A DNA stretch of 39,164 nt, from the NCBI GenBank assembly GCA_937967535.1, contig CALCMV010000157.1, forward strand, positions 1-39,164, read 5' to 3'. Made by a program: the position numbers and the translations under genes. Shown here piece by piece: positions 1 to 39,164 of this stretch. Source of the DNA: an uncultured Saprospiraceae bacterium (lineage in GTDB: Bacteria; Bacteroidota; Bacteroidia; Chitinophagales; Saprospiraceae). Positions within the stretch are counted from its first letter, which is position 1. Each line of letters opens with the position of its first letter. A model generated the notes under the pieces. That model searched no databases, was not told the DNA's origin, and saw nothing but the letters and a program-made list of their open reading frames with translations.

Positions 1-966
1 GGGATTGGTACGAGTCAGATTGAGCAAGTCATGGCTACGCAATGCCTCATTCAACCCAAACCAAAAACGATGCGGATTACGGTGGATGGCGACTTGCAAA
101 ATGGCGTATTGTCGAAAGATATTATTTTGTATATCATTTCAAAATTGACGACAAGCGGCGGTACGGGGTATTTTGTGGAATACACAGGTAGTGCGATTCG
201 TAGCCTTTCGATGGAAGCACGAATGACGATTTGTAATATGAGTATCGAAATGGGCGCACGCGGTGGCATTATCGCTCCCGACGAGGTGACTTTTGAGTAT
301 ATTAAAGGTAGAAAATTTGCGCCGCAAGGCGCAGAATATGAGGCGGCAGTAAGGCATTGGCGCACGCTGAAAAGTGACGATAATGCCGTTTTTGACAAGG
401 AATATCATTTTAAAGCGGAAGATATAGAGCCTATGTTGACTTACGGTACGAATCCGGGTATGGGCATTGGAATTTCCGAAAATGTACCAACATTAGAGGA
501 GACAGAAAATGCTAAATCGCTGCAAAAGTCACTGAATTACATGGCTTTAGAGGCAGGAGAGAATTTGCTTGGCAAGACGGTGAATTACGTATTCATCGGA
601 AGTTGTACCAATTCGCGGATTGAAGATTTGCGCTTAGTTGCCAATTATGTGAAAGGAAAACGTAAAGCAGATAATGTAAATGTCATGGTCGTACCTGGTT
701 CAAAACAAGTGGAAGCTCAAGCGATACGCGAAGGACTTGACAAGATATTGGAAGCAGCAGGATTTGAGTTACGCGAACCGGGTTGTTCGGCGTGTCTGGG
801 TATGAATGAGGATAAAATTCCGGCAGGAGAATATTGCGTTTCCACCTCAAATCGTAATTTCGAGGGCAGACAAGGACAGGGTGCGAGAACGATATTAGCC
901 AGTCCCCTAACAGCCGCCGCTACCGCAGTGGCAGGGAAAATCGTGGATGTGCGGGCATTGATGTGA
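1..966 (+). CDS. leuC: 3-isopropylmalate dehydratase large subunit (aconitase family), C-terminal ~320 codons; 5' end outside the window
   Basis: Frame 1 is open from base 1 ([10 protein letters not shown] precedes the track Met at 31). The translation carries LeuC/aconitase hallmarks: [22 protein letters not shown] and [12 protein letters not shown]. Stop TGA at 964-966. Confidence 0.93.
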
Positions 967-978
967 CCTTACGTTTTT

Positions 979-1018
979 CGATTTGTAGAGAAAATTCATG
1001 AATTTTCTCTACAAATCG
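979..1018. repeat. Perfect 40-bp palindrome (19-bp arms around a central AT)
   Basis: CGATTTGTAGAGAAAATTC (979-997) is the exact reverse complement of GAATTTTCTCTACAAATCG (1000-1018). It starts 13 nt after the leuC stop. Confidence 0.9.
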
Positions 1019-1078
1019 TGCAATGATTTTCAACCTACAAATTTGGAATTGTTAAATGTGTTTAGTTATAAGGTGAAT

Positions 1079-1109
1079 GGCAAATCTTTTTTGTCATTTG
1101 CCTTTTTTT
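1079..1109 (+). terminator. Rho-independent terminator candidate downstream of leuC
   Basis: 7-bp stem GGCAAAT (1079-1085) / ATTTGCC (1096-1102), 10-nt loop, then T7 (1103-1109). Confidence 0.55.
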
Positions 1110-1554
1110 ATGGGTTGGTCATCAATATCAATTCAAAATACTCGTTGTTGAGGTGTTCAAAATCTTGGTCGAATGTGATGAGTTGGGCATCGGCGAGGCT
1201 TGCTGTGGCAGCTATCCAGAGGTCGTTTTTGCCCATGTTGCGAGAAGACATTTTGAGGGGCTTATCTTTTAGTTTGCCTTGACTGAAGGCGTCTATTTCG
1301 GCGTATTTCATTACCATAGGCATGTATCGTATATCAACGGTAATGAAATCTTCGAGTGCATCATCTAGTAGTTGATTTCTTCTTTTGCCCCAATTATTTC
1401 TTAGACTCAATGCTTTAAGTTCACCAACACTTACGATAGAAATAAGGTTGGAAACTTCAGGACTCGACATGTTGAATCTTTCCTCAAGCTCTTTTTTAAA
1501 CTCATTATCGCGCAAGAATTTGAGTATAATATTGGTATCGAATAAGTAGGTCAT
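1108..1554 (-). CDS. PIN-domain ribonuclease, VapC-like toxin candidate
   Basis: 148 aa. The acidic residues are spaced as in PIN domains: LFDTN near the N terminus, SVGELK, NDLWIAATA and ITFDQDF. It starts 9 nt after the stop of the small upstream ORF. Confidence 0.82.
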   Translation of the reverse strand: MTYLFDTNIILKFLRDNEFKKELEERFNMSSPEVSNLISIVSVGELKALSLRNNWGKRRNQLLDDALEDFITVDIRYMPMVMKYAEIDAFSQGKLKDKPLKMSSRNMGKNDLWIAATASLADAQLITFDQDFEHLNNEYFELILMTNP

Positions 1555-1563
1555 TTCTATGTT

Positions 1564-1854
1564 TTAATCAAGCATCGCCAGTAACTCCTCTGTTGTTTGT
1601 GGAATGTCTAATTCGGCTGTTATTCTTTTCATTTTCTCCATATCAATCCCCGTATAATTTTGCTCCCTTGCCAGTTTTTCTAAGTCAAATTCTTCTTCGA
1701 CGTGCGTAAGATATTTGAGTACATCCTCGCCTTCGGGCAGTTCGGCTAAAGGTCCGAGTACTTTTGCGCTAATCTCATCTATGGTAGCCTCATCGTCCAC
1801 AGCATTGATGTAATTGATGATGCGCTCTTTTTTTGCTTTTAAATTTATTGTCAT
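1564..1854 (-). CDS. Small acidic protein, putative cognate antitoxin of the PIN protein
   Basis: 96 aa and strongly acidic. It lies immediately upstream of the PIN gene on the same strand (9-nt gap), the classic type II TA layout. I recognised no DNA-binding motif. Confidence 0.55.
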   Translation of the reverse strand: MTINLKAKKERIINYINAVDDEATIDEISAKVLGPLAELPEGEDVLKYLTHVEEEFDLEKLAREQNYTGIDMEKMKRITAELDIPQTTEELLAMLD

Positions 1855-1968
1855 ATTTAGTTGATTTTGAATAATACTCCTAACTTGTTTTTCATTCTTC
1901 TGCTAAAATAGGGTATTTTGATATGAAAAACAAATTAGGAGTGGGCGTGATATGGACAGAATTATTTA

Positions 1969-2361
1969 TCAGGGGGACGTTCCACAACTGTAATATCTCT
2001 TTGATGGAAGTGTAACATAGGTTGTTCCACAATCACAGACCTCAAATGAGACAGTTCCACCTTTGGGCTTTCTGGGACCTATTTCTTTGTATCGATACTC
2101 ATGACTTCCTGAAGGAGTTTCAATAACTGGAATTGAGCTTCTTGCTTCAATGTATTGTTCAGCATTATACTGCATATACAACATTAAATTATTTTTGTTT
2201 ATATTTTCAAAAATCACAGTGCCATAGTGATACCTCGCACATGGAGGCTTTGGTGGGTTTTTTACAGGAGGTTTTTGCACAGGAGCCCGTTGATTACATC
2301 CACTAATTATTATCAATAAGAAAAATAAAATTTGCCCCAAAAAACAATTGATTATTTTCAT
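1969..2361 (-). CDS. Small lipoprotein, unknown function
   Basis: I prefer the internal Met at 2359-2361. This gives MKIINCFLGQILFFLLIIISGC, a signal peptide with a lipobox cysteine, followed by a P/K-rich linker. Confidence 0.68.
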   Translation of the reverse strand: MKIINCFLGQILFFLLIIISGCNQRAPVQKPPVKNPPKPPCARYHYGTVIFENINKNNLMLYMQYNAEQYIEARSSIPVIETPSGSHEYRYKEIGPRKPKGGTVSFEVCDCGTTYVTLPSKRYYSCGTSP

Positions 2362-2472
2362 GTTATGATTTTCTGAATTAAAAAAAATGAGGAACAAGCC
2401 CAAAGCCCTTTCGGACTCGCCCCTCTAAACTATACAAAACATTCAATTGGAGTTTGTTTTACATCTTGATTG

Positions 2473-2988
2473 TCAACGAAACGAGTAACCAAAGGAAATC
2501 CCCGGAAGCGGAATAAAGAACGCTTCATTTTCCTGTTCCGGTCTTTTGATATTTCCTACGAAAGTGGCTAAACCTGCACGTATATTGAGTCCTCTGTCTT
2601 CGGGTTGGTATCGGAAGCCGAAAAACATATTTCCTGCGAGTCGCGGCTCGTTGTCAAATTTGTCGATGATGCCTATTCTACCATAGGTCATGCCCATGCC
2701 GAGTTCGAAGTACTTACCGTTGCGTCCTTGCAGATAATTCAATCCGACAGGAAAGGTGTAACCTTGAAATTGACCAAGATTGGCATAACCAAGTCCTACC
2801 CGAAATCCCGGACCATCTGCCGACTCGGTGAATCGCATATCGTAATTGAAAGTGACAAGTCCGCCCTGACCGAGTATTTCCATGTAGGTGGCAAATTGGG
2901 GAGTCGGGCGGTCTATATCTTGAGCGGATGTTGGAGTATACAGGGCGCATATCAGAGTTAGTGTGATTACAGTGATTATTTTTTTCAT
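2473..2988 (-). CDS. Small outer-membrane beta-barrel-like protein
   Basis: Start at the Met at 2986-2988 gives MKKIITVITLTLICALYTPTSAQ, a signal peptide. The rest alternates G/aromatic-rich strands (GFRVGLGY, FELGMGMTYG, FFGFRY) and has an aromatic-rich C terminus (ISFGYSFR). Confidence 0.62.
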   Translation of the reverse strand: MKKIITVITLTLICALYTPTSAQDIDRPTPQFATYMEILGQGGLVTFNYDMRFTESADGPGFRVGLGYANLGQFQGYTFPVGLNYLQGRNGKYFELGMGMTYGRIGIIDKFDNEPRLAGNMFFGFRYQPEDRGLNIRAGLATFVGNIKRPEQENEAFFIPLPGISFGYSFR

Positions 2989-3089
2989 GTGTTGATGTTT
3001 AGATTGTTTTGTTATCAGCATATTTTTTATTCAAAATAAAACTGGTATGGAGATATTTTGTGGTATTTAGAAACATCTAAATTAATTTG

Positions 3090-3539
3090 TCACCCAGCAG
3101 CAACTACTATAACAATGGCGATAATCAAACATAAAAACCCCAAAAGAGAAGACTTTAGAGCATTCCCACCAAATAAAATCGCAAGTAAAACTCCAATAGG
3201 ACCAAGAAAGAAACCGAGCATAAATCCACCTACATTAAAATTATTAGTGGCATTTTCGTACTCTGTTTTGGCATTAAAAAATGTTCCTTTTTTGATATTC
3301 TTTTTGATTTTACGCTGTGTTAGTTTGAAAACGACTTTATCTTTAAAAGTCAATTTCTTGCCTGTAGTTCTATTAATATCTGCTATACTCAAGCTAAGGA
3401 AATCTTGTATATTACTGACGCCGAATTCTTCTTGGAGGAAGGACTTTTGTGGATTGACAGATTTTATCACTGCCTCACTTTGTAAAGGAAATAAAATTAT
3501 TAGTGCGAATAATCCGATTATAATTTTTGTTTTTTTCAT
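3090..3539 (-). CDS. Exported/membrane protein, unknown function
   Basis: 149 aa. It has an N-terminal signal peptide (MKKTKIIIGLFALIILFPLQSEA), a K-rich middle and two C-terminal hydrophobic helices. The overlapping + strand ORF 3058..3555 is low-complexity and rejected. Confidence 0.68.
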   Translation of the reverse strand: MKKTKIIIGLFALIILFPLQSEAVIKSVNPQKSFLQEEFGVSNIQDFLSLSIADINRTTGKKLTFKDKVVFKLTQRKIKKNIKKGTFFNAKTEYENATNNFNVGGFMLGFFLGPIGVLLAILFGGNALKSSLLGFLCLIIAIVIVVAAG

Positions 3540-3606
3540 AATAATTATTTTTTAATTTGACAGAATATTTCTCATCATATCCAAATAGTATTTACAATCC
3601 AACTGA

Positions 3607-4020
3607 CTATTGTTTAGTAAGTTCTATCGTGCAGTAGGCATTACAAGAGCCTTTTGATGTTTTCAGCATACCGTCACCTCTAAATGCCAAACCGTCTTGA
3701 GTTAATTCCATCTCCATAGAGTTTACTGAACCAACACTATTGAGTCTTACTTTATCATATCCAATGTACCCTCCCTCATAGGCTTTCACACCTGTACTAC
3801 TCCCGACTGCACGCACCGTGACTTGACGATTGATGAAGTTGACATTCCATTGTTCAGTGTAAACGTCTCCCCGTCGTATATTTCTACAATTTGAATTTTG
3901 AGCAGATATTTTTGCTGTCCATGTACCTACTATTGGTGGCGGTGGCGGTGGTGGAATGTCAAAGCAACCTGAAAGAAAGACAACAGAAAAAAGAATAATA
4001 AAAGCTTTGAAAGTATTCAT
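3607..4020 (-). CDS. Small lipoprotein, unknown function
   Basis: Start at the Met at 4018-4020 gives MNTFKAFIILFSVVFLSGC (lipobox), followed by a poly-Pro linker (PPPPPPP). Confidence 0.68.
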   Translation of the reverse strand: MNTFKAFIILFSVVFLSGCFDIPPPPPPPIVGTWTAKISAQNSNCRNIRRGDVYTEQWNVNFINRQVTVRAVGSSTGVKAYEGGYIGYDKVRLNSVGSVNSMEMELTQDGLAFRGDGMLKTSKGSCNAYCTIELTKQ

Positions 4021-4137
4021 AATGTTATTTTTATTTATGATAAAAAAGTTTCGTATTCGCATAGACTTCTCCTGCCTCTCATTGCAGAGAAAGTCCAAAT
4101 TTTTATGATTTATAGAAATCAACTAAGTGGTATGTTG

Positions 4138-4551
4138 TCACTCATTAAGTGGCAGACAAGTTGTATCTTTTGGTGCTTCAGGTAGCTCATCAACAATATT
4201 AAATGGAATAGTATTATTAAACATAGTTCCACTACTTGCCGAATCACTAAATATACTACCCACGAGAAGCACATCAATAATCCACGAAGCCACAATAATA
4301 ATGGTAACGGAAGCGGCTACTCTCCCTGCGAATGTCAACTTTCGTGGTTGCTTCTTCTTTTGTTGGGCTTCAATATTGCAAAGATTGTCCTTAAATCCTG
4401 TATAACGTATGCTTTCGATAATGATGCGATATGCCTCTACTCTATATGCCAAATCGGTATCACTTTTCATCGTTTTTTCAAAAACAATACGGTTATCCGA
4501 TGTCATGTTGTTCTCAAGATATGCTTCAATTTGTTCATCTGTATAATGCAT
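4138..4551 (-). CDS. Single-pass membrane protein, anti-sigma factor candidate
   Basis: 137 aa. It has a helical N-terminal ~55 aa, a K-rich segment, one TM helix (AASVTIIIVASWIIDVLLVG) and a short external tail. It starts 33 nt after the sigma-factor stop on the same strand. No HxxxCxxC zinc motif. Confidence 0.5.
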   Translation of the reverse strand: MHYTDEQIEAYLENNMTSDNRIVFEKTMKSDTDLAYRVEAYRIIIESIRYTGFKDNLCNIEAQQKKKQPRKLTFAGRVAASVTIIIVASWIIDVLLVGSIFSDSASSGTMFNNTIPFNIVDELPEAPKDTTCLPLNE

Positions 4552-4584
4552 CAGTTTAAATTTAAATTCGTTTTCATCTCATCA

Positions 4585-5232
4585 TTATGCTGCGTCTAAT
4601 TGTTTTCCGAGTAAGCCGTATACATAGGATTTGAGTGGTGGATTATCATCAAATCCTTTTTTGAGTTTTTGTAAGGCGCGACATGCAGTAGTTTTTGCAC
4701 TATTGGGAGTCGTTTGTATTTCTTCTGCAATTTCCTTGTAACTCATCTGCCAATAAAATTTATTGATGAGTATTTTGCGTTCTTTCTCACTGATAATTTT
4801 GTCTAAAGAATCACTGACCTCCTCAAGTATCGCTGCCTCGATTTCTCCTTGTCTGTAATCGTCAAGCATAGCAGATAATTCGGGTAGTTGGCACTTGTCC
4901 ATGTAGGTCATAAAGCGTTCTTTTTCAAGTATTTTCAATAATTCGCCTCTACATGCTGTAAACAAATATTTTTCGTAGGCATGAGGTGTCTCCAATTCAA
5001 ACCCTTTTGTTTGGGCACGTCTGAACAACGAGTAACAGGCTCGCACAAAAGCATCATCTCCGTAGCGAGATATGGCTGCATTATTACTAAGATTATGTTT
5101 TACTTTATTCAATACTTTTACCTTCATTTTCATTATGAAATTGAGGGCTTCATTATAGTTTTTAGCATCCTTGGATTGTAATAGGTGATTGATACGTTTG
5201 ATTTTTTGGTGATGAAAATTTATTAATTTCAT
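4585..5232 (-). CDS. Divergent sigma-70 family (ECF-like) RNA polymerase sigma factor
   Basis: 215 aa. The C-terminal region-4 helix-turn-helix is MSYKEIAEEIQTTPNSAKTTACRALQKLKK. A region-2-like segment lies around DDAFVRACYSLF. The N-terminal ~50 aa are atypical. Confidence 0.72.
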   Translation of the reverse strand: MKLINFHHQKIKRINHLLQSKDAKNYNEALNFIMKMKVKVLNKVKHNLSNNAAISRYGDDAFVRACYSLFRRAQTKGFELETPHAYEKYLFTACRGELLKILEKERFMTYMDKCQLPELSAMLDDYRQGEIEAAILEEVSDSLDKIISEKERKILINKFYWQMSYKEIAEEIQTTPNSAKTTACRALQKLKKGFDDNPPLKSYVYGLLGKQLDAA

Positions 5233-5545
5233 AATGCTCCACTTAATGAATAGAAAGACTCAAATACCTTACTTTAATATCTCTAAATGAAGACCAACAT
5301 TTAAAATAGATGGGCTTTACTTAGATATGCCTGATTTTTAGGAAAAGGTTACAGGATGTTCTATTTTTTTATAAAAAAATTATAAACCACTAATTATCAA
5401 TAAGTTGTGTTTTTAGTATGATGAATGCGTTAGATAAATTTACCACATAAATCACATCAAAAAACAAAGAATATATAACAGGTAGGTTTGAGCATGTGAG
5501 AAGCATACTTTCGGGGGTAACTTGTAAAATGAAATATATATAAAC

Positions 5546-6289
5546 TTAGGTAAGACGGCTTAATAATCCCTTTTTGTAATGTCGGGAGACGGGCAGTTTC
5601 TTATCATTGGTCATTTCTACCCAATCGCCATCAGTTTTGATAAATTTATTGATATGATTTAGATTGGCTAAATAACCGTGATGAATACGGTAGAAATGAT
5701 AGCCTTCGAGTAGTTTTTGGACGAACTTGAGTTGACGAGAATAGGTTCTTTTTTCGTTATTGGTAAGGTATACGTGCGTATAATTGCCATCGGCTTCGCA
5801 GTAAATAATGCGCTCTGAGTCAATAAACTCGTGGCTTGATTGGGTAGAGAATGCTATTCTTTTGCGTGAATTTTTGGGGTTCATATTGTGCAATAATGTT
5901 TCGTAATATTGCTGGTGATTGTGTTTTGTCTGATGTTGTTTTATAAAGCGTTGAACGGCTTCGATGAGTTGGGTTTCATCAATCGGTTTGAGCAAATAAT
6001 CAATGGCACTAATTCGCAAAGCTTGTATAGCGTATTGATTGTGGGCAGTTGTAAAAATGACCCCGAAATTAATCTCTCCGATGATTTCGAGCATTTCAAA
6101 ACCATTCATGCCGGGCATATCTATGTCCAGAAAAATAACATCAGGTTGGTGTTTTCGGATACTTTTCGCGCCTTCTATTCCTGAATCGCAAGTGTCCACG
6201 ACTTCTATATCTGTGCAGTGCCGTTTGATTTCATCAAGGAGTATATTGAGTGCATCCTGCTCGTCGTCTATAATGATGGCTTTAAGCAT
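5546..6289 (-). CDS. LytTR-family response regulator
   Basis: I prefer the Met at 6287-6289 (MLKAIIIDDEQ). Receiver motifs are IIIDDE, DVIFLDIDMPGMNG and TAHNQYA. The C-terminal LytTR-type DNA-binding region contains IIYCEADGNYTHVYL. Confidence 0.9.
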   Translation of the reverse strand: MLKAIIIDDEQDALNILLDEIKRHCTDIEVVDTCDSGIEGAKSIRKHQPDVIFLDIDMPGMNGFEMLEIIGEINFGVIFTTAHNQYAIQALRISAIDYLLKPIDETQLIEAVQRFIKQHQTKHNHQQYYETLLHNMNPKNSRKRIAFSTQSSHEFIDSERIIYCEADGNYTHVYLTNNEKRTYSRQLKFVQKLLEGYHFYRIHHGYLANLNHINKFIKTDGDWVEMTNDKKLPVSRHYKKGLLSRLT

Positions 6290-6392
6290 TGGTCGGTGTG
6301 TGATAGTTTGTGTGTGAAGTAAATATATAAAAATTCTAAGCACCAAGTACCAAATTTCAATTCAAATGTATTTCTACATGATATTTGTTTGC

Positions 6393-8336
6393 CTATTGCC
6401 CTGTAAATGTGATTTCTATACGTGTACCTGTGGCTTGCCCTTGTGTGTCTATTTTGTCAATAATATTAACCATAAATACGCCTTCGCCCAGTTTGTTGTA
6501 TTGTTCCATTCGGTTTTGCGTCAACTTCATTCCGAAAGAAATATTTGGGTGGGCTTGTTCGGCTTTTCGTGCTACGGCGAGTTGTCTGCCAATGCCGTTA
6601 TCATCTATGGCACATATTAGTTTTTCCGCTTCGCGGTAAATTTCAATACGAAGCATCTTATCACCCGTTTTCGGATGCAAACCATGATGTATGGCATTTT
6701 CCAAATAAGGCTGGAGAATCAGTGGCGGTATATGTATGGCTTCAAGGTTAATTTCTTTATCTACTATCGTTCTGTACTCAAATGAATCTCCAAATCGCAG
6801 GGCTTCCATTTTCAAATACAAATCACTGATGTCTAACTCTTCATCAAGTGTAATTTGTTCTTTTTCAGAATATTCTAATGTATTTCTTGCTAATTTTGCA
6901 AAATGCTGTATATGTTTTTCAGCCGTATCGTTATCGTTTTTTCTGATTAATCCTTTTATTGAATTAAGGCAATTAAAAATAAAATGCGGATTCAATTGAG
7001 CTCTCATCACCTCAAGGTCTTTGACTATCAAATCCAATTTTTGTTCTGCTGATTCGATTTCCAGTGCATTTCGCTCATCCTGAATCAGGCGCGTTTTATA
7101 ACCCAAAGCAATTGAAAAAAATAAGAACTCAAAGAAACTCACCACACGCATTACCTCATAACTATTATAGTCCAAATTATTCAAAAAGGAAATATAGTCT
7201 ATGAGTATTTGATTAAAAAAAGCCGCAATTGTTCCAAGTGTCAAAATAAGAGAACCTATCAAGAACAGATTAACTAACCTATTACGATTACGGTAGAAAA
7301 TTACAGCTTCAGCAATCATAAAAACCAATAAAACGACTTTCATCCACCGATTGACGTGATAAGCACGTTTAATGGTAAAAATAAGCATCAATACATGAAT
7401 AGCGAGTGCAATACATACGGCAAATATTAACCATTTTACGCATTTATCTACTTGTATTTTAGCTTCCCCTTTGAAGTTACCAAATGCTTGTCCGAATAAT
7501 CCATACGATAAAATCAGTCCATAAGTCAGAAAGGGTTCAAATTTGGAATAATAGACCATAACGCTGCCAAACAAAATATTATAGCCAAAATCTAATTCAA
7601 AACGATGCAAAAAATACAAACTGCCTATCAGCAAATATATCGCATAATACAAATATGCTTTATCCTGATAAAGTGCATATTGCGACAACGTAAACAAAGC
7701 CAAAAAAAAGCCAAGTATGACAAATGCAAATTCAAACTTACCACCAAGTGAGGCGTGCTGCTTAAATATCTCTTTTTCCTTATCGCGTTTTGTTTTGATG
7801 TCAATATAAAGATGTTGACTTTTCCATCCTTTGAATCTGAGGAATAAGTCAACACTATCCTTTGGGGATAATTTAACCGGAAAAACATTATGGGCAGGTT
7901 TGTAAGGACGGTCTTGATAATTATTGTGTTCGCGTGTCTCTCCGTCGTTAGGGACAATACCTTCTTTCACCACATGAAAGTGACAGCTATGCCGTTTATT
8001 TACTTCAAGCATCCAGTCACTTATAGTATCCGTTTCATTGACCATAGAGAAGTGCAACCAAAAAGGGGAATTGTAAGAACTCTTATTCTTATTAAGGGAA
8101 TCTATATGAGACCGCTCAAAGTGATTTTTACGGTTCATAACATCGAATATTCTCTGGTTATCTCCTTTGTCAATCAGAAAGTCAACATGCTTAATAGTTT
8201 TGGCGTGCATCTCATCTTTTTCCCCAAAGGCAGAAGTCAAGCGATATGAAGTTTGAGCAAATAGAAGATTATTCACACATACAAGGCACAGTATGAGCGT
8301 AAGTTTTCGGATGATATGATAACAACGACAACTCAA
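6393..8336 (-). CDS. Sensor histidine kinase, LytS/YehU-type kinase core with an N-terminal extracytoplasmic domain and a multi-TM (7TMR-DISM-like) block
   Basis: 647 aa. In order: a signal-like N terminus, a ~190-aa soluble region, about seven hydrophobic helices, a coiled coil, then LNPHFIFNCLNSI (His_kinase H-box) and ATPase motifs (LENAIHHG, DDNGIG). It lies 103 nt upstream of the LytTR regulator on the same strand. Confidence 0.88.
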   Translation of the reverse strand: MSCRCYHIIRKLTLILCLVCVNNLLFAQTSYRLTSAFGEKDEMHAKTIKHVDFLIDKGDNQRIFDVMNRKNHFERSHIDSLNKNKSSYNSPFWLHFSMVNETDTISDWMLEVNKRHSCHFHVVKEGIVPNDGETREHNNYQDRPYKPAHNVFPVKLSPKDSVDLFLRFKGWKSQHLYIDIKTKRDKEKEIFKQHASLGGKFEFAFVILGFFLALFTLSQYALYQDKAYLYYAIYLLIGSLYFLHRFELDFGYNILFGSVMVYYSKFEPFLTYGLILSYGLFGQAFGNFKGEAKIQVDKCVKWLIFAVCIALAIHVLMLIFTIKRAYHVNRWMKVVLLVFMIAEAVIFYRNRNRLVNLFLIGSLILTLGTIAAFFNQILIDYISFLNNLDYNSYEVMRVVSFFEFLFFSIALGYKTRLIQDERNALEIESAEQKLDLIVKDLEVMRAQLNPHFIFNCLNSIKGLIRKNDNDTAEKHIQHFAKLARNTLEYSEKEQITLDEELDISDLYLKMEALRFGDSFEYRTIVDKEINLEAIHIPPLILQPYLENAIHHGLHPKTGDKMLRIEIYREAEKLICAIDDNGIGRQLAVARKAEQAHPNISFGMKLTQNRMEQYNKLGEGVFMVNIIDKIDTQGQATGTRIEITFTGQ

Positions 8337-8482
8337 ATATAAGTAGTTTCTTCATAAATATTCCAAACGAAGATACAAAATTTATCTAATAAATCATTGA
8401 TATTCTTCGATAAATCTCCCCACAAAAAAAGCGATACAATTACCAAAAGTAACTGCACCGCTATAAATCTTCTAATACGCTA

Positions 8483-8520
8483 AATCGAATCACGACTTAA
8501 CGAATCCACGAATCACGAAC
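8483..8520. repeat. Degenerate tandem word array (ACGAATC / CACGAAT words) abutting the stop of the peptidase gene
   Basis: AATCGAATCACGACTTAACGAATCCACGAATCACGAAC ends exactly at the minus-strand stop codon (8521-8523). Related CACGAAT/ATTCGTG words recur at 10428-10445, 10488-10496 and 18610-18680. Confidence 0.6.
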
Positions 8521-10140
8521 CTACCGCTTATCCACCTCAATCACAAACGCTGCCACATTCCTATCCGACTGTGCTTTAAAAATAACATTCCCTTCGGCGG
8601 TTGTAAAATCTGCGTCGCTTACGAGGTCATTACCGATGGCGCGAGTGATTTTTTCAATATAAGAATTGCCTGAAGTTTGATTGATAAGTTGATTGACTTT
8701 TTCGTAATCTACCGGTTGTTTCGTCACGACGACGGCGAAGTAATCGCGGTTGCCGATATTATCCGGTACAAGATTTTTATCGCGTGGGAATACGCGCGTA
8801 CCGGTGATACCGCAGTAAGGTGAGTGCTTCTTCGTGTAGGGGAACAGCACGTAGCTCGACCCGTCCGTTTCCTGCCCGAAAAGGTAGGTATAACACTCAA
8901 TCGTATTCGCAAATTCTATCTTAAACTTATCGCCCGGACGCACAGGACGCACCGTACCAAAGAGGTTCGGACCTCTACGCTCCAGCGTAATATTTCGCCC
9001 GGATGCTTGGTCAACGATACCAAATCCCGCAGCAAAAACATTCGAGTTTTTCTCGTCGGCATCGCCCATTGGGTGCAAGCCATAAGCCTCTTTGTTAAAG
9101 TATTCAAAGTCCTTATACTTTACCCAACCGATACCATTTTTGCCCCATTCCGGTCCCCAACTATTCATAATCTGAAACGCACCGCCGTCTTTATAATCGT
9201 CATAACCAATCACACACATGGCGTGTCCGCCAAAGCCGCGCATATTGTAGTCGCTTTGGCTTGGGTTCCACACTTCGCGTCCGCGCATACCCGACATAAA
9301 CGAACCGCCCACCTGCATACCGATAACCACAGGCGTACCTGCCGCAAGATGCTGCTTAACTGCCAGCAAGTCAGTCTTATACCTATTATGGTCTACACTC
9401 AGGCGATTATTTCCTTTGATACGAAATTTATACGCTTCCTGCTGCTCATTGCGATTTGGTTTTTTGCTACAAGTACGTACATCATAAGGAAAATACTCCA
9501 TCGGCAAAGTACCGCGCGATTCCATGACCTTCATGGCTTCGTGGATATACGTTCCCTGACAGTTGGGCAAGGCTATCTGATTAAACAAATACGAGGGGCT
9601 GAAGGCAATCCTGTTCGGGTCGGCACCATAGGCTTTGGCGTACTGAATCGTCTGTGCGGCATAGGCACTCGACCAGCCCACACATGAGCCTTGTCTGCCT
9701 TGATTTTGTATGCGCGGTGCATATTGCTCCAATGATACACGCTCCGGCAATGGATTCTTTTTATTGTCGGCAAGCGCGGCATAGACCATCGCTTTGTCGT
9801 ACTCTTTCTCATCCAAAATACCGCCCATACTAAAAGGCGAAACAATCGTACCGCCGCCGTCATCTACATAATTATTTGGATTGTTGGTATTGTCGGTAAA
9901 ACCGCCGCCACCGCCCCCGCCGCCAAAAAAGCCGCCGAAGTAGAGGAATGCACCAATACCAAGCACTATCATCAGCATTTTAGGATTTCGCATCAATCCC
10001 ATAAGCAGGATAGGTAAAAATCCACCAATATTGCTGCCTCCACCGCCCGGATTGCGTGGCTGGCGCGGGTCGCGTGGGGGTTGATTTCTGTCATTATTTT
10101 GGTCCCGATAACGGGGGTCATCTTCCATTCTGATGGGCAT
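8521..10140 (-). CDS. Membrane-anchored papain-like (C1 family) cysteine peptidase with a C-terminal beta-rich domain (DUF4384-like)
   Basis: 539 aa. Catalytic motifs are QGRQGSCVGWSSAYA (Cys), GGHAMCVIGYDD (His) and IMNSWGPEWGKNGIGW. The N terminus is a Pro/Arg/Asp-rich tail, followed by a Gly-rich hydrophobic anchor and a poly-Gly stretch. The last ~170 aa form a separate domain (YLFGQETDGSSYVLFPY). Confidence 0.85.
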   Translation of the reverse strand: MPIRMEDDPRYRDQNNDRNQPPRDPRQPRNPGGGGSNIGGFLPILLMGLMRNPKMLMIVLGIGAFLYFGGFFGGGGGGGGFTDNTNNPNNYVDDGGGTIVSPFSMGGILDEKEYDKAMVYAALADNKKNPLPERVSLEQYAPRIQNQGRQGSCVGWSSAYAAQTIQYAKAYGADPNRIAFSPSYLFNQIALPNCQGTYIHEAMKVMESRGTLPMEYFPYDVRTCSKKPNRNEQQEAYKFRIKGNNRLSVDHNRYKTDLLAVKQHLAAGTPVVIGMQVGGSFMSGMRGREVWNPSQSDYNMRGFGGHAMCVIGYDDYKDGGAFQIMNSWGPEWGKNGIGWVKYKDFEYFNKEAYGLHPMGDADEKNSNVFAAGFGIVDQASGRNITLERRGPNLFGTVRPVRPGDKFKIEFANTIECYTYLFGQETDGSSYVLFPYTKKHSPYCGITGTRVFPRDKNLVPDNIGNRDYFAVVVTKQPVDYEKVNQLINQTSGNSYIEKITRAIGNDLVSDADFTTAEGNVIFKAQSDRNVAAFVIEVDKR

Positions 10141-10147
10141 GGTAGAA

Positions 10148-10180
10148 AGTTTAAGTTTAAGTTAAAGATTAAGTTTAAAA
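10148..10180. repeat. Tandem word array TTTAAG/TTAAAG immediately upstream of the peptidase start codon
   Basis: AGTTTAAGTTTAAGTTAAAGATTAAGTTTAAAA begins 8 nt from the minus-strand ATG (10138-10140). The complement AAACTTAAACTT recurs at 18761-18772 and 23127-23158. Confidence 0.7.
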
Positions 10181-10187
10181 TTAATGC

Positions 10188-10234
10188 AAAATGTAAAATA
10201 ATAAATTTAAAATGGAAAAGTGCTTATAGTACAC
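10188..10234 (+). repeat. Intergenic module, family B, copy 1
   Basis: AAAATGTAAAATAATAAATTTAAAAT (10188-10213) matches 20167-20192 at 24/26. It is followed by a related ...TAGTAC block. A related inverted piece lies at 10311-10339. Confidence 0.7.
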
Positions 10235-10392
10235 ACACAAATAATTTTATTTTTTTATTATTTAAATATTTTAAAATGAATAAAATATAAATTCGTCTTA
10301 CGTTCATTCACGTCCTACAACATTTACATTTTACATTTCATTAGTCTTTATACTTATTTTATGTGAAACAAATAGATTCGATTTATAAATTG

Positions 10393-10561
10393 AAATTTAA
10401 TGAGAAAATTTTAAAATCGTAATATAAGCCACGAATGCACGAATGATCTCAAAAGAATTATCAATAAATTCGTAAAAAAATTAGTGTATTCGTGGCAAAA
10501 ACAAGTATTATATTATCAAAAATAATTTTTCTCATGTAGAGTAATTTTTCTCATTAAATTT
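10393..10561. repeat. Nested inverted repeats in AT-rich spacer
   Basis: The outer 16-bp perfect pair is AAATTTAATGAGAAAA (10393-10408) / TTTTCTCATTAAATTT (10546-10561). The right arm is partly duplicated at 10524-10535. The inner 9-bp pair is GCCACGAAT (10428-10436) / ATTCGTGGC (10488-10496). Confidence 0.65.
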
Positions 10562-10799
10562 AAATATAAACTTCATTCGTTATGACGAAAAATATATAAG
10601 TTGATACTTTAAATTAAGGGTTAAATTTAAAGTATTTTTATGGGATTGCAAAAAACAATTTTATGCCTTGCGAACATAAGCATAAATAGATTTTTTTGCG
10701 TACCTTACGCTCCCTTTTTAATTTTGAATAGGTAAATACTGAATTTTGTTTAACGTAACACTTTAAAGATGAATATTTTACAAAATTCACTGGCTATCA

Positions 10800-10936
10800 G
10801 TTCATAGTTGCCAGTTCATAGTTCATAGTTTTTTACAATTCATTGAATAACATCCCGATAGCTATACGGGATTGTAAATTACTGATTATCAAAGTTGAGC
10901 AAACTTAAACGGGTAGCCAATTCACTCATTCACTCA
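10800..10936 (+). repeat. Composite intergenic module, family A, copy 1
   Basis: It contains ordered blocks: a GTTCATAG word array, TTTTTTACAAT, CATCCCGATA, ATTATCA and ATTCACTCATT. All recur in the same order on the opposite strand at 35183-35281. Confidence 0.75.
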
Positions 10937-10964
10937 TTCACACATTCACACATTCACACATTCA
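10921..10964 (+). repeat. 8-bp tandem repeat, 5.5 units (TTCACTCA x2, TTCACACA x3, TTCA)
   Basis: Read directly from the sequence. It ends 9 nt before the ATG at 10973. Confidence 0.9.
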
Positions 10965-10972
10965 AAATTATC

Positions 10973-11263
10973 ATGCGACAAAACAATGATGAAACATTAA
11001 AGGATGCCCTCCAACGCTTGTCGAATGACAGGCAATTTAAAACCAAATTGCGCCAAGCCAAAATTAATAGTCTTTGGCCCGAGTTGATGGGACAAAGCAT
11101 TGCCAATTATACAAAAGATATTGTGGTGCGTAAAGAAATTTTGTACCTCAGCATTACGTCTTCGTCATTGAAGCAGGAATTAACCTATGGAAAAGATAAA
11201 ATTTTAGCACTGATTAATGAAGAATTGGGAGAGGAGTATTTGAAGGATGTTATTATACGGTAG
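10973..11263 (+). CDS. DUF721-family small protein (DciA-like domain)
   Basis: I prefer the ATG at 10973 (MRQNNDE...). The upstream TTG-extended part of the track ORF runs through the 8-bp tandem repeat. The body (INSLWPELMGQSIANYT...LYLSITSSSLKQELTYGKDKILALINEELG) matches my recall of DUF721 proteins. Confidence 0.72.
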   Translation: MRQNNDETLKDALQRLSNDRQFKTKLRQAKINSLWPELMGQSIANYTKDIVVRKEILYLSITSSSLKQELTYGKDKILALINEELGEEYLKDVIIR

Positions 11264-11325
11264 AAAACTCTAAATTCCGGTGAAATATCGTGAAAAATAA
11301 GTGTTGCTACTTCGGTGTAAGAAAG

Positions 11326-11375
11326 AAAAAAGCCGTCAGACGAATCCACTCGTCTGACGGCTTTATTTTTGTTTT
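11326..11375. terminator. Bidirectional rho-independent terminator between convergent genes
   Basis: 12-bp perfect stem AGCCGTCAGACG (11331-11342) / CGTCTGACGGCT (11351-11362) with an 8-nt loop. It is flanked by an A-run on the left and a T-run on the right. It lies between the DUF721 gene (+) and the acyl-CoA dehydrogenase gene (-). Confidence 0.8.
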
Positions 11376-11405
11376 CGATTGTTTATTGGTCTGACCGCTG
11401 ATTTC

Positions 11406-13196
11406 CTAAAAACAATACTCATCCGCATCAATCAAGACTTGTGCGATACGACGACGTGCCGCTTTTGCATTGATACCTTCATACTTCGTAAAGCGACGCA
11501 AACCTTTGATAAGCAGCATCTTCTCATCGCCTTCTGCCCATGAACGGATGCAATTTCGGGCATTGAGCGCAATGCGTTCATTGGCATCACCTACAAATAC
11601 TTTTGCGATGTCAATTTGTGCTGCACAAGCCTCCTGACCACGCAAGCTAATAAGTTTTTCGACGCGCAAAATCACCGATTCTGCTACATAAATATCCATC
11701 ATCATATCCGAGAGATACATCAGGATTTCTTGCTCATCTTTGAGGGCTTGCATGAGTTTTTGTACCGTAGCTCCGGCGGTCATCAGGAAGGCTTTTTTCA
11801 AATCCTTCACCGCATGTTTTTCGTCTGTAAATACCGAGCCATTCGCGCCATGACCATTCGCCGAAGGCGGCGACATCAACTCTTGTTGCACTGCCATTGC
11901 GGGTGTCATAATATCAAGCGTACCCTTCATTGCACGTTTCATCAGCATATCAATAGAGAGCATACGATTGATTTCATTCGTCCCTTCAAAAATGCGATTG
12001 ATACGCGCATCGCGGTAGGCACGCGCCATCGGTGCTTCTTCCGAATAGCCCATACCGCCATAAATCTGCAAGCCTTCATCTACCACATAATCAAGCACTT
12101 CCGAACCCGCTACTTTGAGCAAAGCACATTCTACGGCGTATTCTTCTGCCGCACCGAGTAGGGCTTCACCATGAGATTTGCCTTCGGAGAGGAGTTGGTC
12201 TTCCTTTTCCTGAATATTGTCGCTGGCACGATACACCGCCGCTTCTACCGAATATATGCGAATTGCCTGCTCTGCGAGTTTGTGTTTTATTGCGCCAAAA
12301 TTGCTGATAGACTGCTTAAATTGCTGACGTTCATTCGCATATTTTATGGAAAAACCTGCTGCCATTTTAGCACCGCCAAGCGCACCTGCACCGAGTTTGA
12401 TGCGTCCGATATTGAGGATATTAAATGCAATGCGATGCCCTTTTCCAATCTGTCCCAATACATTTTCCACAGGTACTTTTACATTTTCAAAAAATATCTG
12501 ACAAGTCGAAGACCCTTTAATACCAAGTTTGCGCTCCTCTGCACCTCGCGATACGCCGTCCAATGCTGCTTCTACGATAAATCCGGTGAATTTGTCGCCG
12601 TCAATCTGTGCGAATACCACAAAAACATCAGCGATACCGCCATTGGTAATCCACATTTTCTGACCATTGATAATGTAATGTTTACCATCATCAGAAAGAA
12701 TCGCTTTCGTCTTTGCCGCAAGTGCATCCGAACCCGAACCCGGTTCAGTAAGGCAGTATGCCGCCTTCTTCACACCCGAAATGAGTTTGGGTAAATACTT
12801 CGCCTTCTGTTCTTCATTACCAAAATACAAAATCGGCAACATTCCGATACCCGTATGTGCGCCATGCGTCAGTGCGAATGACAAACCGTAAGACATCGTT
12901 TCGGTCAGCAACATATTCGTCAGAAAATCCTGTGCCGAACCGCCATATTCTTCGGGAAATGCTGTTCCCAACAAACCCAATTCACCCGCTTCTTCGAGCA
13001 GTTTTTTGAGCAAGTCAAGGTTGTGCTTTTCCAACTCTGCATCTACAGGGCGGACTTTTTGTTCGATAAAATCCTTCGCCATATCTGCAACCATACGTTG
13101 CTCCTCATTAAACTCTTCGGGAATAAATACGCTTTCTGCGAGTGTTTCAGCGACGAGAAATTCTGCGCCGCCGAGTATTTTCTGTTGTAATTCCAT
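11406..13196 (-). CDS. Long (596 aa) acyl-CoA dehydrogenase family protein
   Basis: ACAD motifs are YCLTEPGSGSDA, WITNGG and QIYGGMGYSEE, plus a ~180-aa C-terminal extension as in the long FadE-type enzymes. Confidence 0.92.
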   Translation of the reverse strand: MELQQKILGGAEFLVAETLAESVFIPEEFNEEQRMVADMAKDFIEQKVRPVDAELEKHNLDLLKKLLEEAGELGLLGTAFPEEYGGSAQDFLTNMLLTETMSYGLSFALTHGAHTGIGMLPILYFGNEEQKAKYLPKLISGVKKAAYCLTEPGSGSDALAAKTKAILSDDGKHYIINGQKMWITNGGIADVFVVFAQIDGDKFTGFIVEAALDGVSRGAEERKLGIKGSSTCQIFFENVKVPVENVLGQIGKGHRIAFNILNIGRIKLGAGALGGAKMAAGFSIKYANERQQFKQSISNFGAIKHKLAEQAIRIYSVEAAVYRASDNIQEKEDQLLSEGKSHGEALLGAAEEYAVECALLKVAGSEVLDYVVDEGLQIYGGMGYSEEAPMARAYRDARINRIFEGTNEINRMLSIDMLMKRAMKGTLDIMTPAMAVQQELMSPPSANGHGANGSVFTDEKHAVKDLKKAFLMTAGATVQKLMQALKDEQEILMYLSDMMMDIYVAESVILRVEKLISLRGQEACAAQIDIAKVFVGDANERIALNARNCIRSWAEGDEKMLLIKGLRRFTKYEGINAKAARRRIAQVLIDADEYCF

Positions 13197-13302
13197 TTTA
13201 GATTAGTTCGTAAAACAGACATTCTTGCCTGTGCTTTTTAGTAAATTACAGACAGGGGATGTCTGTGTTACGTTTCAAATGCGAAATTAGGAAAGTTTAT
13301 AC

Positions 13303-13354
13303 AAAAAAGCAATGCACGCATTGTAAAATATAATGCGTGCATTGTATTTTTTTT
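13303..13354. terminator. Strong hairpin with flanking A- and T-runs (bidirectional terminator candidate)
   Basis: 13-bp perfect stem CAATGCACGCATT (13310-13322) / AATGCGTGCATTG (13332-13344) with a 9-nt loop. A6 lies upstream and T8 downstream. Confidence 0.7.
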
Positions 13355-13389
13355 AAATGGTTATTGATAATGAATAACTTGTGTAAATG

Positions 13390-13415
13390 AAAAAACCTTC
13401 TCCAAATGGAGAAGG
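13390..13415 (-). terminator. Rho-independent terminator of the T9SS metalloprotease gene
   Basis: 8-bp stem CCTTCTCC (13396-13403) / GGAGAAGG (13408-13415) with a 4-nt loop. On the minus strand it is followed by T6 (13390-13395). It lies 24 nt after the stop at 13439. Confidence 0.75.
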
Positions 13416-13438
13416 CGCATGTTTTGATATTGTTTGTT

Positions 13439-15922
13439 TTACTTGACTTTAACTACTTTTGTAGCAGTTTTAACTCCATTAATCACATATTCATACAGAT
13501 ATATACCATGAGGCAAATCCGAAATGTCATGAGTAATGTAGTGTGTGCCGGAATCAATTATGTTATCATCAATTAATGTGCGTATTTGTTGACCTTTTAT
13601 GGTATAGATGAAAGCAGATACCCTTGATTCGTTCAACAATTCTATATGAAGTGTGAGATAGTTATTGGCAGGATTGGGAGATATGTTCACCTCCTGTTCG
13701 TTGACAATGCCAGGTTCGTATTGTTTTTCTACGACCTTAAAAATACAGGAACTCGAAGCTGCTATTTCGATGTCGGGATTGGTGGCTTCGTGGGTAATCA
13801 TAAATTCCACGCCTGTATCTCTATCACTTCTCGGTGCCAGCAAATCACAAGCCTGAATACTGATGACTTCCCTCTGATTGGCATCCAATGGTATATTCAT
13901 CATGCTTGCGTGTTGTGGGTCTGTTACTCTTACGGTTCTTTCATCCACGACCTCTACACCTTCACTTGATTGTCCGGTGGATGACCAGCGATTCCATATT
14001 TCTTCATTAGTTGTCACCTCAATGCCAACAATTTCATTCATACCAATATCAGAAATACCGTCAAGATTGATATTTATACTGGTAGCAAAAGGGTTATTAT
14101 TATCCACTAAAATACTTACACTGCTACCACATGGTTCTGGGTCAGCTAATCCGGGAACTTCAACGATAAAGGTATTTCTGGTCACGATATTATTGTTGTT
14201 GTATATGCCGTATCCAATGTCTGTTCCGATTTTTTCAGTAAAAATCGGGTCTTTATCAGAGTGGATTCTTGCTAATAAACAAACCATAAATTTCCCTTGA
14301 TTCTCATTCATTTCAATACCGCAGGACAATAGATTATCAATGAGCGGAGGTGTCCAGTTGTGTTCAAGAATTATCTCGGCATTGGGCGCTAATGCACCGA
14401 TAGGAATAGGCGAAGATGTAATGATATCACCCACTAAGCAACCGCCTTCATTGGAGTTTATCCAATCGGAATCCCATATTTCTCCGGTGCTGCCTATTGT
14501 CCAGTAAAAGTCTAAATAACCATTTTCGGCATCACAATCGTCAGAGAGGTTGCGTATGCGGGCTTTGACGGTATTCGATTCTCCTTCTGAAGGCATCTCG
14601 TGATTGGTGCCACAATCGAATGATATATGGTCGCAGTTCCATAAATCAGGACTTAGGTAGATATCTTTGAAGGTACAGCTTGGTTCGTTATCTATAATGG
14701 CGTAGTTAGGTTCATCGCCTACATCTTCTAAGTCATCCCGCATCGCATAATCTCCTGTTTGGTTGGGGACAAAAACTGGATTGCAGGTACTTGTGCTACT
14801 GAATTGGAAAGCTTCTAATGCGCCTGCTAAGTCATCCTCTATGATTTCTGTATGATAGACTCCTTCAGATATTCCCACGACACCTGGTCGCATCAAATCA
14901 AACCTTGTCTCTCCGATTCCTTTTTCGGTATGTTCTAGCCCCGCAGCATGACCGAATTCATGTAGTATGATTGAGTAAATCTCATCACTAGAGTTTTCGT
15001 CAGTTATTGTGGATAATATACCAATATTAACTTCATTATACTCGTGATAAATGCCACAATCTACGCCTCTACTTACTGCATAGGCTGTTTGTGAATCAAT
15101 ATAAGTTATTGAAGATACTCCATTTCCCCGAACCTCCTCTAACCCATCTACTACGTCCGCAATACGCCAATCAATACCAGTTGCACATCTCCAGTCTTTT
15201 ATTGCCTGATTAATATGTCCCATTAACTCGCAGTTTTGAAAAACCTCCGTGCTAACATATAAATTTCTATAACCCGTATTTTCTGCTACGATTTTTACTC
15301 TTTTTTTATTGTTAACAATCCCTGTATCATTATTACAGTCTACTGTCATAGCAACTGAATATGGTATATTGAGATAGTTGGCATCAGTTATCTCAGAAGA
15401 CATATTCAGCGAGTTATTCACTTGGAATTTACCACTATGTGGTCTCTCTTCACTATAAAAAATCTCGAAGGGTTCTTCACCTAGGTCTACATGAAAATCA
15501 CACACCTGACTTGGTAGAACAACATCAATATAATTTTCTGTCCATATAGCATTATTTAAATCATAATTATCTAATTCGATATAGTCATTATTAATATCGG
15601 TTCCAGCGAACATATCCCGTATAAATTCAATTCTAATGCCACCTGTCGGGGGACTGTCTCCAAAAAATCTCCCTTCAATGATAAAATGGGCATCAACGCC
15701 CGCAGGCACAAATGCAGTATAATTGTCAATAAGTACTTGGCACACCGGAAACTGCATAGAACTATCAGAGAAGTCTAGATTATCATATTGCTGAAAGTTG
15801 GTATTACTCGCATCATCTGCATTGGGCGTATAAAATGCTCTGTTTTCCCATAATGACGAATTCGGATGATCTTCAAATAAAATATCAGAAGTGGTAGCTG
15901 CACCGCAATCAGGAATCTTCAT
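13439..15922 (-). CDS. T9SS-secreted metzincin-type zinc metalloprotease, downstream segment of a frameshift-split gene (frame open up to 16399)
   Basis: 827-aa track ORF. The metzincin motif HEFGHAAGLEH (HExxHxxGxxH) is encoded at 14930-14962. The last ~80 aa (ISPNPANNYLTLHIE...INGVKTATKVVKVK) look like a type A T9SS sorting domain. There is no signal peptide at the track Met. The same frame continues upstream for 159 codons without an ATG. Confidence 0.85.
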   Translation of the reverse strand: MKIPDCGAATTSDILFEDHPNSSLWENRAFYTPNADDASNTNFQQYDNLDFSDSSMQFPVCQVLIDNYTAFVPAGVDAHFIIEGRFFGDSPPTGGIRIEFIRDMFAGTDINNDYIELDNYDLNNAIWTENYIDVVLPSQVCDFHVDLGEEPFEIFYSEERPHSGKFQVNNSLNMSSEITDANYLNIPYSVAMTVDCNNDTGIVNNKKRVKIVAENTGYRNLYVSTEVFQNCELMGHINQAIKDWRCATGIDWRIADVVDGLEEVRGNGVSSITYIDSQTAYAVSRGVDCGIYHEYNEVNIGILSTITDENSSDEIYSIILHEFGHAAGLEHTEKGIGETRFDLMRPGVVGISEGVYHTEIIEDDLAGALEAFQFSSTSTCNPVFVPNQTGDYAMRDDLEDVGDEPNYAIIDNEPSCTFKDIYLSPDLWNCDHISFDCGTNHEMPSEGESNTVKARIRNLSDDCDAENGYLDFYWTIGSTGEIWDSDWINSNEGGCLVGDIITSSPIPIGALAPNAEIILEHNWTPPLIDNLLSCGIEMNENQGKFMVCLLARIHSDKDPIFTEKIGTDIGYGIYNNNNIVTRNTFIVEVPGLADPEPCGSSVSILVDNNNPFATSININLDGISDIGMNEIVGIEVTTNEEIWNRWSSTGQSSEGVEVVDERTVRVTDPQHASMMNIPLDANQREVISIQACDLLAPRSDRDTGVEFMITHEATNPDIEIAASSSCIFKVVEKQYEPGIVNEQEVNISPNPANNYLTLHIELLNESRVSAFIYTIKGQQIRTLIDDNIIDSGTHYITHDISDLPHGIYLYEYVINGVKTATKVVKVK

Positions 15923-16359
15923 TTTGACATGGCAAAGTGAGATAGGTGATGTTCCAACTTGTGTACGTATAGGAAAGGGGGTGGAATCATTAATAGATGT
16001 AACAATTCTGAAATATTTCTTATTGCCAATATCAGGTAAGTCTTCTATAGCAGGTGGATAATATGCAGATTCGGATACTAAGACATCTCCCCGGGTTACT
16101 ATAATGTCACCATTTGATACATTGAAGCCTGAACCGAAAGATGTGGGATTGTAAGTTAGGACAACTACTCCGGCATCGAAGTAGGTAAGTGTATTATTGG
16201 CTTGAAGGCTAACATCAAATTCAAGGAATGTTGTACCATTTGCTTTTGTATACCTCTCATTTTCAAAAATGTATATTAAGTCATTTACACCACTCTTTGA
16301 GGTGTTATTTCCAGAAAGACAGTTTAATCTGTCTTTTATTATCGCATCAAGTTCTTGAT

Positions 16360-17151
16360 TTAATGCTTGGTTTTGGTATTTGTTGGGAGTTTTTTTTTCT
16401 CAAATTGTTTTTTAGTTTCTTGTTGAGTTTTCCATTTCAGATAACTTCTAGGTCTTTCAAGATTTTGATTAGTAATATCTTTTATAGATGTCGTTTCGAG
16501 AGAAAGGATAAAGCTATATAAGTCGTTTACGCTTTTAAAACTTCCCTTGACTCCGGTTTCATTTACCTTAAAACCATAATATACTGCATCGGGAACACTA
16601 TTCCAATATCCCCCTTCAATTATTGTATGCGGATAGCCTAAGTTTATCACTTTCATGTTAGTAAGTTCGATTTCACTACCAATTTTAAGTGATAAGATGT
16701 GGTTATTAGGTAATTGTTTATTGTCTGAAATAACGAACGTACTTGTAGTACCTATTTTTGTAAGTTTCGGAGTATATTCATGCTCTTTCTTTTGACCATG
16801 TCCATCATAGGTTATCCGAGTTCTTGGATTGCCATTATGTATAAATTCAACAACATTTGTGTCAAAGTCACCTTTAAATATCTTATGAATTTGATATTTA
16901 TTGACAATTATAGGCTGTCCATCTTCTGTAATGTCCTTGTAACTTTCAATACAACTTGCTTCAAAGACATATGAAGCTTTATTGATTTCCTCTGCAAGCA
17001 CCTTTTCAGGGTTTTCATGTTTTTTTTGATGTGGAAAATGATGTGCGCTCAAAAAATTAAAGCAGCAAATCATCAAAAAAGCGAGTAGAAACCATCTAGT
17101 GGTTGTGCATGGTTGTGCATGGTTGTGCATGGTTGTTTTAATTAAATTCAT
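16360..17151 (-). CDS. N-terminal segment (signal peptide plus ~230 aa) of the frameshift-split T9SS metalloprotease gene
   Basis: 263-aa track ORF with a signal-peptide-like RWFLLAFLMICCFNFLSA. It ends at TAA 16360-16362, shortly after the A9 run. A -1 shift there joins it to the 13439..16399 frame. Confidence 0.75.
   Translation of the reverse strand: MNLIKTTMHNHAQPCTTTRWFLLAFLMICCFNFLSAHHFPHQKKHENPEKVLAEEINKASYVFEASCIESYKDITEDGQPIIVNKYQIHKIFKGDFDTNVVEFIHNGNPRTRITYDGHGQKKEHEYTPKLTKIGTTSTFVISDNKQLPNNHILSLKIGSEIELTNMKVINLGYPHTIIEGGYWNSVPDAVYYGFKVNETGVKGSFKSVNDLYSFILSLETTSIKDITNQNLERPRSYLKWKTQQETKKQFEKKKLPTNTKTKH
16390..16398 (-). other. A9 homopolymer (minus strand) at the junction of the two ORF segments; slippage/frameshift site
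   Basis: T9 on the + strand at 16390-16398. It lies inside the only 40-nt overlap (16360-16399) between the upstream and downstream open frames. Confidence 0.85.
17101..17136. repeat. 10-bp tandem repeat GGTTGTGCAT x3.6 (minus strand ATGCACAACC) inside the first codons of the 16360..17151 ORF
   Basis: Three perfect units (17101-17130) plus GGTTGT. Each unit carries an ATG on the minus strand. Only the ATG at 17128-17130 is in the ORF frame. Confidence 0.9.
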
Positions 17152-17358
17152 AATAAAGTTTTGTTGTTAAAAAATCGTTCCAAAGTGGAATTTTATTAGT
17201 ATAAAATTACGTTTTTTTTGTGATAATTTCAAAATGTTTTAGTATAATTTGCAGATTATTAATGATTTATAACAAAAAAGTAACGAAAAAAAACTTTCAA
17301 TAAGAAAATGTGTTTTTTACGTATCTTACAAGCAAATTCATTCACTCATTCATTAAAA

Positions 17359-18600
17359 ATGCAAGCACAAATCATCACCATCGGCGACGAAATCCTCATC
17401 GGACAAATCCTTGACACCAACTCCGCTTGGATAGCCAAACAACTCAACATGTCCGGTATCCGCATAGCCGAGATGCGAAGCGTCAGCGATACCCGCGAGG
17501 CGATATTGGAGGCATTGGAAGCCGGACAATCTGCCGACCTCGTACTACTCACCGGAGGACTCGGACCAACCAAAGACGACATCACCAAGAAGGTGCTTGC
17601 TGAATTTCTTGGCATCGAACTCGAATTCCATGAAGCCACTTATAATCGCATTGCTGCCTACTTTGAAAAGCGGAGTTTCACCCTGACACCCGCGCATCGT
17701 GAACAGTGTTTTATGCCTGCCAATGCCGAGATTTTACAAAATGATATGGGTACTGCCCCCGGCATGTGGATGCAAAAAAACAACACCATTTACGTCTCCA
17801 TGCCCGGTGTGCCGTATGAAATGAAGCACCTCGTAAGCGAGCGCGTACTCCCGCGACTACGCGACAATACAAAGTTACGACCAATCGTACATCGCACCAT
17901 ATTGACGGCAGGAACAGGCGAGTCGGTCATTGCACAACGCTTGGAGAATTTTGAAGAAAGTCTGCCCGATTTCATCAAACTTGCCTATCTGCCCAATCTC
18001 GGTATCGTGCGCCTACGCCTCACAGCTAAGGGCGAGGACGAAGCGGCTTTGAATCAATTATTAGATGAGAAAAAAGCAGAGATTCACACCCTTGTTCCCG
18101 AATTTGTTTTTGGTGAAGAAACCGAAACACTCGAAGAAGTATTGGGTCGGATATTGAAAGAAAAAGGCGCGACACTCGGTACGGCAGAGAGTTGTACGGG
18201 TGGATACATTGCCCATAAAATAACGTCTATCGCGGGTAGTTCTGCTTATTTTGGCGGTTCGGCGGTTACTTATTCCAATGAATTGAAAACCAAACTATTG
18301 AATGTGAATCCCGAAACACTCAAAGCACATGGCGCAGTCAGCGAGGAAACAGTCAGAGAAATGGTTGCGGGCGGATTGGATGCGCTTGGTGTAGATTATG
18401 CGATTGCTGTATCAGGTATCGCCGGACCGGGCGGAGGTACACCCGACAAACCCGTTGGTACGATATGGACTGCGGTAGCTAATCGCCAAGAAATTAAAAC
18501 AAAAAAACTCACCCTCACCAAGTATCGTATGAGAAATATCCAACTGACGAGCAATCTTACCTTGAATATGCTGCGGAAGTTTGTGATTGATGATTTGTGA
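17359..18600 (+). CDS. cinA: CinA-family competence/damage-inducible protein (MoCF-binding domain plus PncC-type nicotinamide-nucleotide amidase domain)
   Basis: I prefer the ATG at 17359 (MQAQIITIGDEILIGQILDTNSAWIA). Motifs are LLTGGLGPTKDDITK and, in the C-terminal domain, TAESCTGGYIA and GIAGPGGG. Confidence 0.93.
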   Translation: MQAQIITIGDEILIGQILDTNSAWIAKQLNMSGIRIAEMRSVSDTREAILEALEAGQSADLVLLTGGLGPTKDDITKKVLAEFLGIELEFHEATYNRIAAYFEKRSFTLTPAHREQCFMPANAEILQNDMGTAPGMWMQKNNTIYVSMPGVPYEMKHLVSERVLPRLRDNTKLRPIVHRTILTAGTGESVIAQRLENFEESLPDFIKLAYLPNLGIVRLRLTAKGEDEAALNQLLDEKKAEIHTLVPEFVFGEETETLEEVLGRILKEKGATLGTAESCTGGYIAHKITSIAGSSAYFGGSAVTYSNELKTKLLNVNPETLKAHGAVSEETVREMVAGGLDALGVDYAIAVSGIAGPGGGTPDKPVGTIWTAVANRQEIKTKKLTLTKYRMRNIQLTSNLTLNMLRKFVIDDL

Positions 18601-18684
18601 TTTTTTTATTCGTATATTTTTGACTTAAAAACGAATTATTCGCAATAAACGAATCCCGAATTACGAAAGCCCGAATAATTCCCT

Positions 18685-18692
18685 TATTTTTG
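18685..18692 (+). promoter_or_regulatory. Candidate Bacteroidota -7 promoter box (TAnnTTTG)
   Basis: TATTTTTG is an exact match to the TAnnTTTG consensus, 84 nt upstream of the E2 start codon. There is no other support. Confidence 0.25.
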
Positions 18693-18775
18693 CGAAAAAT
18701 TTGAACGGTTGAGGCAATGTTTGGATTAAACTTAGACTTTCCCGACAACTGTACGGGATAAACTTAAACTTGATT

Positions 18776-20104
18776 ATGGCAACAGTAGATTTGGTTATGC
18801 CCAAAATGGGCGAAAGCATTATGGAAGCAACCATCCTCAAATGGAATAAAGCCATAGGCGATAGCATCGAAATGGACGAAACCATACTCGAAATCGCTAC
18901 GGATAAGGTAGATACAGAAGTGCCTTCGCCCGTAGATGGCGTATTGGCAGAAATCAAATATCAGGAAGGCGATGTGGTGGCAGTTGGCGAAGTGATTGCG
19001 GTCATTAGTACGGAAGGGGAAGTGATAAAGGCTGCGCCTAAGCCTGCGCTTGCAGAGGTCGCGCATGAAGCACCTGTGGTAGCACCTGCGCCTCAAGCCG
19101 TTGTGCAAACGAATGGTCAGCACCATGCGCCTGTTGCGGCTACGGCGGTCATTACAGCAAGTCGTTTCTATTCGCCATTGGTCAAAAATATCGCCCAAAA
19201 GGAAGGCATTACGATGTCCGAACTCGAAACCGTTCCGGGTACCGGACGCGACGGAAGAGTGACGAAAAAAGACATTCTCGGCTATATCAATGGACGCACT
19301 GCCGCTCCTGCTACACCAATTCCGCAAGTGCTTGCTGTGCCTAGTATGCCGAGTGTTTCGGCTGTACCTGTGGCTCCTGCGTCGAGTGTGGGTGCTAATG
19401 TCGAAATCATCGAAATGGACCGTATGAGAAAACTCATTTCGGAACATATGGTGCGCTCGAAACATACCTCTCCGCACGTCACCTCATTCGTGGAGGCAGA
19501 TGTGACCAACCTATTTAATTGGCGCAAAAAAATAAAGAACGAATTTCAAGAAAAATACGGCGAAAAAATCACTTTTACACCTATTTTTGTAGAAGCGGTG
19601 GCGAAGGCGATTACCGATTTTCCGATGATAAATGTCTCTGTGGATGGCGATAAAATTCTCCGAAAAAAGAATATTAATATCGGTATGGCAGCAGCTTTGC
19701 CGAGTGGAAATTTGATAGTTCCGGTCATCAAAAATGCCGACCATCTGAGTCTGCTCGGACTCACCAAATCGGTCAATGACTATGCCGCCCGTGCTCGCGC
19801 CAACAAACTCAAACCCGACGAGATTCAAGGCGGTACATTTACCCTTACCAATGTCGGTACATTCGGCAATGTCATGGGTACACCTATTATCAATCAACCG
19901 CAAGTGGCTATCATGGCAACCGGAGCTATAAAGAAGAAACCCGCAGTCATTGAAACGGAATACGGAGATGTAATTGCAGTGCGTCAGATGATGTTTCTTT
20001 CTCTTTCGTATGACCACCGCGTAGTGGATGGCTTCTTGGGCGGTTCGTTTCTGCGTAGAGTAGCGGATTATTTGGAGGCATTTGATGTGAATAGAGGTGT
20101 CTGA
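18776..20104 (+). CDS. 2-oxoacid dehydrogenase complex E2 component (dihydrolipoamide acyltransferase), single lipoyl domain
   Basis: I prefer the ATG at 18776 (MATVDLVMPKMGESIMEATI). It has the lipoyl-lysine motif EIATDKVDTEVPSP, an Ala/Pro linker, the subunit-binding segment SPLVKNIAQKEGI and the catalytic SYDHRVVDG. No E1 or E3 gene is adjacent. Confidence 0.93.
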   Translation: MATVDLVMPKMGESIMEATILKWNKAIGDSIEMDETILEIATDKVDTEVPSPVDGVLAEIKYQEGDVVAVGEVIAVISTEGEVIKAAPKPALAEVAHEAPVVAPAPQAVVQTNGQHHAPVAATAVITASRFYSPLVKNIAQKEGITMSELETVPGTGRDGRVTKKDILGYINGRTAAPATPIPQVLAVPSMPSVSAVPVAPASSVGANVEIIEMDRMRKLISEHMVRSKHTSPHVTSFVEADVTNLFNWRKKIKNEFQEKYGEKITFTPIFVEAVAKAITDFPMINVSVDGDKILRKKNINIGMAAALPSGNLIVPVIKNADHLSLLGLTKSVNDYAARARANKLKPDEIQGGTFTLTNVGTFGNVMGTPIINQPQVAIMATGAIKKKPAVIETEYGDVIAVRQMMFLSLSYDHRVVDGFLGGSFLRRVADYLEAFDVNRGV

Positions 20105-20105
20105 C

Positions 20106-20139
20106 GATTTTTGATTTAGTGATTTTTGATTTTAGATTG
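20106..20139 (+). repeat. Tandem word array GATTTTTGATT starting 2 nt after the E2 stop codon
   Basis: GATTTTTGATTTAGTGATTTTTGATTTTAGATTG. The same word follows the stop codons at 22907-22909 and 38969-38971. Its complement CAATCAAAAAT occurs at 20363-20380 and 20660-20670. Confidence 0.75.
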
Positions 20140-20166
20140 CTCTGAAATAGGCATATTTTGAAATTT

Positions 20167-20235
20167 AAAATGTAAAATAACTAATTTAAAATCCCGTCAT
20201 TCGTCGGGACAGGTGTAAAAATGTTTGTAGTACGC
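20167..20235 (+). repeat. Intergenic module, family B, copy 2
   Basis: AAAATGTAAAATAACTAATTTAAAAT (20167-20192) matches 10188-10213 at 24/26. It is followed by a small hairpin insert (CCCGTCATTCGTCGGG), then TGTAAAAATGTTTGTAGTACG. That last block is related to 10214-10234 and, inverted, to 10311-10339. Confidence 0.7.
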
Positions 20236-20659
20236 GAGTGTTTTGTTATTAATTTATAATTAATTAAAAAATAATAAATTAGATAAAAAATGTGTTTGTT
20301 TTATGTGATACAAATTTGAAAATAAAAATGTCAGAACTTTTCCAAACACATATATTTGAGTGCAATCAAAAATCAAAAATCGCTCAATCCCGCAATGTAA
20401 GTTTTATAGCAATTTTAACGTCAAAAATAATGTCCTGTCAAAAAACTACCTTATCTTGGTACGATATTTTAAGGTGAAAAAATAATATTTATAAAAATAT
20501 TTGTATTATTACGCAAATCATAACAGGCTTGACAATCTTTGATTAATTGATTGCAGATATTAGATTGGACTTGAAATAAACATATTTAATTAATTTATTT
20601 TAAATATGTTTTTGTAAAATACTTAATTTAATAAAACGCAAAATTTACTAATTTTAATA

Positions 20660-20687
20660 CAATCAAAAATTACTCAATCCTGCTAAT
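20660..20687 (+). repeat. Motif CAATCAAAAAT-N-CTCAATCC-GC directly upstream of the OmpA-family gene; second copy at 20363-20396
   Basis: CAATCAAAAATTACTCAATCCTGCTAAT (20660-20687) compared with CAATCAAAAATCAAAAATCGCTCAATCCCGCAAT (20363-20396). The first ends 9 nt before the ATG at 20696. Confidence 0.65.
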
Positions 20688-20695
20688 CCATTCGC

Positions 20696-22909
20696 ATGAA
20701 ACGGCAACAAATTATCCTAACCCTACTTCTTACATTGAGTGCTGCATTGGCTTTTGGTCAGATAGGACCGAAGGAAGCCAAACTGCGTGGCGAGATGTAT
20801 TTTTTCTATGAAAAATATAATGATGCGCTGCCTCTCTTACTCAAGGCTTTGCCTTATATGGAAAAGGACAATGACTTGAAACATATGCTCGGGGTGTGCT
20901 ACATCTATGCCAATCAGCCGACAAAAGCAGAACAGCATTTGCGGCAGGCAGTCGAAGTAAAAAAGCCCAAACCGGAATCGTTTTATTACTTGGGAAAAGC
21001 ACTGCATTTTCAGCAAAAATTTGAAGATGCTTCGCGCTATTACAAGCAATATTTGGGAGTCATAAAGGAAAAAAATAAAGACGAGGTATTGAGTCCGGCA
21101 GTGAAAGCCGACATCAAACGCTGTGTACTTGGTACAAAAATGAGGTACAAAGAACAACTCGCTTTTGTAGAGCAAATCGCTGATATTTGTACAAAAGAAG
21201 ACGAATTTGCACCGATTGTGAGTCCGCGCACGCCTACTTCCATTTATTTTACTGCCAAACGCCGCAGCAATAAAGGCGGACTCCGCGATACGCAAGGCAA
21301 ATACGACACCCTCGCAGGAAAGCCGCGCACCGATATTTTTGTAGCGCATACGGCAAAAGGGGAGTGGAGTATTCCCGCGCCGCTTGGCATGCGTTACAAC
21401 AGCCGACAAAATGATATTTTGACCTCGTTTTCAGAACGTGGTGATGTGGCGATCTTGTATCGCAGCTATACGATGGATAAGGGGAATCTTTATGCAGGAG
21501 AATTTTCGGAAAGCGACGAGGCACCGGCTTATGCCAAACTCCCAAAACCCGTTAGTACGCCCGAATGGGAAGGCAATGGTTATTTGTACAAAAATAATAT
21601 CTTGTTTTTCTCCAGTACACGCAAAGGTGGTTTTGGCGGCAAAGACCTTTACTACTCTATGCGCGACAATGAGACGGGCATGTGGTCGCCCCCATCCAAT
21701 CTCGGGCCTGAAATCAACTCAAAATACGACGAAGACACACCTTTTCTTTCCAAAGACGGACATACGCTTTATTTTAGTTCGAATAATGTCAATGGTATCG
21801 GTGGTTATGATATTTTTGTAGCACAATTTATAGATAGTAAATTGGAATGGGATACTCCCGTAAATGTAGGTATGCCCATCAATTCGCCGGGCGACGACCT
21901 GTATTTTCGTTTGGATAGAGCAGGTAAAAAAGCACATTTCTCATCGAATAGAGAAGGCGGAATGGGCGGTCAGGATATTTATGTAGCTTATTTTAATGAA
22001 ATTCAAAAAGAGCAAACGATAGTAGGTGGGCAGTCATTTTACGAAGTGATTGTCATGGCAAAACCGGAAGAACCGGAGGAAGGAGTTCCGGTAGAAGACC
22101 CTACAAAAAATATAACAGCAGCAGAAGATATTCGCACCTATCAATTCAGCCCGGTTTATTATAAAAGTAATCAACAACAATTTGCGGCTTCGGCGATTTT
22201 AGATTTGACCCAGTTGGCAGAAATCATGGTGAAATACCCGCAATTGGAGGTCGAACTGACTGCACATACAGATGATGGCGGCTTGGCTGGCAACAATTTA
22301 TTTTTTACGCTCAAGCGTGGTCAGGTGGTGTCGGAGTATTTGATGGATAAGGGAGTTTCGCCCAATCAAATCGTGGTGAAAGGCTGTGGTAGCAACTACC
22401 CGCAAGCCCTCAATAAGATGGCTAACGGCACGGTCAATCCGCAGGGTAAGACACTCAACCGTCGCGTAGCGATTCGCGTATTCAATACCGAAAGCACGCC
22501 GATTCGGGTAGAGGAAGCGAGTCCGACGATTAATCCGGCATTCAAAGCGGGAGACATGGATGTGTATCGCGGCGTGATTGAGGGCTTGTCGTATAAGGTA
22601 CAAGTCAAGCGCACCCGCCAACGCTTCGAGGATTCCGCCTTGCTCAAACATCGGCATACGATGATTGAAAGTTATGCCTCATCGCCTCAATTGCTTTATA
22701 CAACGGGCTTGAAAAAGCGATTTTCGCAAGCAGAACGCCTACGTCTTCAATTGGTACAAGAGGGTTTTGAAGAAGCTATCGTAGTACCTTATATGGATGG
22801 CAAACGCCTCGCCAAAGAAGATATGGAAAAATATGCAGAGACTTATAATGACCTCAATTACTATATTGATGCCATGGGAAAGGAAGCAAGTAAAGGAAAC
22901 AATGAGTGA
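20696..22909 (+). CDS. TPR / PD40 beta-propeller / OmpA-like peptidoglycan-binding protein with a C-terminal extension
   Basis: 737 aa with a signal peptide and N-terminal TPR-like helices. Four PD40-type repeats are present (FFSSTRKGGFGGKDLYYS, LYFSSNNVNGIGGYDIFVA, AHFSSNREGGMGGQDIYVA). The OmpA-like domain contains LTAHTDDGG...NRRVAIRV. The last ~130 aa (YKVQVKRTRQRF...) may be SPOR-like. Confidence 0.88.
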   Translation: MKRQQIILTLLLTLSAALAFGQIGPKEAKLRGEMYFFYEKYNDALPLLLKALPYMEKDNDLKHMLGVCYIYANQPTKAEQHLRQAVEVKKPKPESFYYLGKALHFQQKFEDASRYYKQYLGVIKEKNKDEVLSPAVKADIKRCVLGTKMRYKEQLAFVEQIADICTKEDEFAPIVSPRTPTSIYFTAKRRSNKGGLRDTQGKYDTLAGKPRTDIFVAHTAKGEWSIPAPLGMRYNSRQNDILTSFSERGDVAILYRSYTMDKGNLYAGEFSESDEAPAYAKLPKPVSTPEWEGNGYLYKNNILFFSSTRKGGFGGKDLYYSMRDNETGMWSPPSNLGPEINSKYDEDTPFLSKDGHTLYFSSNNVNGIGGYDIFVAQFIDSKLEWDTPVNVGMPINSPGDDLYFRLDRAGKKAHFSSNREGGMGGQDIYVAYFNEIQKEQTIVGGQSFYEVIVMAKPEEPEEGVPVEDPTKNITAAEDIRTYQFSPVYYKSNQQQFAASAILDLTQLAEIMVKYPQLEVELTAHTDDGGLAGNNLFFTLKRGQVVSEYLMDKGVSPNQIVVKGCGSNYPQALNKMANGTVNPQGKTLNRRVAIRVFNTESTPIRVEEASPTINPAFKAGDMDVYRGVIEGLSYKVQVKRTRQRFEDSALLKHRHTMIESYASSPQLLYTTGLKKRFSQAERLRLQLVQEGFEEAIVVPYMDGKRLAKEDMEKYAETYNDLNYYIDAMGKEASKGNNE

Positions 22910-22945
22910 TTTTTGATTGCTTTTACTTTGCAAAATAAAGATATA

Positions 22946-22985
22946 AACCGTCATTTCTTTTTTGGAAATGGCGGTTTTTTATTTT
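22946..22985 (+). terminator. Rho-independent terminator of the OmpA-family gene
   Basis: Stem AACCGTCATTTC (22946-22957) / GGAAATGGCGGTT (22964-22976) with one G-U pair, followed by a T-rich tail. Confidence 0.75.
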
Positions 22986-22989
22986 GGTG

Positions 22990-23050
22990 AAAATGAAAAT
23001 AAAAATGGAAAATTAAAATGAAAATAAAAATAAAAATAAAAATAAAAACT
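22990..23050 (+). repeat. Degenerate hexanucleotide microsatellite (AAAATR)n, four perfect AAAATA units at 23021-23044
   Basis: Read directly: AAAATGAAAATAAAAATGGAAAATTAAAATGAAAATAAAAATAAAAATAAAAATAAAAACT. Confidence 0.8.
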
Positions 23051-23055
23051 GCGTT

Positions 23056-23126
23056 TTAAGTGGTTGGACTGAACTAAGCGACACTTTTAATTATGATAAT
23101 TCATTGAAAATGAATTGTTTATTTAA
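23056..23126 (+). repeat. Dispersed ~65-70-bp element, family C, copy 1 (inverted partner at 37420-37487)
   Basis: The 32-nt perfect core TTAAGTGGTTGGACTGAACTAAGCGACACTTT (23056-23087) is the exact reverse complement of 37456-37487. Similarity continues through AATTCATTGAAAATGAATTG and TTTATTT. Confidence 0.88.
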
Positions 23127-23235
23127 ACTTAAACTTACTCTTAAACTTCCACTTAAATACTATTTGAGTGTATAAAATATTAGTGGCAATCAGATATGAA
23201 AAGCCAAAACACATACTACTGCACATCTTTAATTT

Positions 23236-23314
23236 TGCCACAAAAACACGAAAACACAAAGAATTTTCATGCTTATCAGCAATTGATACTTTGTGTCTTC
23301 GTGTCTTTGTGGCA
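23236..23314. repeat. Long hairpin (26-bp stem, 27-nt loop)
   Basis: TGCCACAAAAACACGAAAACACAAAG (23236-23261) pairs with CTTTGTGTCTTCGTGTCTTTGTGGCA (23289-23314) at 24/26. Both mismatches are A-C on the + strand, i.e. G-U on a minus-strand RNA. It lies ~105 nt beyond the 3' end of the TonB-receptor gene. Confidence 0.8.
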
Positions 23315-23418
23315 GTTTTCAATTTTGAATTATGTTTAAATGAATCAATAAACTCAAGCGTAAAAGCATTTACTCATTTTATCATTTACTCATCTACTCA
23401 TTATGATAGTAGAATGAC

Positions 23419-26400
23419 TTATTCAAAAATATAACGCACACCGAGCAACATTCTCCAACGCGAGCTAAAATCTGCTACATTAAAAACACTGCCTGTTGGT
23501 GCATTGAAAGTATAAGTAGCGATATTTTCGCCACTACTATTGTCAATACCTTCAAAATCAATCAAACTGAATGCGTCAAAATTCGTAAAGTATTTCGCGC
23601 CCCAATTTTGGTTCAATAAATTACCAACATTAAGAATATCGAGTGATACTTGAATCTTATTCGTTGATTCACTGATTTTCGTGCCTACATTGAGGGCGAG
23701 TTTGAGGTCAAAATTATGCTCAAAAGGAGTGCGCGAACCATTGCGCTCGGCATAGTCGCCTCTGCGCGAATTGAGGTAATCGTCAGCACTGATAAAAGCA
23801 TCCAGACTTGCCCACTGTTCGGCAGCACTAAGGATAATTTCGCCGGTATCACCTGTTACATCAAGCAATTGAATCTGGCTGGCATCGGCGGGGACAAAAA
23901 TCAAATCGCCGAAGCTCGAATCACCATTAGATACCCGCCCGTTGTAGATATAAGAAAACGGACGACCAGAACGACCTTCATAAAATAAAGCAGCCGTAAT
24001 GCCGAAGAAATCGTTGAAATCTTTTTGATAAGAAATCAAACTATTCACACGCGAACCCGCAGAAAAATCAGAACGAGAAACATTAAGATAGTTGCGCCCT
24101 GCCGTATTTTCAACGAATCTCCATTGCGAGGAATTTTGCGAAGAAGTACCGTCATTGACGGCAAAAGCATCGCCCAAAGAATAAGCAATTCCTGCCAAAA
24201 AGCCGTTGTTGAAAGGTCGGTCAAGGCGTATCGTGAAGTTATATCCATACCCTTTATTGGTATTATCACCCAAAATAATCCGCGAATACGTATCGTCAAT
24301 TTCATCAAAGCGGTCAAAAATCGGGCGGTCATCTGCGCCTGACAATCGCTCGGTAGTAGGTCGTAGATTGAGGTTGTAATAGACCACATTATTGAGGGTT
24401 TTGGTATAAACGGCATCAAAACCACCTACAAAACCACCGGGCAGATTTTGGTCATAACCCAAATTGGCGCGGAATACCTGCGGGTATCTGAAATCTTCGC
24501 TAAAGAAATCAATTTGACCGGAAGGAATCGCATCGGCAGCCCCGAAATCAGTTGCCTGCGGCTGTGCATCAATGTCAGGATTGAATACAAAAGTAGAATC
24601 AAATTGATTGAAAAACGTACCACCAATCGTGAGACCGTTGTTGGCAAACGAACCGCCGGGCCATACAAAAGGTACACGACTCGTAAAGATACCCAAACCA
24701 CCGCGTACCACACTTGAATTGTCGCCATTGACATCATAATTAAAGCCCAATCGCGGACTCAACATCAGCGCACCTTGCGGCAATTTTCCGGCTTCTGCAC
24801 CATCCAGTGCATCCAAAATTTCTGTCTCACCCGCATAAGCCTCGCGGATAGCAGGTAGGGTATTGTTGTTGAAATTTTCATCTGCCACAGGCTCATCCAA
24901 AAAGAAGGGAATATCAAGGCGCAAGCCATAAGTCAATTTGAGTCTGTCGCTTACCGCAAAACGGTCTTGGGCATAAAAACCAAGCTGCAAAGCATTGAAA
25001 TTCGCGCCGGCTTCTGAACCATCGCCGCGTAAATCATCCACCAATGAATAGCTGCTTACATATTCAAGCGGAGGCGCACCTCCCGTAAAATCATTAATCG
25101 AACCAAACTCGTATTCACCAAAATTCTGGCGAATAAAGAGGTTGTAAATATTATAAAATTCATTGTGCGTACCTATCGTAATGGTGTGTTTTCCTTTGTA
25201 CAAACTAAAATTATCGGTCAGTGTAAATATGTTTTGTGCCAATTGATTTGCCGTAGAAAAAACCTCGCTTCCGAATCGAAGCTGACCACTGCCATCAAAG
25301 ATAGTGATACGCGGAAAATCCATACCCATCGGGTCGCGGTCGTCAAATACTCTTGTGAAACCGACTATCAAATCATTGGAAGACGAGGAGCCAAAAACGC
25401 TGTTTAGCTCCAAAGCAGAAGAATTGGTCGTACTTGGAAAAAGAATACCACCATTTAAGAAGTTAATCGTGCGATTGTTCGAACTGCTTGGTCCTATCGA
25501 AGTACCTCTTGTATAAGAGTGGCGCAGTTTCAATTTGGTAGAATTGTTTAAATTAAAATCCAAACGTGCCAATATTTTTTCACCTTGCAATTCGCGGGTA
25601 TTATTCAAAAAACCACCCGGGTCGTAGCCGTAAGTATTGCGTAAGAAATCTGCAAGCGCATTGATTTCTGCTTCGCTAGATGCTCCCTCATAATTTGAGA
25701 AGTCAAAAGGTTGTGGCGTTTGGTCGCGTTGCAATTCGGCATTGACGAAGAAAAACACCTTGTTCTTCTTGATTGGTCCGCCAAGTCGGAATCCGTAAGT
25801 ATTTGCAGAAAAATCGTCCACTGAGGTACGCTGTTCTCTTGCTTCGTCGTCGCTTAGTTCTTGATTTGGGTCAAATACAAAACGGTGTGTTTGACCCACC
25901 AAATTTTGATTGCGTGTAAAGTAATATGCCGAACCTTCAAAATTATTGGAGCCACTGCGCGTCACCGCATTGATACCACCACCGGCAAAGCCTCCCAAGC
26001 GCACATCATAAGGCGCAAGCACCACCTGAAACTCCTCTATCGCATCAATACTGATGGGTGCAATACCCGTTTGTCCGCCATTCGTTCCTTGGTCCGACAA
26101 GCCGAATACGTCATTATTCACCGCCCCATCAATAAAAATTGAGTTGTAGCGATTATTGGTACCTGCAATTGAGATACCACCATCTGCCGTTGTAGAGGCT
26201 TCGGGTGTGAGTTTGAGAAAATCGTTGAAGTCGCGATTCACCGTTGGTATTGAGCTAATCGTTTCCTCGCCGATAGTCGTCTCTGCACCAGTTCGTTCAG
26301 AGTTGAGCAAACCTGCTTTTTGGGCTGTCACTGTCACCCCTTCGAGTGCGATTGCGCCATCCGAAAGTTTATTATTCAAACTCAAATCCTGACCGAGTGA

Positions 26401-26703
26401 GAGATAAATCCCTTCCCTGACCACATCTTCAAATCCTACATAAGAAGTGGTAATCGTGTAAGGTCCGCCCACGCGCATCGCAGGCAATGTGTAGCCGCCG
26501 TCTTCACGAGTAATCGCGCCATACTGCGTACCTGATGGCATATGTATCGCAATCACCGTAGCACCGATTAGCGACTCACCATTGGTGTCCATTATCGTTC
26601 CGCTTACGGAAGCCGTTGTGACCCCTTGTGCAAAAATAGCCGTTGATAACACACTCATTATCAATAGCAAAAAGACTGATTTAAATAGTTGTATTTTTTT
26701 CAT
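23419..26703 (-). CDS. TonB-dependent outer-membrane receptor with N-terminal carboxypeptidase-regulatory-like domain (Oar-like)
   Basis: 1094 aa with a signal peptide. The CarbopepD_reg-like N terminus reads VSGTIMDTNGESLIGATVIAIHMPSGTQYGAITREDGGYTL. A plug region and a long G/N/F/Y-rich beta-barrel follow. There is no SusD-like partner. Confidence 0.92.
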   Translation of the reverse strand: MKKIQLFKSVFLLLIMSVLSTAIFAQGVTTASVSGTIMDTNGESLIGATVIAIHMPSGTQYGAITREDGGYTLPAMRVGGPYTITTSYVGFEDVVREGIYLSLGQDLSLNNKLSDGAIALEGVTVTAQKAGLLNSERTGAETTIGEETISSIPTVNRDFNDFLKLTPEASTTADGGISIAGTNNRYNSIFIDGAVNNDVFGLSDQGTNGGQTGIAPISIDAIEEFQVVLAPYDVRLGGFAGGGINAVTRSGSNNFEGSAYYFTRNQNLVGQTHRFVFDPNQELSDDEAREQRTSVDDFSANTYGFRLGGPIKKNKVFFFVNAELQRDQTPQPFDFSNYEGASSEAEINALADFLRNTYGYDPGGFLNNTRELQGEKILARLDFNLNNSTKLKLRHSYTRGTSIGPSSSNNRTINFLNGGILFPSTTNSSALELNSVFGSSSSNDLIVGFTRVFDDRDPMGMDFPRITIFDGSGQLRFGSEVFSTANQLAQNIFTLTDNFSLYKGKHTITIGTHNEFYNIYNLFIRQNFGEYEFGSINDFTGGAPPLEYVSSYSLVDDLRGDGSEAGANFNALQLGFYAQDRFAVSDRLKLTYGLRLDIPFFLDEPVADENFNNNTLPAIREAYAGETEILDALDGAEAGKLPQGALMLSPRLGFNYDVNGDNSSVVRGGLGIFTSRVPFVWPGGSFANNGLTIGGTFFNQFDSTFVFNPDIDAQPQATDFGAADAIPSGQIDFFSEDFRYPQVFRANLGYDQNLPGGFVGGFDAVYTKTLNNVVYYNLNLRPTTERLSGADDRPIFDRFDEIDDTYSRIILGDNTNKGYGYNFTIRLDRPFNNGFLAGIAYSLGDAFAVNDGTSSQNSSQWRFVENTAGRNYLNVSRSDFSAGSRVNSLISYQKDFNDFFGITAALFYEGRSGRPFSYIYNGRVSNGDSSFGDLIFVPADASQIQLLDVTGDTGEIILSAAEQWASLDAFISADDYLNSRRGDYAERNGSRTPFEHNFDLKLALNVGTKISESTNKIQVSLDILNVGNLLNQNWGAKYFTNFDAFSLIDFEGIDNSSGENIATYTFNAPTGSVFNVADFSSRWRMLLGVRYIFE

Positions 26704-26737
26704 ACGTAAAAATGATTTTAGTAAAGAAATTCAAACG

Positions 26738-26745
26738 CAAAATTA
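26738..26745 (-). promoter_or_regulatory. Candidate Bacteroidota -7 promoter box (TAnnTTTG) for the TonB-receptor gene
   Basis: The + strand CAAAATTA reads TAATTTTG on the minus strand, 35 nt upstream of the ATG at 26701-26703. Confidence 0.3.
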
Positions 26746-27033
26746 ATGTGAAATACGAAAAGCAAATATACTATTCGGATTAAAGAATTGTTATTTATCA
26801 GCCTTTTAGTTATTAACAAAAAATTAACATGTCTGTTGCTTATGATGGACTCGAATAAGCCCTTAATACCTGAATCGTGAAGACTTGCACAATTTTGGCA
26901 AAAAATGAGTGAATTTTTCTAAGGAAATAATGCTAAAATGTACTAATGTTTCTGAATTATCGTATTAGCACTGAGGGCAATTACATTAGATAATGGCTTT
27001 ACGCTCGGCTCTTTTGACAGCGATTGTATAAAT

Positions 27034-28071
27034 GTGATAGGAGGCGGCATTACAGGTGTATTCACTGCGAAGATAGCAGATGCCCCCATTCCCGAATTTG
27101 TGTACTACCTCTACGACCACCTCGGCAATACTCGTGTCACATACAGCGTTGAGGTAAAAACACCTACACAGATAGAGCCTACTGTGCTATCTGCCACCGA
27201 CTACTATCCCTATGGAAAAGCCCTACGCACCTACGGCAAAGAACGCTACCAAAGCACCTACCACGAGCGCGATGTGGAGAGTGGTTTTGATTATCGTGGG
27301 GCAAGATTCTACGATAGTGATGTAGCGAGGTTTAATTCGCTTGACCCACACGCCTCGGATTATGCTTCGTGGAGTGATTATAGTTATGTGTTGGGGAATC
27401 CATTAATGCTTATTGATTCTGATGGAAAAGATCCTATAATTCCCAAAATTTACTTGGTAGATTTTGCAGGATTAGATATGGATGTAATAAGTGGCCATGT
27501 CCGTGATATTTTTGCTAAAAATGGATTTGAGGTTACAACAGAAATTATAACACCAGAGCAAGCTCTTGCAATTACACCTTTAGACCAACAAGGGGTCTAC
27601 GGTGTGAGTGTCATCAATACACCTCGTCAAAAAGATGGACCTTATCAATTTTTAGGACATTCAGAAATTAATCATGACTTAATTCTTTTAGCATGGGAAG
27701 ATAATGGCAACATTGGAACTACTACTTATGTGAATTCCAATGAATTTTCCAATGCTGCGTATCGTGAATATACAATGGGATACTTGGCTTCTCATGAAAT
27801 TTTGCATCAAATGTTGGAACAAGCATATCTCTATTATGGATACACGGAAGAAGAAATAAAAACTATGTTTGCCTCAAGTGATTCCGATGGAGAACATTAT
27901 GATAGTGAACCAAATCTGAATAAAGATGGAAGAAATACGAAAATTCCAGAAGGAGCTTCCGATAAGTTAAGACCACAAGAACAAATTTTAAATTCTAATG
28001 ACCATAAATGTCTTCTTCAAAGTTTCTTCTCAGATGTGGGTAGTGATAACTATTTTTTAGGTAGAGACTAA
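27034..28071 (+). CDS. Orphan Rhs/YD-repeat C-terminal fragment carrying a variable toxin tip with an HExxH motif
   Basis: The last YD repeats and core end read YYLYDHLGNTRV, TDYYPYGK, YRGARFYDSDVARFNSLDP...GNPLMLIDSDGKD (to ~27432). An unrelated ~210-aa tip follows, with SHEILHQ (H254-H258, nt 27793-27807). The frame is open only from 26956 and has no ATG before the YD repeats. The track start is a GTG. Confidence 0.8.
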   Translation: MIGGGITGVFTAKIADAPIPEFVYYLYDHLGNTRVTYSVEVKTPTQIEPTVLSATDYYPYGKALRTYGKERYQSTYHERDVESGFDYRGARFYDSDVARFNSLDPHASDYASWSDYSYVLGNPLMLIDSDGKDPIIPKIYLVDFAGLDMDVISGHVRDIFAKNGFEVTTEIITPEQALAITPLDQQGVYGVSVINTPRQKDGPYQFLGHSEINHDLILLAWEDNGNIGTTTYVNSNEFSNAAYREYTMGYLASHEILHQMLEQAYLYYGYTEEEIKTMFASSDSDGEHYDSEPNLNKDGRNTKIPEGASDKLRPQEQILNSNDHKCLLQSFFSDVGSDNYFLGRD

Positions 28072-28120
28072 ACCCAAATAAATCACTAAAACAACATAAC
28101 GCATATTAAATTTTGATAAA

Positions 28121-28636
28121 ATGAAAACAGTAATAATATTGAAAGTGTTAATTTTTTCAATGCTTTTATTTTCATGTACAAATGATAAAACTGAAGCAAA
28201 GTTGAAATCAGAAAATAACTTAAATAGTGTGAGTATTGATTTTATTGGATTTAAAAATAAAGTAGGAACAGACAATGATGAATTTAGTAGTAATCCTTTT
28301 GATATAGAAATTACTAACAATCGTGATGAATCAATCTACTTTATTACTCTTGATTACGATTCAACATATATTGTTCCTGAAAAAATACGTAAATACCGAG
28401 AGAAAAACCTGTTGAGTACATCTACTCCTGAAAATTGGAAATTTGGAGTGGCAGAAGTCCACTCCAAATCACAAAGGAACTTTTCTATGGGTAGTTTCTT
28501 CATAAAAGTCCCCCCAAAAGCAGATGTATTTGAATTTTTAATTTGTTATTTTTTCTCTCCTACCGTTGAAGGCGAGAGGAGATGTCAGACATTAAAATAT
28601 AAGTTAGAGGGAAACCTAATAAAAGAGGTTGATTAG
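28121..28636 (+). CDS. Small lipoprotein, candidate immunity protein for the adjacent Rhs toxin tip
   Basis: 171 aa. MKTVIILKVLIFSMLLFSC is a signal peptide with a lipobox. It starts 50 nt after the toxin stop on the same strand and is very AT-rich. The call rests on position only. Confidence 0.5.
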   Translation: MKTVIILKVLIFSMLLFSCTNDKTEAKLKSENNLNSVSIDFIGFKNKVGTDNDEFSSNPFDIEITNNRDESIYFITLDYDSTYIVPEKIRKYREKNLLSTSTPENWKFGVAEVHSKSQRNFSMGSFFIKVPPKADVFEFLICYFFSPTVEGERRCQTLKYKLEGNLIKEVD

Positions 28637-28745
28637 TGTCTTTTTACATTTAATTGTCCTCCCGGAAAACGCCCCACTCACGCTCCCCTCAATCATCACC
28701 TTCAGCCAGATACCCTAGAAGAGTAAATGGCTGCTATCAAGTAAG

Positions 28746-28794
28746 ATGCCCGATACTTCATGTGCCTACAAGCATAACAAGTGTCGGGCATTTT
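28746..28794 (+). terminator. Terminator candidate after the toxin/immunity pair
   Basis: 12-bp stem ATGCCCGATACT (28746-28757) / AGTGTCGGGCAT (28780-28791) with one G-U pair and a 22-nt loop, followed by TTTT. Confidence 0.45.
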
Positions 28795-29057
28795 CGTAAT
28801 ACATTTAATCCCAAAAAACACATTCTTCATGCTAAAAAAAACGAACAAACAACAAATTCACCCACCCCAAATCAACGAATCAATCAAATTTGTTGCGAAA
28901 TCCCCGAACAAACCTTAACTTGAAGCCTGAAATACACCATTCATCCGCACACCTAAAAGATTTTTTTCTATTTGTATTTAAGTGAATATTGATAATCAGT
29001 TTTTTATGAAGTAAAAAACAACTAATCACCATTCACGCATCACCAATCACCATACAA

Positions 29058-32000
29058 ATGAAGCAGGTTTATACTTTACTATTACTCCTTTTATTTGCCC
29101 TGACAATTGTTTCAAATGCTCATGCACAATGCGATGCAGTCATTCTCACGCCTGACCAAACGGAAGTTTGTGACAACTTCTTCATGGTCTCCGCACAAGA
29201 ACCGGCAGGCAACTTTACCGGACAATGGACAGGTCCGGGCAATACCTCTTTTGCTGATGAAAACAGCCCAAGTACTTTCATCACCAATCTCAATCCCGGA
29301 CCCAATACCGTCGTTTGGTCTATATTCGATGCAAGTGGAACGATATGCAATAGTATGTCCATTACACTCATCAATAATGAAGTCACGACCACGCCTATCA
29401 TCACCACCGACAATAATCAGGAAGTGTGTGATGAAAACAATTTTCAGATTGCCGCCAATACCAACCTCAATCCCGGCGAAGTCGGTTCATGGTCGTCCAA
29501 TATTCCCGGCGTTACGTTTTTACCGAACGTTAATAACCCAAATGCCACTGCAAACAATCTCGCTCCCGGCAATAATGTCATTTTCTGGACGATAAGAAAA
29601 GAAGGTTGCTCTGCCAATCCTGCCTCTATCACCGTCATCAATAATGAGGTGATTACAGAGCCTGAAATAGAGCCTTTTTCCGTACTTATCAGTTGCGAAA
29701 CCGATGGCTTCGACGATATATTTGCCAATCTCACCAATCAACTCATTCCCGGCGAAACGGGTACTTGGACAGGACCTCCTGGGGTTACTTTCTCGCCCAA
29801 TTCCGAGTCACCGACCATTGACGGTTTATTGCCCGGTGCCAATGAACTCACATGGACCATCTCGCGTGGCGGATGCCCTGTCAAAACGACTTCCGTTACC
29901 CTCGTCAACGATATGGTAATGACTGATGCTCAAATACTTACGAGCGCACAAGAAGTTTGTGATGAAAATGATTTTAGCATAGAAGGAAATACACCCGCCA
30001 ATGGCGAAACAGGTACATGGACAGGACCCGCAGGTGTCACCTTCTCCGACCCGAATAGCCCGACCAGCACCGTCAACGGCTTACAACCCGGTGATAATGA
30101 AATTTGCTGGACGATTTCACGCGGCAATTGTCCGCCTACACAAGCCTGCGTCATCATCACCAATAATGAAGTGACGACCACATCTAGCATCTCTACTGCC
30201 GATGGACAAGAAGTTTGTGATGAAAATGGCTTCATGGTTTCTGCCAATGCACCCGCACCCGGCGAAACGGGAACTTGGAGTGGACCCGCCGGAGTGACTT
30301 TCATGCCCAATGCCAATTCGCCTGATGCGACTGTAAATAATTTGCCATCCGGCACCAGTACTTTATGTTGGACGATAACACGCGGCGGATGTGATGATAC
30401 TGCAACGGAATCATGTATTGATGTAACAAATAATGAAGTCAACACTACCGCAGCCATCTCCACACAAAACGGACAAGAAGTTTGTGATGAAAACGGTTTT
30501 ATGGTTTCTGCAAATACACCTGCGAGTGGTGAAACAGGAACTTGGAGTGGACCCGCCGGAGTGACTTTCATGCCCAATGCTAATTCGCCTGATGCTACGG
30601 TAAATAATTTGCCACCCGGCACCAGCACACTGTGTTGGACGATAACACGCGGTGGCTGCGACGATACAGCAACGGAAGCCTGTATAGAAGTCACCAATAA
30701 TGAAGTAACCAGCGTTTCAGCCATTGGCACTGCCAACGGACAGGAAGTATGTAATGAAGATAATTTTGCTGCCGATGCCAATGTACCCGCAGACGGCGAA
30801 ACCGGAACTTGGTCAGGACCTCCGGGTGTTACTTTCAGCCCCAATGCCAATGCACCAAGCGTTGTGGTCAATGGTTTGCCGACAGGCACGAGTACTTTAT
30901 GTTGGACTATCACACGCGGCGGATGCGATGATACGACGAGCGAATCTTGTATTGATGTAATGAATAATGAAGTTCTCACGCAATCCGCAATCGCCACCAC
31001 TTCCGGGCAGGAAACTTGCGACAGCGATACTTTTATGGTAGAAGGCAATGCCCCGCAAGGCAACGAAACCGGAACGTGGACAGGACCTCCGGGTGTTACT
31101 TTTGACCCGAATGAAAATTCTCCAAACGCTACCGTCATTGGTTTGCCGCTTGGTACAAGTACACTCACATGGACGATTTCAAATGGTGGCTGCCCTGCTA
31201 CTTCTGCCGAAATTTCTGTACTCAATAACGAACCCACCCAACCCGAAATATCTACTTCGGGCGGACAAGCAATTTGCGATATTGAGAGTTTTACATTAGA
31301 AGCGAATACCCCGGCAACAGGCGAAACAGGCGTTTGGACAGGTCCGGCGGGCGTGATTTATTTACCAAATATAAATTCACCAACGGTAACAGTCAGCAAT
31401 TTGCCACCGGGAGATAATGATTTTACTTGGACAATTTCGCAAGGCGGATGCAGCCTTTCGGATGTGGTGACGGTCACAACATTTAGTACGCCCGTAGGCA
31501 CGACCACCATTTCTGATGTTACGGTGGTAGATGGTAATGATGGTGAAATCGCTATTTGCATCAACGGCGGTACTTCTCCCTACGATGTCACTTGGATGCC
31601 GAATGAGGGAGACCTTGCCCCCGTTGCCGGTCCTTGCGATGCCAATTTTGAAATAACGGGCTTGACCGAAAATGTATATACCATATTTATAACAGATGCC
31701 AACGGCTGTAATGACACTATTCCGAATGTAGCTGTCAGCGGACCTATTTGCGACAACTTCAATATCGGACTCGTAACAACAGTTGGCGAAACCTGCAACG
31801 ATACACAAGACGGTAGTATCACGATTGAAGTACTTGGCGCACAAGGCGATATTACTTATTCGATTGGCAACGGTATTCCCGATGTCACAACTTCCGACAA
31901 TCCCTTTACATTCACCGATTTACCCGCAGGTTCTTACAATCTTTTTGTACAAGATGAACGCCTTTGTCCCGATTCGTTTATCAGCAATCCCGTTGTCGTA

Positions 32001-35000
32001 ACCGAACCTAATCCATTGACTGTCAGTACATCTGTAACGGATTTGGGTACGATTGGCGGCTCGGATGGTGCGGTTTGTATTACGGTAGAAGGTGGTACTG
32101 CGCCTTATACGATTACCTCCGATTGTGGTACGGTGATGTCGGGGGCAGGTTCGTGTGGAGGCGATTTTCACATACCCAACCTAATGGATGTTACTTGTGA
32201 AATTACGATTGTGGATGCTACGGGTGAATGTACGGTAATGACCTCTGCAACGGTCAGCCCGCCCACTTGCGACCTTAGCATTAATGGCGACCCGATTGTT
32301 TCTCAAGTCAATTGTTTTAATGGAAATGATGGTAGTATCACAGTAAATGCTTCAAGTATGGGCGGCGGTATTCAATATTCGATTGATGGCGGAGATACTT
32401 TTATGTCAGGTGCGAGTCCTTTTACTTTTGATAATTTACCTGCCGGAACGTATAATTTGGTCTTGGGAGATGCGCTGAATTGTATGACTTCTTTTGCGAA
32501 TAATCCAATCGTACTCAATAATCCCCCCGAACTTATTGTCACCACAGATACGATACGTACCACTACGGTAGGTGGCAATGATGGTATCATTGATATTTGT
32601 ATTATGGGCGGTACGCCCAATTTTACGGTTGAATATACGCCCAATACCGGATTCTTGACTTCGGTACAAGGCAACTGCGATGCCAATTTCCAAATTCTCG
32701 GACTCATCGAAGGGCAATACGACATCACCGTAACCGATGCCAATGGTTGTGTATTCAATATTAGCGAGACAGTGGAAGGACCGGATTGTTCTTCATTTAC
32801 GATAGGACAGGTATTGGCAGAAAATGAATCTTGCAATGAAGCGGACGATGGTAGCATTACGATTGAAGTTTTGAGCGCAATTGGTGAAATTACTTATTCG
32901 GTAGGCAATGGTATTGAAGATGTTGTGACGAATACCAATCCGTTTACCTTTGAAAATTTGCCTGAAGGAGAATATATTGTATTTGTGGTAGATGAAGTGG
33001 GTTGTTCCAATTCATTTATCAGTAATCCGGTCATCATTACCGCACCCGAAGCATTATCCTTGAGTGCAGATTTGACGAATGTTTCTGTTTTAGGTGGTTC
33101 GGATGGTGCAATCGAAATTAGCGTGACAGGTGGTACAGGACCTTTTACAGCAATCATCAACGGTGCTTCGCAAATGACAAGTGCAGACGGTAATTTTGTT
33201 TTTTCAAATTTACCCGCAGGAGAATATGAAATCGTGGTAACGGATGCGAATGGTTGCGAAATTAGCACTACACAAACCCTCAACGACCCTTCATGTGTAT
33301 TGGAGGTAACGGATGTAATGACCACTCCCGCCTCATGTGCAGGCTTCGCGGATGGTACGATTACAATTACTTCAACAAGTGATAATCCGCCCATCGAATA
33401 TACTATTGATGGTGTGAATTTTCAAGCATCCAATGTCTTTACCGGTTTGACTGCCGGCGAATATACTATCGGTATCAGCGATGCGGTCAATTGTACGGCG
33501 ACCTTTAGCGGCAATCCCGTTGTGGTCGGCGAACCTGCGGCTTTGAATATATTGCCTACGATTTTGAATGTCTCAGCATTAGGTGCTAACAACGGACGTG
33601 TGATTTTGTGTATCAATGGCGGTTCACCCGATTATACAGTCAGCATTGACCCGCCTGCGGGAACGATTACGGAGACCATGGGTAGCTGCGATGCCGACTT
33701 TGAAATTACCGATTTGCCACCGGGCGAATATGTCGTTACGATAAGCGATGCGAATGGTTGTGAAGTCATAATTGACGCGCCTATCGAAGAGCCGGATTGT
33801 TCCGGTTTTATGGTCACGGATGTTATTCCGATGGATAATAATTGTAATGTCAGCAGCCAATCCAATCCCGACCCCGATGGTACGATTGAAATTTTTGTGA
33901 CAGGAGGCGAACCACCTTATGATTACTCCATTTTCGGCGGTGCCAATTCGATTAATTTTGCAGATACTTCCTTCCTTTTTACAGGTTTGAATGTCGGAAC
34001 ATACACCATTTTGGTGACGGATGCGAGTAACTGTGCGGTGGGTTTTGTAGAAACCGTCGAAATCGGCGAACCTGAATTATTGGTCGCGCCTCCGACCATC
34101 ATCGAACCGAGTGTAGTCGGTGCCAGCGATGGTGAAATTTGTCTGAGTCCTTCCGGTGGTATTCCGCCTTATACGGTGATGGCGAGTTGTGGTACGGTCA
34201 TCGAGGGTCCGGGGCAGCAATGCGGTGGCGATTTCCATATCGCAGGGCTTTCGGCAGGGCAATGCGACATCCTCGTGATAGATGCAAATCTCTGTGAGGC
34301 GAGTGGTACGATTATCTTGGAAGACCCGCCTTGCGACCAATTTGGTATCTCGGCAGTCAGTTCAGAAAATGCTTGTTTTGGTGTGGCAGATGGCGAAATT
34401 ACGATTAATATTATGGGAGGTATACCGCCTTACCAATATTCTACGGATGGTGGTGCCACTACGCAGACCAGCAATGATATGTCCTTTACATTCAGTGGAT
34501 TGGCTCCCGGAACTTACGATATTTTTGTATCGGATATGGTGCTGTGTACCGAAGATTTTGCCGACCAAATTGTGATAGAGGAAATTGCTGAATTTGAGGT
34601 AGATGCAGGTATGGATGCCACCGTCGAAATCGGGGAATCCATTGAACTCAACGCCACTTCGAGCGAAGCGGGCGACTACGAATGGATGCCCGCAGATGAT
34701 TTGGATGACCCCTTCTCTGCCAATCCTACCGCGACTCCTATGGATGTTGGAGATATTACTTACGAAGTCACCCTCACTACACCCGATGGCTGTACAGCTA
34801 GCGACGAGGTGAGAATTACGGTAGAAGACAATAGTACCGTAGTAGTGCCAACGGGTTTTACACCAAATGGAGATGGTAATAATGATACGTTTTTCCCTGA
34901 AATCAATGGGAATGTGGATGTACTTTCATTTACGGTATGGAATCGCTGGGGCGAAAAAGTCTACGACAATCCTGCACCTCCGGGTTGGGATGGCACTTAT

Positions 35001-35105
35001 AAAAGTGTCAGACAACCCCTTAGCACCTTCGTATATATGCTCGAATTTAGCATCAACAACAGACCACCGGAATTTTTGAAGGGAGATGTGGTGCTGATAA
35101 GATGA
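29058..35105 (+). CDS. Giant (2015 aa) SprB-like repetitive cell-surface protein with a type B T9SS (gliding-associated) C-terminal domain
   Basis: It has a signal peptide. About nine ~89-95-aa Cys-containing modules follow (NNEV...GQEVCDENGF...GETGTWSGPAGVTF...CWTITRGGC). Next comes an array of SprB-type repeats (C-N/G-DGSITV...GG-PY-Y). The C-terminal PTGFTPNGDGNNDTFFP...VWNRWGEKVY is typical of the type B sorting domain. Confidence 0.92.
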   Translation: MKQVYTLLLLLLFALTIVSNAHAQCDAVILTPDQTEVCDNFFMVSAQEPAGNFTGQWTGPGNTSFADENSPSTFITNLNPGPNTVVWSIFDASGTICNSMSITLINNEVTTTPIITTDNNQEVCDENNFQIAANTNLNPGEVGSWSSNIPGVTFLPNVNNPNATANNLAPGNNVIFWTIRKEGCSANPASITVINNEVITEPEIEPFSVLISCETDGFDDIFANLTNQLIPGETGTWTGPPGVTFSPNSESPTIDGLLPGANELTWTISRGGCPVKTTSVTLVNDMVMTDAQILTSAQEVCDENDFSIEGNTPANGETGTWTGPAGVTFSDPNSPTSTVNGLQPGDNEICWTISRGNCPPTQACVIITNNEVTTTSSISTADGQEVCDENGFMVSANAPAPGETGTWSGPAGVTFMPNANSPDATVNNLPSGTSTLCWTITRGGCDDTATESCIDVTNNEVNTTAAISTQNGQEVCDENGFMVSANTPASGETGTWSGPAGVTFMPNANSPDATVNNLPPGTSTLCWTITRGGCDDTATEACIEVTNNEVTSVSAIGTANGQEVCNEDNFAADANVPADGETGTWSGPPGVTFSPNANAPSVVVNGLPTGTSTLCWTITRGGCDDTTSESCIDVMNNEVLTQSAIATTSGQETCDSDTFMVEGNAPQGNETGTWTGPPGVTFDPNENSPNATVIGLPLGTSTLTWTISNGGCPATSAEISVLNNEPTQPEISTSGGQAICDIESFTLEANTPATGETGVWTGPAGVIYLPNINSPTVTVSNLPPGDNDFTWTISQGGCSLSDVVTVTTFSTPVGTTTISDVTVVDGNDGEIAICINGGTSPYDVTWMPNEGDLAPVAGPCDANFEITGLTENVYTIFITDANGCNDTIPNVAVSGPICDNFNIGLVTTVGETCNDTQDGSITIEVLGAQGDITYSIGNGIPDVTTSDNPFTFTDLPAGSYNLFVQDERLCPDSFISNPVVVTEPNPLTVSTSVTDLGTIGGSDGAVCITVEGGTAPYTITSDCGTVMSGAGSCGGDFHIPNLMDVTCEITIVDATGECTVMTSATVSPPTCDLSINGDPIVSQVNCFNGNDGSITVNASSMGGGIQYSIDGGDTFMSGASPFTFDNLPAGTYNLVLGDALNCMTSFANNPIVLNNPPELIVTTDTIRTTTVGGNDGIIDICIMGGTPNFTVEYTPNTGFLTSVQGNCDANFQILGLIEGQYDITVTDANGCVFNISETVEGPDCSSFTIGQVLAENESCNEADDGSITIEVLSAIGEITYSVGNGIEDVVTNTNPFTFENLPEGEYIVFVVDEVGCSNSFISNPVIITAPEALSLSADLTNVSVLGGSDGAIEISVTGGTGPFTAIINGASQMTSADGNFVFSNLPAGEYEIVVTDANGCEISTTQTLNDPSCVLEVTDVMTTPASCAGFADGTITITSTSDNPPIEYTIDGVNFQASNVFTGLTAGEYTIGISDAVNCTATFSGNPVVVGEPAALNILPTILNVSALGANNGRVILCINGGSPDYTVSIDPPAGTITETMGSCDADFEITDLPPGEYVVTISDANGCEVIIDAPIEEPDCSGFMVTDVIPMDNNCNVSSQSNPDPDGTIEIFVTGGEPPYDYSIFGGANSINFADTSFLFTGLNVGTYTILVTDASNCAVGFVETVEIGEPELLVAPPTIIEPSVVGASDGEICLSPSGGIPPYTVMASCGTVIEGPGQQCGGDFHIAGLSAGQCDILVIDANLCEASGTIILEDPPCDQFGISAVSSENACFGVADGEITINIMGGIPPYQYSTDGGATTQTSNDMSFTFSGLAPGTYDIFVSDMVLCTEDFADQIVIEEIAEFEVDAGMDATVEIGESIELNATSSEAGDYEWMPADDLDDPFSANPTATPMDVGDITYEVTLTTPDGCTASDEVRITVEDNSTVVVPTGFTPNGDGNNDTFFPEINGNVDVLSFTVWNRWGEKVYDNPAPPGWDGTYKSVRQPLSTFVYMLEFSINNRPPEFLKGDVVLIR
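30162..30695 (+). repeat. Two tandem 267-bp (89-codon) coding repeats of high identity inside the adhesin gene
   Basis: The units are 30162-30428 and 30429-30695. They share a 44-nt identical run (30270-30313 = 30537-30580) and many shorter ones. Confidence 0.85.
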
Positions 35106-35138
35106 TGTACCAAATCTGTACTAAATTTATAGAAATAG

Positions 35139-35175
35139 AAATGCCGAACATGATTGTGTTCGGCATTTTTATTTC
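35139..35175 (+). terminator. Rho-independent terminator of the adhesin gene
   Basis: 12-bp perfect stem AAATGCCGAACA (35139-35150) / TGTTCGGCATTT (35157-35168) with a 6-nt loop and a T-rich tail. Confidence 0.85.
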
Positions 35176-35182
35176 TTAGAAT

Positions 35183-35281
35183 AATGAGTGAATGAATAAT
35201 TAATGCGCCAATGTGATAATTCAGAGTATCGGGATGCAATTTAATTGATTGTAAAAAAACATGAACCATGAACTATGAACC
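35183..35281 (-). repeat. Composite intergenic module, family A, copy 2 (inverted relative to 10800-10936)
   Basis: The reverse complement reads GGTTCATAGTTCATGGTTCATG-TTTTTTTACAAT-..-CATCCCGATA-..-ATTATCA-..-ATTCATTCACTCATT. This is the same block order as copy 1. Confidence 0.75.
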
Positions 35282-35352
35282 TCTTTAAATAACTAATTTC
35301 AAATCAAAAAAACCGTTCAAATGTTGATATTATTATTTAAACTATTCTAATC

Positions 35353-35382
35353 AAAAAAAAACGTGCGAGCAAGCTCGCACGT
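35353..35382 (-). terminator. Rho-independent terminator of the cadherin-like T9SS protein gene
   Basis: GC-rich stem ACGTGCGAGC / GCTCGCACGT (35361-35382), followed on the minus strand by a T8-9 run (A-run at 35353-35361 on +). Confidence 0.85.
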
Positions 35383-35453
35383 CCGCAGTTGATTAATGTG
35401 AGGCATATTAATTTAAAATATAATTATTTATACGCCTTTTTGTTTAATAAAGT

Positions 35454-36599
35454 TTAAATTTTAACAAATTTCTTTGCAATCCATTCTCCTTCAATCAGGG
35501 TATTGAAAAAATAAACGCCTTGTGAGAAATTAGATACATCAAAGCGATAAGTCGGATTATTGGAGATAGGTCTTGTTTGTGTTTCGAGGATGCGTCCGTT
35601 GACATCCGTAATGATGATTTGTGCATCAGATTGAACCGGAATATTGAGATATTGCACCGTAATAAAATCATTTGCAACCGTAGGCAACAACTGAATATCG
35701 TAGCGACTTTCAGGCTCATTGACATTCGTAACTACTTCACTGACAGTGACATATACGTTTGCCGTAGCACACTGACCATTCGTATCACAGATGCGATACT
35801 CAAATGGCGCAACCTCGCCTACAAAACCACTCGCAGGTTCGAGCAATAATTCGCCGGGATTGTTGCTTGCCGTTACCGTCATTTGCTGTGCAGGCGGCGT
35901 ACTTAGCAGACTAAAAGTACTCATATCCAAATCATCATTAAGGTCAATATCATTATCCAATACATTGACGCTCATAGATTCATTGGGCAATGCGCTGATG
36001 AAATCATCGAAAGCAGTAGGCGCAACCGAGCAAAAATCGTAGAAACAAATATCGAGGTCTGCATAATTACCCTCTTGTACAACGTACAAACCGCCATCAT
36101 ACTTCTCTACCACAACGGTATTCGGATAATGCACCTCAGCATAAGTGTGCCAAGATAGATTCAGGCACTTGGTCGGGTCTGCAATATCAAATTGCAGTCT
36201 GCCTACGCTTGTCCAATCCGAAGCACTGACAAGCATCCCCGCATCACTCTGCAATTCAACATTATACGACAATACTGTGTCGATACTTCCCACTAAAGAA
36301 TGTGAGCTATACAAAACAACCGTACCATCAGGCAATTGGGTAACGCCAGCCAAGTCCAACTCTTCGAGAATAACCGGATTAGCAACGGCATTTCTGGAAA
36401 AAGACATTCGGTAATTTTGTTCCGCTACATTGAAAGTCGAACCATTGTCACTCGCTTTGAGTGTAATGTCTGCACTGACTTTCATGTTTCCGCAATCCAC
36501 CTCATTGAGCAGAAAGTGGAGGTCAAATTGACCTATCTGAGCATTAGCTTGTGAGAGTAACATGCACAAGCAAGCAGTTAAGTACAAATACTTACTCAT
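35454..36599 (-). CDS. T9SS-secreted protein with a cadherin/VCBS-like Ig domain and a type A C-terminal sorting domain
   Basis: 381 aa with signal peptide MSKYLYLTACLCMLLSQANAQ. The Ig-like segment reads APTAFDDFISALPNESMSVNVLDNDIDLNDD...ANVYVTV. The C-terminal LLPTVANDFITVQYLN...GVYFFNTLIEGEWIAKKFVKI is CTD-like. Confidence 0.87.
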   Translation of the reverse strand: MSKYLYLTACLCMLLSQANAQIGQFDLHFLLNEVDCGNMKVSADITLKASDNGSTFNVAEQNYRMSFSRNAVANPVILEELDLAGVTQLPDGTVVLYSSHSLVGSIDTVLSYNVELQSDAGMLVSASDWTSVGRLQFDIADPTKCLNLSWHTYAEVHYPNTVVVEKYDGGLYVVQEGNYADLDICFYDFCSVAPTAFDDFISALPNESMSVNVLDNDIDLNDDLDMSTFSLLSTPPAQQMTVTASNNPGELLLEPASGFVGEVAPFEYRICDTNGQCATANVYVTVSEVVTNVNEPESRYDIQLLPTVANDFITVQYLNIPVQSDAQIIITDVNGRILETQTRPISNNPTYRFDVSNFSQGVYFFNTLIEGEWIAKKFVKI

Positions 36600-37068
36600 T
36601 TGAAAAAATATTTCTTAAATTATTATAAAATATGATTCGTACAGTTTTTGAGGATTTAGCAGATGGTGAGAATAGTGGATTGTTGGGGAATTTTTTTAAG
36701 ACTCTGACATCTGGCAGCAAAGCGGTCTGGCTTCTAAAAGTTTTAATATAAAACTAGCGATAATACTGATTGTTAGAAATTTTATTACGCAAAAATTAGT
36801 GCTTTTTATACAAACTCCAATTTCTTTGCTTTGTGGTCGGTATTCATACCATAAATCATAAAATAGTGACGCGGTAGACCTAAGAGTTGTCGTGTTTTTT
36901 AGTATTATTTTTATGCAAATGCTGTATAATTTTTGGCGTGTTTAATTTTCATACAAAAGAAGCCGTCCAAATGTTGTTTTTATTTTCTTAGTTCAATGTC
37001 TTCGCCAAATTTCAAACTAAAGAAACTATTAGCTTATTTTTCCGTTAATTATTGGTGAAAAATGGTAC

Positions 37069-37419
37069 TATACTGTGAACGGTATAAATTTCGGAAAATA
37101 TCAGTTTTTCCGAATGAACCCGTAATGACTGCTTTAGCTGTCAAGTGCATTATTATTTTTATTTATAAAAAATTTAAAAACAATAATTTATAGATTTATT
37201 TTTATTTCACTTGACAGCTAAACAGGCTGACCGGGAACTCGTACAGGCGATTTCAATCGCCATGTTTAGTATAATTTTTATTTATAATTCACTGTAAATA
37301 AATGTTATACGAATTTTGTTTATTTTTTACATGGCGAATGAATTCGCCTGTACGGTATTCGCGGTCAGCCTGTAAAGCAGTCATTACAGTTTTCCGAAAT
37401 TTATGCCGTTCACAGTATA
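37069..37419. repeat. 351-bp compound inverted repeat (outer stem plus two internal hairpins with AT-rich 60-65-nt loops)
   Basis: Arms were verified by hand. A: 37069-37098 / 37390-37419 (29/30). B: 37122-37136 / 37373-37387 (15/15). C: 37133-37147 / 37208-37222 (15/15). D: 37222-37233 / 37362-37373 (12/12). E: 37240-37264 / 37330-37354 (23/25). Confidence 0.9.
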
Positions 37420-37487
37420 AAATAAATAATCCATTTTCAATGAATTATGAAAATGAAAGTGTCGCTTAGTTCAGTCCAACCACTTAA
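37420..37487 (-). repeat. Dispersed ~65-70-bp element, family C, copy 2
   Basis: It contains the exact reverse complement (37456-37487) of 23056-23087 plus flanking similarity. It directly abuts the compound inverted repeat and ends 80 nt upstream of the adaptor gene. Confidence 0.88.
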
Positions 37488-37567
37488 TATTATTAAAGCA
37501 ATAGCAACTTTCGGAAGAAATCAACAAAGAACAAAGAACGTGATTAGTTACAAATTATTTTTATCAT

Positions 37568-38971
37568 ATGTCAAATAAAATTCTTCGTAAAGCCAGTATC
37601 ATCTTGGGTTTGATTTTGTTGGTGGCTGGCATTGCCATCAGCAATAAAATAGCCAATCGAAAAGCACCTCAAAAACAACAGACCGCCGCCAAACCCGGCA
37701 TCAATTATGTACAAGCCATCACTGCAAAAAACGATGCCATACAATCGCAAGTAGGTATCAACGGCATGTTGACTGCCAAGAAAAAAATCGAAATGTATGC
37801 GGATGTATCAGGCACACTAAAGCCTACACAAAAGGATTTCAGAGAAGGCGTATACTACGATGAAGGCGAAATTATGATGGTGATAGACGACGAAGAAGCC
37901 CGCTTCAATCTTGAAGCCCAAAAGAGCCAACTCAAAGCCTCCGTCACCGCTTTTATTGATGACATCAACGATACCCAACAACGGCTCAATCTGCAAGCAC
38001 AAAAGAGTCGTTTGAAGGGCTTGATTTTGTCGGTTTTATACGACTTGGAAAGCGATTTTTCTGATAATTATTTGACATGGAAAAACTACATAGATGCTTT
38101 TGATTTGAATGGAAATATACGCCCGCTACCCAAAGCCCGTACCGACCGCGAACAGTTTTTTGTAGATGCCAGAGGAATCACTGACCAATACCTGAATATC
38201 AAGAGTTTAGAAGAAAGTTTGACCAAATATGACAATTATAATACGGGTAATTATGGTGTGACGGATATTGGAAAATGGAAAAATTATGTAAATGCTTTTG
38301 ATGTCAAAAAATCCGTTGATGCACTGCCCACACCTACAAGCGGACGCGAACAGTTTTTCTATGCTTCCCGCAATCTCGAAAATCAATATCTGAACATCAA
38401 AAGCCGCGAAAAAAACCTGAGCAAATACGTCATTTTCGCGCCCTTCAACGGAGTGGTCACACAATCGGCTATCAATCCGGGTGCATTGGTGCGTGTGGGG
38501 CAAAAATTAGGCGAATTTATCAGTCCCTACACCTACGAATTGACAGCTACTGTACCGCTTGAAGAAGTCGGATTTTTCAGACCGGGCAATACAGTAAAAC
38601 TCACCTCTGATGCTGTGGCAGGGGAGTGGTCGGGCAAAGTAGCGAGAGTCGGAAAAAGCATTGATGCGACCACACAAACACAAAAAATATTCATTCGCGT
38701 ATCGGGTGCCGACCTCAATGAAGGCATGTTTTTGAATGGCTTCGTAGCCACCGAAAAAATCGAAAATGCCATCAGTATACCTCGCAAATTGCTCAATGAC
38801 AATCGCGAATTATATATTATTGAAAATGATAAATTAGCATTAAAACCTATCCAATTGGTCAAATTTGATGGCAATAATGCCATCGTAAAAGGCATTCCCA
38901 ACGATACAAAAGTACTCGCAGCCCCCATACTCGGTGCTTACGAGGGTATGCCGGTGCAAATGATTGAATGA
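37568..38971 (+). CDS. HlyD-family efflux periplasmic adaptor (membrane fusion protein) with an internally duplicated helical region
   Basis: 467 aa with an N-terminal TM anchor. The lipoyl-like halves are MYADVSGTL... and ...VIFAPFNGVVTQSAINPGALV. A beta-barrel domain sits at the C terminus. The 51-aa segment W171-Y221 is repeated at W237-Y287 (nt 38078-38230 and 38276-38428). Confidence 0.87.
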   Translation: MSNKILRKASIILGLILLVAGIAISNKIANRKAPQKQQTAAKPGINYVQAITAKNDAIQSQVGINGMLTAKKKIEMYADVSGTLKPTQKDFREGVYYDEGEIMMVIDDEEARFNLEAQKSQLKASVTAFIDDINDTQQRLNLQAQKSRLKGLILSVLYDLESDFSDNYLTWKNYIDAFDLNGNIRPLPKARTDREQFFVDARGITDQYLNIKSLEESLTKYDNYNTGNYGVTDIGKWKNYVNAFDVKKSVDALPTPTSGREQFFYASRNLENQYLNIKSREKNLSKYVIFAPFNGVVTQSAINPGALVRVGQKLGEFISPYTYELTATVPLEEVGFFRPGNTVKLTSDAVAGEWSGKVARVGKSIDATTQTQKIFIRVSGADLNEGMFLNGFVATEKIENAISIPRKLLNDNRELYIIENDKLALKPIQLVKFDGNNAIVKGIPNDTKVLAAPILGAYEGMPVQMIE

Positions 38972-38998
38972 TTGATTTTTGCTGATTGTAGGATTGCG
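38972..38998 (+). repeat. GATT/TTTTG word array overlapping and following the adaptor stop codon
   Basis: ATGATTGAATGATTGATTTTTGCTGATTGTAGGATTGCG spans the stop TGA (38969-38971). It belongs to the same word family as 20106-20139 and 22907-22920. Confidence 0.65.
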
Positions 38999-39052
38999 TT
39001 GGTGATGTAATTTAAATTGGAAGATATACTCTTTTAGGCTAAAAATTAAACA

Positions 39053-39160
39053 TTTTGACGGCGACTTTCACGCTTACTTTTCCCCTTGAAAACAGTTATT
39101 TATCCAGATAAACGCCCGTTTCCAAGAGAAAAATTAAGCGCAAAATTCCCTCGTCAAAAA
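39053..39160. repeat. Imperfect ~41-43-bp inverted repeat with a 24-nt loop, at the window edge
   Basis: The left arm is 39053-39093 and the right arm 39118-39160. I hand-aligned them at roughly three quarters identity, with an anchored TTTTGACG / CGTCAAAA end and GCGCTTA/TAAGCG centre. Most mismatches are transitions. Confidence 0.65.
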
Positions 39161-39164
39161 AGTT

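Follow-up and report, generated by a model that had tools for sequence, protein, structure and literature searches.

The DNA analyzed here (the window, 39,164 nt from an uncultured Saprospiraceae bacterium) carries on its minus strand two open reading frames that overlap at a run of nine A residues (Table 1). The upstream, zero-frame ORF is laid out as a signal peptide, an N-terminal domain (N-domain), a Lys-rich linker and, past the A run, a nine-residue tail (LPTNTKTKH). The downstream, −1-frame region encodes a linker, β-rich domains, a metzincin domain and a type IX secretion system (T9SS) C-terminal sorting domain (CTD). On the minus strand the junction reads ...TTT GAG AAA AAA AAA CTC CCA ... 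CAT TAA. The first ATG, GTG or TTG of the downstream frame is at 15922, so that the ORF listing calls only 827 aa, and all three codons are absent from the 159 codons that follow the junction in the window.

The coordinates given in the preliminary description for the upstream ORF, the A run, the two bounding stop codons and the 40-nt overlap are all right, as is its reading that the downstream frame stays open for 159 codons above its first ATG (986 codons are open, of which 827 are called). It had further proposed that one extra A or a −1 shift would create a single ORF; insertion of one A into the run in silico indeed gives an uninterrupted product of 1237 aa. Its view of the two pieces as one gene, in which the upstream piece supplies a signal peptide and the downstream piece a T9SS CTD, agrees with Kyte–Doolittle hydropathy and with the PF18962 and TIGR04183 models. 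A terminator-like site is absent between the two ORFs, which fits one transcription unit. No tRNA genes were found in the window.

Table 1 Features of the two-frame locus, with positions in the window.
Feature	Position	Strand	Remark
Zero-frame ORF, 263 aa	17151..16360	minus	product of standard decoding
Predicted Sec signal peptide, residues 1–36; hydrophobic core WFLLAFLMICCFNFLSA	17044..17151	minus	cleavage site inferred
N-domain, residues ~45–225, β-rich module	16477..17019	minus	profile search, AF2
TGA of the −1 frame	16400–16402	minus	upstream bound of overlap
Overlap, 40 nt	16360..16399	minus	shift must fall inside; bounded by two stops
A9 run (T9 on + strand), putative recoding site	16390..16398	minus	junction of two frames
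TAA of the zero frame	16360–16362	minus	downstream bound of overlap
Predicted hairpin 1 (GCAUUAAAUC...ACUUGAUGC)	16344..16366	minus	23 nt 3′ of A run; stem holds zero-frame stop
Predicted hairpin 2 (AAAGACAG-AUUAAA-CUGUCUUU)	16312..16338	minus	51 nt 3′ of A run
−1-frame coding region, 986 codons + stop	13439..16399	minus	open from 16399
Peptide YQNQALNQELDAIIK of the start-less segment			upstream of every possible start codon
Trans-frame peptide ...QFEKKKTPNKYQNQALNQE			at junction of predicted fused product
Zinc-binding motif HEFGHAAGLEH (HExxHxxGxxH), fused residues 731–741	14930..14962	minus	
Candidate Met-turn DLMRP, residues 752–756	14885–14899	minus	
T9SS type A C-terminal sorting domain, fused residues 1157–1233	13454..13684	minus	PF18962, TIGR04183
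Terminator-like hairpin + T-run	13395..13416	minus	directly after the gene's stop codon

Export signals and domain composition

The N terminus of the upstream ORF has the hydrophobicity of a signal peptide, with a Kyte–Doolittle 15-residue maximum of 2.35 and a helix at residues 16–34 in the AF2 model. The N termini of the downstream ORFs are not hydrophobic (maximum 0.07–0.47). Over residues 1157–1233 the fused product scores 30 bits against PF18962 (Por_Secre_tail; cutoff 27), and it scores 25.2 bits against TIGR04183 (cutoff 23). By these measures a signal-like N terminus and a CTD occur together only in the fused product, the downstream ORF alone being without a signal. T9SS cargo requires a Sec signal peptide (PMC11285876).

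The protease region shows the metzincin pattern of a zinc motif followed by the candidate Met-turn, and HEFGHAAGLEH is kept in the orthologs. Against PF00413 the window protein reaches 17.7 bits, below the gathering cutoff of 24; four proteins of the same architecture (P0013, P0014, P0017 and P0022) exceed that cutoff, with 26.9–35.3 bits.

A profile search and Pfam scan found the N-domain at the N terminus of many single-ORF T9SS M10 proteases. The profile search also found it to be widespread as stand-alone proteins of ~200 aa, which makes the short product of the window a plausible functional entity. By sequence alone, nothing above threshold was found for the domain in Pfam, NCBIfam or a PDB sequence search, matches to Pfam NtA falling below threshold. 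With six aligned sequences AF2 gave no usable model (pLDDT 49); with 80 it gave one with a pLDDT of 82.5. A Foldseek search of the PDB with the latter returned no match at E ≤ 0.001; the matches of highest probability, all with E of at least 0.09, were agrin NtA (probability 0.97, TM 0.41, E 0.09), C3 C345C (0.89) and TIMP-1 (0.87). Comparison of the N-domain profile with TIMP-1 and TIMP-2 in hhalign gave a weak signal (P 0.03–0.04, with 0.03 for TIMP-2, versus 0.25 for an SSB control) with approximate TIMP sequences. In TIMPs, the mature N-terminal Cys (CxC wedge) chelates the protease zinc; no Cys of this type was found at the predicted mature N termini of the N-domain (HHFPHQ.., QCYPPQ.. 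and RDFSFF..). Judging from the model, the N-domain may have an NTR/TIMP-like OB fold.

Conservation of the A run among relatives

Exactly A9 occurs at the homologous position, with the same −1 offset, in five diverged lineages represented by 12 contigs (L001–L005, L006/L008, L007, L010 and L011/L012) from JGI, ENA and Logan assemblies, some of which might share raw reads. One of these lineages is a Saprospiraceae MAG (contig L008). The lineages have 50–80% amino acid identity, and their pairwise dS ranges from 0.5 to saturated (>2). Pairwise dN/dS is 0.17–0.37 in the N-ORF, 0.09–0.29 over the start-less stretch that runs from A9 up to the first ATG, and 0.11–0.14 in the rest of the downstream region; by this measure, both halves are under purifying selection. 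Since the shift is common to all five lineages, their divergence arose with the shift already present, and they count as one evolutionary origin, not five.

The number of such runs in the window is not unusual: about one A9 is expected in 39 kb at 40% GC, and two are seen. The other is intergenic (35353–35361), and the run at the junction is the only A/T run of at least nine within any open frame of the window. On the alignment, what is beyond chance is the exact conservation of A9 at the frame junction across all orthologs. In the L006/L008 lineage the run lies in the other codon phase (GAA AAA AAA AGC versus GAG AAA AAA AAA CTC), so that selection acts on the run itself, and neither three consecutive Lys residues nor a heptamer of 7 nt is its target. 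An argument for its conservation from Lys codon usage is weak because AAA makes up ~80% of the Lys codons in these genes. Given that usage, three AAA codons in a row could arise without being very improbable in themselves.

The orthologous upstream ORFs encode 239–258 aa. A query with the fused 1237-aa product against 5.8 billion proteins retrieved only split products of 827–973 aa and no in-frame allele, and the N-ORF query against the protein database retrieved only products of 239–263 aa and no fusion. In every lineage the −1 frame is already open at the A run itself, and the downstream halves are without a signal peptide. An in-frame ATG (the Met of ..DAMI..) follows shortly after the zero-frame stop in four of the five lineages, and the window has ATA there. 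The amino acid sequence encoded between the run and this ATG is conserved and can be aligned with single-ORF homologs.

Six distant homologs (P0005, P0006, P0013, P0014, P0017 and P0022) are single ORFs comprising N-domain, M10 and CTD, and align across the junction. Two distant members, L014 (A9) and L020 (A8G), have poly-A junctions at the same linker and need the same −1 shift. The L020 junction presents a classic A_AAA_AAG heptamer in phase, and the available sequence of L014 has no ATG, GTG or TTG after the junction. A search for relatives of L014 (P0039) found none; L014 and L020 thus stand as singletons, and in each an assembly error is possible. In a paralog, L015, an A9 run is in frame, as is the poly-A tract of L013.

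Mechanisms that could join the frames

Taken together, the comparative sequence evidence makes it very probable that the locus is one gene expressed through conserved programmed recoding of either kind, transcriptional or ribosomal, and the main mechanism is probably transcriptional slippage that adds one A. RNA polymerase on the A9 run (T9 in the template) would now and then realign the nascent RNA, with one untemplated A added. Unslipped A9 mRNA would be translated into the 263-aa secreted protein, ending at the TAA nine codons past the run. A10 mRNA would bring the 986 downstream codons into frame and give a 1237-aa precursor with signal peptide, N-domain, Lys-rich linker, β-rich domains, metzincin protease and T9SS CTD. 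The long form alone would bear both export signals, Sec at the N terminus and the T9SS CTD at the C terminus. Slippage efficiency would set the ratio of the two products, with less of the full-length protease than of the free N-domain; both this ratio and the placing of the slip at RNA polymerase rather than at the ribosome are inferences. The free N-domain might assist the protease as pro-domain or chaperone, or else inhibit it. Runs of nine A or T have the length of efficient bacterial RNA polymerase slippage and are used in Thermus thermophilus dnaX (A9) and in Shigella mxiE and spa13 (PMC1088944, PMC5009743, PMC3711429). Both the A10 transcript and a product of 135 kDa are predicted from the sequence, which we counted against transcriptional slippage in our weighing. 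The preliminary description had listed this mechanism, which fits best, among its candidates; its list lacked −1 ribosomal slippage on A_AAA_AAA, which is also a candidate.

Programmed −1 ribosomal frameshifting, with tandem tRNA-Lys slippage on A_AAA_AAA of the A9 mRNA, would give the same 1237-aa fusion, and we regard it as rather unlikely. Whichever of its two codon arrangements the run has, the heptamer (X_XXY_YYZ) lies in zero-frame phase, so that ribosomal shifting might contribute or dominate, and the A_AAA_AAG of L020 is the shift site of Escherichia coli dnaX (PMC5009743). Every out-of-frame case needs the −1 direction, and a shared shift direction was used by Antonov et al. as a heuristic for programmed ribosomal frameshifting (PMC3711429). 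For the two predicted 3′ hairpins, three lineages give z values of −4 to −5; hairpin 1 is weak in L001 (z −0.9) and L006 (−0.7), and hairpin 2 has three pairs altered on both sides among 5 sequences, which is weak covariation. However, no stimulator was found at the canonical spacing of 5–9 nt; the closest conserved hairpin, hairpin 1, begins 23 nt past the run and is too distant for a canonical −1 stimulator. No structure was found 5′ of the run (72 nt upstream gives z −0.8 to +0.9), no conserved Shine–Dalgarno-like (GGAGG-like) element was found upstream among the lineages, and no frameshift element in Rfam matched at the junction. Without a stimulator, an A_AAA_AAA heptamer usually shifts ribosomes with low efficiency, which counts against the ribosomal mechanism. 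Seven A residues would suffice for it, yet exactly nine are kept in two phases. Transcriptional slippage is thus favored over ribosomal shifting by the A9 in a second codon phase and by the lack of a stimulator at canonical spacing.

A phase-variable contingency locus, in which DNA polymerase slippage would toggle the tract between A9 (OFF) and A10 or A7 (ON) in subpopulations and the surface protease would be made in some cells only, appears improbable. The setting is the classic one for phase variation, a homopolymer within a gene whose product is secreted or surface-exposed (PMC3711429), and minority alleles would be invisible in consensus assemblies. In the consensus assemblies at hand, however, A9 is present in 12 of 12 contigs from five lineages and an ON length in none, and the absence of any protein of ~1237 aa from the database search likewise counts against toggling. 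Moreover, synonymous sites have diverged to saturation with an OFF consensus, and the ORF has remained under purifying selection all the while. According to Baranov et al., conservation of a run across homologs argues for use at the RNA level (PMC1088944), and by that criterion the cross-homolog conservation seen here speaks against phase variation. The phase-variable tract suggested in the preliminary description is accordingly weakened, length polymorphism not having been seen and an in-frame allele being absent from the databases.

Gene fission, i.e., an N-domain gene followed by a separate protease of ~971 aa that starts at an ATG 16–18 nt past the upstream stop through coupling or reinitiation, is highly improbable. 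Gene callers split all orthologs in this way, the in-frame ATG is there in four of the five lineages, and stand-alone N-domain genes occur elsewhere. Two independent genes are nevertheless unlikely, because the window has ATA in place of that ATG and then 159 codons without a start, and because the downstream halves bear a T9SS CTD without a signal peptide (PMC11285876). The −1 frame that is open from the A run, and the conserved stretch before the ATG that aligns to single-ORF homologs, also speak against fission. Thus, of the possibility raised earlier that orthologs would prove to be two separate genes, the split calls and the early ATG stand, but the decisive part, an independent start and signal peptide for the downstream piece, fails. 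The companion question, whether orthologs form a single ORF, is answered yes for the distant homologs and no for the five close lineages, which are split at A9.

Two further explanations put forward in the preliminary description, a miscalled homopolymer (true A10) and a frameshift that inactivated the gene recently, are effectively refuted. Homopolymers are error-prone on some platforms and the singletons L014 and L020 are not individually checkable, but five diverged lineages (12 contigs), assembled independently, share both A9 and the offset, which excludes sequencing error. Intact halves with dN/dS of 0.09–0.37 on both sides at dS from 0.5 to saturation exclude a fresh pseudogene, and the window, L003 and L008 contigs have no other A/T run of at least nine inside open frames and hence no sign of homopolymer-broken genes.

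Returning to recoding at the A run, we offer one extension that we hold to be somewhat doubtful, namely that in this family of T9SS proteases the Lys-rich linker could be a dedicated "slippery joint" that gives two proteins per gene in a set ratio. The poly-A tract would then be in frame in L015 and L013 and out of frame in the window clade, L014 and L020. The free TIMP/NTR-like N-domain would serve as a periplasmic inhibitor or chaperone, and the full-length zymogen would be exported by the T9SS.

Significance and comparison with known systems

To our knowledge, few chromosomal bacterial genes beyond mobile elements, prfB and dnaX have comparative evidence of programmed frameshifting or slippage, and the literature that we searched contained no type IX secretion substrate among such recoded genes. 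If true, a slippery joint would put a dnaX-like two-product logic to use in protease self-control, and it would give T9SS cargo, and likewise Saprospiraceae, a first described case of programmed recoding. The window locus also raises the question of why a free N-terminal domain should be made beside a secreted protease. Natural controls are at hand in the five out-of-frame orthologs, the in-frame paralogs and the single-ORF relatives, which together offer a clean system for the efficiency of unassisted A9 slippage in Bacteroidota. Annotation pipelines yield two "hypothetical proteins" at this locus, one of them a CTD protein without a signal peptide, and other apparently signal-less T9SS cargoes probably hide similar recoding sites.

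Several known systems resemble the window locus in part. Homopolymer phase variation, e.g., at the poly-A tract of Mycoplasma p78, likewise involves a poly-A tract within the gene of an exported protein; unlike there, tract-length polymorphism was sought among the relatives of the window and not found. In Buchnera and Blochmannia, genes broken at A runs stay functional via slipped transcripts (as cited in PMC5009743), but the setting is one of genome erosion and weak selection with many genes affected, whereas the lineage of the window is free-living, only one gene is concerned and purifying selection maintains its state, and the examined contigs have no other coding run of at least nine. The −1 ribosomal frameshifting of E. 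coli dnaX and the IS3 family shares the A-rich X_XXY_YYZ heptamer in phase, the −1 direction and a trans-frame fusion. The window differs from these in having no hairpin or pseudoknot at 5–9 nt and no upstream Shine–Dalgarno-like element, and in a run that exceeds the heptamer and is kept at nine in two phases.

In Shigella flexneri mxiE and spa13, overlapping ORFs are joined by one untemplated nucleotide at a run of ~9 bases (PMC1088944, PMC5009743). These genes also resemble the window locus in that standard decoding gives a short product and slippage a longer, functional one, and in their link to a secretion system. They differ in encoding a T3SS component or regulator rather than T9SS cargo, in protein family and in host, which here belongs to the Bacteroidota (Saprospiraceae). 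The extension in the window is also of another kind, 986 codons with catalytic and sorting domains, and is known from sequence alone. The dnaX gene of T. thermophilus (tau and gamma) shares the sense-strand A9, the lack of an obvious stimulator and a product ratio set by slippage. Its long product is in frame and is truncated by slippage, so that the polarity is reversed in the window; the in-frame A9 of the L015 paralog would be a dnaX-like arrangement within the same protein family.

Anatomy of the split protease gene

Re-reading of the window sequence bore out the preliminary description of this locus exactly, including the A9 run, the stops, both ORFs and the length of the fused product. 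On the minus strand the junction reads ...CAA TTT GAG AAA AAA AAA CTC CCA ACA AAT ACC AAA ACC AAG CAT TAA, and one inserted A yields a single 1237-aa product. A hydrophobic, signal-peptide-like N-terminus is found only in the upstream ORF, and the 159 codons from the junction to 15922 contain no ATG, GTG or TTG by the start-codon definition of the ORF listing. Against the fused product PF00413 scores 17.7 bits, under its cutoff of 24.

Features of the split gene and its junction
Feature	Position	Strand	Details
A9 run	16390-16398	minus	
Zero-frame stop	16360-16362	minus	
TGA closing the -1 frame	16400-16402	minus	beyond TGA, -1 frame open to 13439
Upstream ORF, 263 aa	17151..16360	minus	ORF listing
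Downstream ORF as called, 827 aa	from ATG 15922	minus	ORF listing
Metzincin motif HEFGHAAGLEH	fused residues 731-741		then DLMRP
T9SS sorting domain	fused residues 1157-1233		PF18962 30 bits (cutoff 27); TIGR04183 25.2 (cutoff 23)
Predicted hairpin 1	16344-16366	minus	23 nt 3' of the A-run; zero-frame TAA inside
Predicted hairpin 2	16312-16338	minus	51 nt 3' of the A-run; 3 pairs with both-side changes (5 sequences)

A single A9 in 39 kb at 40% GC is not remarkable by itself; it is the only A/T run of at least nine within an open frame of the window. The sole other A9 (35353-35361) is intergenic, between a 2015-aa ORF (29058-35105, plus) and an ORF at 35454-36599 (minus). The upstream ORF has a second long run, an in-frame A8 (17020-17027, minus; ..CAT CAA AAA AAA CAT..) encoding HQKKHE early in the mature N-domain, which is A7 in the homologous contigs L001 and L007.

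Conservation of the frame break

Homologues were sought with the fused protein and partners with the upstream ORF, and the DNA of the matches was then fetched. Close homologues of the long ORF (853-973 aa) start right past the junction (MIGDRL...), and the partners have 239-258 aa. All fetched loci are alike: an upstream ORF with the N-domain (N-ORF) leads into a run of exactly nine A's, the zero frame is stopped nine codons on, and the -1 frame carries the long ORF. They represent five distinct lineages: the window; L001-L005, assemblies with an identical gene, plus L010, a deletion variant of it; L006 and the identical L008, the latter on an uncultured Saprospiraceae MAG contig of 140 kb; L007; and L011/L012. 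At the amino acid level the long ORFs are 57-80% and the N-ORFs 50-79% identical to those of the window. By the Nei-Gojobori method, dS among lineages ranges from 0.5 to saturation and dN/dS in the N-ORF is 0.17-0.37; from the run to the window's first ATG, the start-less segment, the ratio is 0.09-0.29, and for the rest of the long ORF it is 0.11-0.14. Since the break is common to all five lineages, the divergence accrued with it present, and with such low dN/dS this sequence comparison argues that both halves must have been translated throughout. Two options raised earlier are thereby excluded: a sequencing error, by a break shared among five diverged lineages with both halves under selection, and a fresh pseudogene, by dN/dS of 0.09-0.37 at these dS values. 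The clade contigs scanned contain no further A/T run of at least nine within an open frame, so gene breakage at homopolymers does not appear to be a general trait of these assemblies.

Two loci depart from this pattern in other respects. In L010 (Ga0209186_1011321, 2380-2800), an L001-type locus, the N-ORF and A9 are kept and ~2.8 kb of the downstream ORF is gone, so that past ..GATGCGATGATA there is only a short diverged stretch before the adjacent exosortase gene; this is either a natural deletion variant with the short product only or an assembly artefact. The 1.1-kb contigs L011 and L012 from ENA, with the junction at 859-867 of L011, carry a mosaic gene. Its N-ORF is only ~50% identical to that of the window; past the A9, the first 40 nt match the window at 95%, and the part from +80 nt onwards matches L007 at 100%. 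The mosaic, which the two assemblies show alike, suggests recombination or N-domain swapping near the slippery site.

Distant homologues are single ORFs, namely the proteins P0005 and P0006 (~25% identical) and, from a profile search, P0013, P0014, P0017 and P0022. Each has a signal peptide, the same N-domain, peptidase M10 and Por_Secre_tail, and the alignment extends to either side of the junction, so that the contiguous protein is the ancestral state. The uninterrupted ORF looked for in orthologues thus exists in distant homologues, whereas all close orthologues are split at A9. In four of the five lineages an ATG 16-18 nt past the zero-frame stop leads gene callers to split the gene; the same codon is ATA in the window. 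The downstream products all lack a signal peptide, and T9SS (type IX secretion) cargo depends on Sec for its first step, passage across the inner membrane (PMC11285876). The long ORF is followed by a terminator-like hairpin; the two ORFs are not separated by one. Given the missing starts in the window, the signal-less downstream halves and the lack of a terminator between the ORFs, independent expression of the downstream half is unlikely.

Two hairpins, a 17-bp perfect one followed by T8 (13309-13345) and a bidirectional terminator-like one (13395-13416), lie between the protease gene and a convergent/adjacent acyl-CoA dehydrogenase-like ORF (11406-13196). A sub-threshold resemblance of the region 13309-13416 to Rfam sau-5971 (29 vs 90 bits) is probably meaningless.

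Probable recoding at the junction and its proposed route

Programmed recoding of one kind or the other is very likely, and we lean towards RNA polymerase slippage, an option of the preliminary description, as its main route. Slippage would add one A at A9, giving the same fused protein as a -1 ribosomal shift. It is favoured because the run is exactly nine in all five lineages, the length for efficient bacterial RNA polymerase slippage, as in Thermus thermophilus dnaX and Shigella mxiE/spa13 (PMC1088944; PMC5009743; PMC3711429). In L006/L008 the nine A's stand in another codon phase (GAA AAA AAA AGC vs GAG AAA AAA AAA CTC), so it is the run itself that is conserved, and neither its Lys codons nor a 7-nt heptamer, which again favours slippage. 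So does the failure to find a stimulatory element at the canonical spacing for programmed ribosomal frameshifting (PRF; folding against shuffles, and Rfam). Unassisted A9 slippage, moreover, requires no extra signals. The 72 nt 5' of A9 fold no better than shuffled sequence, and Rfam frameshift elements have zero matches at the junction.

The serious rival is -1 ribosomal frameshifting, which would make an identical protein. A_AAA_AAA is in phase in both codon arrangements of the run, the -1 direction is needed in every case, and in the distant relative L020 the classic heptamer A_AAA_AAG stands in phase where the two frames meet. However, the stimulator is missing at canonical spacing, and the nearest conserved-looking hairpin is 23 nt downstream; hairpin folding z is -4 to -5 in three lineages and about -0.8 in two. 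A phase-variable contingency tract switching the A9 length, also proposed earlier, should differ in length among strains, but A9 is present in 12 of the 12 contigs read (assembled consensus), and the ~1237-aa protein is absent from a 5.8-billion-protein collection queried with the fused product and the N-ORF. Because consensus assemblies hide minority read alleles and some of them may share raw data, phase variation is weakened, not eliminated.

The wider family and known systems

The Lys-rich linker is A-rich in many family members. L014 (Logan SRR23287133 contig, 1290-1541) holds a very distant N-domain gene (~21% identical) with TGG ATT A9 CTA, ending GAATGGATT-A9-CTAAAG; its -1 frame runs on without a start codon into an IPT/TIG-like segment, and the contig end is Illumina adapter sequence (AGATCGGAAGAGCACACGTCTG). 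L020 (Ga0348266_1000483, 4040-4200) has a 214-aa N-ORF and an 808-aa LTD/M10/CTD (C-terminal sorting domain) ORF in the -1 frame; at its A8G junction (CTT AAA AAA AAG ATG) a -1 shift is needed, and it is the -1 frame that encodes the conserved linker helix. A further in-frame A9 (4066-4074) lies 47 nt upstream. L014 and L020 are both single contigs without relatives, and either may individually be an error. L015 (GCA_031373665.1, JANMMZ010000011.1) has two paralogues in one locus (96-3071 and 4001-4801): a full-length 991-aa single ORF, whose corresponding linker has an in-frame A9 (758-766) at which a slip would cut the protein short, dnaX-like, and a 266-aa, N-domain-only ORF with an in-frame A9 (4663-4671). 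L013 (TB_GS10_10DRAFT_10001476, 576-6337) carries P0006 and P0005 as tandem paralogues of ~930 aa each, with N-domain, M10 and CTD. An in-frame A8 occurs in the P0005 linker and in-frame T9 and A10 elsewhere in the genes, so long runs seem tolerated in that 33% GC genome. Overall, these sequences suggest that slippage recurs at the linker, with either polarity.

The N-ORF profile found 194 relatives. Many are single-ORF T9SS M10 proteases with the module N-terminal, and many others are stand-alone secreted proteins of ~200 aa with unrelated genes next downstream, which makes it plausible that the short product is a functional protein in its own right. AlphaFold with an 80-sequence alignment gave a beta-rich module (pLDDT 82.5), for which the highest-probability Foldseek matches were the agrin NtA domain, the C3 C345C domain and TIMPs (E at least 0.09, TM ~0.4), all NTR/TIMP-like OB folds. 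The free N-domain might conceivably serve the protease as its pro-domain or inhibitor; these E values, a weak profile comparison with TIMP-2 and the absence of the TIMP-type N-terminal cysteine from the N-domain keep this speculative.

We regard it as highly probable that this T9SS metzincin gene of a Saprospiraceae bacterium has a conserved site of programmed recoding, and recoding at this A9 is directly testable. The literature searched contained no paper tying T9SS to slippage. In function, Shigella mxiE/spa13 comes closest: slippage there gives an extended, functional product, as is proposed for the window. T. thermophilus dnaX has an A9 as well, with the polarity reversed; E. coli dnaX and IS3 PRF use the heptamer also seen in the window but have stimulators that it lacks, and endosymbiont poly(A) rescue has the chemistry in common but not the selective context.

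What the first reader, a model, noticed from the sequence alone, without database searches (positions are those of the whole stretch)
23056..37487. Inverted copies of a ~65-70-bp element (32-nt perfect core) bracket a 14.3-kb block of surface and toxin genes
TTAAGTGGTTGGACTGAACTAAGCGACACTTT (23056-23087) is the exact reverse complement of 37456-37487. The similarity continues inward through a 7-nt substituted patch, the block AATTCATTGAAAATGAATT and TTTATTT. The total is about 65-70 bp with one indel. Everything between the copies is cell-surface or competition related: the Oar-like TonB receptor, the orphan Rhs toxin tip with its immunity candidate, the 2015-aa SprB-like adhesin and the cadherin-like T9SS protein. 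The left copy abuts an (AAAATA)n microsatellite. The right copy abuts the 351-bp compound inverted repeat and sits 80 nt upstream of the adaptor gene. Inverted repeats of this kind can be recombination sites for inversion of the whole block. They can also be the ends of a composite or defunct mobile element, or solo copies of a MITE-like family. No recombinase is visible in the window.
Basis: partly seen in the sequence, partly recalled or inferred. Interest (0 to 1): 0.65.

Follow-up and report, generated by a model that had tools for sequence, protein, structure and literature searches.

The report
Two copies of a common MITE
The two inverted sequences are real, but they are two ordinary copies (one complete, one truncated) of a roughly 100-bp high-copy mobile repeat found in many intergenic regions of Saprospiraceae genomes, so their bracketing of the surface-gene block looks coincidental.

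Summary
23056-23087 is the exact reverse complement of 37456-37487, and similarity runs about 68 nt (62/68, one indel).

The pair is not a private pair. The core 22-mer occurs on 12 different contigs of one Saprospiraceae MAG, once in a second MAG and once in a JGI metagenome. In the source metagenome its k-mer depth is about 5,700-9,700, against about 35 for unique sequence.

Aligned copies define a roughly 86-113-nt unit:
- a TA at both ends;
- short terminal inverted repeats (TAAGTG...CACTTA);
- a conserved core hairpin of about 30 nt;
- a second hairpin with compensatory changes;
- a variable run of AAACTT-like hexamers.

It has no coding capacity, and every copy is intergenic. The left window copy is full length (23057-23155). 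The right copy is a 5' fragment (37420-37486) that stops where a second high-copy repeat begins (37069-37419). Each window copy resembles copies in another genome more closely than it resembles its partner.

In relatives, the TonB receptor and SprB adhesin are a conserved adjacent pair, and the two outer flanks are never contiguous. The window encodes no recombinase or transposase.

Verdict: a RUP/Correia-like bacterial MITE family. Inversion switch and composite transposon are unsupported, although inversion could not be tested directly.

The parts
23057..23155 (+). Full-length copy (99 nt) of the repeat family, with TA at both ends: TA-AGTGG...CCACT-TA.
   Evidence: nhmmer profile hit covers model positions 1-99, E=7e-25. 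See also the alignment A1. Contig homology in the metagenome starts at 23057 (loose ends).
23058..23086 (+). Conserved core, which folds as hairpin 1: AAGTG-G-TTG [12-nt loop] CGA-CACTT.
   Evidence: RNAalifold consensus. 98.4% of cells are paired, with one compensatory G-C to A-U change in the diverged copy L002b. The core is identical in all copies found with the exact 22-mer; the search itself imposed that identity.
23098..23116 (+). Hairpin 2: AATTCATT-GAA-AATGAATT, an 8-bp stem with a GAA loop.
   Evidence: Three pairs carry changes on both sides, in 1, 4 and 6 sequences. 99.2% of cells are paired. 0 of 500 shuffles reach the observed covariation score, and sliding the register drops pairing to 37-53%.
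23125..23148 (+). Run of AAACTT-like hexamers whose number varies between copies.
   Evidence: Alignment A1 shows 6-nt indels among copies. A TTAAAC insertion variant appears in contigs.
37420..37486 (-). Truncated copy holding the 5' 67-68 nt of the unit (core, spacer, hairpin 2, ATTTATTT). The hexamer run and the 3' terminus are missing.
   Evidence: nhmmer hit covers model positions 1-69, E=8e-17. The sequence beyond the 351-bp repeat does not resume the unit.
37069..37419 (.). A second, unrelated high-copy repeat (351 bp, 30-nt terminal inverted repeats TATACTGTGAACGG...). It abuts the truncation point of the right copy.
   Evidence: the repeat finder I4, 97%. Depth is 2,600-2,900 against about 35 for unique sequence. 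Its termini recur in L002 at two places and in L006.
22990..23050 (.). A-rich microsatellite-like tract, (AAAATA/AAAATG)n, just 5' of the left copy.
   Evidence: the repeat finder D9. Depth is raised in 23007-23043.
23160..23413 (.). Further dispersed repeats filling the rest of the OmpA-TonB intergenic region, including a palindrome with arms at 23237-23261 and 23289-23313.
   Evidence: Depth is 700-4,600 against 34-35 for unique sequence. Short matches occur in L001 and L002. Sequence read.

Best explanation
The two inverted sequences are independent members of a dispersed, high-copy, non-coding repeat family of Saprospiraceae. [quoted passage not shown]

What is shown directly. The unit is about 86-113 nt. 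It starts TA-AGTGG and ends (C/G)CACT-TA. It carries an imperfect terminal inverted repeat, a conserved subterminal core of about 30 nt that can form a hairpin, a second hairpin, and a variable number of AAACTT-like hexamers. The left window copy is complete. The right copy is a 5' fragment that abuts a second repeat family.

Mechanism (inferred, not shown). The unit is mobilised in trans by a transposase encoded elsewhere in the genome. It inserts at TA dinucleotides in intergenic DNA and duplicates the TA. That pattern points to an IS630/Tc1-mariner-type enzyme, as proposed for RUP of Streptococcus pneumoniae. I put about 0.4 on that specific enzyme family.

The conserved core is most simply the transposase-binding end. 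The compensatory changes in hairpin 2, and the G.T wobble intermediates seen on one strand, suggest an added constraint on a single-stranded form, either a transcript or ssDNA.

The inverted orientation of the two copies and their bracketing of 14.4 kb are coincidental. With roughly 10^2 copies per genome, one or two copies are expected in a 39-kb window, and any two copies are inverted half the time. At most, such copies are occasional substrates for RecA-dependent rearrangement.
For: Copy number and spread:
- The 22-mer core is found on 13 contigs: 12 from one Saprospiraceae MAG and 1 from another. It also occurs on a JGI metagenome contig.
- A profile search adds diverged copies at L014:1180-1284, L004:396-463, L002:7562-7660 and L028:2165-2237.
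- Depth over the element is 5,700-9,700 in X1 against 35 for unique sequence, and 138-310 against about 5-15 in X4, with hundreds of different flanks. Depths at two MAG copies are similar.

Anatomy:
- TAAGTG/CACTTA termini are complementary in 12-14 of 14 copies.
- TA lies at both ends of all 13 full-length copies.
- Single copies fold as a long imperfect stem-loop (z = -4.9 for the window copy).
- Stop codons occur in five of six frames.

Context:
- All 19 copies are intergenic and often touch stop codons.
- Their neighbours are unrelated genes, including an L-aspartate oxidase/succinate dehydrogenase-type flavoprotein, SDR, GTPase, MFS, histidine kinase, thioredoxin, TssR and T9SS cargo.

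The two window copies are not a matched pair:
- winL-L011 is 67/68 and winR-L010 is 64/68, while winL-winR is 62/68.

Nesting typical of MITE-rich intergenic DNA:
- Another repeat, with termini CATACTAyTATACATG, sits inside or next to copies in L004, L013 and L010.
- The 351-bp repeat abuts the right window copy.

The block is not a unit:
- In an 87% relative, the TonB receptor and SprB adhesin are adjacent.
- In an 83% relative, the TonB 3' end is linked to aconitase, which lies at window 1-1125 in the same relative orientation.
- Relatives' OmpA-like gene and HlyD adaptor have other neighbours.

Other:
- The window has no recombinase or transposase.
- RUP is described as 107 bp, with a 9-bp TIR, TA termini, 108 intergenic copies and stops in all frames (PMC2229807).
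Against: - No empty site was found, so mobility and TA duplication are inferred and not demonstrated.
- No autonomous element or transposase with matching ends was found in any sequence available here.
- The two termini are only weakly alike beyond 6-11 nt, and the long conserved core exists at one end only. That is unusual for a classical TIR element.
- Depth sums all contigs at least 90% similar in a metagenome, so copies per genome are only approximate. At least two element-bearing genomes share sample X1.
- Both window copies do lie at synteny breakpoints relative to the nearest relatives. This fits repeats promoting rearrangement. It fits equally well with repeats accumulating in variable intergenic DNA.
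Confidence: 0.85

Rival explanations
1. Inversion switch. The two copies are recombination sites. The 14.4-kb segment flips, either by a site-specific recombinase encoded elsewhere or by RecA acting on the 32-nt identity, and this changes expression of the surface genes or the adaptor gene.
For: - There is a perfect 32-nt inverted identity.
- The right copy lies in a divergent promoter region 80 nt from the HlyD adaptor start.
- Both copies coincide with synteny breaks relative to relatives.
Against: - The same 32-nt core is present in every other family member found, on at least 14 other contigs. Nothing is specific to this pair, and each copy is closer to a copy in another genome.
- No recombinase lies in 39 kb.
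- 32 nt is near the lower limit for RecA-dependent exchange (my own knowledge, not tested).
- No strand-switching joint was listed between the two sites. The k=31 unitigs could not have shown one in any case.
- No relative shows the block in the opposite orientation. Relatives instead show TonB-SprB as backbone.
Confidence: 0.04
2. Composite or defunct mobile element. The two copies are the outer ends of a 14.4-kb transposon or island that carried the surface and toxin genes in as one unit.
For: - The conserved ends of both copies face outwards, and each is flanked by TA.
- The Rhs-tip/171-aa ORF pair inside is a genuine indel relative to a relative.
Against: - There is no transposase inside or nearby.
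- The right copy is truncated and lacks its own 3' terminus.
- In the 86-88% relative, the OmpA-like gene is followed by MsrA/ABC-F and the HlyD adaptor is preceded by serine dehydratase, on different contigs. The flanks are therefore not a filled target site.
- The TonB receptor has orthologues at 74-92% identity in related assemblies and about 50-59% in more distant Bacteroidota, and it is adjacent to SprB in a relative.
- The TonB 3' end is collinear with aconitase at the far left of the window. The rearranged piece is therefore the 22 kb to the left, not the block.
- GC content of the block matches its surroundings.
Confidence: 0.03
3. Structured functional element, not primarily a transposon. 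The family would be a multicopy small RNA or cis-acting RNA/DNA module (transcript-end stabiliser, terminator or protein-binding site). Selection would maintain it, and it would spread by recombination and not by transposition.
For: - Hairpin 2 shows compensatory changes at three pairs.
- Most departures from Watson-Crick pairing in hairpin 2 are G.T wobbles on the same strand: five wobble cells against one C-A mismatch.
- Hairpin 1 keeps an invariant T.G pair.
- The forward strand folds slightly better in 10 of 13 copies.
- The core is identical in at least three genomes.
- Hairpin 2 is followed by a T-rich ATTTATTT.
Against: - There is no Rfam match, either at gathering thresholds or at E<=1.
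- Orientation relative to neighbouring genes is mixed, with copies in 3'-3', 5'-5' and tandem intergenic regions.
- Terminal inverted repeats, TA at both ends, variable hexamer number, an internally deleted copy lacking hairpin 2 (L004:396-463), truncated copies and nesting with other repeats are all transposon-like.
- The identity of the core is partly an artefact of searching with an exact 22-mer. Profile-found copies have diverged cores.
- No RNA data were available.
Confidence: 0.08

Closest known systems
RUP (repeat unit of pneumococcus), Streptococcus pneumoniae
   Same: Both are about 100 bp, with a short TIR (9 bp in RUP; 6-11 bp here) and 5'-TA-3' at both termini. Both occur at about 10^2 copies that are strictly intergenic, have no ORF and carry stops in most frames. 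Both are presumed to be mobilised in trans (RUP properties from PMC2229807; this element).
   Different: There is no sequence relationship and the phylum differs. RUP's TIRs match IS630-Spn1, whereas no cognate IS was found here. This family also has a roughly 30-nt conserved core at one end only and a variable hexamer run.
Correia/NEMIS elements of Neisseria
   Same: Both are units of about 100-155 bp with TA termini and target duplication. Both are hundreds of copies close to genes, fold as stem-loops in transcripts and come in length variants caused by internal segments (PMC2229807).
   Different: Correia TIRs are long (24-26 bp) and near-perfect, and the elements carry IHF sites and promoters. 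Here the TIR is short and imperfect, and no such motifs were tested.
ERIC/IRU, REP/BIME and IS200/IS605-derived PATEs
   Same: All are short, structured intergenic repeats whose hairpins show compensatory change. PATEs share the strand asymmetry.
   Different: REPs are 20-40-nt palindromes linked to RAYT transposases. PATEs lack TIRs, have similar hairpins at both ends and sit 3' of a fixed tetranucleotide. This unit has TA at both ends, two unlike hairpins and no fixed tetranucleotide in the 5' flank.
Invertible DNA segments (Hin/Gin/Fim-type or Bacteroides invertons)
   Same: In both cases inverted repeats flank genes or promoters of surface structures.
   Different: Invertons have a dedicated recombinase, usually adjacent, and private repeats. 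Here the repeat is a high-copy family, no recombinase is present and the segment is 14.4 kb of partly conserved backbone genes.

Membership tests
Bacterial MITE | Small size (under about 300 bp) and no coding capacity | tested here: met
   Units are 86-113 nt. The 99-nt window copy has stop codons in five of six frames.
Bacterial MITE | Terminal inverted repeats | tested here: met
   TAAGTG/CACTTA termini are complementary in 12-14 of 14 copies. A seventh pair and four flanking positions are complementary in about half. Whole units fold end-to-end.
Bacterial MITE | Multiple dispersed copies with different flanks | tested here: met
   12 contigs in one MAG, other genomes as well. Depth is about 160-275 times unique depth, with hundreds of loose ends.
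Bacterial MITE | Target-site duplication, shown by comparing filled and empty sites | tested here: inconclusive
   TA flanks all 13 full-length copies, but it could equally be part of the element. No empty site was found at orthologous loci or in unitigs.
Bacterial MITE | A cognate autonomous element or transposase with matching ends | not testable with these tools
   No transposase occurs in the window or next to any copy. The viral scan found nothing.
IS630/Tc1-mariner-derived MITE (RUP-like) | Insertion at TA with TA duplication, and TIRs resembling an IS630-family member of the same host | tested here: inconclusive
   TA lies at both ends in every full copy. TIR similarity to an IS630 member could not be tested. 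A resemblance of the core to mariner ITRs is from memory only.
Site-specific inversion switch | Private inverted repeats plus a recombinase gene, with both orientations present in the population | tested here: not met
   The repeats are not private. No recombinase lies in 39 kb. The presence of both orientations was not testable with k=31 unitigs.
Composite transposon or genomic island | Bounded by two functional IS or element copies, with flanks contiguous where the element is absent | tested here: not met
   The right copy is truncated and there is no transposase. In relatives the flanks are not contiguous, and the inner TonB-SprB pair is conserved.
Described RNA family (Rfam 15) | Match to a covariance model | tested here: not met
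   No match in the window at gathering thresholds. No match at the element in five loci at E<=1.

The most novel reading that the evidence does not exclude
The family is more than selfish DNA. It would be a strand-specific structured module, RNA or ssDNA, whose roughly 30-nt core and two hairpins are under selection across Saprospiraceae species. One possibility is an unrecognised transposition mode with asymmetric ends. Another is a domesticated transcript-end or regulatory element. Under this reading its dispersed copies, these two included, would act as the recombination substrates behind the very poor synteny seen around this locus.
Probability: 0.1. Interest if true: 0.45.

Novelty: new member of a known kind. 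Interest (0 to 1): 0.15.

Why it matters
The result removes a tempting but unsupported reading, namely a phase-variable or mobile 14-kb cassette of surface and toxin genes.

It replaces that reading with a defined repeat family that annotators of Saprospiraceae genomes and MAGs can mask and use. The family breaks assemblies, marks variable intergenic DNA, sits against stop codons and coexists with at least two other MITE-like families.

The family itself is an ordinary kind of element. Its only mildly unusual traits are the one-sided conserved core and the strand-biased compensatory changes in the hairpins.

Tried and rejected
- Rfam scans and a tRNA/tmRNA scan found nothing at the element.
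- The JGI metagenome scan gave only one locus. The viral contig scan gave none.
- A literature search for the core sequence and for Saprospiraceae MITEs found nothing relevant.
- Exact-sequence look-ups of the two flanking window proteins failed, so I went through homologues instead.
- No RNA runs were available.
- I looked for inverted junctions and for empty sites in Logan contigs at the window copy and at two MAG copies. None were seen, but k=31 unitigs end inside the repeat, so absence is uninformative.
- Orthologous sites gave no empty site. L023, L015 and L031 all lose homology next to the repeat cluster instead of showing a clean empty site: L023 and L015 just after the OmpA terminator (window about 22980-22985), and L031 at the TonB stop (window 23420).
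- IS200/IS605-type PATE and REP/RAYT were considered and rejected. The unit has TA at both ends plus TIRs, two unlike hairpins and no fixed 5' tetranucleotide.
- A resemblance of the core to mariner ITRs came from memory. It was not tested and carries no weight.
- The core as a tRNA fragment or an attachment site was considered. Nothing supports it.
Full report
**Observation.** The 32-mer TTAAGTGGTTGGACTGAACTAAGCGACACTTT lies at 23056-23087 on the + strand and at 37456-37487 on the - strand. None of 100 shuffles gave a match at up to 3 mismatches. The repeat finder extends the pair to 23124/37420 (I2 and I3). In an alignment the two copies agree at 62 of 68 positions with one 1-nt indel.
- an A-rich microsatellite at 22990-23050;
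- a 351-bp compound inverted repeat at 37069-37419;
- the adaptor ORF 80 nt away.

The gene content is also confirmed:
- an Oar-like TonB receptor (23419-26703, -);
- an ORF with an Rhs-associated core domain (27034-28071; TIGR03696, 51 bits), followed by a 171-aa ORF with no family;
- a 2015-aa SprB-repeat/CHU_C protein;
- a 381-aa Big_9/Cadherin_5/Por_Secre_tail protein.

The outer flanks are envelope proteins too: an OmpA/TPR/PD40 protein on the left and a HlyD-type adaptor on the right. The surface theme therefore does not stop at the repeats.

**The pair belongs to a family.** An exact 22-mer from the core was found on 13 contigs of the species-representative genome collection. Twelve are different contigs of one uncultured Saprospiraceae MAG and one is from another Saprospiraceae MAG. 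A 20-mer was also found on one JGI metagenome contig. A profile built from full-length copies finds only the two known copies in the window. It adds diverged copies at L014:1180-1284, L004:396-463, L002:7562-7660 and L028:2165-2237.

Logan contigs of the marine metagenome that holds the window give a unique depth of about 35. Over the element the depth is 5,700-9,700, with hundreds of different flanking sequences. Two MAG copies in the same runs show the same picture. At least two element-bearing genomes share that sample, so the per-genome number is only an order of magnitude, about 10^2. At that density one or two copies in 39 kb is what chance predicts.

**Anatomy.** Aligned copies define a unit of 86-113 nt:
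- It begins TA-AGTGG and ends (C/G)CACT-TA.
- The termini TAAGTG/CACTTA are complementary in 12-14 of 14 copies. The next inner pair and four flanking positions (AAG-TA...TA-CTT) are complementary in about half. That suggests either a subfamily with a longer TIR or a palindromic target preference.
- Positions 2-30 form a conserved hairpin, AAGTG-G-TTG/CGA-CACTT, with one compensatory change in a diverged copy.
- A second hairpin, AATTCNNT-GAA-ANNGAATT, has three pairs with changes on both sides (1, 4 and 6 sequences). Its cells are 99% paired. Pairing collapses to 37-53% when the register is slid, and 0 of 500 shuffles reach the covariation score.
- Most non-Watson-Crick states in hairpin 2 are G.T on the same strand (five cells, against one C-A mismatch). 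Hairpin 1 keeps an invariant T.G pair.
- Next come an A/T-rich stretch and a variable number of AAACTT-like hexamers.

Whole units fold end-to-end into an imperfect stem-loop. The window copy has z = -4.9 as RNA and -3.0 as DNA. The forward strand is slightly more stable in 10 of 13 copies. The 99-nt window copy has stops in five of six frames. There is no Rfam match.

**The two window copies.** The left copy (23057-23155) is complete. The right copy (37420-37486) holds only the first 67-68 nt. It ends exactly where the 351-bp repeat begins, and the unit does not resume on the other side. That 351-bp repeat is itself a dispersed family: depth is 2,600-2,900, and its termini recur in L002 and L006.

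A third repeat, with termini CATACTAyTATACATG, sits inside or beside copies in L004, L013 and L010. The rest of the OmpA-TonB spacer (23160-23413) is also repetitive. These are MITE-rich junk intergenic regions.

Over the shared 68 nt, the left copy is closest to L011 (67/68) and the right copy to L010 (64/68). The two window copies agree at 62/68. They are not a matched pair.

**Context elsewhere.** All 19 copies examined are intergenic. They lie in convergent, divergent and tandem spacers, and often touch a stop codon; the terminus TAAGTAAG itself supplies stops.

Neighbouring genes are unrelated to one another. They include an L-aspartate oxidase/succinate dehydrogenase-type flavoprotein, SDR, aldo-keto reductase, a GTPase, MFS, FtsX, GNAT, histidine kinase, thioredoxin, TssR and several T9SS cargo proteins. 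No transposase or recombinase is next to any copy, and none is in the window.

**Synteny.** Orthologues of the OmpA-like gene at 92, 88, 68 and 60% identity keep the upstream neighbours where the contig extends that far: E2 throughout, and CinA in the 88% and 60% relatives. DNA homology of the closer relatives to the window ends at about 22980-22985, just after the terminator. Each relative has a different downstream gene.

Homology around the HlyD adaptor is confined to 37552-38981, and its neighbours differ as well. In the 86-88% relative the two outer flanks lie on different contigs with other neighbours, so the block is not a filled insertion site.

Inside the block, an 87% relative has the SprB-like adhesin and the TonB receptor adjacent and divergent. 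In that relative, 69 nt stand where the window has 2,041 nt carrying the Rhs-core ORF and the 171-aa ORF. In an 83% relative the TonB 3' end is followed, 2.2 kb on, by aconitase. That gene lies at window 1-1125 in the same relative orientation.

TonB-SprB is therefore backbone, collinear with the far-left end of the window. What is rearranged is the 22 kb to the left of the left copy. None of the relatives' loci carries the element at the corresponding place.

**Interpretation.** The evidence fits a RUP/Correia-type bacterial MITE (properties of those families from PMC2229807).

- Shown: the family, its anatomy, its copy number, its intergenic scatter, the truncation of the right copy, and the lack of any special relation between the two copies or between the pair and the block.
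- Inferred: mobilisation in trans, TA as a target duplication, an IS630/Tc1-mariner-type enzyme, and the core as its binding site.

No empty site and no cognate transposase could be found with the data at hand. The one-sided conserved core and the strand-biased compensatory changes remain mildly unexplained. They leave a small probability for an RNA- or ssDNA-level function.

Inversion of the 14.4-kb segment by homologous exchange between the 32-nt identities cannot be excluded with unitig data, but nothing supports it.

**Verdict.** This is an ordinary dispersed repeat, a new family of a known kind. The bracketing is coincidental and interest is low.

Noticed in passing
window 37069-37419: The 351-bp compound inverted repeat is itself a high-copy dispersed family, with 30-nt termini TATACTGTGAACGG... 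and depth 2,600-2,900 against 35. Its termini recur in L002 (244-280 and 7078-7110) and in L006 (7076-7110). It abuts the truncation point of the right copy.
   Followed up: partly
L004:1211-1436; L013:1058 onward; L010:6658 onward: A third MITE-like family (about 225 bp, long terminal inverted repeats CATACTAyTATACATG...CATGTATAGTAGTATG, internal CTGAATTTATTTCAG hairpin) is inserted into or directly beside three copies of the element. A metagenome contig shows a further such junction.
   Followed up: partly
window 26845-28886: The Rhs_assc_core ORF (27034-28071) and the 171-aa ORF after it form a 2-kb indel. An 87% relative (L031:7846-7915) has 69 nt there, between an otherwise conserved divergent TonB-receptor/SprB-adhesin pair.
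   Followed up: partly
window 29058-35105 vs L031:273-7673: The SprB-like adhesin is 2015 aa here and 2466 aa in the relative. The window gene carries internal 267-nt and about 1038-nt tandem repeats (D1-D7), so repeat number varies between relatives.
   Followed up: no
window 1-1125 and 23419-26719 vs L032: The aconitase and TonB-receptor genes are 2.2 kb apart in an 83% relative but 22.3 kb apart here, in the same relative orientation. The intervening window DNA includes a CinA-E2-OmpA segment that sits elsewhere in the relative. Synteny in these genomes is very short-range.
   Followed up: partly
L002:6699-6770 and L005:1-72: The same 72 nt of flank are joined to the 3' end of one copy of the element in L002 and to the 5' end of a different copy in L005. 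The opposite flanks differ. This is an assembly-graph branch that neither simple inversion nor homologous exchange explains.
   Followed up: partly
window 10174-10361; also 20113-20389: A palindromic repeat of about 180 bp at 10174-10361 is shared with L003:4122-4292, L026:7333-7523 and L019:7988-8168. A related inverted repeat lies at 20113-20389. This is another dispersed intergenic family.
   Followed up: no
window 23237-23313: A palindrome (GCCACAAAAACACGAAAACACAAAG ... CTTTGTGTCTTCGTGTCTTTGTGGC) lies in the same spacer as the left copy. It is also high-copy, with depth 1,700-2,900.
   Followed up: no
L004:396-463: A 68-nt copy lacks hairpin 2 altogether. It is wedged between the stop codons of two convergent genes, with 2 nt to spare on each side, so the hairpin is dispensable for persistence.
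   Followed up: no
window 979-1018 and 1108-1854: A perfect 40-nt palindrome lies after the aconitase gene; its central 30 nt (window 984-1013) also occur at L015:1006-1035. Next to it is a PIN-domain toxin (1108-1554, -) with a small upstream ORF (1564-1854, -), a likely toxin-antitoxin pair.
   Followed up: no

Follow-up and report, generated by a model that had tools for sequence, protein, structure and literature searches.

What kind of DNA is a branched palindrome of 351 bp, built of near-perfect stems, that lies between two divergent genes of an uncultured Saprospiraceae bacterium? The question is raised by a stretch of 39,164 nucleotides (hereafter the window), in which this compound palindrome occupies positions 37069-37419 of an intergenic gap of 968 bp (36600-37567). 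An earlier note on this DNA had described its arms, had named nested MITEs, an invertible promoter, a cruciform or single-strand origin and a recognition structure for an HUH/RAYT-type enzyme as candidate explanations, and had added that it could not be matched to any described element. From the comparison with other copies reported here, the compound palindrome is a mosaic of selfish DNA and not a dedicated switch, an origin or an RNA gene. Its three layers are probably MITE-like elements inserted into one another, non-autonomous and mobilised in trans, with some features of REPs and BIMEs. In sequence the families are new, and at this level the earlier failure to match the structure to a described element stands, but the kind of element is already known, with parallels to its architecture among REP dimers, BIMEs and MITEs.

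The locus and its predicted fold

The gap was confirmed to separate a gene with a T9SS sorting signal from an adaptor gene, and the palindrome lies 149 nt upstream of the adaptor start codon (Table 1). All five pairs of arms that had been listed, A to E, were reproduced both by a script and by a repeat finder (A 29/30, B 15/15, C 15/15, D 12/12, E 23/25). B and C, first taken as separate arms, turned out to be one continuous arm of 27 nt (37121-37147), whose partner arm is split by the insertion of another element, D-E. Taken layer by layer, the elements measure 351, 114 and 150 bp. The sequence ATTTTTATTTATAA, already noticed in both big loops, is indeed common to loop 1 and loop 2. The predicted folding energy of a 371-nt stretch is -107 kcal/mol as DNA, against -31.4 +/- 3.8 kcal/mol for shuffled sequences (z = -19.9), and -169.5 kcal/mol as RNA, against -66.5 kcal/mol (z = -20.5); the controls were dinucleotide shuffles, none of which (0/100) equalled the native sequence. 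Both predicted folds consist of an outer stem with two hairpins, in agreement with the shape deduced earlier from the arms.

Table 1. Features of the compound palindrome and its surroundings (positions in the window).
Feature	Position	Strand	Basis or remark
Ig-domain protein gene with T9SS sorting tail	35454-36599	minus	left neighbour of the gap
Arm A, left terminal inverted repeat of the outer "A-type" element (TATACTGTGAACGGTATAAATTTCGGAAAAT)	37069-37099	+	29/30 with 37390-37419
Partial inner copy of the start of arm A' (CAGTTTTTCCGAA) and linker TGAACC	37100-37120	+	read from the sequence
Left arm of X (CGTAATGACTGCTTTAGCTGTCAAGTG; B+C)	37121-37147	+	imperfect mini-palindrome GACTGC-TTTA-GCTGTC within
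Loop 1, AT-rich spacer of X, 60 nt	37148-37207	+	spacer statistics of X copies
Distal half of X right arm (C')	37208-37222	+	15/15 with 37133-37147
Inserted D-E element, 150 bp	37223-37372	+	termini CAGGCTGACCG.../...CGGTCAGCCTG, direct TAAA flanks
E arms of the D-E insert	37240-37264 and 37330-37354	+	23/25; each with its own mini-hairpin
Second TAAA copy (37373-37376) and proximal half of X right arm (B', GCAGTCATTACAG)	37373-37389	+	in-silico excision
Arm A', right terminal inverted repeat of the outer element	37390-37419	+	pairs with arm A
"Family C" repeat, 68 nt, a separate low-copy repeat outside the palindrome	37420-37487	+	inverted copy at 23056-23124, 87-95% identity
HlyD/RND adaptor gene	37568-38971	plus	right neighbour of the gap

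No ORF of 60 aa or more was found inside the palindrome, which is overlapped only by chance ORFs of 43-55 aa. A search of the palindrome in Rfam gave no match at the gathering score and, at permissive E-values, only sub-threshold hairpins of generic microRNA precursors; no tRNA or tmRNA was found in the window. No counterpart of the palindrome turned up by BLAST in plasmid and phage collections or in two scans of viral contigs, and exact-protein look-ups for the two flanking genes returned nothing on record. A check of the loops by eye found no exact match to the Bacteroidota -7 motif TAnnTTTG. Housekeeping genes of the chromosome surround the palindrome, and none of the genes in this context is for replication, a relaxase or a phage function. 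The window also encodes, at 29058-35105, a T9SS cell-surface protein of 2015 aa of the SprB-repeat/CHU_C type, with tandem coding repeats of 267 nt at 29.3-31.4 kb.

By its relatives, the adaptor assigns the contig to Saprospiraceae, phylum Bacteroidota. Six contigs carry orthologues of the adaptor gene (L001-L006, 77-90% protein identity; loci are numbered with the prefix L throughout). Their upstream regions lack the palindrome and have only low-complexity A/T runs in common with the window; since these regions show no homology and the synteny differs, they represent absence of the element rather than a clean empty site. Matching loci with and without the 351-bp element as a whole were not found, the regions upstream of the adaptor orthologues being too diverged for alignment. 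A scan of metagenomes for the left flank followed by the right flank at a distance of 0-8 nt, as expected of an empty site, gave no match, and an all-against-all comparison of near-identical loci for presence or absence returned only unrelated repeat families.

Three nested layers

The outermost layer is bounded by arms A and A'. A 21-nt pattern from arm A, searched in a collection with one genome per species, matched 17 loci. All belong to three MAGs of uncultured Saprospiraceae, one of which has 13 of the loci, and many are at contig ends. Repeats of this type, of about 31-33 bp, bound elements of 147-316 bp with unrelated interiors (L007, L011, L014, L017, L018-L021, L023), the commonest interior being a hairpin of CGCAGAG repeats, besides X and other palindromes. 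L017 contains arm A, a local hairpin and the B+C hairpin, without D-E, and is 93% identical to the window over 154 nt. The local hairpin is formed in the window by the segment 37100-37120 with the inner end of arm A; the same arrangement is found in L017 (93% identity), and the segment would derive from the start of arm A'. Every copy of the A element has TATA on either side, so that a duplication of 2-4 bp is inseparable from the terminal repeat.

Within the outer element lies the hairpin element X, whose arms are the joined B and C. Uninterrupted stems of B+C with C'+B' across a spacer are present in L017, L007, L011, L019 and L008. Stretches of marine metagenome contigs that contain a 21-mer of the X arm, AATGACTGCTTTAGCTGTCAA, number at least 120 and come from several JGI and ENA projects. 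A census of modules over 143 loci (1.18 Mb) counted 57 simple X-X' hairpins, in addition to many X hairpins bounded by D termini. The unique X-X' hairpins number 63 and occur in varied gene contexts (loci L007-L143). In these, the X arm that had not been used in the search is 93% identical to the consensus, a figure that is inflated because pairing with at most four mismatches was demanded; the spacers, with 85% A+T and mostly 45-62 nt long, are pairwise about 61-66% alike, versus 59% for shuffles. The palindrome within the arm, of 16 bp, reads GACTGCTTTAGCTGTC. A target-site duplication is not evident for the X layer.

Nearly all X hairpins (62/63) are intergenic. Only one of 45 falls in a convergent gap, versus 18% of the background gaps, and 58 of the 90 adjacent gene ends are 5' ends, so that most X hairpins face at least one gene start. 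This bias away from convergent gaps could be due to target preference, to selection or to promoter activity in the spacers. In four orthologous loci that have a 555-aa protein in common (L058, L081, L107 and L112), the left arm of X and about 22 nt of spacer are followed by wholly different sequence according to the strain; by this divergence, the AT-rich spacers look like breakpoints of rearrangement or insertion.

The innermost layer is the D-E element, which comprises the two D termini, linkers, the E arms and the 65-nt loop 2, and interrupts the right arm of X. In the window C' ends with the first copy of TAAA (37219-37222), and the filled site reads AGCTAAA(CAGG...CCTG)TAAAGCAGTCA or, in a longer reading, ...GACAGCTAAA(CAGGCTGACCG...CGGTCAGCCTG)TAAAGCAGTCATTAC...; the corresponding empty site, found in L017 and L011, reads AGCTAAAGCAGTCA. 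Deletion in silico of positions 37223-37376, that is of the 150-bp insert and one TAAA, restores an X hairpin of 114 nt, for which 98 places in 86 loci give alignments that cover at least 70% of its length, the best of them at 94% identity over the full length. Relatives of D-E itself occur in L008, L070, L126, L128, L044, L127 and L080 (71-83% identity), with 11 matches covering at least 70% of the element in 7 loci. TAAA or TTTA precedes 36 of the 67 unique D termini, and other D contexts have the direct duplications CAAA (L060 and L096) and TTTT (L094). Because these 4-bp direct flanks vary among the D copies, they are a target-site duplication and not element sequence; such duplications are demonstrated for the D layer alone, not for A or X. 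A half-palindrome of the GAC(N)GC type, belonging to an X-, Y- or E-type arm, abuts 35 of the 67 D termini, which points to insertion at the centre of a palindrome of the GACTGC-TTTA-GCTGTC type in such an arm.

Among the candidates first proposed, nested MITEs are thus the one that gains from the comparison, each layer being multi-copy and the inner one having both a target-site duplication and a matching empty site. The earlier note had also held that many copies with target-site duplications would reduce the structure to an ordinary MITE, and this is what was found for its parts. Its preference for symmetry at the level of DNA over a conserved RNA fold is borne out as well, by the conservation of the arm sequences and by the result of the Rfam search.

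Kinship of the modules and recurrence of the branched shape

Kinship among the modules was judged by reading the sequences, without a statistical test. The X, Y and E arms follow a common plan, consisting of a CGTA head, 2-3 bases, a stem of 5-6 bp, a TTYA loop, the complementary stem and a GTG-type tail. The heads read CGTA(A/C) in all three, and the mini-palindromes are GACTGC-TTTA-GCTGTC in X, GACGAC-TTTA-GCCGTC in Y and GGCGAT-TTCA-ATCGCC in E; the inner stem varies by type yet stays complementary, through paired changes. The termini A (TAtACtGtGAACGG...CGGAAAAC) and D (TAaACaGGCTGACCG...CGAATAC), which both directly abut the CGTA head, look like long and short versions of one outer terminus. 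Hybrid hairpins made of one X arm and one Y arm occur, and the modules come in varied orders.

The same three-way-junction shape recurs elsewhere, in L082, L080, L126 and L008. A D-bounded element with an inner hairpin of type Y lies in the right arm of X in L082 and L114, and the D element lies in the left arm, in either orientation, in L080, L126 and L008. In L011 a D-X-D' unit is found at the centre of the mini-hairpin of an E arm. The three-way architecture has arisen repeatedly and independently. In the mirror-image copy of L008, neither the orientation of the loops nor the loop sequences of the mini-hairpins differ from the window relative to A'; this copy therefore goes back to an insertion of its own, and inversion of the window element was rejected as its source.

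Search for a mobilising enzyme and proposed mechanism

The families and their copy numbers, the empty and the filled site and the 4-bp duplications are direct observations on the copies. An autonomous partner, that is a transposase gene with the same terminal repeats, was not found within 2 kb of about 200 copies. The ORFs beside solo A arms encode housekeeping proteins and no transposase, and clustering of 637 ORFs for a recurring neighbour protein gave only syntenic orthologues. No recurrent transposase appeared among the 25 most frequent of 147 Pfam families in 125 neighbouring ORFs. Searches with E. coli RayT by phmmer and tblastn in the 1.18 Mb around the 143 loci found no homologue, and a motif screen of the neighbouring sequence for Y1-type transposases gave no match. 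In the 39-kb window itself, Pfam identified neither a recombinase nor a transposase.

The elements would be non-autonomous and mobilised in trans by a transposase encoded elsewhere in the genome, trans action being probable because no copy carries a gene. The mobilising enzyme is probably of the DDE type, because staggered cuts give 4-bp duplications. In the history that we propose, an outer element with terminal inverted repeats of about 31 bp (A/A') carried the hairpin element X inside; later, D-E entered the right arm of X at the central TTTA/TAAA of its small internal palindrome, duplicating four bases. As each layer is itself an inverted repeat, such nesting gives an outer stem and two hairpins, that is a three-way junction. 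The enzyme probably binds the conserved arms and prefers a target of the form GNC-TWWA-GNC, which the arms of sister elements supply, and this would lead to repeated self-nesting. The structure at this locus is probably a by-product of transposition; if it influences the divergent promoters or the 5' leader of the adaptor gene at all, this would be a secondary consequence.

Relation to known systems and alternative explanations

MITEs are known from bacteria, nested ones included, an example being the Correia elements of Neisseria. The elements described here resemble MITEs in being small (100-350 bp) and non-coding, with terminal inverted repeats (A/A' 29/30, D/D' 12/12, X arms of 27 nt) that form the same termini in other copies, in having multiple, dispersed intergenic copies and short A/T-rich target duplications, the latter, with empty and filled sites, for the D-E layer, in having no transposase of their own and in folding into long hairpins. 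They differ from MITEs in that no parent insertion sequence was found beside the copies searched, that each arm encloses a mini-palindrome and is far more conserved than the interior, and that the D-bounded subfamily prefers the mini-palindromes of sister elements, giving branched palindromes. Insertion into a palindrome is also known from IS1397 and ISKpn1, insertion sequences of the IS3 family that carry a transposase and insert into palindromic units. There, as here, a mobile element targets the central loop of the palindrome of another repeat; the inserting element in our case is a non-coding palindrome of 150 bp and not a full insertion sequence.

The serious rival is a REPIN/BIME-like origin, in which X, Y and E would be REP-type units, set in inverted doublets and mosaics within a carrier palindrome and copied as single-stranded hairpins by a single-copy, RAYT-like HUH tyrosine transposase encoded elsewhere; we consider it rather improbable. 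REP doublets, or REPINs, and BIMEs have been described in detail (Bertels and Rainey, 2011, PMC3116915; Di Nocera et al., 2013, PMC3733652), and include tail-to-tail REP dimers with variable spacers of 20-100 bp as well as hybrid dimers (PMC3733652). The X, Y and E units likewise form inverted pairs of imperfect palindromes of about 27 nt, each with a 5-6-bp stem, a 4-nt loop and the common CGTA head, and with paired changes that keep the stem. Conserved arms (93%) around variable spacers are more like REP doublets than like classical MITEs, the X/Y hybrids are hetero-doublets, and the order of the modules varies as in BIMEs, which are mosaics of several unit types. Even the A/A' arrangement has a counterpart in the Anabaena REP dimers that lie inside long palindromes of the form TATAGGA...TGAAA--TTTCA...TCCTATA (PMC3733652). 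Against this stand the head, which is CGTA and not the GTAG or CGTC that defines the described REP superfamilies, and the gene context, since X hairpins shun convergent gene ends and mostly face gene starts, the opposite of typical REPs with their preference for gene 3' ends (PMC3733652). The spacers are also of 45-62 nt with 85% A+T, and the D-bounded units have variable 4-bp direct duplications, which HUH transposition does not yield. The earlier proposal of a recognition structure for an HUH/RAYT enzyme gained no support, as these duplications are present and no RAYT homologue was found in the 1.18 Mb around the copies. A broader idea, possible but unlikely in our judgement, is that of an undescribed superfamily of palindromic mobile DNA in marine Saprospiraceae, in which extruded hairpins or cruciforms would be recognised by the enzyme and new copies would be placed at the apical TTTA of the mini-hairpins in sister arms, so that branched DNA with three-way junctions is built on purpose; behind it would stand either a structure-specific DDE enzyme or, with a new CGTA head, a counterpart in Bacteroidota of the REPIN-RAYT partnership. 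If this were true, the bias towards gene starts might reflect a role at promoters at the level of the host.

The functional readings fare far worse. An inverton, with A/A' as recombinase sites and a flip of 37099-37389 switching the adaptor/efflux operon or the T9SS cargo gene, is very improbable. The invertons of Bacteroidota do match the segment bounded by A/A' in size and geometry, having a 20-30-bp inverted repeat around 200-300 bp upstream of a surface or transport operon, and here 291 bp lie between the two copies of a 30-bp inverted repeat, in a region of divergent promoters that precedes an efflux adaptor gene. The repeat, however, is the dispersed end of a transposon family with unrelated interiors and many gene contexts, the window lacks a recombinase by Pfam, and there is no sign of inversion, the mirror arrangement of L008 keeping both loops in their orientation relative to A'; the invertible promoter proposed earlier thus gained no support. 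Consensus sigma-70-like promoters show no excess either (3 versus 6.9 expected), in a scan that does not cover Bacteroidota promoters. Equally hard to credit is a structured ncRNA, or a leader that regulates the adaptor gene in cis, whose function would lie in the branched fold. The very stable RNA fold and the position just upstream of the adaptor gene would suit it, but the near-perfect stems are conserved by sequence and not by covariation, no Rfam family reaches its gathering score and the only weak matches are generic long-hairpin microRNA precursors, the copies lie at unrelated genes and in both orientations along contigs, and the absence of the element from the orthologous adaptor loci already largely refutes it. 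Least credible of all are an artefact of assembly and the reading as a cruciform or as a single-strand origin of replication or transfer (sso/oriT-like). The length and branching of the palindrome and its AT-rich loops invite such readings, but the chromosomal housekeeping context, the lack of matches among plasmids, phages and viral contigs and the multi-copy chromosomal distribution speak against an origin, for which no evidence was obtained, and an artefact of assembly is excluded by the recurrence of the parts in independent assemblies from several projects.

Other repeats in the window and in related contigs

The family C repeat that adjoins the right end of the palindrome, and its inverted partner at 23056-23124, both already pointed out, are real. 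Further copies are found in L010 (6804-6870, 91%) and L007 (1344-1413, 81%); the conserved core reads AGTGTCGCTTAGTTCAGTCCAACCACTTAA, and homology among the copies stops exactly at the boundary of A'. One of the two copies in the window lies upstream of the adaptor gene, the other between convergent genes and next to an A-rich tandem repeat of 12-13 nt (AAAATGAAAATAAAAAT...) at 22990-23048. At the end of the contig (39052-39159) a repeat containing ...CTTGAAAACAGTTATTTATCCAGATAAACGCC... is 84% identical to L126 220-327, with similar sequence also inside insertions of L044 and L129; this repeat probably broke the assembly there. A perfect palindrome of 20+20 bp (CGATTTGTAGAGAAAATTCA|TGAATTTTCTCTACAAATCG), located at 979-1018 after an aconitase-family gene, has a near-identical core, GTAGAGAAAATTCATGAATTTTCTCTAC, in L057, and may be another repeat family or a shared terminator. 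Two inverted repeats of 51 nt, 78% complementary and 175 nt apart, follow the gene of a 2-oxoacid dehydrogenase E2 (20113-20389).

In L010 (219-335), just upstream of an ADP-ribosylglycohydrolase gene, a solo A' arm with CGCAGAG-type repeats on its outer side is surrounded by a direct duplication of about 30 bp (GTGTCAACTACT...CTAAACATGCCTAA), far longer than the 4-bp duplications seen elsewhere. A clean pair of filled and empty sites for an unrelated MITE of 204 bp is provided by L044 (9841-10046) and L126 (3325-3334); its termini are GCCAACTAAGAGTT.../...AACTCTTAGTTGGC and its duplication is of about 10 bp (CATTATACAT). This pair shows that several MITE families are, or recently were, active in these genomes.

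Significance

A striking structure is explained as ordinary selfish DNA, which averts its annotation as a riboswitch, an inverton or an origin. At the same time, previously unnamed and abundant palindromic families are documented in uncultured marine Saprospiraceae, namely arm A, the X/Y/E hairpins, the D termini and the CGCAGAG-repeat hairpins. These families break metagenome assemblies, as seen at contig ends, nest preferentially in each other and lie mostly upstream of genes. The repeated, site-specific nesting at the centres of the arm palindromes of sister elements is a point of moderate interest, since it constitutes a natural data set on target choice that, given a closed genome, could help to identify the transposase.
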